This document shows, piece by piece, positions 1 through 32,000 of a stretch of DNA of 32,000 bases (its first letter is position 1; each line of letters opens with the position of its first letter). The stretch is from Gemmatimonadaceae bacterium. Lineage in GTDB: Bacteria > Gemmatimonadota > Gemmatimonadetes > Gemmatimonadales > Gemmatimonadaceae. Below the pieces are notes generated by a model that was not told where the DNA came from, searched no databases, and saw nothing but the letters and a program-made list of their open reading frames with translations. The position numbers were made by a program, and so were the translations under genes. The stretch covers positions 814,953-846,952 of the forward strand of contig JBHYGA010000005.1 in assembly GCA_051859245.1 (NCBI GenBank), in the 5' to 3' direction.

Positions 1-1116
1 GAAGAACGTGAGGACATGCAGGAAGCGTTCAATGCAATCGCGCGCGCCTCGGAGCTCACGCGTGAGCTGCGCGCACTGAGCGGGAATGAACCGCTGCATG
101 TTGAACGCGTGGAACTTCACGAGTTCCTGCGCGCGAGCGAAGCGGTGCTGCGCGAGTTCGCGAATGAGAACCTTACCGTGACCGTGGAGAACGACGGTCC
201 ACCGCTCTTTGTGCACGCCGATCGGAGCGTGCTTCGAAGCGCGTTGCATTCGGTGCTTGCAAATGCCGCCGAAGCGATGTTGAATCGCGGCACGATCACG
301 GTGCACGTGGAACACGTGCAGTTGCGGGAGCCACATGTCGACGTGCATGGTGACGTCGCGCCCGGCGATTGGGCGGTGATCCGCTGCGTGGACACGGGCC
401 CGGGCATTGCCGATGCACGCATGGCGTCGCTGTTTGAGCCTCGGTTCTCGGCCGATCGTAGCACGTTAGGTACGGGACTCGGTCTTCCCATCACGCGGGC
501 GCGTATGGCGCAAATGCAGGGCCATATCTCCATCCGCAAACTGACGCAGGGCGGGACCGAGGTGCGGCTCTGGGTGCCGACCATTCCGCCGTCCGGAGAT
601 GCGCACGGCACCGAAACCGCAGGGCTGGGTGCACGTGCTGATGCCGCGCGTCGAACGCCGCCCAGCGTTCCGGCTGTTGGGACGGATCCGGTCGTACCAG
701 GCACCGCAGCCGACGCCTCAACGCACGGCATGCACCTACTGCTGGTCGACGACGACGTGCACGTGCTGCGCACCGCGCAGCGGCTGCTCATGCGCGCTGG
801 CTTCACGGTCACCGCCGCCGCCAGCGGGTTTGACGCGCTCGCCGCGCTGGAGGAGGACGACGCGGGGGAGCGTGCGATTGCGTTGATTGTGACCGATGTG
901 ATGATGCCGGGGCTGTCTGGCCCACAGTTCGTGGCGCGTCGTCGGGAGCTCGGCGACATGCGACCGGTTGTCTACATGTCGGGCTACACCGGTGACGCGC
1001 TGGCGCCAGCCCACGCGCCGGAGGCTGGCGCGGTGCTGGTGTCCAAGCCGTTCTCGACCTCAGACCTGCTACAGGCCATCAAAGATGCGCTCGCGGCGAT
1101 TCCGCGCAGCCGTTGA
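1..1116 (+). CDS. Hybrid sensor histidine kinase with C-terminal receiver domain (5' end outside window)
   Basis: Frame 1 is open from base 1 (EERED precedes the listed Met at 16), so the gene is truncated by the window edge. HATPase-type motifs are present (NLTVTVENDG, DTGPGI, GTGLGLPI). A REC domain follows (LLLVDDD ... VTDVMMPGLSG ... SKPF). Confidence 0.85.
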   Translation, partial: EEREDMQEAFNAIARASELTRELRALSGNEPLHVERVELHEFLRASEAVLREFANENLTVTVENDGPPLFVHADRSVLRSALHSVLANAAEAMLNRGTITVHVEHVQLREPHVDVHGDVAPGDWAVIRCVDTGPGIADARMASLFEPRFSADRSTLGTGLGLPITRARMAQMQGHISIRKLTQGGTEVRLWVPTIPPSGDAHGTETAGLGARADAARRTPPSVPAVGTDPVVPGTAADASTHGMHLLLVDDDVHVLRTAQRLLMRAGFTVTAAASGFDALAALEEDDAGERAIALIVTDVMMPGLSGPQFVARRRELGDMRPVVYMSGYTGDALAPAHAPEAGAVLVSKPFSTSDLLQAIKDALAAIPRSR

Positions 1117-1148
1117 AGGGGAGTCCGTCACTCGGCTATCTTTCGGGG

Positions 1149-2501
1149 ATGTCCAGCACACCGCGCCCCACCGTGTACATCGAGACCTACGGCTGCCAGA
1201 TGAATGTGGCCGATTCGGAGCTCATGTACGGCTCCCTTGCCGCACACGGCTACGATGCCGTCGAGGCGCCGGACGGCGCAGATGTCATTCTGGTAAACAC
1301 CTGCGCCATTCGCGATCACGCTGAGCAGCGTGTGATCGGCCGTCTCGGCGAGCTTCGCCGCTTCATGAAGGCGCACAGCATTGTGGGCGTCACCGGCTGC
1401 ATGGCGCAGCGTCTCGGCCCGAAGCTGCTCGAAAAAGCGCGACACGTGTCGCTGGTGGTTGGCCCGGATGGCTATCGCGCGCTGCCGCAGCTCATCGACA
1501 ACGCACGCAATGGCGAGCGCGGAATTTTCACCACCTTCGATCTCGAAGAGCACTACGAAGATGTGACGCCTCGCCGGACAGATCCGGTGAAGGCGTGGGT
1601 TCCGGTGCAGCGCGGATGCGACTATCGCTGCACGTATTGCATCGTGCCGCACACGCGTGGCTCGGAGCGCTCGCGACAGCTTCACGAAGTAGTGCGCGAA
1701 GTCCGGCAGGTGGTGGAAACCGGGACGTCTGAAATCGTGCTGCTCGGCCAGACCGTCAACTCGTACAATGATGGCACCAACGACTTCGCGGATTTGCTGC
1801 GTGCCGTTGGCTCCATCGATGGTGTGCGGCGCCTGCGGTACACGAGTCCGCACCCCAATGATTTTTCGGATCGTGTGATTGAGGCGCACGCGGAAGTGGC
1901 GGCCGCGTGCGAGCATGTGCATTTGCCCATGCAGAGCGGCTCAACGCGCGTGCTCAAGCGCATGCTGCGCCGCTATTCACGCGAAGAGTTTTTGCAGTGT
2001 GTCGATCGCTTGCGCGCGGCGATGCCGTCACTCGTACTCACCACGGATATCATCGTTGGCTTTCCGGGTGAGTCCGACGAAGACTTTGAAGAGACACTCA
2101 CCGCTGTGACCGCGGCCGGCTTCAGCGAGGCGTTCACGTTCAAGTTCTCGCCGCGTCCCGGAACTCCCGCCACGCGCATGCCGGCAGAAGAGATGATTCC
2201 GGATGAAGTCGCGAGCGAACGTTTGCAGCGTCTGATTCAGGTCGTACGCGCACAGTCTCGCGAACAGAACATCGCGTTGCTTGGGTCGCGCACAGAAGTG
2301 TTGCTTGAGCGCGTGGCCAAAGATGGCGAACTGCTCATGGGTCGCACGCGTGACTGGAAAACGGTGCTCGTGCCTGGGCACGCGTCGCTCGTCAATACGT
2401 ATCACATGGTGGAGCTCACCGGCACGACCGGGAGCACGTTTACCGGCACGTTTGTACAGGATAGCGCGCCGTCACGTCAGCCACTGCCGATGGCCAGCTA
2501 G
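1149..2501 (+). CDS. miaB: tRNA-i6A37 methylthiotransferase MiaB (radical SAM)
   Basis: N-terminal UPF0004 motif VYIETYGCQMN, radical-SAM CxxxCxxC (CDYRCTYC) and a C-terminal TRAM-like region. The ATG at 1149 gives a typical N-terminus. An alternative TTG at 1113 overlaps the upstream stop (TTGA). Confidence 0.9.
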   Translation: MSSTPRPTVYIETYGCQMNVADSELMYGSLAAHGYDAVEAPDGADVILVNTCAIRDHAEQRVIGRLGELRRFMKAHSIVGVTGCMAQRLGPKLLEKARHVSLVVGPDGYRALPQLIDNARNGERGIFTTFDLEEHYEDVTPRRTDPVKAWVPVQRGCDYRCTYCIVPHTRGSERSRQLHEVVREVRQVVETGTSEIVLLGQTVNSYNDGTNDFADLLRAVGSIDGVRRLRYTSPHPNDFSDRVIEAHAEVAAACEHVHLPMQSGSTRVLKRMLRRYSREEFLQCVDRLRAAMPSLVLTTDIIVGFPGESDEDFEETLTAVTAAGFSEAFTFKFSPRPGTPATRMPAEEMIPDEVASERLQRLIQVVRAQSREQNIALLGSRTEVLLERVAKDGELLMGRTRDWKTVLVPGHASLVNTYHMVELTGTTGSTFTGTFVQDSAPSRQPLPMAS

Positions 2502-2505
2502 GGCA

Positions 2506-3150
2506 ATGCCGTACGTCGAACCACATACACTGCGTGCCCGAGTTGTTTCGGCAGCGCGCATCAGTACAGTCCTGGTGGTGATGTTGTCGATGAGTGCGTG
2601 CGGTGAAACGAAACGCACCGACGCACTGCCAATGGTCGGACCGTTGACGTCTTTCTCGGGAAATCCGCTCGGGGTGCCGGTCGCGGACCTGATGCGTGAG
2701 CGCAGTGCGATCATGCGCGCGCCACTGGGAGGCCTGCGCGAGGCGGCAGGGGATTGGGTGCTGCACTACGACGTACCTCCGCCCGCCTCAGAGGAGCTGT
2801 TTCCGACCATGCGTGTATCCGGCGTCACGGCCATGCGCGCGCTCCCGGATTCACTGGCCGCAACGCGGCTGCGAGACTCATTGTTGGCCGAGATCGGTCC
2901 AGCGAATACCGAGCGCTGCGTCACGGTGCGTCGCGGAAAACAGCGCGCGCCGGCAACCATCGTGCGGCGAGGAGACTACGAGTACATGATCGGTTATTGG
3001 TCGCGCGACTTGCCAACCGCGAGCGTCAGTGCGCCAGACTCGATTCCGCTCCCCATTCTCTTTGCTGTGACGTATCGCCCCGCGGCGGACGCGCGGCCCA
3101 ATGAGGATGTGTCGCCGTGCGGCACCACAGCACCAACGTCAGCAAAATGA
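2506..3150 (+). CDS. Hypothetical lipoprotein
   Basis: The ATG at 2506 lies 5 nt after the miaB stop. The N-terminus VLVVMLSMSAC looks like a lipobox signal peptide. I recognise no family. The upstream part of the listed ORF (2281-2505) overlaps miaB and is ignored. Confidence 0.55.
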   Translation: MPYVEPHTLRARVVSAARISTVLVVMLSMSACGETKRTDALPMVGPLTSFSGNPLGVPVADLMRERSAIMRAPLGGLREAAGDWVLHYDVPPPASEELFPTMRVSGVTAMRALPDSLAATRLRDSLLAEIGPANTERCVTVRRGKQRAPATIVRRGDYEYMIGYWSRDLPTASVSAPDSIPLPILFAVTYRPAADARPNEDVSPCGTTAPTSAK

Positions 3151-3166
3151 TGATGGTCTGAACCTG

Positions 3167-3197
3167 ATTCGGGCGCACGATATGGCGTGCCCCGAAT
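3167..3197 (+). terminator. Candidate stem-loop (12 bp stem with one bulge, 6-nt loop) followed by a T-rich run
   Basis: ATTCGGG(C)GCACG-atatgg-CGTGCCCCGAAT, then cgtgtttctc. It begins 17 nt after the lipoprotein stop. It overlaps the GTG at 3187 listed as the comEC start. Confidence 0.3.
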
Positions 3198-5547
3198 CGT
3201 GTTTCTCGTAGCCGCGTGGTTGAGTGGGGCGACTGTTGCCGCGCTCGCGCACGCCAATGTACGCGCGGGCAATCCCGCCCTGCCGCGGTGGCTGCTGATT
3301 GCCGTCACGATCGTTGGTTTGGGCTGCGTGTGGCGGCTGGTGTTTTCTTCCCCATCGTTAAACGACGCGCGCCTGACGACGCTCGCGTCGCTCGCGACGT
3401 TTATCGCGGCCCTGCTGTGGGGCCACGCGAGTTGGGCGCACGATGCACGATGCTTGAAACTGCTAGGCGATCCTGGCGCGCCACTCTTGTTGCGGCTCGA
3501 CGATGTCGCACAACCCCAAGCGTGGTTGCGCGCCAGTGCGCGGGGACTCACCTCGCAATCCAGTACGTGTGCGGTTCCCACCACACTGGCCGTCGAACGC
3601 GGAAGCGCTGAACCCGGCGCGTGGGTGACGGTCACCGCAACGCGTCTCATAGCAGGTTCGACACTCCGACTCGACAACGCAACGATTACCGCTACGGGTG
3701 CGGTCGATTGGCTGCATGGTTGGCGCGGTCGCACAGGTGTCACAATTGACACGCTGTTTGGTGTCCGCGCGCCGCTCGTACGCGCCTTGCTGGTGGCGGA
3801 TCAACAAGGGATCGACACGGAGGTGCGTGATCGATTCGCCACCGCCGGTCTTGTGCATGTGCTCTCCATTTCCGGCTTGCACGTGGCAATCATTGCGGTG
3901 GCCATTCGTACCGTGGGTTCTGCGCTCCGCCTGCGTCGTGCACACGCCGATTTGCTCGCGCTCTTCACCGTCGGCGCGTATCTCATCGTGCTCGGATTTC
4001 CTCCGCCGCTCACACGTGCGGCCGTGATGCTCTCAACCGTGATGCTCGCGGATCGGCTCGGTCGACCCGTGCATCCGTGGACGGCACTCGCGCTCGGCGT
4101 GTGTGCACCCACCATAGATCCGCGTGTGGTCGCCTCGCTGGGCTGGCAACTCTCGGCCAGCGGCATGGCGGCGCTCGTGGGAGGCCGAGCGTTGATGCGA
4201 CGCTGGCGCACGCGCCCGCTGCACGCGTCGGCTCGCACGCCGCGCGGTGTGGTTCGGCGCTACGCCGCTCGTGTGTTGGCCGCCGGCCCGCAGCTTTCCG
4301 GCTGGCGTCTCGCGCTCGTTACGGAGCTGGTCATCGGCATCGTTGCAAGTGCGGTCACAGCGCCGCTCGTGGCCTGGGTCTTTGGCCGAGTGAGTCTGGT
4401 CGCACCGCTTGCCAACGTGGCGGCCGCGCCGGTGGTGGGGTTTCTGCAACCGGTGCTTTTTCTTGCGTTGGTGCTCGCGCCACTTACACCGGTCGCACGC
4501 TTTATTGCCGACAGTGCGGCCGCTCCGCTTGCGGCGCTCGACTACATCGCCGTCGTGGCCAGTGATCTTCCGTACGCGGCGCTCGACGTGGCACCGGGAC
4601 GCTTTACGGCCCTCTGTATGGGCGTCATGACCGCGGCATTTATTGTGTGTACGGCACGACGTCGTATCTGGCCTCCGTTGCTCACCGGGGCGGCCGCGCT
4701 CGTGCTGGCGCTCTGGTACCCCGTGTTCGCGCGCGGGCCGGGACGCATGGAGCTGCACGTAATCGATGTGGGGCAGGGCGACGCGCTGGCGCTGCGTACA
4801 CCCCGGGGGCGGTGGGTCCTGGTGGACGCCGGACGTGTGTGGCAAGGCGGCGATGCCGGTCGACGCAGCGTTGTGCCGTACGTGCGGCGACGAGGGGGCG
4901 ATGTTGCGCTGTTCGTGCTTTCGCACCCGGACGCGGACCACGTGGGCGGTGCGCCGAGTGTACTGGAAGCGCTGCGCCCTTCACTGTGGTGGGATCCCGG
5001 CTCGATTCATGCCAGCGATGTGTACCAACGGTCACTCGACGTTGCCCAACGGCGAAAGATCCCCTGGCAGCGGGCACAAACGGGCGACTCTTTGCACATT
5101 GATGGGGTCATGATTCGCGTACTCGGCCCCGACTCCTCGTGGACCGCCAACCAAACCAATGTGAATGACGCGAGCGTGGTGCTCATGGTACAACATGGTC
5201 AGGTACGCGTGCTGCTGACCGGTGACGCGGAACGCGAGCAGGAGCAGTGGCTGGTGGATCGGTGGGGCGACGAACTCTCCGCCACCGTACTCAAGGTCGG
5301 GCATCATGGCAGTCGCACCAGTTCGACCGACATATTCCTTGACGCGGTGAAGCCGCAAGTTGCGTTGGTGTCCGTGGGCGCCGCGAACCGATATGGTCAT
5401 CCCGCGCCGGAAGTGATCAGCGCGTTGCGTGCGCGCCAGGTGGATATTCTGCGAACGGATCGCGATGGCGCGATTGTGATGCGCAGCGATGGTCGCACCG
5501 TGCAACTCGAAACCCGTCACGCGCAATGGACCCACGTCGCGCATTGA
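3187..5547 (+). CDS. comEC: DNA internalization competence protein ComEC/Rec2 (OB-fold region, competence membrane domain, metallo-beta-lactamase domain)
   Basis: Competence-domain motif GLVHVLSISGLHVAII with multiple TM helices. C-terminal MBL motifs are HVIDVGQGDALAL, SHPDADHVGG and KVGHHGSRTSS. The start is uncertain: GTG 3187 sits inside a hairpin and an in-frame GTG at 3199 is an alternative. Confidence 0.85.
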   Translation: MPRIVFLVAAWLSGATVAALAHANVRAGNPALPRWLLIAVTIVGLGCVWRLVFSSPSLNDARLTTLASLATFIAALLWGHASWAHDARCLKLLGDPGAPLLLRLDDVAQPQAWLRASARGLTSQSSTCAVPTTLAVERGSAEPGAWVTVTATRLIAGSTLRLDNATITATGAVDWLHGWRGRTGVTIDTLFGVRAPLVRALLVADQQGIDTEVRDRFATAGLVHVLSISGLHVAIIAVAIRTVGSALRLRRAHADLLALFTVGAYLIVLGFPPPLTRAAVMLSTVMLADRLGRPVHPWTALALGVCAPTIDPRVVASLGWQLSASGMAALVGGRALMRRWRTRPLHASARTPRGVVRRYAARVLAAGPQLSGWRLALVTELVIGIVASAVTAPLVAWVFGRVSLVAPLANVAAAPVVGFLQPVLFLALVLAPLTPVARFIADSAAAPLAALDYIAVVASDLPYAALDVAPGRFTALCMGVMTAAFIVCTARRRIWPPLLTGAAALVLALWYPVFARGPGRMELHVIDVGQGDALALRTPRGRWVLVDAGRVWQGGDAGRRSVVPYVRRRGGDVALFVLSHPDADHVGGAPSVLEALRPSLWWDPGSIHASDVYQRSLDVAQRRKIPWQRAQTGDSLHIDGVMIRVLGPDSSWTANQTNVNDASVVLMVQHGQVRVLLTGDAEREQEQWLVDRWGDELSATVLKVGHHGSRTSSTDIFLDAVKPQVALVSVGAANRYGHPAPEVISALRARQVDILRTDRDGAIVMRSDGRTVQLETRHAQWTHVAH

Positions 5548-5927
5548 CACGTCTGCGCCGTTTGCTCCTCGGTGAGGCCACCGAGCTGCCGACTGCGCTT
5601 CTGCAGCGCTACCCGATGCTGCGCGAGGTGCGCTGGCGGCGCGGCGGGCTGCCCCTGCGGGTCGGCGGCTGGTGCCTGCTGCGCCGTGAAGTGCAGGGCA
5701 TCACCCTCTGGCAGACCGTGTTTCTGTCGCGGTCGGCCAACTTTGATCCCGCGCTGCTCTTGCACGAGTTCGCTCACGTACGACAGTTTGCGGAGGTGTC
5801 GGCGTTCCCGCTTCGCTACGTATGGCAGTCCTTGCGCCATGGGTATCGCGGGAACCGATTTGAGCGAGACGCCGACGACTACGCCGCGCACGTGCTCGGC
5901 GAGTCACCACTTCCGCCTGAGGCCTGA
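5526..5927 (+). CDS. Small HExxH-motif protein, DUF4157-like putative metallopeptidase fold
   Basis: The segment GITLWQTVFLSRSANFDPALLLHEFAHVRQF resembles the DUF4157 pattern (short beta segment followed by LLxHExxHVxQ). The ATG at 5526 overlaps the comEC end by 22 nt. An in-frame TTG at 5544 would give a TTGA overlap instead. Confidence 0.5.
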   Translation: MDPRRALTRLRRLLLGEATELPTALLQRYPMLREVRWRRGGLPLRVGGWCLLRREVQGITLWQTVFLSRSANFDPALLLHEFAHVRQFAEVSAFPLRYVWQSLRHGYRGNRFERDADDYAAHVLGESPLPPEA

Positions 5928-5930
5928 CAA

Positions 5931-6980
5931 TTGGTCAAGCATACCGCGACCTCCGTTGTTACGATCGAACGATTCATCATCGAGGAGGAGCGCAATTTCC
6001 CCGACGCGACCGGTGAGCTGTCGGGCATTCTGTACGATATGGCCTTGGCCGCCAAGATGATTGCCAATAAGGTGCGCAGCGCCGGACTGGCAGACATTCT
6101 GGGGTCGGCCGGCGCCGAAAATGTCCAGGGCGAGATCCAGCAGAAGCTCGACGTGATTTCAAATGAAATCATCGTGAAGGCGTTCGATCATGGCGGTCGG
6201 CTGTGCGCTATGGCCTCGGAAGAAGAGCCGGGAATTATTCAAATTCCGGAGGGGTTCCGCACAGGTAAGTACGTCATGTTGTTCGATCCGCTCGACGGCT
6301 CGAGCAACATCGATGTGAATGTACCCGTGGGCACCATCTTCTCGGTGTACAAAAAAATCACGCGCGGTCCGCGTGGCGAAATGGAAGACATGCTGCAGCC
6401 CGGACGGCGCCAGGTGGCGGCGGGCTACATCATTTACGGTTCCAGTACGATGCTTGTGTACACCACCGGACAGGGCGCGCACGGCTTTACGCTCGATCCG
6501 TCCATTGGTGAGTTCCTCCTGTCGCATCCGCACATTCGCATTCCGAACTCCGGCCGGTATCTGTCGGTGAACGATGCGTACGAACAAGACTGGCCCGAGC
6601 ACACGCGGGCGTTGATGCGCCGATATCGCGGTCTCGATGGCGAGCGCAAGTCGCTCAACGTGCGATACGTGGGTTCGCTTGTGGCCGACTTCCATCGGAA
6701 TCTGCTCGGTGGCGGTGTGTTTGCGTATCCGAGCAATACCAAATCACCGCGCGGTAAACTCCGACTGCTCTACGAAGCGAATCCGCTGGCATTCATTGTA
6801 GAACAGGCAGGCGGACTCGCCACAGACGGTGTGCGTCGCATCCTCGATGTGGATCCGACCGATCTGCATCAGCGTACGCCGCTCTACATTGGCAGCAAGG
6901 CCGAAGTGGAAACGGTGAAAGAGTTCATCGGGCCGCATGACGAAGCCCCTCGTCGCCGACGAGAAGACGGCGACGCATAG
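5931..6980 (+). CDS. fbp: Fructose-1,6-bisphosphatase class 1
   Basis: Full-length FBPase I similarity: [24 protein letters not shown], the [21 protein letters not shown] block and [14 protein letters not shown] start 3 nt after the upstream stop. It carries a short basic/acidic C-terminal tail. Confidence 0.9.
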
Positions 6981-7002
6981 TTTCAGGAAGCGCGCGGCCA
7001 GC

Positions 7003-10000
7003 TCACACAGTGAGGCTGGCCGCGTTGGTTTTGTCAGACGACGTGTGCAACAGCGCATCAAGACGCGCGCTCCACGTGGCGCGAATCGAGGACACATGCT
7101 CGGCCGCGCCTCGCGGCTGCACCTTTCGCCACTGCATGCGCGTGCGCGCCCATCCATCAAGCAGTGCGCGGGCGCGCGGACTGGCGGTGCGCACACGATG
7201 TAGTGCGAGCAATCGCTGCACGAGTGCTTCGTCATGCTCATCCAGATCGGCCAACAGCACCAGATCATGGTTGGTGCGACTGGGCAAGCGACCAGATTCG
7301 TCGAGCACGTAGGCCACGCCGTTTGACATGCCCGCTCCAAAGTTGCGCCCCGTGCGACCAAGCACGGCCACCACGCCACCCGTCATGTACTCACAGGCGT
7401 GATTGCCCACACCTTCAACCACGGCACATGCGCCGGAGTTGCGCACCGCAAATCGATCGCCCGCCTGACCTGCGGCGAGCAACACCCCATCGGTGGCGCC
7501 GTACAGCACCGTATTGCCAACGATCATGTTGAGATGACTGGCCCCGCCGTATCGCGCATTGCGGAACGGACGAATGGTGACTTCACCACCCGTGAGTCCT
7601 TTGGCGACGTAATCGTTGGCCTCGCCCTCCAGCTCGACGTGCATACCACGTATTGCGAAGGCCGCAAAACTCTGGCCGGCGCTTCCCGTGCAGCGAAGCA
7701 TCACGCGCCCCGGTTCGAATCCCGCGTCGCCTTTGTGCTCGGCAATCCAGCCCGCAACACGCGCGCCAACCGCGAGATGGTGATTGCGTACGACGTAGGA
7801 ACCACTAAACGGCGCACCCGACGCGAGCGCCTCCGCCGCATCGGTCAGAATCTGTTCGTCAACGGAGACCACATCCGGTCGTACGTTACGCGCAATCGTG
7901 CGACGTGGCGGCACGCCGTCACGATGCGCCCGCGTGAGCAGGAGCGACAGGTCTAGCATCGCTGATCGCGGCAGCTCGGGATGATCAAGCCGTTCGAGAA
8001 GATCGGCGCGACCGATCAGCTCGTCGAGTGAACGCACACCAATGGCCGCCATCTGTTCGCGCACATCCTGTGCTACATGCGCGAAGTAAGAGATCACATG
8101 CTCGGGCGATCCACGAAACTTTGCCCGCAACTCTTCACGCTGTGTTGCAATGCCGGTCGGGCAGGAGTTCAGATGACATTGACGCGCCATGTCACAGCCA
8201 AGTGCCACCAACGGTGCGGTGCCAAAACCAAAACTCTCGGCGCCAAGCATGGCGGCAATGATGACGTCACGTCCGGTACGAAACCCTCCGTCAACGCGAA
8301 GCTCCAGACGATGTCGCAGCCCGTTCTGCACGAGCACATGCTGCGCTTCGGCGAGTCCAAGTTCCCACGGCGAACCGGCGTGTTTGATGCTGGACAGCGG
8401 CGACGCGCCAGTGCCACCTGCGTGGCCCGCAATCAACACGTAGTCCGCGTACGCTTTCGCAACACCGGCGGCGACCGTGCCAACACCGGCCGATGCCACA
8501 AGCTTCACGCCAATGCGTGCGCGCGGATTCACCGTCTTGAGATCGTGCACCAGCTGCGCGAGATCTTCAATCGAATAAATGTCGTGATGCGGCGGCGGTG
8601 AAATGAGCGACACGCCAATGGTGGAGTGTCGCAAGCGTGCGATCAGCGCGGTGACCTTGTGCGCCGGAAGCTGCCCGCCTTCACCGGGTTTGGCGCCTTG
8701 CACAATCTTGATTTCGATTTCATCGGCGCGCACCAGATATCCGGTGGTCACGCCAAAGCGCCCGGACGCCACCTGCTTGATGCGACTATCCAGGCGGTCG
8801 TCCGTGCTCCCCTCCGTGAGCGGTGTGTACCACGCGGGATCTTCACCGCCTTCACCAGAGTTGCTGCGTGCACCCATGCGGTTCATCGCAACCGTTACGG
8901 CGCTATGTGCTTCCGGCGACAGCGCACCCAACGACATCGCCGACGAAACAAATCGCGTGAGAATATTCGCGATCGGTTCCACGTGATCGATGGCGATGGG
9001 GGCACCTTCACGCACACGGATCAGATCGCGTAGTGAAATCGCCTCACTGCCGGAGGACGAGGCACGAAAGCTTTGCCACGATTCGACGTCCGGGCCACCG
9101 TCTGTGTTGCGAGCCTTTCGTGCGCTGCCCACGGCTAACTGCAGCGCGCGTACCGACGGTGGCGACCACGCGTGCCGTTCGCCCTCTTTGCGAAAGCGCA
9201 CGCGTCCGTGATCAGGAAGCACCAGCTCAGACGACGCATGCGTACCAAACGCAGAGCGATGACGCGCGAGTACGTCTTCGGCGATTTCTCGCAACCCAAT
9301 GCCGCCAACGGGCGACGCAGTACCCGCAAAACAACGGTCAATCACATCGCCACCAAGACCCAGCGCTTCGAACATCTGCGCGCCGCAATACGAAGACAGC
9401 GTGCTGATCCCCATCTTGGCAAGAATCTTGAGCAACCCCTTTTCGAGTGCGGCACGCAGTCGCGACTGCGCCAGCGACGGGCCGGGGCGATCGGCGCTTT
9501 CCTCCTCGCGTCCGTGCGCGACGGTTTCGGAGAAGAGTGTTGCCACCGACTCCATGGCCAGCCATGGAAAGACGGCTTCGGCTCCGTAACCGAACAGTGT
9601 GGCCACGTGATGTTGCTCCACCGCGTCACCCGTTTCGACGACAAGGCCAACCTGCGCACGCAAGCCAATGCGTACCAGATGCTGACGCACCGCGCCGAGC
9701 GCAAGCAGTGAAGGAATCGGTGCGCGATCGGCGCTGACTTTTCGGTCGCTGATAATCAGCAGTCGCACGCCTTTGCCAATCGCTGCTTCAGCGCGACGGC
9801 ACAACGCGTCGAGCACGGAGTCGAGCTCGTCGGCGCGGGACGTTGCCGGCCACGTGGCATCGAGCGTTACCGCCTTGAATCCAGGCACGGAGCGCAGTGC
9901 GGCCATTTCATCGGGAAGCAGTACCGGATGTTCAATACGCAGCTTGCGCGCGAACTCGGCCTTCTCCAGTAACGGCGAACCACGCTGGCCAAGGTGCATG

Positions 10001-11697
10001 CGCAGCGACATCACCATCGACTCACGTAGCGAATCGATCGGTGGATTCGTGACCTGCGCAAATCGCTGGCGGAAAAATGCAAATAGCGGATGCGACGCAT
10101 GTGACAGCACCGCGAGCGGTGAGTCATCGCCCATGCTCCAGACGACTTCCGCGCCGCTGCCGGCCATTGGCTCAAGAATCAATCGCAGATCTTCGTGGCC
10201 GTATCCTAACGCGAGTTGCGTTGCGCGAAGTTGCGCGCTGGAACGCACGAGTGGTTCCGATCCGTCACTGGTAGGCAGTGTGGCCATGTGATGTGCCAGC
10301 CAGCGCGCGTACGGTCGCTGCTCGGCAACTTCGCGCTTGGCGGCGATGTTGCGAACAATACGTTGTCCGGCGGTATCCACCAGCAGCACACCGCCAGGGC
10401 CGACCTTGCCCGTCTCCACGATATCGCGCGCATCGAACGCGCCAATGCCCACCTCGGATCCGGCAACGACCATTCCATCGGCGCGGATCTTGTACCGGCA
10501 GGGACGCAACCCGTTGCGATCAAGTGAAACGGCAACCTGAATGCCGTCGCTGTAGGCGATCGCCGCCGGTCCATCCCACGGCTCAATCACACACTGGTGG
10601 TACTCGTAGAATGCACGAATCGTGGGATCAATATCCGGATATTTTTCCCACGCCTGCGGTACGAGCATCATGGCCGCGTGCACGGGCGAGCGGCCACCGC
10701 GCACCAGCAGTTCGAGCGCGTTGTCCAAACTCGACGAATCACTGCCGTTTGGGCGAATCGGTCGGCGCACGCGTTGCGCCTGATCGCCAAACGAAGGTGT
10801 CGCAAGTAATCCGTCACGCATCGACATCGCATTGCGATTGCCCCACAACGTATTGATTTCACCGTTGTGCGCGACCATGCGAAACGGTTGCGCCAGTTCC
10901 CAACGGGGCATGGTGTTGGTCGCGTAACGCTCATGAAACACCGCAATCGCCGTTTCAAATGACGGCTCGCGCAGGTCCGGGAAAAAGTCGGCGAGTTGCG
11001 CGCCCGTAACCAGCCCCTTGTACACAATCGTGCGACACGACAACGAGCAGATGTAAAACGGCTGCAGGCCAAGTGCATCCACGCGGTGCTCCATCTCTCG
11101 ACGTGCCAGATAGAGCGCACGTTCCCACGCGTCGTCTGTTGCACCAGCCGGTCGTCCCACGAGCACCTGTCGAATGCTGGGCATCGCGTCACGTGCGGAG
11201 GGCCCGAGCACGTCCGGGTTCACGGGCACATCGCGCCACCCGAGGCAGGGCAGACCGTCGTCGGCAAGCACGGCCTCAACAATGCGTTCCGCGTGCGCGC
11301 GCGCTTCGATTGCGACAGGCAGAAAGCACATGCCCACGGCGATCGATGCATCCGCAGGCAGATGCAGCCCCTGACGCGAACCTGCCAGCACAAACAGGCG
11401 ACGCGGAATCTGCGTCAGGAGTCCCGCGCCGTCGGCCGAGAGATCCGCGCCCTGCGCACCGCGGTGCGCGAGGCGCGCGGCGGCCGCGAGCGCCAGCTCG
11501 ACCACCTCGTGTGTGCGCTCACCACTTTGCCTCGCGATGAAACCCACGCCGCAGGCATCGCGGCTGGCGTATGGAGATCCAGCGTCAGCGTCGTAGAGGC
11601 TGACCCGACGAGAGGAGGAATGATGCATGGCGTGCTCGGCGAAGAGTCCATCGTCGTGTGCGTGCGCGGCGCGTCGGTACGCGGCGTAGCTGCCCAT
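7003..11697 (-). CDS. gltB: Glutamate synthase large subunit (GltB)
   Basis: Ntn amidotransferase start DACGVGFIA, central FMN/Fe-S domain (LISPPPHHDIYSIEDLAQL, GHAGGTGASP) and C-terminal GXGXG beta-helix domain. Start chosen at Met 11697, with Met 11628 as an alternative. The ORF-track extension up to 12051 overlaps the divergent gene and is unlikely to be translated. Confidence 0.9.
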   Translation of the reverse strand: MGSYAAYRRAAHAHDDGLFAEHAMHHSSSRRVSLYDADAGSPYASRDACGVGFIARQSGERTHEVVELALAAAARLAHRGAQGADLSADGAGLLTQIPRRLFVLAGSRQGLHLPADASIAVGMCFLPVAIEARAHAERIVEAVLADDGLPCLGWRDVPVNPDVLGPSARDAMPSIRQVLVGRPAGATDDAWERALYLARREMEHRVDALGLQPFYICSLSCRTIVYKGLVTGAQLADFFPDLREPSFETAIAVFHERYATNTMPRWELAQPFRMVAHNGEINTLWGNRNAMSMRDGLLATPSFGDQAQRVRRPIRPNGSDSSSLDNALELLVRGGRSPVHAAMMLVPQAWEKYPDIDPTIRAFYEYHQCVIEPWDGPAAIAYSDGIQVAVSLDRNGLRPCRYKIRADGMVVAGSEVGIGAFDARDIVETGKVGPGGVLLVDTAGQRIVRNIAAKREVAEQRPYARWLAHHMATLPTSDGSEPLVRSSAQLRATQLALGYGHEDLRLILEPMAGSGAEVVWSMGDDSPLAVLSHASHPLFAFFRQRFAQVTNPPIDSLRESMVMSLRMHLGQRGSPLLEKAEFARKLRIEHPVLLPDEMAALRSVPGFKAVTLDATWPATSRADELDSVLDALCRRAEAAIGKGVRLLIISDRKVSADRAPIPSLLALGAVRQHLVRIGLRAQVGLVVETGDAVEQHHVATLFGYGAEAVFPWLAMESVATLFSETVAHGREEESADRPGPSLAQSRLRAALEKGLLKILAKMGISTLSSYCGAQMFEALGLGGDVIDRCFAGTASPVGGIGLREIAEDVLARHRSAFGTHASSELVLPDHGRVRFRKEGERHAWSPPSVRALQLAVGSARKARNTDGGPDVESWQSFRASSSGSEAISLRDLIRVREGAPIAIDHVEPIANILTRFVSSAMSLGALSPEAHSAVTVAMNRMGARSNSGEGGEDPAWYTPLTEGSTDDRLDSRIKQVASGRFGVTTGYLVRADEIEIKIVQGAKPGEGGQLPAHKVTALIARLRHSTIGVSLISPPPHHDIYSIEDLAQLVHDLKTVNPRARIGVKLVASAGVGTVAAGVAKAYADYVLIAGHAGGTGASPLSSIKHAGSPWELGLAEAQHVLVQNGLRHRLELRVDGGFRTGRDVIIAAMLGAESFGFGTAPLVALGCDMARQCHLNSCPTGIATQREELRAKFRGSPEHVISYFAHVAQDVREQMAAIGVRSLDELIGRADLLERLDHPELPRSAMLDLSLLLTRAHRDGVPPRRTIARNVRPDVVSVDEQILTDAAEALASGAPFSGSYVVRNHHLAVGARVAGWIAEHKGDAGFEPGRVMLRCTGSAGQSFAAFAIRGMHVELEGEANDYVAKGLTGGEVTIRPFRNARYGGASHLNMIVGNTVLYGATDGVLLAAGQAGDRFAVRNSGACAVVEGVGNHACEYMTGGVVAVLGRTGRNFGAGMSNGVAYVLDESGRLPSRTNHDLVLLADLDEHDEALVQRLLALHRVRTASPRARALLDGWARTRMQWRKVQPRGAAEHVSSIRATWSARLDALLHTSSDKTNAASLTV

Positions 11698-11775
11698 CGC
11701 ACACTCGGCCTTCGGCGCCCATCCGTCAAGAGTGCGGGTGGCGGATGTTACCGTCGGCGCTCTAGCTTTTATCGC

Positions 11776-13104
11776 ATGACGACCCGCCGAGACTTCGTTC
11801 GCCACGCCGCGCTGGTGTCTGCGGCCTCGTTCACCGTGAGTGTACCGGAGCTTCAGCCGCGTACTTCGGCAATAGCGCCGGGCGAGCCGCCGCTCTCGCC
11901 TCAAGCGGGGGATCCCTCTCTGATCGCCCAGGATGAAACCTACTGGGCGAAGGTCGCTGCGCAGTATCGCGTCACCGATCGCACGACCAATCTCGAAGGC
12001 GGGTTCTTTGGCATGATGGCCACACCGGTGCTCGAGGCCTACCATCGCCACATCGATCGCGTGAATCGTGAAAGTTCGTACTTTGCGCGCCGCGAGTATC
12101 CGGCCTTGCTCGCCAATGCGCGGGCACGGGTTGCGCAGGCACTCGGTGTTGCGCCGACCGAGATTGCGTTCTCGCGCGGCGCCACCGAATCGCTGCAGTC
12201 GCTGATCGGTCAGTACAATCGCGTGAACGCTGGTGATACCGTGATGTACGCGGATCTCGACTACAACGCGATGCAGTATGCCATGAATGCGTTGGCGGCG
12301 CGTCGTGGCGCTACGGTGGCAACGCTGAATTTTCCTGAGCCGGCGTCGGTGCCAGCGATTCTTGCGGCGTATACCGCAGCGTTAGATGCCCATCCGCGAA
12401 CAAAGTTGTTGCTGCTCACGCACTGCAACAACAAAACCGGGCTGATTCATCCTGTGCGTGCCATCGCCGATATTGCGCGAGCGCGTGGCGTGGATGTCAT
12501 TCTCGACGCTGCCCACTCATTTGGCCAGGTGCCGATTGAGCTCTCTGAACTCGGTGCAGATTTTGTTGGGCTCAACTTGCACAAGTGGATTGGTGCACCG
12601 GTGGGTGCGGGCGTGATGTACATTCGGGCCGGTCGACTCGACGCGATTGACCGCGCGCACGGTGACGAAGGGTCGCTCGATCGCATCGATAGTCGCATTC
12701 ACACCGGCACCACAGATTTTGCGACGGTACTCACGATTCCGGACGCTCTCGATTTTCAGGCTACGATCGGCTTTGCAAACAAGAGCGCTCGGCTGCGCTT
12801 TCTCCGAGACCGATGGGCGGTGCCCGCACGCGCCATCCCGGGCGTTGATATTCTCACACCAGATGAACCGGGGCTGGTAGGAGCGATTACCGCGTTTCGC
12901 CTGCACGGACGCGGCACGCGAGAGGCCAATCAGGCCGTGGCGCGAACGCTGCTCGAGGAGTTTGGCCTGTTCACCGTGTGGCGCAATGGCCTGGCCAAAG
13001 GCGACTGTGTACGTGTCACGCCCGCGCTCTACAACACGCCGGCCGATTGTGACCGATTGCTGGTCGCGCTGCGCGAGATCGCGTCGCGCTCAAGTGGCGC
13101 ATGA
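11776..13104 (+). CDS. Class-V aminotransferase-fold PLP-dependent enzyme with twin-arginine signal peptide
   Basis: ATG at 11776 gives MTTRRDFVRHAALVSAASF, a Tat-type S/T-RRxF motif plus hydrophobic region. The body resembles the cysteine desulfurase / isopenicillin-N epimerase family, with a LNLHKWIGAP lysine motif. The listed ORF from 10996 is antisense to gltB upstream of this Met. Confidence 0.75.
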   Translation: MTTRRDFVRHAALVSAASFTVSVPELQPRTSAIAPGEPPLSPQAGDPSLIAQDETYWAKVAAQYRVTDRTTNLEGGFFGMMATPVLEAYHRHIDRVNRESSYFARREYPALLANARARVAQALGVAPTEIAFSRGATESLQSLIGQYNRVNAGDTVMYADLDYNAMQYAMNALAARRGATVATLNFPEPASVPAILAAYTAALDAHPRTKLLLLTHCNNKTGLIHPVRAIADIARARGVDVILDAAHSFGQVPIELSELGADFVGLNLHKWIGAPVGAGVMYIRAGRLDAIDRAHGDEGSLDRIDSRIHTGTTDFATVLTIPDALDFQATIGFANKSARLRFLRDRWAVPARAIPGVDILTPDEPGLVGAITAFRLHGRGTREANQAVARTLLEEFGLFTVWRNGLAKGDCVRVTPALYNTPADCDRLLVALREIASRSSGA

Positions 13105-13159
13105 GAATCTCCCCTGCGCAGCCTGACGCACGCGTGAGTGATTGCGCATACTTCGATCT

Positions 13160-13639
13160 ATGAAATCTTCGTGGATCAGTCTGGCGGTCTGGATCGTGGG
13201 AACGAGTCTGGCCGCGATCAGTGGCGCCGTTACGGCGAAAGAGGCGGCTCGCTTTTACGGATTGCTCGAGAAGCCACGCTGGGCCCCCCCCGCGTGGCTG
13301 TTTGGCCCGGCCTGGACCGTGCTCTACATCGTGATGGCCGTGGCGGCCTGGCGGATCTGGCGCGAGTTTGGCTTCGATGGAGCACGTGGCGAGCTCATCC
13401 TTTATGGCGTGCAGTTGGCACTGAACGCGGCCTGGAGCTGGTTCTTCTTTGTCAGGCACACCGGTCTTGGTGCTACCATCGAAGTGTCGTTCATGCTCAC
13501 CGCGGTGATCGCGACCATGACGGCGTTCGCATTGCGCGATCCGATCGCCGGACTGTTATTTGTGCCGTACGTCATGTGGGTGTCGTTCGCAACAGCGCTC
13601 ACCGTCTCAGTGTGGCGGCGTAATCCCACATTGCTGTAA
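13160..13639 (+). CDS. tspO: TspO/MBR tryptophan-rich sensory protein
   Basis: KPRWAPPAWLFGPAWTVLYIVMAVAAWRIW and LALNAAWSWFFF are typical of the five-TM TspO family. ATG at 13160, with an alternative TTG at 13142. Confidence 0.85.
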   Translation: MKSSWISLAVWIVGTSLAAISGAVTAKEAARFYGLLEKPRWAPPAWLFGPAWTVLYIVMAVAAWRIWREFGFDGARGELILYGVQLALNAAWSWFFFVRHTGLGATIEVSFMLTAVIATMTAFALRDPIAGLLFVPYVMWVSFATALTVSVWRRNPTLL

Positions 13640-13656
13640 AACCCTTACTCCCCCAC

Positions 13657-15471
13657 ATGACGTTTCCGCCGCTGCCGCCGGCTATTGAGGAAATGTTCGA
13701 CGTGATCCGCCCGCTTGGTCAGGGTGGAATGGGTGCCGTGTGGCTTGTGCGCGATCGATTTCTTGAGCGTGAAGTTGCGCTCAAGGTGTTGCTCGACGAG
13801 CACACGGGTTTTGACATGCGCGAGCGTTTCCTGCGAGAAGCGCGCACGAGTGCACGTCTTGAACATCCGCACATCATCGACGTGTACCGCGCCGATGAAA
13901 CAGAAGGCAGCGTCTGGTTCACCATGCGGTACGTGGAGGGCGAGACACTCGGCGATCGCATTCGGGAGCGCGGCGCGCTGCCCGTGGCCGATGTGGCGCG
14001 CATTCTTCGTGAAGTGGCCTGGGGGCTCGCCTACGCGCACGCGCGCGGCATTGTGCACCGCGATATCAAACCCGACAACATTCTGCTCGATCGTGAATCC
14101 GGGCGCGCCGTGCTGTCGGACTTCGGTATTGCGCGCGATCCGTCGAACAAGGCGAGTGGTCTGACCGTTGACGGGCACGTGCTCGGTTCGGTTCACTTCA
14201 TGAGTCCTGAACAGGCGTCCGGCGAAGAGCTAGACGGACGCAGTGATCTGTACGCGGTTGGTGTGGTGGGCTATCTCGCATTGAGTGGCAAACTGCCGTT
14301 TGATGGCACGCCGCAAAGTGTGCTCGTGTCTCACGTGACCAAAGCAGTACCGTCACTCGACGACGTCGCGCCAAGTTTGCCGCGCAGTATTGTTGATGTG
14401 ATTGAGCGCTGTCTCCGAAAGAATCCGGCCGATCGGTATGCATCGGCAGACGCACTCGCGGGTGCGCTCGACGCCGCCATGCGCGACGCGCAACAAATCG
14501 CTCAGCGTGACGCAGACTCGTCGCCCGGCGCGGTGCTTTCGTCGGAGGACGCACTGGTGATCTGGCAGCGCGCCGCACAGTTGCAGGCGGAAGCGGCTCA
14601 TCGCATGGAGCGCAATGCGCGGTTGCAGAGCAACAATGGCGCGAACGCTGGTGTGAGTGAGCCGGGTAGCTTTCGTGTGGCGGAAGTTGAGGCCGCCGCT
14701 GTCGAAGCGGGCATTTCGCGACAGTATGTGGCGTTGGCGCTGGCAGAGCGGCGGGCTGGCGATCGGAACGCGAATGCCGTCGTGCTGAGTGAATCACAGG
14801 ACGCACAGTTTACCGCGCTGCTTGGCACGAAGGACCGCGCCGTCAGCGTATCGCGTGTGATCCCAGCGTCGCCCAAGGTCACGCTGGCGGCGATCGGCGC
14901 CGTGTTCACCGCCGATCCGTATCGGCTCAATGTCCGCGACACGGTGAACGGCCATCCGATTGACGGAGGCATTCTGCGTTTCACCGCGCCGCGATTTACC
15001 ACGGCGGCCTGGATCACCGGTGCAACATCCAAAAGCAATCTGCTGTATCGTTTGGAGCAGATTGAGTTGTTCGATCTCAACGTGACGCTGCAGCCACGCG
15101 GCACGCCGCAGCATCCGGCCTGCGAAGTGATCATTACGGGCGATCTGCGCAGTGGACTTGAACGCAATCTGCGCGCCGACAAGTGGATTGTGGGCACCAG
15201 TACCGTGATCGCCGGCGCCGGTGGAACGGCCGCACTGATCGGCACGATGGGATCGCTCGCCCTCGCGGCGCTGCCCGGAGTGGGGCTCGCCGCGATGGCT
15301 GGCAGCGCGGCGTTGGTGTGGTATCGCTGGCTCTTCCGTCAGGCGCTAGCCAAGGCCGTCATCGAGCTTGAAGGCTTGCTCGAAAGCATCGAGAAGTATC
15401 TCTCGCGCAAAGAACTTTTTGGAGATCTGGACGAGCGCGGCAACGTGCCGCGTCTTGGCGGAGCGCGCTAG
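13657..15471 (+). CDS. Ser/Thr protein kinase with uncharacterised C-terminal region and C-terminal hydrophobic anchor
   Basis: Hanks kinase motifs: GQGGMGAVW, VALK, HRDIKPDNILL, DFGIA and SPEQ. About 330 residues follow the kinase domain, ending in a Gly/Ala-rich hydrophobic stretch (IAGAGGTAALIGTMGSLALAALPGVGLAAMAGSAALVWY). Confidence 0.85.
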   Translation: MTFPPLPPAIEEMFDVIRPLGQGGMGAVWLVRDRFLEREVALKVLLDEHTGFDMRERFLREARTSARLEHPHIIDVYRADETEGSVWFTMRYVEGETLGDRIRERGALPVADVARILREVAWGLAYAHARGIVHRDIKPDNILLDRESGRAVLSDFGIARDPSNKASGLTVDGHVLGSVHFMSPEQASGEELDGRSDLYAVGVVGYLALSGKLPFDGTPQSVLVSHVTKAVPSLDDVAPSLPRSIVDVIERCLRKNPADRYASADALAGALDAAMRDAQQIAQRDADSSPGAVLSSEDALVIWQRAAQLQAEAAHRMERNARLQSNNGANAGVSEPGSFRVAEVEAAAVEAGISRQYVALALAERRAGDRNANAVVLSESQDAQFTALLGTKDRAVSVSRVIPASPKVTLAAIGAVFTADPYRLNVRDTVNGHPIDGGILRFTAPRFTTAAWITGATSKSNLLYRLEQIELFDLNVTLQPRGTPQHPACEVIITGDLRSGLERNLRADKWIVGTSTVIAGAGGTAALIGTMGSLALAALPGVGLAAMAGSAALVWYRWLFRQALAKAVIELEGLLESIEKYLSRKELFGDLDERGNVPRLGGAR

Positions 15472-16961
15472 TGCGTATGGGCGAGCCACGCCGTGTGCGG
15501 CTCGCGGTAATCGGTGGTGGCTGTTCGGGCATCGCCATGGCGGCGCAGCTGCGCACGCAGGGCATCGAAGACTTTGTGATTCTCGAACGCGCCGCTGATC
15601 TTGGTGGCACGTGGCGAGATAACTCGTATCCGGGATGCGCGTGCGATGTGCAGTCGGCGCTGTATTCGTTTTCGTTCGCACCCAATCCGGAGTGGACCCG
15701 CACCTTCTCGCCGCAGGCGGAGATCTGGGCGTATCTGCGCCGGTGTGCCGAGCAACTTGATCTGCTCAAACATTTTGCGTTCAATCAGGATGTGCAAAGT
15801 GCACACTGGAGCGAACAGGACGCCTGTTGGCGGATCACAACGCGCGCCGGCGAGTGGAGAGCGAATGCGCTGGTCCTCGCGAGCGGAGCGCTCAGTGATC
15901 CCGTGGTGCCAGCGATCGATGGCCTGGCAAGCTTTCAGGGCCGCGTGTTTCACTCCGCGCAGTGGGACCATACGTTCGATTTCAGCAACGCGCGCGTGGC
16001 GGTAGTGGGGACTGGCGCGTCGGCAATACAGTTTGTGCCGCGCATTCAACCACACGTCTCGCAGTTGCATCTGTTTCAGCGCTCCGCACCATGGGTGCTA
16101 CCGCGCCGAGATCGCGCGGTACCCGAGTGGCGCAAACGCGTGTATCGCGCAATCCCGGCCGCGCAGCGAGCATCGCGCGCCGCGGTGTACCTACTTCGTG
16201 AGTTGATCTTCTTTCCGTTTCGATATCCGCAGCTGGTTGGGCTTGCCGAGGCGGTCGCGCAGTGGCATCTCAAGTCGCAGGTCAAGAATGCAGCGCTGCG
16301 CGAGAAGCTCACGCCAACTTATCGGCTGGGTTGCAAACGTGTGCTGGTGTCCGACGACTACTACCCGGCCGTTGCGCAGCCCAACGTTTCTCTCATCACA
16401 CAACCGATCGCGCGCGTGAACGCGCACGGTGTGGAAACGGTCAACGGCGAGCAGCACACGGTTGACGCGATCATTTTCGGCACCGGATTTCGACCCACCG
16501 ATCCACCGCTCGCTCCGCACATCACCGGACGCGACGGCCGCACGCTCGACGACGTCTGGCAGGGGAGTCCGTCGGCCTATCGTGGCACAACCGTTGCCGG
16601 GTTCCCCAACTTCTTCGTATTGCTCGGCCCCAACACGGGCCTTGGGCACACATCAATTCTGCTGATGGTGGAAGCGCAGACGCGTCATGTGGCGCAAGTG
16701 CTTGCGGCCATGGACAAGCGCGGTGCGCGTTCGGTTGAACCAACCAGCGAAGCGCAGCGCGCCTTTGATCGATGGATCGAAACCAATCTCGCCCGCACCG
16801 TGTGGAACACCGGCGGGTGCCGCAGTTGGTATCTCGACGCCAATGGTCGAAACTCCACGCTCTGGCCGTTTGGCATTGGGCGCTTTCGCCGTCTGATGTC
16901 GCACCTCGATGAACGCGACTATCGCTTTACGATCGCGCACCCTTCGCCCAACGCCTCATGA
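15471..16961 (+). CDS. Type I Baeyer-Villiger / flavin-containing monooxygenase
   Basis: Two Rossmann motifs (VIGGGCSG, VVGTGASA) and the BVMO fingerprint FxGxxxHxxxWD (FQGRVFHSAQWD). The GTG at 15471 overlaps the kinase stop by 1 nt. An ATG at 15477 is an alternative. Confidence 0.8.
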   Translation: MRMGEPRRVRLAVIGGGCSGIAMAAQLRTQGIEDFVILERAADLGGTWRDNSYPGCACDVQSALYSFSFAPNPEWTRTFSPQAEIWAYLRRCAEQLDLLKHFAFNQDVQSAHWSEQDACWRITTRAGEWRANALVLASGALSDPVVPAIDGLASFQGRVFHSAQWDHTFDFSNARVAVVGTGASAIQFVPRIQPHVSQLHLFQRSAPWVLPRRDRAVPEWRKRVYRAIPAAQRASRAAVYLLRELIFFPFRYPQLVGLAEAVAQWHLKSQVKNAALREKLTPTYRLGCKRVLVSDDYYPAVAQPNVSLITQPIARVNAHGVETVNGEQHTVDAIIFGTGFRPTDPPLAPHITGRDGRTLDDVWQGSPSAYRGTTVAGFPNFFVLLGPNTGLGHTSILLMVEAQTRHVAQVLAAMDKRGARSVEPTSEAQRAFDRWIETNLARTVWNTGGCRSWYLDANGRNSTLWPFGIGRFRRLMSHLDERDYRFTIAHPSPNAS

Positions 16962-18001
16962 AGTATCAACTCGAGGCGGCATTTGCCAGACTGACGAGTC
17001 GACTTCCGTCTGCATTGCTTCTGCGTGTGATCAACGAGCCGGCAACGGTTTGCGACGGTCACACGCTGGATCCACAGGTGCAGTTTTTGCTGCGCATGCA
17101 ACAACTCACTGGCCGCCCCGGGTTCTGCGACCCAACGCCCGAGGCGGGGCGGCAGCGGTACCGTGCGGAAACATCGGCGCATGTTCGTTCACCCACTGCG
17201 GTGGGGAGCGTGCGCGATATCGCGATTCCTGCCGATGCTCGCACGTTGCGCGCGCGACACTACGCACCGGCGGCGACAGCGTCATCGCCAACGCCGCTGC
17301 TGGTGTACTTGCATGGCGGTGGATTTGTGATCGGTGATCTCGATACGCACGATGAACCCTGTCGCTTGTTGTGTCACCACGCCCAGACACACGTACTGAG
17401 CGTTGAATACCGGCTGGCACCCGAACACCCGTTTCCGGCGGCGGTCGAGGACAGCATTTTCGCGCTTGCGTGGGCGCAGGAGCACGCACTGTCGCTCGGC
17501 GCGGATCCCACGCGGGTGTGTGTTGGTGGAGACAGCGCCGGGGCCAACCTGGCCACCGTGGCGGCTCATGTTCGCGCCTTGCAAGGGCGGGCCGCCTCCG
17601 CACAGTTGCTGATCTATCCGGTGATGGATCGCGCGGAAACGTCGTCACGTCGCGATTTTGCCAGGGGATTCCTGCTCGAGCAGCGTGACATGCTCGCGTT
17701 CGACCGGTATTACACCCCCGAACCCGTCGGCGATGATCGTGTCTGGCAGGTGAATCCGCTGCATGCGCCCGAACTGCACCGTTTACCGCCAACGATGCTC
17801 GTGACGGCTGGTTTTGATCCGTTGCGTGACGAAGGGCAGGCCTACGCCAGCGCGCTCCGGGCCGCGGGCGTGTCGGTTCGTGAACGCTGCGAAGGTTCGC
17901 TTGTGCATGGATTTCTGCACATGACCGCTGCGGTTCCCGCGGCCGCCCGCGCCACGCGTGAGATCGCCGCCGAGTGGCGAGCGCTTGTCACGCCCGCATA
18001 G
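16958..18001 (+). CDS. Alpha/beta hydrolase, family IV (HSL-type) esterase/lipase
   Basis: Oxyanion motif HGGGF, nucleophile elbow GDSAGANL, and downstream DPLRDE and HGF consistent with the catalytic Asp/His. The start overlaps the BVMO stop (ATGA). Confidence 0.8.
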
Positions 18002-18009
18002 TTTGCAGC

Positions 18010-19605
18010 ATGTCAGACGAACGCCTTTCTCCCTCAGGAATTCCGCTGCCGGTGGCCGCCCGCCCGGCTGACGCGCCCATCGACTACGCCAACGACCTTG
18101 GCGATCCCGGCGTGTTTCCGTACACGCGCGGCGTACAGCCCAACATGTATCGCGGCCGACACTGGACCATGCGCCAGTACGCGGGATTCGGCACGGCGCA
18201 GGCGACCAACACCCGCTTCAAGCTGTTGCTTGAAGCGGGCCAAACCGGTCTGTCGGTGGCGTTCGATCTGCCCACGCAAATGGGGCTCGATTCGAGTGAC
18301 CCACGCGCGCTCGGCGAAGTGGGGCGTGTAGGTGTCGCGATCGACACTGTGGATGACATGCACACATTGCTCGACGGGATTCCGCTCGACAAAGTGTCAA
18401 CATCCATGACGATCAACGCCACGGCCGCGACGTTGCTGGCCATGTACATCGTGGTGGCGGAAGAGCGGGGTATCGCACGCAGCGCACTCTCGGGCACCAC
18501 GCAGAACGATATTCTCAAAGAGTACATCGCGCGCGGTACGTACATTTATCCACCGGCGCCGTCGCTTGCACTCACGGCGGAAACGTTCAGGTTCTGCGCG
18601 CAGGAAGTGCCCAGCTGGAATCCGATTTCCATTTCGGGCTATCACATCCGTGAAGCGGGCAGTACGGCTGTACAGGAAGTGGCGTTCACGTTTGCTGATG
18701 GACTGGCGTACGTGCAACAGGCCATCGATACCGGCCTCGCGGTGGATGATTTTGCACCGCGACTGTCGTTCTTCTTTGCCGCACATAACGATCTGTTCGA
18801 AGAAGTGGCCAAGTTTCGTGCGGCTCGCCGTTTGTGGGCGCGGCTCATGCGCGATCGGTTCTCGGCGAACGAGAAATCATGTCGCCTTCGCTTTCACACA
18901 CAAACGGGTGGTGTTACACTCACCGCGCAGCAGCCGCTGACCAACGTGGTGCGCGTCACGGTGCAAGCGCTTGCCGCGGCGCTCGGTGGCACGCAGTCAC
19001 TGCACACCAACGGCTACGACGAAGCGCTCGCCCTTCCGACGGGTGAATCGGCCACGCTGGCGCTGCGCACGCAGCAGGTGATCGCGTACGAAAGCGGTCT
19101 GGCGCAAACGGTCGATCCACTCGCTGGCAGCTGGTACGTGGAGCAGCTCACCAACGAAATTGAGTCGCGTGCCATGGCGCTGATTACGCACGTCGATGAA
19201 CTCGGCGGCGCCGTGGCTGGCATTGAAGCCGGTTTCTTTCAGGACGAAATCGGACGGAGCGCCTACGCGCAACAACTGCGTATTGAGGCGGGTGAAACGG
19301 TTATCGTTGGCGTTAACAAGTTTGGTGACGGGCAGGATCCCCCAATCATTCCTGCGCCTGATTTCTCCGCGCTTGAACTGGAGCAGGTCGCGCGTTTGCG
19401 CGAGTGCAAGGCACATCGTGATGATGCCGCGGTTCAGCAGTCGTTGTCTGCGCTGCGCGCCGCGGCGCCATCGTATTTGCCGGAGCATATTGGCGAGCGC
19501 ACACATCTCATGCCGCTCGTGATTGACGCGGTACGCGCGCGTGCATCGGTTGGTGAAATCGCTGCGGCGCTTGGTGAGGTGTGGGGGCGCTACCAGCCCG
19601 TGTAG
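18010..19605 (+). CDS. Methylmalonyl-CoA mutase family protein, catalytic (large) domain only
   Basis: Strong acyl-CoA mutase TIM-barrel similarity: [57 protein letters not shown] and RFHTQTGG. About 530 aa with no C-terminal B12-binding domain. ATG at 18010, 8 nt after the esterase stop. Confidence 0.85.
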
Positions 19606-19609
19606 CTGC

Positions 19610-20656
19610 ATGTACACCACCTGTATCTTTTGTCACGCAGCGCTCGGCGCCAACGACGTTATTGAACAGTTCCCTGTTGGCCGTCGCATCGCATTCGACG
19701 CCGATCAGGGTCGCCTGTGGGTCGTGTGTCCCAAGTGTGAACGCTGGAATCTCTCGCCGTTTGAAACACGCTGGGAAGCGATAGAAGAAGCGGAGCGTCA
19801 ATACCGAAATACACGCCGCCGTGTCGCCACCGACAACATTGCCCTCGCGCGTCTGCCTGAGGGACTAGAGCTCGTGCGCATCGGTCGACCGCTCAGACCA
19901 GAGTTTGCGGCGTGGCGATACGGTGATCAGTTCGGACGTCGACGGCGGCGCCTCTTGGGCTATGGCTTGGGAGGGGCGGCATTGGCGGCGGTGGGTGTCG
20001 TCGCCGTCGGACCGGCCGTTGCGGTTGGCGCGGGATTGGGTTTTCTCCCCTCGCTCGTCAACCTCGGCAATACGCTCCTCCATTATTCCCGTCCCGTTGC
20101 GCGTATGCATGACCGCAACGGTGACGTACTCGGACTCACTCGAAACAATCTTGTGCATGCGGAGCTGAGTGTTTTCAGTGAAAACGCGGTCGCGCTCACT
20201 TTCGACCATCGTCGCTTCGCGCGCGACGGTGCACTATCCTCGAGGTTGGGCGTAGCCGGGAAAGGACGCGCCGAGCTACACGGCGACGAGGCACTCCGCG
20301 CGCTCGCCAGTCTGTTGCCCGCGCTTAATCGAAGTGGCGGAAGCGATCGATCCGTAGCACGAGCGGTACACGCAGTAGAAGCGGCGGGGTCAATCGGCAC
20401 GTTGCTACAGCACGCGTCCAATTCTGATCGCCGGTCTCCGCTCAGCGTGGCCGCATGGTCAAGTGGGAGTACGCATCGTCATGCGCTGATCACGTACACC
20501 ACACCCATGCGCCTCGCGCTCGAAATGGCGCTACACGAAGACGATGAACGCCGCGCGATGGCCGGTGAACTCGGCGCGCTCTACGCCCGGTGGGAAGAAG
20601 CCGAGCGTGTGGCCAGGATTGCAGATGGCGAGCTGACGTCACTGCCGAACGCTTAG
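19610..20656 (+). CDS. Uncharacterised zinc-ribbon / hydrophobic-segment protein, paralog 1 of 4
   Basis: Starts MYTTCIFC, 4 nt after the mutase stop. It is co-linear with the three tandem copies: CxxC-x31-CxxC, RWEAIEE, LVRIGRPLxPEFAAWRYG, a Gly/Ala-rich hydrophobic stretch and C-terminal ALEMALHEDDERRAMAGELGALYARWEEAE. The upstream part of the listed ORF (19523-19609) overlaps the mutase gene. Confidence 0.8.
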   Translation: MYTTCIFCHAALGANDVIEQFPVGRRIAFDADQGRLWVVCPKCERWNLSPFETRWEAIEEAERQYRNTRRRVATDNIALARLPEGLELVRIGRPLRPEFAAWRYGDQFGRRRRRLLGYGLGGAALAAVGVVAVGPAVAVGAGLGFLPSLVNLGNTLLHYSRPVARMHDRNGDVLGLTRNNLVHAELSVFSENAVALTFDHRRFARDGALSSRLGVAGKGRAELHGDEALRALASLLPALNRSGGSDRSVARAVHAVEAAGSIGTLLQHASNSDRRSPLSVAAWSSGSTHRHALITYTTPMRLALEMALHEDDERRAMAGELGALYARWEEAERVARIADGELTSLPNA

Positions 20657-20718
20657 TCAGAGCAATGGACTGATCGGTCCATCAGGCGTGGTGGGCGAGG
20701 CCGACTAGTATTCTCGCC

Positions 20719-23076
20719 ATGCGTCTCCTGTTGCTCTGTCTGCTGCTCGTCACATCGGCCCCGCTCGCTCTGGCGCAGCGTGGCGACTCGCGCGTCTATC
20801 ACGCGCGCGACGGCAACACTGCCGTGGCCCTGAGCGCGCCGGTTGATGCCACCATTGTTATCGATGGCAAGCTCGATGAGCCGGTGTGGAGCAGTGCGGC
20901 CAGACTCACGGGCTTTTCCATGTACCGGCCGGTGGATCAGCAGGCCGCGCCGGATTCCACCGAGATTCTTGTCTGGTATTCATCGGCCGCGCTTCACATT
21001 GGCGTGCGTGCGTTTGAAACGCATGGCGCGGTGCGGGCAACGCTGGCAGATCGCGATCGTGTCGCCAGCGATGATCACGTGGAGATTCATCTCGACACCT
21101 TCGATGAGCGTCGACGCGCGTTTGTCTTTATGGTGAACGCACTCGGCATTCAGGCCGACGGCACAAAAGCCGAAGGTGGTGGATTCATTCCCGGCTCGAA
21201 CGTGGCACCTGGTCAGAATGATCTGAGTCCGGACTTTCAGTGGCAGTCGCGCGGTGAGGTCACCGACTACGGCTATGAAGTGGAGCTGCGCATTCCGTTC
21301 AGCAGCCTGCGATTTCCCGAAGGCGGGCCGCAGCGTTGGGGCTTTCAGGTCATTCGCCACGTGCAACACAGCGGCTACCAGCAAACGTGGACACCCGCGC
21401 GGCAGGGCGCCGCGTCATTCGTTGGGCAGGCCGGTTCGCTCGAAGGTCTGCGCGACATGCGACATGGTCTCGATGTGACGCTGAATCCGGAGCTGACCAC
21501 CAGCGTGGCTGGTGTGCCGGCAGTGGCTGGTTCCGGCGACGCATGGCAATACACCAACACGCCGCGCATTGGTGGCAACATTCGCGCTGGCCTCGGCAGC
21601 AACTTCGTGCTTAACGGCGCCATCCGACCGGATTTTTCGCAGGTGGAAGCAGACGCGTTGCAGGTGGCCGCCGATCCACGCTTCGCGCTCTTTTATCCCG
21701 AACGCCGTCCCTTCTTCGTGGAAGGTTCGGATCAGTTCAACGTGCCCAATACGCTGGTGTACACGCGTCGCATTGTGCAGCCGGATGCAGCGCTCAAACT
21801 CACGGGCAGGGTAGGGCGCGGCAATATTTCGTTGCTCTCTGCGATTGAGGCCCCGGTCGCCGGCAGCAATGACAGTCGACCCATCGCAAACATTGTACGC
21901 CTCACACGCGATTTTGACGAGCAATCGCAAGCTGGTCTGTTGTACAGCGAGCGTGTTGGCGGAGGTTCAGCGAATCGTGTCATTGGCGCAGACGTGCGAC
22001 ATGTGTTCGGAGGCCTGTATTTCTTGCAGCTGCAGGCCGCAACGGCAATCACGCGAGCTGCGGCGCGCACGCGCAACGGTTCGCTATGGGAAGCCACGGT
22101 CGATCGCACCGGACGTTCGTGGGGGTTCAATTACAAGCTGCTCGGCATTCAGCCCGACTTTCGTGCCGACAACGGCTTTGTCGCGCGCACGGGTTATGTG
22201 CAACCCGCGCTGAATAACCGCATCACGATTTTCGGCACACCTGGTAAGCTGTTCGAACGTTACAACGTGTTTATTGGCACCTCGGGGTTGTGGCGCTACG
22301 ATGACTTCTTCGCAAGTCGGCGTGTGCTCGAAACACGCTTTAGCGCGAACAATCAGGTCACCTTTCGCAAAGGCTGGTCGGTATCGTTCACGCCTTCGTA
22401 CTCCGGCTACGCGTTTGATCCGGCTGCATTTGCCAATCTCGGCACGGGCAATGGCACGGCAACGCCCGACGCATTCGTGCCGGCGCGCCAACTCAATGCC
22501 ACCAGCTTTGCCTTCTCTGTATCAACACCGCAGTTCCGCCGCTTCTTCGCATCGGCTGGGGTGACACAAGCACGCGATGTGGATTTCGCCGAAACCACGC
22601 CGGTCGACCGCACGGCCGTGACCGCCGAGCTCACGTTGCGTCCCACGGAGCGTTTGCGCGCGAACGCAACCTACGCGAGCAACGAGTTCGTGCGCACGGC
22701 CGACGGTCTCTCAAGCTTCTCCACGCGCATTCCGCGACTGCGTGTGGAGTATCAGCTCTCGCGCTTTGTGTTTGTACGCGTGGTGTCGCAGTATGAAGCC
22801 AATCGACGCGAGCCGTTGCGCGACTATCGCACGGGACTCGCGCTGCTGGAGCGACAGTCTGACGGTACGTACGTGCCGTCCGTGCGTCGCAGCAGCAACG
22901 TACTGCGCACAGACTGGCTGTTCTCCTTTCGCCCGAGGCCAGGAACCACGCTGTTTGCGGGCTACGGGAGCAGTCTCACCGAACCAGATGCGTTGGCGTT
23001 CAGTTCGCTGCGGCGCGCGAGCGACGGCATTTTCATTAAGGCGAGCCTGTTCTTGCAGCGAAAGGCGTTTCAGTAA
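20719..23076 (+). CDS. Secreted CBM9-like / DUF5916-type protein, probable outer-membrane beta-barrel
   Basis: Signal peptide MRLLLLCLLLVTSAPLALAQ. The N-terminal block IDGKLDEPVWSSAARLTGF ... DDHVEIHLDTFDERRRAFVFMVNALGIQADG matches the carbohydrate-binding-family-9-like domain that precedes DUF5916. A long region of alternating beta-strand character follows. Confidence 0.65.
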   Translation: MRLLLLCLLLVTSAPLALAQRGDSRVYHARDGNTAVALSAPVDATIVIDGKLDEPVWSSAARLTGFSMYRPVDQQAAPDSTEILVWYSSAALHIGVRAFETHGAVRATLADRDRVASDDHVEIHLDTFDERRRAFVFMVNALGIQADGTKAEGGGFIPGSNVAPGQNDLSPDFQWQSRGEVTDYGYEVELRIPFSSLRFPEGGPQRWGFQVIRHVQHSGYQQTWTPARQGAASFVGQAGSLEGLRDMRHGLDVTLNPELTTSVAGVPAVAGSGDAWQYTNTPRIGGNIRAGLGSNFVLNGAIRPDFSQVEADALQVAADPRFALFYPERRPFFVEGSDQFNVPNTLVYTRRIVQPDAALKLTGRVGRGNISLLSAIEAPVAGSNDSRPIANIVRLTRDFDEQSQAGLLYSERVGGGSANRVIGADVRHVFGGLYFLQLQAATAITRAAARTRNGSLWEATVDRTGRSWGFNYKLLGIQPDFRADNGFVARTGYVQPALNNRITIFGTPGKLFERYNVFIGTSGLWRYDDFFASRRVLETRFSANNQVTFRKGWSVSFTPSYSGYAFDPAAFANLGTGNGTATPDAFVPARQLNATSFAFSVSTPQFRRFFASAGVTQARDVDFAETTPVDRTAVTAELTLRPTERLRANATYASNEFVRTADGLSSFSTRIPRLRVEYQLSRFVFVRVVSQYEANRREPLRDYRTGLALLERQSDGTYVPSVRRSSNVLRTDWLFSFRPRPGTTLFAGYGSSLTEPDALAFSSLRRASDGIFIKASLFLQRKAFQ

Positions 23077-23105
23077 AGCAAGTCAGTGTGTGCTACGCAC
23101 GAAGT

Positions 23106-23963
23106 CTACTTGGCGATCACGCGCCGCTTCATATCGTAACGAGTGCCGGGGCCGAGTTTCACGAACGGCGCTGCTGCTGTCGGTTTGCTCCGATCGTGCA
23201 CCGCCACATCGGCCTTGCCCAGCACTTCAAACGTGTCGCCCTGCACCACGATGGCGGTGCTTTCTGACAATCCGATCCCAATGTATTCGGGGAACTTGTC
23301 CATCACCGGAATCAGATCGTTCCAGCGATTGCGCGCGTCAACGTGCTGGTCAATGGCGGACTTGCGCAGAAAATCGAATGCATCCTGATGCTCCGGTTCC
23401 GGCGCCATCATGATCTGCGGTCCGGCCACCGCACCGCGCACCAGATACGTGCCCTGAATCGTGGCGCCCGCCGAGCTGCCACCGATCACGCCGCCGCGCG
23501 TGAGTACACGGTGAAATGCATGATACGATTTCGTGCCCGCGTACGAGTCCGCAATGTTCCACTGTCGCCCGCCATTAAACCACACGCCTTTGGCGTCGAG
23601 CAGCAGCGAGCTGAACGAATCGGTATCGGCAATCTTTCGGTCATGCGTGTGCAGCATGTGCACGTTGGTGAGACCGCGTGCTTTCCACGACGCGAGCACG
23701 CGCGTTGCGTCGTAGGGAATAAGCGTGCCGTCTGGCCGCGCATTGCCGCCGGCCGTAGGAACGATCACGATCTTTGCATGCGGTCCGCCGGCGAGCTCCA
23801 CAAAACGTTCGATAATGCCGGTGCCGTCCAGCTGTCCGCCCCCCGCAATCACCAGACTTCCGTTCGCTGGGCCGTGAACTGGCGCGTCTTGCGCCGGCAG
23901 TCGCACGCCGAGCAGTAGCAATCCTGTCATCAGTGGGTGCAGCAGTCGTTGCAGGCGTGACAT
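23106..23963 (-). CDS. Secreted peptidase S51 family (cyanophycinase-like)
   Basis: The Met at 23963 gives a signal-like N-terminus MSRLQRLLHPLMTGLLLLGVRLPAQ. The sequence then reads SLVIAGGG and includes the nucleophile motif GGSSAGA typical of cyanophycinase / dipeptidase E-like enzymes. The upstream part of the listed ORF (to 24131) overlaps the divergent paralog gene. Confidence 0.7.
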   Translation of the reverse strand: MSRLQRLLHPLMTGLLLLGVRLPAQDAPVHGPANGSLVIAGGGQLDGTGIIERFVELAGGPHAKIVIVPTAGGNARPDGTLIPYDATRVLASWKARGLTNVHMLHTHDRKIADTDSFSSLLLDAKGVWFNGGRQWNIADSYAGTKSYHAFHRVLTRGGVIGGSSAGATIQGTYLVRGAVAGPQIMMAPEPEHQDAFDFLRKSAIDQHVDARNRWNDLIPVMDKFPEYIGIGLSESTAIVVQGDTFEVLGKADVAVHDRSKPTAAAPFVKLGPGTRYDMKRRVIAK

Positions 23964-24087
23964 GCAGTCGCTCGGAGATGCGGTGTGGGTTATGGTCGGG
24001 CTCGCTCTCAATGATGGCGTGACGGCACCGTGACGTCCAGCGATGTGGGCTCTTGTTCTGATCGTGCCTGCGCACGAAGTTGCCACG

Positions 24088-25113
24088 GTGTTTGCGACCT
24101 GCCTCTTCTGCCACAGTTCGCTCGGCGCCAATCAGAGCATCGAGCACTTCCCGGTGGGCAAACGTCTCGCGTTCGATGCGGAGCGGGGCCGGCTCTGGGC
24201 CGTGTGTCTGCGATGTGGGCGGTGGAACCTGTCGCCGCTTGAGGAACGATGGGAGGCGATTGAGGAGTGCGAGCGCGCGTATCGCGGCACCACGCAGCGC
24301 GTGTCGACGGACAACATCGCGTTGGCCCGCCTCAAGGATGGCACCGATTTGGTGCGCATCGGGCGTCCGTTGTTGCCGGAGTTCGCGGCGTGGCGGTACG
24401 GAGATCAGCTGGGGGTGCGGCGTAAACGGCATAACGCCATCGCAACAATTGGCGGCATCTCAAGCTTAGGGCACTTCGGTTTGGTAGGGTTGATGGCAGC
24501 AGATGTCGTCACCGGCGCGGGTTTCTCAATGCTTTCCATCGGCATCAACACCGTGTCGATAGCGGCGGGGAAAAAGCAGGATCGTCCGGTAACGCACGTG
24601 GCCGTGCCCGGTGTCGCACGCCTGCCCATGCGTGCGATTGAGTCTTACGACACAACGGTATCGTTCGACAATGACCGGCAGATGCGGCTCCACGTGACAC
24701 TCCGCGTACCCCGGGCTCGGCTGCGTTTCTTCAGTGCGAAACAGCGTTTCACGCTCACGGGGGACGCGGCACGCAAGGGCCTGAGCAGCGCGATTGTTGG
24801 CGTGAACCATCGAGGAGCAAAGAACGCAGAAGTGAAGGCCGCGGTCGCGGAAGCAGAGCGTTCCACAACGGCGCAGACGTTGCTCGATCGTTTCGCGGAG
24901 AACGCCCGCAACAGCTCGGAGTTCTACCCCGGCGTTCTCGCTCACAAGCCCCCCGAACAACGCTTCGCCCTCGAAATGTTGCTCCACGAAGAAGACGAAC
25001 GTCGCGCCATGGCGGGCGAACTCGGCGACCTCTACGCGCGTTGGCAAGACGCCGAGCGCATCGCTAACATCGCTGACGCCGAGCTTACACCACTGCCGAG
25101 CAACGAGTCGTAA
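24088..25113 (+). CDS. Uncharacterised zinc-ribbon / hydrophobic-segment protein, paralog 2 of 4 (first of tandem trio)
   Basis: The GTG at 24088 gives VFATCLFC, aligned with the first residues of the other three copies. The ATG at 24043 adds 15 residues that no paralog has. It shows the same N- and C-terminal conserved modules and ends with TAA at 25111-25113. Confidence 0.8.
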   Translation: MFATCLFCHSSLGANQSIEHFPVGKRLAFDAERGRLWAVCLRCGRWNLSPLEERWEAIEECERAYRGTTQRVSTDNIALARLKDGTDLVRIGRPLLPEFAAWRYGDQLGVRRKRHNAIATIGGISSLGHFGLVGLMAADVVTGAGFSMLSIGINTVSIAAGKKQDRPVTHVAVPGVARLPMRAIESYDTTVSFDNDRQMRLHVTLRVPRARLRFFSAKQRFTLTGDAARKGLSSAIVGVNHRGAKNAEVKAAVAEAERSTTAQTLLDRFAENARNSSEFYPGVLAHKPPEQRFALEMLLHEEDERRAMAGELGDLYARWQDAERIANIADAELTPLPSNES

Positions 25114-25116
25114 CGC

Positions 25117-26130
25117 GTGTTCGCCACCTGTTTGTTCTGTCTGAAGTCGCTCGGTGCAAACCAGCGCATCGAGCACTTCCCGATCGGCCGTCGTCTCGCG
25201 TTCGATGCGGAACGCGGTCGACTCTGGGCCGTGTGCACGAAGTGTGGCCGCTGGAATCTCACGCCACTCGAGGAACGGTGGGAAGCGATTGAGGAGTGTG
25301 AGCGGGCGTATCGCGCTGAGCGTCGTCGTGTGTCGACCGATCACATTGGTCTCGCGCGACTAAACGAGGGTACGGATCTTGTGCGTATCGGCCAACCGTT
25401 GCTGCCAGAGTTCGCGGCGTGGCGCTACGGTGAGCAACTGCGCAGCAGGCGAAAACGCTGGCTTTGGACCACGGCACTCGTGGCGGGCGCACCAGTGGCG
25501 ATTCTCGCACTGCAAGGATTCGCCCTCTACCATTGGCTGGGCGTAGGCGCGTTGACCTTGGGTGGCGCGCAGATTGGCCAGAGCGTGTCTACGTTGATCG
25601 AAGCGCGTCGTCCTATCGGCAAGATCAGGCTGCCAGATGGAACGGTGGAGCCCATGATGGCGCGACACCTCGACGCGTCAGTGATCAACGTGAGCCCCGA
25701 AGGCGACGTCAACGCTGAGATTCACTATCGCGAGCGCAGTCGCCTCGGGCCACTCACCGCGATCGATCGGGTGTTGCGAGTGAGTGGGCCTGAGGCACGA
25801 CCAGTGCTTCGTGATGTGATGCCCGTGTTCAACGGCGCCGGCGGAAGCCGCCTTGAGGTGCATGAAGCAGTGCAGACCGTGCAGCACGTGGGCGACGAAC
25901 TCACACTGCTCAAGCGCTACGGCGCGCATCGGCTCAATCCAGAACGCCGGAGTGGTGCCCTCAGCACATCGCGCTTCTACCTGGCCCTTGAAATGCTGCT
26001 CCACGAAGAAGACGAGCGCCGCGCCATGGCCGGCGAACTCGGAGAACTCTACGCGCGCTGGGAAGACGCCGAACGCATTGCCAAGATCGCGGACGGAGAG
26101 CTCACGGTACTCGCGAACAGCGAGACATAA
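25117..26130 (+). CDS. Uncharacterised zinc-ribbon / hydrophobic-segment protein, paralog 3 of 4
   Basis: GTG start 3 nt after the previous stop (TAACGCGTG). N-terminus MFATCLFCLKSLGANQRIEHFPIGRRLAFDAERGRLWAVCTKCGRWNL. C-terminus ALEMLLHEEDERRAMAGELGELYARWEDAERIAKIADGELT. Confidence 0.85.
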   Translation: MFATCLFCLKSLGANQRIEHFPIGRRLAFDAERGRLWAVCTKCGRWNLTPLEERWEAIEECERAYRAERRRVSTDHIGLARLNEGTDLVRIGQPLLPEFAAWRYGEQLRSRRKRWLWTTALVAGAPVAILALQGFALYHWLGVGALTLGGAQIGQSVSTLIEARRPIGKIRLPDGTVEPMMARHLDASVINVSPEGDVNAEIHYRERSRLGPLTAIDRVLRVSGPEARPVLRDVMPVFNGAGGSRLEVHEAVQTVQHVGDELTLLKRYGAHRLNPERRSGALSTSRFYLALEMLLHEEDERRAMAGELGELYARWEDAERIAKIADGELTVLANSET

Positions 26131-26133
26131 CGC

Positions 26134-27156
26134 GTGTTCGCAACCTGTCTTTTTTGCCTCAAACCGCTCGGTGCCAACCAGCGCATCGAACATTTTCCGA
26201 TCGGGCGTCGCCTGGCATTCGATGCCGACCGTGGTCGTCTCTGGGCGGTGTGCACACACTGCGGACGCTGGAACCTCACACCGCTCGAAGAACGGTGGGA
26301 AGCCATTGAGGAATGTGAACGTGCGTATCGCGACGAACGTCGTCGCGTGTCAACGGATCACATTGGCCTCGCGCGTTTGAACGACGGCACGGACCTGGTG
26401 CGCATTGGTCAACCGTTGCTGCCGGAGTTCGCGGCGTGGCGGTATGGCGAACAGTTGCGCCGTCGGGGCAAAAAGTTCGCAGCGAAGTTCGCGCTCGTGA
26501 GCGCCGCGCCGGTGGCACTCGCCGCTGGGTCACTGCTGGCGGGGAGACACTGGTTCGGCGTTGGCATGGCTTCGATCAGCGCGGTGCAGCTGACACAACT
26601 TGCCACCTCCTTCTATCAAGCTTCGCGCCCTGTTGGCCGTATCAAACTTGCCGACGGCACGCTTCAGCCGGTGAACATGCGACAAGTCGCCGCCTCCGTC
26701 ATCAGCGCGACACCAGAAGGCGAGATCGACGCGAAAATTCACTTTGGTACGCGCGGCCGAACGAGTGCGTTCAAGGCGAACGATCGCGTCCTGCATGTGA
26801 GCGGGCCTGAGGCTCGGCCGGTTTTGCGCGACGTGATTCACCTCTTCAACTATGCCGGCGCGAGTCGCCTCTCAGCGCACGAGGCGGTGCAAACCGTGCA
26901 GGAAGTGGGCGACGAACTCTCGCTGATCAAACGCTACAGCGCGCACCGAGTACGGCCCGAGCGAGGACGGGGCGCGATCCACAATGGCAGTTTCTACCTC
27001 GCCCTCGAAATGCTCCTCCACGAAGAAGACGAACGCCGCGCCATGGCCGGCGAGCTCGGCGAACTCTATGCCCGCTGGGAAGACGCCGAGCGCATCGCCA
27101 AAATCGTGGATGGCGAGCTCACGCCGCTGGGCACCAGCCCGGCCGCTCGCAGTTGA
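26134..27156 (+). CDS. Uncharacterised zinc-ribbon / hydrophobic-segment protein, paralog 4 of 4
   Basis: It has the identical junction TAACGCGTG and a GTG start. It is co-linear with paralog 3 along the whole length and is its closest relative. Differences in the conserved ends are overwhelmingly synonymous. Confidence 0.85.
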   Translation: MFATCLFCLKPLGANQRIEHFPIGRRLAFDADRGRLWAVCTHCGRWNLTPLEERWEAIEECERAYRDERRRVSTDHIGLARLNDGTDLVRIGQPLLPEFAAWRYGEQLRRRGKKFAAKFALVSAAPVALAAGSLLAGRHWFGVGMASISAVQLTQLATSFYQASRPVGRIKLADGTLQPVNMRQVAASVISATPEGEIDAKIHFGTRGRTSAFKANDRVLHVSGPEARPVLRDVIHLFNYAGASRLSAHEAVQTVQEVGDELSLIKRYSAHRVRPERGRGAIHNGSFYLALEMLLHEEDERRAMAGELGELYARWEDAERIAKIVDGELTPLGTSPAARS

Positions 27157-27185
27157 ACCGCAGCCCGTGATTGGGTACGTTTCTG

Positions 27186-27205
27186 GGTTGTAGTCTGACT
27201 CAACC
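27186..27205. promoter_or_regulatory. Near-perfect 20-bp inverted repeat in the intergenic region between the paralog array and the FmdB-like gene
   Basis: GGTTG(T)AGTC-t-GACTCAACC, 30 nt after the paralog-4 stop and 15 nt before the ATG at 27220. It could be an operator-type palindrome or a short hairpin. No U-tract follows. Confidence 0.25.
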
Positions 27206-27219
27206 TAAGTAGTGAAACG

Positions 27220-27585
27220 ATGCCGACTTACGAGTTTCGTTGTCCCGACGGCACGATCGTCGAAAAGTTCTTCAAAATCTCCGAAGTGCCAGACACTATT
27301 CCGTCGCCCAAGGGCGACGGCGACGCGGTGCGCATGATCACCGGCGGCGCGGGTCTCGTGTTCAAGGGCTCCGGCTTTTACATCACGGATTACGGCAAGG
27401 ACGGCAAGAAGGATCAGCGCGCCGCGCCGTCGACCACCAAGTCGGAGAGCGCGAGCTCGTTGTCGACGTCATCCGACGCGGCGCCTGCGGCCAAGTCTGA
27501 TGCGAAGTCCGCGAGTGACTCCACGCCCAAGAGTGACAAGCCGGCCGCCGCAAGCACGCCGGCCACGCCGCCCAAAAAGGACTGA
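27220..27585 (+). CDS. FmdB-family-like small protein with degenerate zinc ribbon and Ser/Ala/Lys-rich tail
   Basis: MPTYEFRC ... VFKGSGFYITDYGK matches the ends of the FmdB/CxxC_CxxC_SSSS family. Only one of the four expected Cys remains (CPDG and PSPKGDG replace the CxxC knuckles). The C-terminal ~55 residues are low complexity. Confidence 0.65.
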   Translation: MPTYEFRCPDGTIVEKFFKISEVPDTIPSPKGDGDAVRMITGGAGLVFKGSGFYITDYGKDGKKDQRAAPSTTKSESASSLSTSSDAAPAAKSDAKSASDSTPKSDKPAAASTPATPPKKD

Positions 27586-27588
27586 CCC

Positions 27589-29241
27589 TTGAATCAAGCT
27601 GAAGCGCTGCGCGCCGAAATCGCGCGCGCCGCGCGTACACTCGGTGCGCCACCTGATGTCGTGCCGCATCTCGAACGTCCGCGCGATCCGTCGTTCGGCG
27701 ATTGGGCCACCAATGTGGCCATGACGCTCACCAAGCCGCTCGCGCGCAAGCCGCGTGACGTGGCCGAAGCGCTGATCGCGGCCATGGACTTGACCAGCGT
27801 AGGCGCCACGGCCGCGGAAATCGCCGGACCTGGTTTCATCAACTTTCGCCTCGATCCAGGCTTTCAGGCCCGCGGACTGCTGCAGATTCTTGCCGCCCCC
27901 GAACAGTGGGGACGCAGCAACGTGGGGCAGGGCGCCAACGCGTGCGTGGAGTTTGTGTCGGCGAACCCCACCGGCCCGCTGCACGTCGGACACGGTCGGC
28001 AGGCCGCGCTTGGCGACGCGATCAGTGCGTTGCTTGAAGCCACCGGCTGGAATGTGTCGCGCGAGTTTTACTACAACGATGGCGGCGTACAGATCTCGAA
28101 TCTTGCACTGAGTGTGCAGGCGCGCGTACGTGAACTCGCCGGCCACGAGGCGGCGATTCCCGAGGGCGGATATCACGGTGAGTACATCCGTGAAATCGCG
28201 TCGAACTACGTGGCGCAACATCCGCAGGATCGTGAAGGCAACGATCTGAACGCGTTGCGTGTGTTCGCCGTGGCCGCGCTCCGTCACGAGCAGGATCTTG
28301 ATCTGCAAGCTTTTGGTGTGAAGTTCGACACGTACTATCTCGAAAGCTCGCTCTACACCGATGGTCGTGTTGACAGCACCGTGAAAGCGCTGCAGGCAAG
28401 TGGTCACACGTACGAAGAAGAAGGCGCGTTGTTCTTGCGCACCACCACGTTTGGCGATGACAAAGACCGCGTGATGAAAAAGAGCGCGGCCAAGGGCGGC
28501 GACTACACGTACTTTGTGCCGGACGTGGCGTACCACGTGACCAAGTGGGAGCGCGGATACACGCGCGCCATCAATGTGCAGGGTGCCGACCACCACAGCA
28601 CCACCACGCGCGTGCGCGCAGGCCTGCAAGCGCTTGAGATCGGCATTCCACACGGGTATCCGGAGTATGTGCTGCACCAGATGGTCACGGTGGTGCGTGG
28701 CGGAGAAGAAGTGAAAATCTCCAAGCGCGCCGGATCGTACGTGACGGTGCGCGATCTGATTGATGATGTGGGCCGCGATGCCGTGCGCTATTTCTTTCTC
28801 ATGCGCAAAGGTGATTCACAGCTGGTGTTCGATGTGGATCTCGCGCGTTCGCAGAGCGAAGAAAACCCCGTGTATTACATCCAGATGGCGCACGCGCGTA
28901 TGTGCGGCATCTTCCGCGTTGGGGAAATCGACGCCACCACGATCACGGGCGCCAACGTCGATCTCGGTGTGCTCTCGGAGCCCGCCGAAGTGGAGTTGGT
29001 GAAAGCCCTGCTCGACTATCCCGCGTTGCTCGTGGGCGCTGCCGATGCGGCCGAACCGCATCGTGTGGCCGCCTGGCTGCTTGAGACGGCGCGCCTCGCG
29101 CATTTGTGGTATCACAAGCATCACGTCCTCGGCGAACCCGAGGCAATCACCCAGGCGCGCCTTGTTCTTGCGCGCGCCACGCAGCTCGGCCTCGCTGCCG
29201 GCCTGCGCCTACTTGGCCTTACCGCTCCGGAGCGGATGTGA
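27589..29241 (+). CDS. argS: Arginine--tRNA ligase
   Basis: Class I HIGH motif (ANPTGPLHVGHGR), a KMSKS-equivalent ISKRAG, and a DALR anticodon-binding C-terminus ending in M. TTG start 3 nt after the upstream stop. Confidence 0.9.
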   Translation: MNQAEALRAEIARAARTLGAPPDVVPHLERPRDPSFGDWATNVAMTLTKPLARKPRDVAEALIAAMDLTSVGATAAEIAGPGFINFRLDPGFQARGLLQILAAPEQWGRSNVGQGANACVEFVSANPTGPLHVGHGRQAALGDAISALLEATGWNVSREFYYNDGGVQISNLALSVQARVRELAGHEAAIPEGGYHGEYIREIASNYVAQHPQDREGNDLNALRVFAVAALRHEQDLDLQAFGVKFDTYYLESSLYTDGRVDSTVKALQASGHTYEEEGALFLRTTTFGDDKDRVMKKSAAKGGDYTYFVPDVAYHVTKWERGYTRAINVQGADHHSTTTRVRAGLQALEIGIPHGYPEYVLHQMVTVVRGGEEVKISKRAGSYVTVRDLIDDVGRDAVRYFFLMRKGDSQLVFDVDLARSQSEENPVYYIQMAHARMCGIFRVGEIDATTITGANVDLGVLSEPAEVELVKALLDYPALLVGAADAAEPHRVAAWLLETARLAHLWYHKHHVLGEPEAITQARLVLARATQLGLAAGLRLLGLTAPERM

Positions 29242-30224
29242 ACTCGCCTGCACACCATGATCGTCCCGCCGACGCACCGCTCGTTCATGCGGTGCATGAG
29301 GCGGCAGCCAAAGTGTTGGTGGTGGGTTCCGTCGCACTCGATTCCGTTGAGACACCGTTCGGTAAAGCCGACGATGTGTTAGGTGGCTCCGGTACGTATT
29401 TCGCGTCGAGTGCGTCCCACTTTGCGCCGGTGCAAGTGGTCGGTGTGGTCGGTGACGACTATCCGGTTGAAAAACTCGAGCCGCTACGCGAACGCGGCGT
29501 AGACTTTGCCGGACTCGAACGTGCCAGTGGCTCCAGCTTTCGCTGGCGCGGCCGCTATCGCCACGATCTCAACTCGGCCGAAACGCTAGAAACACACCTG
29601 GGTGTGTTTTCGCACTTCGCGCCAAAGATTCCTGAGCAGTTTCGAAACGCACCGTTTGTCTTTCTCGCGAATATCGATCCGCGATTGCAGTTGCAGGTGC
29701 TTGACCAAGTCACGGCGCCCAAGCTGGTTGCGTGCGACACCATGAACTTCTGGATTGAAAGCCGTCGCCCGGAGCTGATCGAACTGCTCGGTCGCGTAGA
29801 TCTGATCACGCTCAACGATGGCGAAGTGCGACAGCTCACGGAAAAATCCAACCTGGTGCACGGTGCCAAGTGGATTCTCGATCGTGGCCCCAGGCATGTG
29901 ATTATCAAGAAGGGTGAGCACGGCGCGTTCATGTTCACGAAGGAGTCGGTGTTCTTCGCGCCCGCGTATCCGCTGGAAAGTGTGTTCGATCCCACGGGCG
30001 CCGGCGACTCGTTCGCGGGCGGCTTCATTGGTCATCTCGCGAGTACCAATGATTTGAGCGACCTGTCCATGCGCCGCGCTGTCGTGGTGGGTTCGGCCAT
30101 GGGATCCTTCGCCGTGGAAAAGTTCTCCAACGCGCGTCTGCTCGAAATTGGCCACGACGATATCGAACGCCGCGTGCAGGAGTTCCGTCAGCTTGTGGCG
30201 TTTGACGCGGAGCTGCGCACGTGA
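29238..30224 (+). CDS. PfkB-family carbohydrate/nucleoside kinase
   Basis: N-terminal VLVVGSVALD ... GGSGTYFA and PfkB signature DPTGAGDSFAGGF. The GTG at 29238 overlaps the argS stop (GTGA). The listed ORF start at 29106 lies inside argS. Confidence 0.75.
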   Translation: MNSPAHHDRPADAPLVHAVHEAAAKVLVVGSVALDSVETPFGKADDVLGGSGTYFASSASHFAPVQVVGVVGDDYPVEKLEPLRERGVDFAGLERASGSSFRWRGRYRHDLNSAETLETHLGVFSHFAPKIPEQFRNAPFVFLANIDPRLQLQVLDQVTAPKLVACDTMNFWIESRRPELIELLGRVDLITLNDGEVRQLTEKSNLVHGAKWILDRGPRHVIIKKGEHGAFMFTKESVFFAPAYPLESVFDPTGAGDSFAGGFIGHLASTNDLSDLSMRRAVVVGSAMGSFAVEKFSNARLLEIGHDDIERRVQEFRQLVAFDAELRT

Positions 30225-31285
30225 CAGCGCCTGACCACACATCGCCTGACGATGCGCTGACCTACGCCAGTGCCGGCGTTGACATTGACGCGGCCGAAGA
30301 TTCCAAGTGGCGTTTGAAGAAGCTCGTGGAATCCACCATGACGGCCGGCGCGCGCGGTGCGTTTGGCGGATTCGGCGGCATGTTTCGCGTGCCTACGGAT
30401 AGCGCCAAGCCCACACTGGTGGCCAGCGCGGATGGTGTGGGCACCAAGATCAAGGTGGCGGTTGAAGCAGATCGTCACGATACGATTGGCCACTGCCTGG
30501 TGAACCACTGCACGAACGACATTCTGGTGCAGGGCGCCACACCGCTGTTCTTCCTCGACTACGTCGCGTTTGGCAAACTGATCCCATCAGTTGTTGAAGC
30601 AGTCGTTGCAGGAGTTGCCGCCGGCTGCCGTGAAAATGGTGCCGCGTTGATTGGCGGCGAAACGGCAGAAATGCCCGGCGTGTACACCGCGCCCGACTAC
30701 GACCTTGCCGGATTCATTGTGGGCATCGTTGATGAAGACGCGGTGCTTGGCAGCGAGCGGGTGCGCGCCGGACAGGTGCTGGTTGGTCTGGAAAGCAACG
30801 GCCTGCACACCAATGGCTACTCACTCGCTCGTCGCATCGTTGCCGATCGACTCAAGCTCGGCGTGCATGACGTGTTTCCAGATAGCGATGGCCTGAGCGT
30901 GGCCGATGTGTTGCTCAAGGTGCATCGCTCGTATCTGCCGCTCATGCGACCGTTGTTACCGCACGTGTGTGCGATGGCTCACATTACCGGCGGCGGATTG
31001 CCGGGCAATTTGAATCGCGCGCTTCCCAGCAACTGTGATGCGTTTGTTGACACCAGCACATGGACCGTGCCAGCCGAGTTCCGGGTATTGGCTGAAGCGG
31101 GACGGGTGTCGAAGGACGAGATGTTCCGCGCCTTTAACATGGGAGTGGGCATGGTTGTGATCGTGGAAGCCGAGAACGTATCGCGCGTGATTGACGCGGC
31201 GAACGCGCAGGGAATTCGTGGCTGGGTAATGGGTGGTGTTGCGCCTGGTACTGGCGTAGTGCGGCTCGATCGGTCGGTCGCGTGA
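30221..31285 (+). CDS. purM: Phosphoribosylformylglycinamidine cyclo-ligase (AIR synthetase)
   Basis: LTYASAGVDIDA, ADGVGTKIKVA, NDILVQGA and GGETAEMPGVY are typical PurM blocks. The GTG start overlaps the PfkB stop (GTGA). Confidence 0.9.
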   Translation: MTAPDHTSPDDALTYASAGVDIDAAEDSKWRLKKLVESTMTAGARGAFGGFGGMFRVPTDSAKPTLVASADGVGTKIKVAVEADRHDTIGHCLVNHCTNDILVQGATPLFFLDYVAFGKLIPSVVEAVVAGVAAGCRENGAALIGGETAEMPGVYTAPDYDLAGFIVGIVDEDAVLGSERVRAGQVLVGLESNGLHTNGYSLARRIVADRLKLGVHDVFPDSDGLSVADVLLKVHRSYLPLMRPLLPHVCAMAHITGGGLPGNLNRALPSNCDAFVDTSTWTVPAEFRVLAEAGRVSKDEMFRAFNMGVGMVVIVEAENVSRVIDAANAQGIRGWVMGGVAPGTGVVRLDRSVA

Positions 31286-32000
31286 TGCGCGCGCGTCGCG
31301 CGGGTACAAGCGCAACCGCGGTTGTACGGACTGCTGCGCTCCTCGCAGTCTTGAGCGGTGCGGTGCAGGTACCGTCGCTCCGCGCGCAAGCCACACCGCA
31401 GTGCACGGTCACCAGCACACCGGCCGGTTTGCCGAACGGTTTCGCGCAGGATCCGTGCGTGAAAGCGAACGATCTGTTTCTGTTTCTCGCGCCACAGGTT
31501 GGGGTCGCGCTGTCCGGCGGCAATCCGATGGTGGGCGAAGGTGGATCGCTGGGCGGTTGGGGACGTCGCTCGTTCGCGCTGCGTGTGAGCGCCGTAGACG
31601 GACGCGTGCCTGAGAATACCGTACCACTCTCGCTGTTGCCGGCATCGAGCGATTTCGGCGCGCAGCGCGCGCCGATACCCGTTCCCAGCGTGGATGCCGC
31701 GATCGGAATCTTTCGCGGCGTTCCGTTTGGTCTCACGAATATCGGTGGAGTGGACGTGCTCGTCGGAGCAACGCTGCTGCCAAACGTGACGAAGGATGAG
31801 TTCACGGTAGAAGCAGATGGCGGCGGCGTTGCCATCAACTACGGCGTGCGCGTTGGGTTGCTGCAGGAGTCAGCGGCCGTGCCGGGAGTTGGCGTCTCGG
31901 TTATGCGTCGTCGTTTACCAACCACCAGCATTTCGTACCGCACCAACAATGACACGTTGAGCGTGCTGGATACGCGCGTGTCCTCCACTGTGATTCGCCT
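31285..32000 (+). CDS. Secreted hypothetical protein (3' end outside window)
   Basis: This ORF is not in the supplied track because it has no stop in the window. The ATG at 31285 overlaps the purM stop (TGATG). My translation gives MRARRAGTSATAVVRTAALLAVLSGAVQVPSLRAQA, a signal peptide, followed by an open frame to base 32000 with high GC3. Confidence 0.55.
   Translation, partial: MRARRAGTSATAVVRTAALLAVLSGAVQVPSLRAQATPQCTVTSTPAGLPNGFAQDPCVKANDLFLFLAPQVGVALSGGNPMVGEGGSLGGWGRRSFALRVSAVDGRVPENTVPLSLLPASSDFGAQRAPIPVPSVDAAIGIFRGVPFGLTNIGGVDVLVGATLLPNVTKDEFTVEADGGGVAINYGVRVGLLQESAAVPGVGVSVMRRRLPTTSISYRTNNDTLSVLDTRVSSTVIR

Follow-up and report, generated by a model that had tools for sequence, protein, structure and literature searches.

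The window analysed here, a stretch of 32,000 nucleotides of a Gemmatimonadaceae bacterium genome (GenBank assembly GCA_051859245.1, contig JBHYGA010000005.1, positions 814,953 to 846,952 of the forward strand), carries four co-linear paralogous genes, called A to D below, all on the plus strand and encoding proteins of 337-348 amino acids (Table 1). All four open reading frames were recovered at full length, as the original prediction had described them, and their arrangement is also as described: one copy sits behind a methylmalonyl-CoA mutase gene, with its start 4 nt past the mutase stop codon, and three are in strict tandem, with B/C and C/D gaps of 3 nt each. Paralogs B, C and D have the start codon GTG in common; the open reading frame of B opens at an ATG at 24043, and the GTG at 24088 is the start that aligns with the rest of the family. 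Pairwise protein identities among the four are 44-50%, except for C and D, which are 71-72% identical and mutual nearest relatives; judged by these comparisons, D is a recent duplicate of C. Orthologs of paralog A at loci L004, L007, L008 and L012 are 62-67% identical to it. The GC content is even throughout the region.

Genes for a DUF5916/CBM9-like protein and an S51 peptidase do lie beside the paralogs in the window, as had been reported. The peptidase is cyanophycinase-like and falls under the NCBIfam cutoff (103.9 versus 126.6 bits), and its gene probably starts at an internal Met at 23963 (MSRLQRLL..., signal-peptide-like) and not at 24131. The product of the fmdB-like gene matches PF09723/TIGR02605 with E about 2e-6 and 27.8 bits, which is under both curated cutoffs (34.4 and 31.3).

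Table 1. Genes of the locus and predicted parts of the paralog C protein (positions are those of the window)
Feature	Positions	Strand	Remarks
Paralog A	19610-20656	+	348 aa; after-mutase lineage
DUF5916/CBM9-like gene	20719-23076	+	Pfam matches; signal peptide; context only
S51 peptidase gene	23106-23963	-	context only
Paralog B	24088-25113	+	341 aa; first gene in the strict tandem triplet
Paralog C	25117-26130	+	337 aa; reference copy to which the numbering and the AF2 model refer
N-terminal C4 zinc-ribbon domain (predicted)	25117-25401	+	copy C residues 1-95; C5, C8, C40, C43
Juxtamembrane block PEFAAWRYG(D/E)Q and Arg/Lys patch	25402-25458	+	copy C residues 96-114
Gly/Ala-rich uncharged stretch	25459-25605	+	copy C residues 115-163; predicted two-helix membrane hairpin
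Variable central alpha/beta domain (predicted)	25606-25965	+	copy C residues 164-283; five strands, then three helices
Near-invariant acidic C-terminal helix LALEMLLHEEDERRAMAGELGELYARWEDAERIAKIADGELT	25966-26121	+	copy C residues 284-335; 3-4 heptad pattern, small residues
Paralog D	26134-27156	+	340 aa
fmdB-like gene	27220-27585		just downstream of paralog D; PF09723/TIGR02605 match

Extent and conservation of the family

The four paralogs gave zero matches in Pfam, NCBIfam, PADLOC, PHROGs and the PDB sequences, Foldseek searches with the confident AlphaFold models gave no significant match in the PDB or BFVD, and literature searches found no description of the family; the earlier statement that this combination of modules belongs to no named family thus stands. 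Protein homologs number 7,236 at E <= 1e-3 with a best E of 1e-204, values that put the resemblance among members far above chance. Clustering at 90% identity divides the family into over 7,000 clusters; at 50% identity it has 2,625 representatives, 1,138 of which match at E <= 1e-30, and the best 150 of those representatives listed are essentially full length. At least 572 family loci are found in GTDB species-representative genomes, almost all of them in Gemmatimonadota (Longimicrobiales included), and every member is annotated "hypothetical". On sequence grounds the four paralogs are members of a real and previously undescribed protein family, which appears, as far as sampled, to be restricted to the Gemmatimonadota.

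The pattern of conserved ends and a variable middle, noticed at first in these four copies, holds family-wide in the entropy profile, and the sequence blocks that were described are present in all four and conserved throughout the family. The cysteines C5, C8, C40 and C43 are each kept in 262-265 of 265 members, and in a 50-member alignment the four cysteines plus 48 further columns are invariant. For dN/dS the N-terminal module has values of 0.02-0.14 and the C-terminal helix values of 0.11-0.30, with dS about 0.7-2.5; the central domain has 0.2-0.46. Purifying selection acts strongly on the conserved ends; gene conversion was ruled out as their source because synonymous sites are saturated.

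Most family loci are single-copy, and the tandem arrays of 2-5 copies are lineage-specific and arose by lineage-specific duplication. Sporadic occurrence without a conserved neighbourhood, or absence from close relatives, had been named beforehand as signs against a coherent family; the family proved neither sporadic nor absent in relatives, although it does lack a conserved neighbourhood (below). Apparent domain fusions in longer members were rejected, since their extra length comes from mis-called starts, insertions in the central domain or two tandem copies read as one (P0011). A search with the helix consensus also returned 440 proteins of 49-104 amino acids that looked like stand-alone C-terminal helices; genomic context and a scan with the family HMM identified them as the C-terminal remains of family genes that are frameshifted, interrupted by stops or rearranged, and not as an independent module, and the JGI label 'AmiR/NasT' carried by two such short proteins is spurious.

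Domain architecture and predicted contacts

The AF2 model of full-length copy C (monomer, pLDDT 85, pTM 0.73) has an N-terminal domain with pLDDT 85-92, in which the predicted elements follow one another as strands 26-30, 35-39 and 46-48, helix 54-67 and strands 71-73, 77-81 and 87-91. The first two of these strands directly precede C40-x2-C43 and strand 46-48 comes after it, so that both hallmarks of a C4 zinc ribbon can be recognised: two CxxC knuckles with four conserved cysteines and, in the AF2 model, beta-hairpin knuckles. The domain would presumably bind zinc. It shares with the known C4 zinc ribbons (FmdB, PF09723/TIGR02605; TFIIB-type, PF13453) the two CxxC knuckles around a beta hairpin, the invariance of the four cysteines and their placement at the extreme N-terminus. 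It differs from them in its 31-residue spacer and in the helix and three strands that follow, which make a larger domain of about 95 residues. This domain has no PDB match, no paralog matches the FmdB/CxxC_CxxC_SSSS profiles (PF09723, TIGR02605), and the sole match of the family to a zinc-ribbon profile is Zn_ribbon_TFIIB at E = 0.15 in one of 50 members. The zinc ribbon is a structural motif and is uninformative on function. When the domain was modelled alone its pLDDT was 75, as against about 90 in the full model, a comparison that is confounded by the shallower alignment. An OB fold, suggested by the order beta1-3, alpha, beta4-5 and by weak SSB/PriB matches (probability 0.4-0.5), was discarded: the domain-only model found no OB proteins, its best match having E = 0.04 and an rmsd above 14 A.

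The PEFAAWRYG block and the basic patch after it are conserved family-wide and lead into an uncharged run with a family median of 42 residues and 38% Gly+Ala (36 residues or more in 290 of 366 members), over which AF2 places helices 99-140 and 146-163. The flanks of this run have median net charges of +4 (the 12 residues before the hydrophobic run) and +2, and another strongly hydrophobic window occurs in only 5 of the 366 members. The sequence statistics and the two modelled helices are thus consistent with the membrane tether originally proposed. A hairpin in the inner membrane with both termini inside is the likely topology, one that the basic flanks fit and under which all domains would be cytoplasmic. 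In sequence the stretch is less conserved than any other part (column entropy 2.4-3.7 bits), and it is only moderately hydrophobic; its mean Kyte-Doolittle value of about 1.3 may instead reflect peripheral or re-entrant membrane association or a soluble helical bundle.

In the copy C model pLDDT peaks in the central domain (89-95), which carries a semi-conserved motif, L.G..A..AL...LP..N..GG....V..AV, and has no fold match in the PDB or BFVD. It had been described as a divergent region of roughly 170 residues with a shared motif; the divergence and the motif are borne out, but the length is about 120 residues (164-283), the larger figure having counted the hairpin too. The C-terminal helix, 52 residues long in the AF2 model, has the consensus RLALEMALHEEDERRALEGELAALEARWREAEEIAAIADNLLLP, in which E296, E304, G310, L315, W319, A322 and D330 are at 100%, and a heptad stripe of positions 308, 312, 315, 319, 322, 326, 329 and 333 with Ala at 322, 326 and 329 (all in profile numbering).

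Do the conserved ends touch each other, or other copies of themselves? Covariation was analysed with about 300 effective sequences. The top DCA pair, D303-R318, shows swaps of D/R against S, A, Q or T with A, and it shares a band (i+j = 614-621) with the pairs 293-321, 298-323, 299-318 and 302-318; this band is centred on the invariant G310. This suggests that the C-terminal helix may pair in antiparallel fashion around that glycine. Couplings between the N- and C-terminal regions are three-fold enriched relative to other inter-region pairs; by simple count among the top 60 pairs they are barely enriched (9 observed against about 6.5 expected), and several of them are the signature of a single sub-clade (A78/Y316/R324/E32, 73 sequences). 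From these couplings we infer that the two ends could dock and that the protein could dimerise. The original prediction had read the conserved ends as binding one common partner and the middle as giving specificity; the data favour at least as much a reading in which the conserved ends contact each other and the C-terminal helix dimerises.

Genomic neighbourhood and rival explanations

The original prediction had also taken the clustering of the paralogs with genes for an outer-membrane protein and for a secreted peptidase as part of the finding, and this did not hold up, for DUF5916 and S51 genes co-occur with the family only in the nearest relatives, apart from the DUF5916 gene of L057. Among the 80 other loci, DUF5916 is found in 6, adjacent to a family gene in 5 (L004, L006-L008 and L057) and about 4.4 kb off in L009; four of the six are close relatives (>80% identity). 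In L057, which belongs to an unrelated lineage, a 29%-identical DUF5916-like gene comes immediately after the family gene; no DUF5916 gene accompanies the closest family relatives of that copy, and the adjacency is lineage-specific. S51 is found in 5 of the 80, in varying positions, and in L004 and L008 it is upstream of the mutase gene. De novo clustering of the neighbours at all 81 loci gave no partner cluster above 16 loci. In L059 and L074, more distant relatives with the same synteny block, the order is mutase, one family copy, fmdB and argS, with neither DUF5916 nor S51; since a single copy fills the place between mutase and fmdB-argS there, our window gained its DUF5916 gene and its additional copies by later insertion. 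No conserved co-occurrence of the family with DUF5916 and S51 was thus found, and we judge these two genes to be incidental neighbours without a functional tie to it, a result that should stop a false 'system' annotation from spreading. A conserved upstream regulatory motif or RNA element was ruled out as well: Rfam gave no match, no upstream k-mers were enriched beyond the shared ends of preceding genes, and promoter and terminator scans were at background level only.

These results bear directly on the idea that the paralogs, the DUF5916/CBM9-like outer-membrane protein and the S51 peptidase form an envelope system, in which the paralogs would be, for example, inner-membrane sensors or adaptors for uptake or degradation. 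The genes are physically adjacent in the window, the order A-DUF5916-copy recurs in L004 and L006-L008, and L057 has its own adjacent pair; given the distribution just described and the prediction that all family domains are cytoplasmic, such a system is nevertheless very improbable. Even less credence is due to an anti-phage defence component or a mobile element. Several copies in tandem whose middle domain varies would suit that idea, and in L081 a Dcm-Vsr cassette and S8/AAA genes are found next to one remnant copy, but no family in PADLOC-DB 2.0 matched at E <= 1, no PHROG matched, and the family does not occur in IMG/VR viral contigs, in plasmids or in phages, and on these results this origin was rejected; inheritance is moreover vertical and phylum-wide in housekeeping contexts, and the GC content across the region is uniform. 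An oligomeric channel or pore with an MscS-like layout (pore helix, then beta domain) would have the Gly/Ala-rich amphipathic second helix lining the pore and the cytoplasmic domains gating it. The polar character of that helix (Q, S, T, N) and a conserved 'RP' and five-stranded beta domain directly after the hairpin point this way. The hairpin is, however, the least conserved sequence of the protein, unlike pore-lining helices, no MS_channel match (PF00924) was found, Foldseek gave only insignificant polycystin matches among channels, and hhalign of the family profile with E. coli MscS (probability 0.2%, 5 aligned columns) ruled out the MscS-like form; a channel of any kind is very unlikely.

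Two further readings are unlikely but deserve more weight than those above. A membrane-tethered transcription regulator, comparable to a zinc anti-sigma factor or a membrane-bound one-component regulator, would use the zinc ribbon and the C-terminal helix to sequester a conserved cytoplasmic factor until the central domain sensed a signal. With the ZAS anti-sigma factors (zf-HC2, PF13490) the family shares an N-terminus predicted to be cytoplasmic and to bind zinc, a membrane anchor after it and possibly the sequestration of a partner; its conserved surface, which is of the interaction type and has many invariant Arg, Trp and acidic residues, and its multiple paralogs with variable putative sensor domains would also fit. 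On the other side, it has C-x2-C-H in place of the zf-HC2/ZAS motif H-x3-C-x2-C, no Pfam match, an N-terminal domain predicted to be beta-rich and not helical, and two membrane helices with no periplasmic or other extracytoplasmic domain, and neither beside the paralogs in the window nor among the recurrent neighbour clusters of the 81 loci is there a sigma-factor gene, nor does any regulator gene recur alongside the family. We consider such a regulator improbable, and grant slightly more to a phylum-specific structural or housekeeping organiser of the membrane (a cytoskeletal, division or envelope-biogenesis anchor, for example), whose ends would bind a machine and whose middle would be a neutrally drifting spacer. 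Phylum-wide occurrence, mostly as single copies amid housekeeping genes (argS, purM, iscS/mnmA, mutase), and the extreme conservation of both ends speak for this organiser, but the confident model and the dN/dS of the central domain indicate a constrained fold and not a spacer, and core machinery does not usually undergo birth-and-death tandem expansion to as many as 5 copies.

A putative membrane-tethered scaffold

The explanation that we consider best for the whole, held tentatively at somewhat below an even chance, is that these proteins are membrane-tethered cytoplasmic adaptors or sensor scaffolds of an undescribed family. Each would sit in the inner membrane through its central Gly/Ala-rich helical hairpin, which would be an anchor only, with both ends in the cytoplasm, and its parts would run in the order structural C4 zinc ribbon, basic juxtamembrane segment, hairpin, alpha/beta domain and C-terminal helix, the alpha/beta domain being well folded yet fast-evolving and the helix acidic, amphipathic and about 50 residues long. 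In the cytoplasm the N-terminal module may make up one conserved unit together with the beginning of the C-terminal helix, and the helix could pair antiparallel with that of a second copy around the invariant glycine; homo- and hetero-dimers are both conceivable because the helix is common to the paralogs. The variable central domain would give every paralog its own ligand or client. Since an enzymatic or known output domain is absent, the proteins would act through protein-protein contacts, and the DUF5916 and S51 genes next to them would have no part in their work.

Parts of this layout have counterparts elsewhere. The aerotaxis receptor Aer has an N-terminal PAS domain, a membrane hairpin and then HAMP and signalling domains. 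The family would have the same layout of N-terminal cytoplasmic domain, two-helix hairpin with almost no periplasmic loop and cytoplasmic C-terminal region, and its N- and C-terminal parts are likewise proposed to touch, but it is without PAS, HAMP, methyl-accepting or other known signalling domains, so the likeness is an analogy of layout and not homology. Bacterial PH proteins of the YdbS/YdbT type (bPH_2, PF03703) have a two-helix membrane hairpin and then a small cytoplasmic beta-rich domain with a helix cap, an order that the family appears to share. In 50 family members there was, however, no Pfam bPH match at E <= 1, no PH-like structure was among the Foldseek matches, and neither the zinc ribbon nor the conserved C-terminal helix is present in bPH proteins.

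A bolder form of the scaffold proposal, which we regard as unlikely, makes the family a phylum-defining new inner-membrane scaffold: a hairpin-anchored new fold in which an 'Alacoil-like' C-terminal helix could pair any two paralogs antiparallel, so that tandem arrays would yield combinatorial homo- and hetero-dimers presenting differing central domains on a common zinc-ribbon platform. If true, this would amount to a modular membrane-proximal recognition system specific to the Gemmatimonadota. Few phyla are as abundant in soil as this one, yet no more than a handful of its species have been brought into culture, and very little is known about its cell biology. The family has members in the thousands and several copies to a genome, its modules are nearly invariant, and it has no curated or solved relative; this makes it a candidate for a lineage-specific cellular function. 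It offers a clean target for genetics in Gemmatimonas aurantiaca or G. phototrophica, for structure determination and for a new entry in Pfam/NCBIfam.

Paralogs and neighbouring genes in the window

The window is a housekeeping chromosomal segment (59-69% GC, ~62% on average) that carries genes for GltB, FBPase, ComEC, TspO, a Ser/Thr kinase, a flavin monooxygenase, an esterase, methylmalonyl-CoA mutase, ArgS, a PfkB kinase and PurM, and the coordinates of the four family paralogs A to D and of several nearby genes are listed in the table below. Pairwise alignment showed that A, B, C and D are alignable end to end, with identities of 44-50% for most pairs and 71-72% for C/D, and each of the sequence blocks that the original prediction had described in them was found. 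The gaps between B and C and between C and D are 3 nt each. The ORF of paralog B opens at 24043, and its start was assigned by alignment with the family and by comparison with where C and D start.

Coordinates of genes in the window (nucleotides) and of secondary structure elements in the AF2 model (residues of copy C)
Feature	Position	Strand	Remarks
Glutamate synthase large subunit ORF	7003-12051	-	1,682 aa
Class-V aminotransferase or cysteine-desulfurase-like ORF	10996-13104	+	mechanical 702-aa ORF
Ser/Thr protein kinase	13657-15471	+	604 aa
Paralog A	19610-20656	same as B, C, D	begins 4 nt past the mutase stop codon
S51 (cyanophycinase-like) ORF	23106-24131	-	56-codon 5' extension
Paralog B	24088-25113	same as A, C, D	GTG start at 24088
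Paralog C	25117-26130	same as A, B, D	GTG start
Paralog D	26134-27156	same as A, B, C	GTG start
FmdB-type CxxC_CxxC zinc-ribbon protein	27220-27585	+	121 aa; directly 3' of paralog D
Zinc-ribbon domain (AF2)	strands 26-30, 35-39, 46-48; helix 54-67; strands 71-73, 77-81, 87-91		beta-rich
Long helix, then second helix (AF2)	99-140; 146-163
Central region (AF2)	166-223; 224-272		five-stranded sheet, then three helices
C-terminal helix (AF2)	284-335		single, 52 residues

The real start of the S51 gene is probably the Met at 23963 (MSRLQRLLHPLMTGLLLLG..., signal-peptide-like), which leaves ~124 nt of divergent intergenic DNA between it and paralog B; since its protein scores 103.9 bits against TIGR02069 cyanophycinase (cutoff 126.6), we call it an S51 peptidase of uncertain specificity. 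The FmdB-type protein has a long, low-complexity tail rich in Ser, Ala, Lys and Asp, and it matches Pfam Zn_ribbon_8 and TIGR02605 at E ~2e-6, under both curated cutoffs. Its gene is immediately upstream of argS, and because this pair recurs in fetched family loci L001, L004, L006, L023, L059 and L074, it belongs with argS and not with the family. The kinase ends in a ~45-residue Gly/Ala-rich hydrophobic stretch (…VIAGAGGTAALIGTMGSLALAALPGVGLAAMAGSAALVWYRWLF…) followed by a helical tail; the stretch resembles the family's hairpin anchor, and no sequence relationship to the family was detected. The glutamate synthase and aminotransferase-like ORFs overlap by ~1 kb, and since the aminotransferase Pfam match starts at residue 348 of the latter, the real start of that gene is probably near 12,000.

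An ancient family with no known relatives and no constant neighbour

The family is real, ancient, vertically inherited and strongly constrained, it has neither known relatives nor a conserved gene partner, and it has expanded by birth-and-death tandem duplication. The claim that it matches no named family stands: Pfam gave zero matches for the four window proteins and for 50 diverse family members, the window copies have no match at meaningful E-values in NCBIfam, PADLOC or PHROGs, and neither the 4-sequence nor the 50-sequence family profile matched any PDB sequence. Analogies with the OB-fold and with MscS each failed a direct test. A word-indexed search gave 7,236 significant matches among 8,000 candidates scored, all of them unnamed or 'hypothetical protein' and, where the source is named, from Gemmatimonadaceae or Gemmatimonadota. 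An exhaustive HMM search of 1.84 billion 50%-identity representatives gave 2,625 family proteins (1,138 at E <= 1e-30), the best 150 of which are essentially full length. GTDB genomes, scanned at one per species, contain at least 572 family loci, and the best 80 of these lie in Gemmatimonadales or Longimicrobiales; the exceptions are three MAGs under the labels Phycisphaerae or 'bacterium', where problems of binning or labelling may be the cause. Locus L003 (JAWXBD010000107.1), on an 8.7-kb contig of a MAG labelled Phycisphaerae (Planctomycetota), is 62% identical to copy C and has its family gene split across frames; its placement is likely a binning error, or it may reflect lateral transfer. 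No family copy was found in IMG/VR viral contigs, PLSDB plasmids or GenBank phages.

One full-length copy is present in 59 of the 81 fetched loci, and the remainder have tandem arrays of 2-5 copies. Orthologs of some paralog lineages exist in other genomes: paralog A groups with the copy 3' of the mutase in L004, L007, L008 and L012, and L043, L050, L052 and L064 share two-copy tandems. By contrast, C/D in the window and the arrays in L024, L055 and L069 are local duplications. The gene order in relatives of the window is mutase, copy, (DUF5916/CBM9-like gene, more copies), fmdB, argS, pfkB, purM, and the more distant L059 and L074 have one copy between mutase and fmdB. In L004 and L008 the S51 gene lies on the 5' side of the mutase gene. 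In L057, from an unrelated lineage, a DUF5916 gene lies directly 3' of the family gene, and the nearest family relatives of that copy are without it. De novo clustering of all neighbouring ORFs found no partner in more than 16 of the 81 loci; the commonest neighbours are a divergently oriented cysteine desulfurase gene and the MnmA gene, the rest are assorted housekeeping genes, and cysteine desulfurase is the most frequent yet still a minority neighbour (16 loci). The proposed grouping of the family with genes for an outer-membrane protein and a secreted peptidase was thus not borne out and is a chance product of how genes are ordered locally within one sub-clade. An RNA family, an enriched upstream motif and unusual promoter or terminator signals were looked for and not found.

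Short proteins with the C-terminal helix alone were rejected as a separate module, as they are pieces of broken family genes, and longer members have no extra domains. The database protein P0011 (462 aa, from the word-indexed search) is a complete member joined to residues 1-96 of the copy that follows it in tandem, which indicates read-through or a gene-calling merge in the array. In an array of five tandem genes, copy five (L085 4119-5177 and L086 1-966) has an in-frame TAG in its central domain (…ISDAV*LLERSP…); the break is identical in two independent assemblies (NCBI GCA_038205995.1; Logan SRR19962015), and the copy is probably a genuine nonsense pseudogene, not a sequencing error. On the 3.98-Mb contig of L081, a truncated family gene (487-1173, central domain and C-helix only) and an isolated C-helix fragment (4001-4309) flank an inverted three-gene cassette (unannotated ORF, Dcm-type DNA methylase, Vsr endonuclease) that is adjoined by S8 peptidase, AAA ATPase and HTH plus M78 peptidase genes; it looks as though a rearrangement or insertion disrupted and partly duplicated the gene.

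Conserved ends, probable hairpin and proposed helix pairing

The predicted pattern of conserved ends and a variable middle holds in both column entropy and dN/dS. Among 265 members the four cysteines are invariant, as are many Arg, Trp, Gly and Pro positions in residues 1-112, and the C-terminal helix (consensus RLALEMALHEEDERRALEGELAALEARWREAEEIAAIADNLLLP) has 7 positions at 100%; entropy is ~0.4-1.4 bits in both end modules and 2.1-3.8 bits over the hairpin and central domain. Between the window paralogs, the N module has a dN/dS of 0.02-0.14 and the C-terminal helix one of 0.11-0.30, while synonymous sites in these ends are saturated (dS 0.7-2.5), so the ends are maintained by purifying selection on the protein; the same saturation rules out gene conversion as the cause of their conservation. 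The central domain, with dN/dS of 0.22-0.46, is constrained yet freer to change than the ends.

The membrane tether is also supported, by inference from the statistics of the longest uncharged run past the WRYG block and of its flanks. Family-wide, this run has a median of 42 residues (at least 36 in 290 of 366 members), 38% Gly+Ala, a mean Kyte-Doolittle hydropathy of 1.3 and flanks of net charge +4 upstream and +2 downstream, and almost no member has a second hydrophobic segment. Under the positive-inside rule, these features fit an N-in/C-in hairpin whose periplasmic turn is minimal; the Cys4 site would then lie in the reducing cytoplasm, with all folded domains on that same side of the membrane.

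Mean-field DCA of 372 non-identical members (~298 effective sequences) gave a dense signal inside the N-domain (30 of the top 60 pairs), and the strongest pair overall is D303-R318 (profile numbering, here and below). The pair reads D/R in 165 sequences, and another 132 combine S, A, Q or T with A. This is salt-bridge-like behaviour, and the two residues are 15 positions apart on one straight helix in the AF2 model. Pairs 303-318, 302-318, 299-318, 298-323 and 293-321 all lie in one anti-diagonal band (i+j = 614-621) that has the invariant G310 at its centre, and an Ala-rich 3-4 heptad stripe occupies positions 308, 312, 315, 319, 322, 326, 329 and 333. Band and stripe together are the pattern expected of tight antiparallel helix pairing, most likely in a homodimer; a heterodimer between paralogs is possible, since the helix is common to them. 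Couplings that link the N module to the C-terminal helix, among them R96 with 301/302 and A101 with 301, occur at three times the frequency of those between other regions, but several of them mark just one sub-clade and the top-60 enrichment is marginal, so docking of the N-domain onto this helix is only suggestive.

Possible roles of the family

What might such a protein do? Our overall picture, which we hold tentatively, is of a hairpin-anchored, wholly cytoplasmic, membrane-tethered adaptor or sensor scaffold. The hairpin would anchor the protein and the remainder would be cytoplasmic, the zinc-ribbon N-domain and the acidic C-terminal helix would be the conserved working unit, the helix would probably dimerise, and the well-folded, fast-evolving central domain would differ between paralogs. 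The layout is like that of Aer and similar hairpin-anchored sensors, but family proteins have none of the domains of those sensors and would therefore have to act through protein-protein contacts. Of the original interpretation, two elements survive, the tether to the membrane and the contrast of conserved ends and variable middle; the neighbouring-gene 'system' does not.

A structural housekeeping anchor is an unlikely alternative to the adaptor or sensor scaffold, and an anti-sigma-like regulator that acts by sequestering is slightly less likely again. We think a channel improbable, and a joint system with DUF5916 and S51, genes that do lie beside the paralogs in the window and do not accompany the family consistently elsewhere, a little more so; a defence role seems very improbable indeed. 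Nothing so far points to an unusual mechanism. The proteins would nevertheless make a good subject for defining a new family and for experiments in a phylum that has received little study.

Follow-up and report, generated by a model that had tools for sequence, protein, structure and literature searches.

Why should two adjacent bacterial genes encode almost the same protein ends around centres that have drifted far apart? The question is raised by a set of four related genes in the window, that is, the whole stretch of 32,000 nucleotides of Gemmatimonadaceae DNA analyzed here. All four are complete plus-strand genes with start and stop codons. Paralog A (19610-20656, 348 aa) starts 4 nt past the stop codon of a methylmalonyl-CoA mutase gene. 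None of the other three copies is as divergent, and A forms a separate orthogroup across genera. Paralog B (24088-25113, 341 aa, GTG start) opens a tandem trio continued by C (25117-26130, 337 aa) and D (26134-27156, 340 aa), each with a GTG start 3 nt past the preceding stop: the B-C-D junctions read TAA-CGC-GTG. These three tightly spaced genes are probably co-expressed; promoter and terminator scans of the region gave counts at or below shuffled expectation. Immediately downstream of D lies a gene for a small protein of the Zn_ribbon_8/FmdB type (PF09723; 27220-27585), and the neighbors of the array as a whole are MM_CoA_mutase, DUF5916, Peptidase_S51, Zn_ribbon_8 and ArgRS.

Long minus-strand ORFs, among them 24526-25344 and 25678-26259, overlap these genes in antisense. 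Such ORFs are usual in DNA of 62% GC. They are also what could be cited in favor of an artefact, namely that the genes are non-coding or read in the wrong frame, with a third-position periodicity that merely reflects GC-rich composition. Against this, plus-strand frame 0 alone lacks stop codons, and in it C and D are 94% identical in amino acids; since stops occur in the other five frames, the antisense ORFs are shadows, and the preliminary description was right to discount them as coding frames. Full-length homologs number in the thousands, the AF2 model is confident, and the syntenic position of the family is kept in relatives. Together these observations refute the artefact, to which we give practically no credence.

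The AF2 model (pLDDT 84.6, pTM 0.71) shows the secondary-structure elements of a modular protein. In C, codons 1-112 (25117-25452) form a conserved N-terminal module in which a CxxC-x31-CxxC putative zinc ribbon is accompanied by a helix and a beta hairpin. A Gly/Ala-rich hydrophobic segment flanked on either side by basic residues follows (codons 113-163, 25453-25605); no other part of C evolves as fast (dN/dS about 0.4-0.5). The central alpha/beta domain (codons 164-272, 25606-25932) is confidently modelled and combines a variable beta part (dN/dS 0.3-0.5) with a moderately conserved helical part (codons 224-272, 0.06-0.2). A variable linker, of low confidence in the model (codons 273-283, 25933-25965), leads to conserved, charged C-terminal helices (codons 284-328, 25966-26100; LALEMLLHEEDERRAMAGELGELYARWEDAERIAKIADGEL). 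The corresponding parts of D, also on the plus strand, are the conserved N-terminal module with its putative zinc ribbon (codons 1-112, 26134-26469), the hydrophobic segment (codons 113-163, 26470-26622), the central domain with linker (codons 164-283, 26623-26982) and the conserved C-terminal helices (codons 284-328, 26983-27117).

Four cysteines, C5, C8, C40 and C43 (motif C5-x2-C8...C40-x2-C43), are invariant among 119 sequences; there are about 40 invariant positions in all, mostly in the two ends. The modelled beta strands are typical of a zinc ribbon, and we regard the four-cysteine domain of about 112 aa as a putative one. Judged from hydropathy and basic flanks, the hydrophobic segment is probably a two-helix membrane hairpin that serves as an inner-membrane anchor and leaves the sequence on either side cytoplasmic; the protein would then appear mostly cytoplasmic. 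The second hydrophobic helix is weak, which makes this topology uncertain: the protein may instead cross the membrane only once, with its centre outside the cytoplasm.

How far the ends and the centre have diverged can be read from C and D. Over the first 66 codons, we recovered exactly the numbers of the preliminary description: 29 codons that differ only synonymously and three replacements (S11P, E32D and K42H). The two C-terminal strings that it had aligned lie at 25984-26019 and 27001-27036; each begins at codon 290, and the encoded peptide is ALEMLLHEEDER in either case. Differences at codon positions 1/2/3 number 8/1/54 in the N-terminal 112 codons, 60/44/99 in the centre and 2/3/16 in codons 284-330. 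Silent divergence (pS, NG86) is homogeneous, at 0.65, 0.62 and 0.48 for N-terminus, centre and C-terminus, respectively (Fisher test, p=0.66 for N-terminus versus centre and p=0.17 for C-terminus versus centre). The corresponding pN values of 0.036, 0.321 and 0.044 span about nine-fold and are heterogeneous (p=4.5e-21 and 5.3e-11). In the same order, dS is 1.55, 1.44 and 0.83 and dN is 0.036, 0.41 and 0.079, which gives dN/dS ratios of 0.024, 0.29 and 0.095; synonymous divergence is near saturation, so these absolute ratios, and any dating, are rough. Four-fold degenerate sites differ at 29 of 57, 32 of 60 and 7 of 22 positions (0.51, 0.53 and 0.32), and the ratio of non-synonymous to synonymous differences (Nd:Sd) is 14:70 in the ends versus 121:83 in the centre (Fisher p=1.4e-11). 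The sliding dN/dS profile, whose flatness would have spoken against the earlier reading, is clearly not flat.

The terminal modules of C and D are thus almost identical because purifying selection on the protein removes replacements there, and not through recent copying of DNA between the genes. The centre, already said to be more diverged against the other copies, is 52% identical between C and D and 20-26% identical in pairs that involve A or B. The C-terminal dS is somewhat lower (0.83 versus about 1.5, a difference that is not significant), and C-terminal pS is consistently somewhat lower across the window's pairs (0.44-0.53), which may reflect codon constraint or an ancient conversion that has since been erased in part. 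The pattern of conserved ends is real but ordinary.

Gene conversion deserves closer scrutiny, because recurrent exchange between tandem copies could in principle keep the ends alike, with the centre escaping because it is too diverged to recombine. Such events are found in the family. In the L062 array, N-terminal pS is 0.23 versus 0.67 in the centre (p=1.3e-10), with an identical run of 77 nt, and in the L077 array it is 0.27 versus 0.51, with a run of 68 nt; conversion-like homogenisation of the N-terminus is also seen in L006_7774/10001 and L007_8960/10001, and a C/D crossover hybrid in L001. End conversion and unequal crossover do, then, occur in arrays of other genomes, and the detection of the converted N-termini in L062 and L077 establishes that the test has power. 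Within the window, the slightly low C-terminal pS points the same way, as does a run of 13 identical synonymous codons shared by B and C (codons 16-31; p=0.006, uncorrected, six tests), which could be a short, old conversion patch. Between C and D, however, the ends have accumulated as much silent divergence as the centre, close to saturation; no identical run exceeds 20 nt, and a permutation test of run lengths in synonymous codons gives p=0.27. No conversion tract was found between the two genes: their conserved blocks have neither the near-zero silent divergence nor the long identical tracts of homogenised paralogs. In addition, the window's C and D (W_C and W_D) each resemble an ortholog from another genome more than one another in their silent sites, with an N-terminal pS of 0.45 for W_C-L5_C and 0.51 for W_D-L3_D versus 0.65 for W_C-W_D, and the ends are equally conserved at single-copy loci, where no donor is nearby. 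Saturated silent sites, the lack of tracts and ortholog grouping refute concerted evolution as the main cause in this window, and we hold it to be very improbable. The earlier view that C and D show no recent conversion stands, as a statement about the copies of this window rather than about the whole family.

The ortholog grouping also bears out the suggestion of an old duplication. L003 and L005 each have separate orthologs of the C and D types, and ArgRS dS between these genomes is 0.6-1.07; since the two types are separate in these relatives, the duplication predates species splits at which ArgRS dS is about 0.9-1.0. It occurred after the split of the L008/L009 lineage and before that of L003. 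Both the gene tree and the pS matrices cluster copies by ortholog and not by genome, so that the within-genome clustering of paralogs typical of concerted evolution is absent; the tree also shows that L006 and L007 have each undergone lineage-specific expansion. The number of copies at the syntenic MCM...ZnR8-ArgRS site varies from one to five. The diagnostic sites of the L001 hybrid change from C-type to D-type within alignment columns 285-309, a crossover window that corresponds to C codons about 258 to 282-284 and extends from just upstream to just downstream of the linker. Degraded remnants of family genes are present at other loci. With its orthologous clades, variable copy number, hybrid and remnants, the array evolves by birth-and-death.

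We also considered whether the C-terminal helix forms a free-standing family of small proteins. A search with its motif matched about 250 ORFs of 43-74 aa, but we rejected a distinct family on the basis of the five loci inspected: L092 is a family gene with a frameshift, L091 is what a deletion has left, L090 is a remnant next to part of a transposase gene, and L088/L089 have one in-frame stop (TAA) in or adjoining the equivalent linker.

Whether the centre evolves fast or is simply old was the question that the preliminary description had referred to related genomes. In ortholog pairs, the dN/dS ratio is 0.01-0.07 for the N-terminus, 0.13-0.34 for the centre and 0.03-0.2 for the C-terminus; the profile is the same as between paralogs, and the centre is therefore faster at every time depth. 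It diverges by relaxed constraint, yet remains under purifying selection, with an overall dN/dS of 0.13-0.3. Rates differ within it: the hydrophobic hairpin, beta part and linker evolve fast and tolerate 5-10 times more replacements, in paralog and ortholog comparisons alike, and the helical sub-domain (about codons 224-272) shows moderate conservation. An apparently higher dS at the ends of orthologs was also considered and rejected, as four-fold sites and flank baselines resolve it into heterogeneous histories, mostly within 0.35-0.52.

The centre of B is very divergent even among close relatives. A quite different explanation of the pattern is diversifying selection on the centre, which would be exchanged among alleles or paralogs by recombination with the ends as homology arms, much as in variable surface or recognition proteins. 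The B centre is saturated between relatives whose ends differ at species level; its four-fold divergence is 0.62-0.64, versus 0.31-0.50 at the ends (p=0.0004-0.02), and it alone stands out from the flank baseline. A centre pN of 0.25-0.46 versus 0.014-0.017 for ArgRS, a dS that is heterogeneous along A and D orthologs, documented within-gene recombination and windowed pN/pS ratios of 0.8-1.3 in the A hairpin and about 0.8 in the C linker are likewise in its favor. The flank baseline at four-fold sites nevertheless spans 0.35-0.52, which leaves the B signal no more than moderately above background, and the region-wide ratios of 0.13-0.34 in the centres of all ortholog pairs indicate that selection is purifying. 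C and D centres, moreover, are stable across orthologs, with 80-88% identity among closer relatives (87% for W_C-L5_C, 80-88% for D-type copies, and 66-68% for the C centre against the distant L003). The mostly cytoplasmic appearance of the protein and the position of the loci amid housekeeping genes, away from mobile elements and defence genes, also argue against diversifying exchange, which we judge unlikely.

The family to which the array belongs is large: more than 7,236 matches were found, every one labelled hypothetical. It comprises about 2,640 clusters at 50% identity, of which the 150 best listed are of uniform length with full-length coverage. It is restricted to Gemmatimonadota, where it is present in Gemmatimonadales and Longimicrobiales, typically in several copies per genome and often at a conserved core-genome site. 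All four proteins were compared with Pfam (no family at E<=1), NCBIfam (nothing relevant) and the anti-phage defence profiles of PADLOC-DB (0 families). Searches against the PDB with phmmer and hmmsearch gave nothing below E=0.06, the only matches being weak ones to designed helical repeats. Foldseek comparisons of the AF2 model were not significant either against the PDB (best E=0.35) or against BFVD (best E=1.1e-3, TM 0.15), and a literature search on Gemmatimonadetes signature proteins and the helix motif strings found nothing relevant. Clustering of conserved neighbors at 88 loci yielded no universal partner gene: the top clusters are alternative frames of the family gene itself, and the recurrent neighbors are housekeeping genes (IscS-like, MnmA, SDF, ArgRS and others), the first three of these being neighbors at loci other than the array.

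The explanation that best accounts for the whole, with a probability of about 0.8, is that of four old tandem paralogs (A, then B-C-D) that evolve by birth-and-death and whose ends are held by purifying selection. Tandem duplication creates the copies, and unequal crossover loses or fuses them in relatives; the copies then diverge independently. In this window, their silent sites have drifted to near saturation, and replacements in the terminal modules are purged. From the conservation pattern, we infer that the Zn-ribbon module and the C-terminal helix may provide a common docking or assembly interface, through which they may bind one another, further paralogs or a partner common to the copies, and that the central domain would carry paralog-specific specificity. 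One may go further and imagine subunits of a Gemmatimonadota-specific, membrane-anchored modular assembly, with a fold without known relative, in which the ends dock and interchangeable central domains, swapped now and then by recombination via those ends, give paralog-specific and partly strain-specific specificity. This extension is rather doubtful; if true, the array would represent a new kind of diversified adaptor system in the core genome.

Taken as old tandem duplicates, the genes offer a clean textbook case of domain-specific purifying selection rather than concerted evolution, for which arrays of the same family in other genomes double as converted controls. The wider value is modest: the array flags a large, phylum-restricted family of single architecture without annotation, Pfam model or structural relative. 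Constraint on the terminal modules is extreme (dN/dS about 0.02) and points to an important role in Gemmatimonadota; the family is for this reason a sensible candidate for a Pfam entry of its own and for experimental work.

Several known systems resemble the array in part. The ZAS anti-sigma factors (zf-HC2, PF13490) share with it a cytoplasmic N-terminal zinc module, putative in the array proteins, followed by a membrane segment, a variable C-terminal domain and several paralogs per genome. Their motif, however, is HxxxCxxC, whereas the array proteins carry CxxC-x31-CxxC, have no Pfam match, possess an extra invariant C-terminal helix and probably adopt a hairpin topology with the variable domain in the cytoplasm; moreover, a co-transcribed ECF sigma gene is a feature of ZAS proteins, and none adjoins a family gene at any locus examined. 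Zn_ribbon_8/FmdB proteins (PF09723) have a similar pair of CxxC motifs at the N-terminus, but the array proteins are about 340 aa long, with membrane, alpha/beta and helical modules, and matched neither this profile nor those of other curated Zn-ribbon families in the Pfam and NCBIfam scans.

Families of cassettes with conserved flanks and a variable centre are kept by gene conversion in Anaplasma (msp2/p44), Neisseria (pilE/pilS) and Borrelia (vlsE). As in these families, conserved 5' and 3' blocks surround a divergent centre in several linked copies; unlike them, the array consists of four complete genes and not of silent truncated cassettes, silent sites in its conserved blocks have reached saturation and no conversion tracts lie there, its centre is under purifying selection, and its protein is not evidently surface-exposed. 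The array also agrees with the general model of birth-and-death evolution in tandem families whose constraint differs by domain: it displays ortholog grouping, one to five copies at a syntenic site, lineage-specific duplications, a hybrid, remnants, and conserved domains of low dN/dS beside a relaxed one. By this model, the array shows nothing unusual, and the regime of the family as a whole is mixed, with sporadic N-terminal conversion in some genomes.

Support is found for purifying selection, and not recent gene conversion, as the force holding the ends of C and D, two of four paralogous genes encoding putative membrane-anchored zinc-ribbon proteins in the window. The 29 synonymous-only codons and three replacements (S11P, E32D, K42H) that the preliminary description counted in the first 66 codons are recovered exactly by codon alignment, and the same pattern holds at the C-terminus, where the strings at 25984-26019 (C) and 27001-27036 (D) both encode ALEMLLHEEDER. 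By codon position, C and D differ at 8/1/54 sites within the N-terminal 112 codons, at 60/44/99 in the centre and at 2/3/16 in codons 284-330. From the N-terminus (codons 1-112) through the centre to the C-terminus (codons from 284 on), dS is 1.55, 1.44 and 0.83, dN 0.036, 0.41 and 0.079, dN/dS 0.024, 0.29 and 0.095, and 4-fold sites differ at 29/57, 32/60 and 7/22. A separate, independent HMM-based alignment gives NG86 proportions of synonymous differences (pS) of 0.65, 0.62 and 0.48 and of nonsynonymous differences (pN) of 0.036, 0.321 and 0.044. Along the gene pS is homogeneous (p=0.66 for N-terminus versus centre, p=0.17 for C-terminus versus centre), but pN differs strongly between regions (p=4.5e-21 and 5.3e-11, respectively); nonsynonymous to synonymous differences stand at 14:70 in the ends and 121:83 in the centre (p=1.4e-11).

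The sliding dN/dS profile (30-codon windows) of C and D is not flat. Values of 0.01-0.03 in the N-terminal module (codons 1-110) give way to 0.4-0.5 in the hydrophobic segment (about 111-165) and 0.3-0.5 in the beta part of the centre (about 171-230), fall to 0.06-0.2 in its helical part (about 231-270), rise again in the linker that follows, and end below 0.1 in the C-terminal helix.

A synonymous-codon run-length permutation test detects no conversion tract between C and D: runs reach at most 9 codons (p=0.27), and at the nucleotide level no identical stretch exceeds 20 nt. Between B and C, 13 identical synonymous codons occur in a run (codons 16-31); since its p=0.006 is uncorrected over six tests, we regard this as a short old patch at most. 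The test could have detected conversion in the window, as positive controls show: of 63 paralog pairs sharing a locus (88 loci in all), which we screened for homogenised N-termini, several carry homogenised N-terminal blocks (pS 0.23-0.38 versus 0.51-0.74 in the centre). These include pairs in L062 (6946-7998/8001-9071; pS 0.23 versus 0.67, p=1.3e-10) and L077 (4875-6002/8001-9050; pS 0.27 versus 0.51), the two in which identical runs were measured (77 and 68 nt), as well as L006 7774/10001 and L007 8960/10001. This homogenisation is a gene-conversion signature absent from the window, and our conclusion is therefore specific to the copies of this genome.

The claim that the duplication is old is borne out by syntenic loci from relatives. 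L005 contains C and D; L003 a partial B, C and D; L004 only B and D; and L001 and L002 contain B and one C/D-like copy, with A also recovered in L001 and L002 beginning inside B. The C and D types remain distinct in each genome, with a between-type centre identity of about 50%, as compared with 80-88% among D-type copies, 87% between the C copies of the window and L005, and 66-68% for the more distant L003 C copy. In a neighbour-joining tree copies cluster by orthogroup, and the single pre-duplication copy of L008/L009 is sister to C+D. As dS of the neighbouring arginyl-tRNA synthetase (ArgRS) among these genomes is 0.45-1.07, the C/D duplication is older than splits whose dS is about 0.9-1.0. 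The C/D profile recurs in ortholog pairs (dN/dS 0.01-0.07 in the N-terminus, 0.13-0.34 in the centre, 0.03-0.2 in the C-terminus). This answers whether the centre is fast or simply old: it is faster at all depths, and overall still under purifying selection.

Recombination has nonetheless marked relatives of the array. The sole C/D-like copy of L001 (10001-11023, equivalent to L002 771-1793) is a hybrid: its diagnostic sites are of C type in the centre, from about column 167 to column 285, and of D type in the tail (ERGRGAIHNGSFY...NPPGRS), at 7/7 sites from column 309 on, which puts the breakpoint between alignment columns 285 and 309. Since L001 is nested inside the clade holding both C and D, the hybrid is secondary, the product of an unequal crossover by which two genes became one. 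The B centre (window 24424-24900) is extremely divergent from its close relatives in L001 (8972-9997) and L004 (3059-4099), with pN 0.25-0.46 and 4-fold divergence 0.62-0.64, versus 0.014-0.05 and 0.31-0.50 for B ends and ArgRS at the species level, suggesting that the central segment either evolves very fast or has been replaced through recombination. In some ortholog pairs, silent divergence of the conserved N-terminus exceeds that of the centre: 4-fold values are 0.49 and 0.31 for A (window 19610-20656 versus L001 4466-5512), and 0.46 and 0.21 for D of L005 (1046-2068) and L004 (4103-5125). As 4-fold divergence of flank genes also varies (0.35-0.52), histories along the locus appear mosaic.

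A (19610-20656), B (24088-25113), C (25117-26130) and D (26134-27156) all lie on the + strand, in a window of ~62% GC. B, C and D are arranged head-to-tail, with TAA-CGC-GTG at both the B-to-C (25111-25119) and C-to-D (26128-26136) junctions; the stop (TAG) of a methylmalonyl-CoA mutase gene lies 4 nt before the start of A (19603-19612). DUF5916-like and Peptidase_S51 genes separate A from B, and a Zn_ribbon_8 gene, then ArgRS, lie 3' of D. The identical junctions and the spacing of A suggest operon organisation and translational coupling, the junctions also co-expression; simple promoter and terminator scans of the window were uninformative. The FmdB-like Zn_ribbon_8 gene (27220-27585) bears a long low-complexity tail rich in Ser/Ala/Lys/Pro, and is syntenic with ArgRS in all related loci reaching past the array. 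Long antisense ORFs (24526-25344, 25678-26259 and 23641-24432, all on the - strand; 193-272 aa) cross the paralogs. We rejected them as shadow ORFs typical of GC-rich DNA, because only + frame 0 is both stop-free and 94% identical at the protein level, which agrees with their earlier exclusion as coding frames; their conservation across loci (clusters 1-3 of the neighbour analysis) merely reflects the sense gene.

The A-D proteins match no family in Pfam, NCBIfam or PADLOC, a PDB sequence search gave no match, and Foldseek of the AF2 model against PDB and BFVD returned nothing significant. The model is confident (pLDDT 84.6, pTM 0.71). In it, residues 1-50 make up a zinc-ribbon region rich in beta structure, followed by a helix (54-67) and a beta hairpin (71-91). 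Two helices, one long (101-141) and one short (149-163), then cross a hydrophobic stretch rich in Gly/Ala; beyond it come a beta unit of five strands (166-223), a group of three helices (224-272), a linker modelled with low confidence, and helices 284-295 and 297-328. The cysteines C5, C8, C40 and C43 do not vary across 119 sequences, and the invariant positions, about 40 in number, concentrate at the two ends. The hydrophobic stretch spans roughly 45 aa; basic residues on either side favour an in-in hairpin, which would leave most of the protein cytoplasmic, although the second helix of the stretch is only weakly hydrophobic.

The family is large and uniform, with more than 7,236 matches, every one labelled hypothetical, and with 2,640 clusters at 50% identity, of which the best 150 listed measure 325-429 aa with full-length coverage. 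It is present in Gemmatimonadales and Longimicrobiales. Between the mutase and Zn_ribbon_8/ArgRS genes, L055 and L067 have one copy, a number that has grown to 3-5 in the window's clade and independently in L006 and L007; remaining members are located at other housekeeping loci. Among the 80 loci listed, L010 (JAWXBD010000107.1, 4730-7910), an 8.7-kb contig of a MAG labelled Phycisphaerae, bears the only non-Gemmatimonadota phylum label, three others being just 'bacterium'; its copies are fragmented or frameshifted, with 62% identity to C, and mis-binning of a Gemmatimonadales contig is the probable explanation. In L088 (5191-6210) and L089 (4380-5399), a family member is interrupted by an in-frame TAA inside its disordered linker, and an ATG follows 10 codons on. 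Gene callers report a body of 259 aa and, apart from it, a helix-only ORF of 69 aa; the arrangement is shared by the two assemblies and may reflect either a functionally split gene or a recently formed pseudogene. Degraded remnants occur at L090 6001-6192, L091 4500-5478, L092 4182-5287 and L088 3594-3692. Among them are helix-only ORFs with a transposase fragment and a restriction-modification pair of the BglII type next to them, a remnant left by deletion with toxin-antitoxin genes around it, a copy that carries a frameshift, from a low-coverage assembly of long reads, and an N-terminal fragment of 32 aa.

The array evolves by birth-and-death. Purifying selection acts strongly on its two terminal modules; constraint is relaxed in the probable membrane hairpin, in the beta portion of the centre and in the linker. 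The terminal modules may form a common interaction surface, with the centre as the source of paralog-specific function. The pattern of selection is an ordinary evolutionary one, in a phylum-specific family without annotation. It fits the birth-and-death model, whereas the window copies fail the defining tests of concerted evolution; nor is the array a silent-cassette system. In architecture the proteins loosely resemble ZAS anti-sigma factors, but they fail the motif, profile and gene-neighbour tests for that group.
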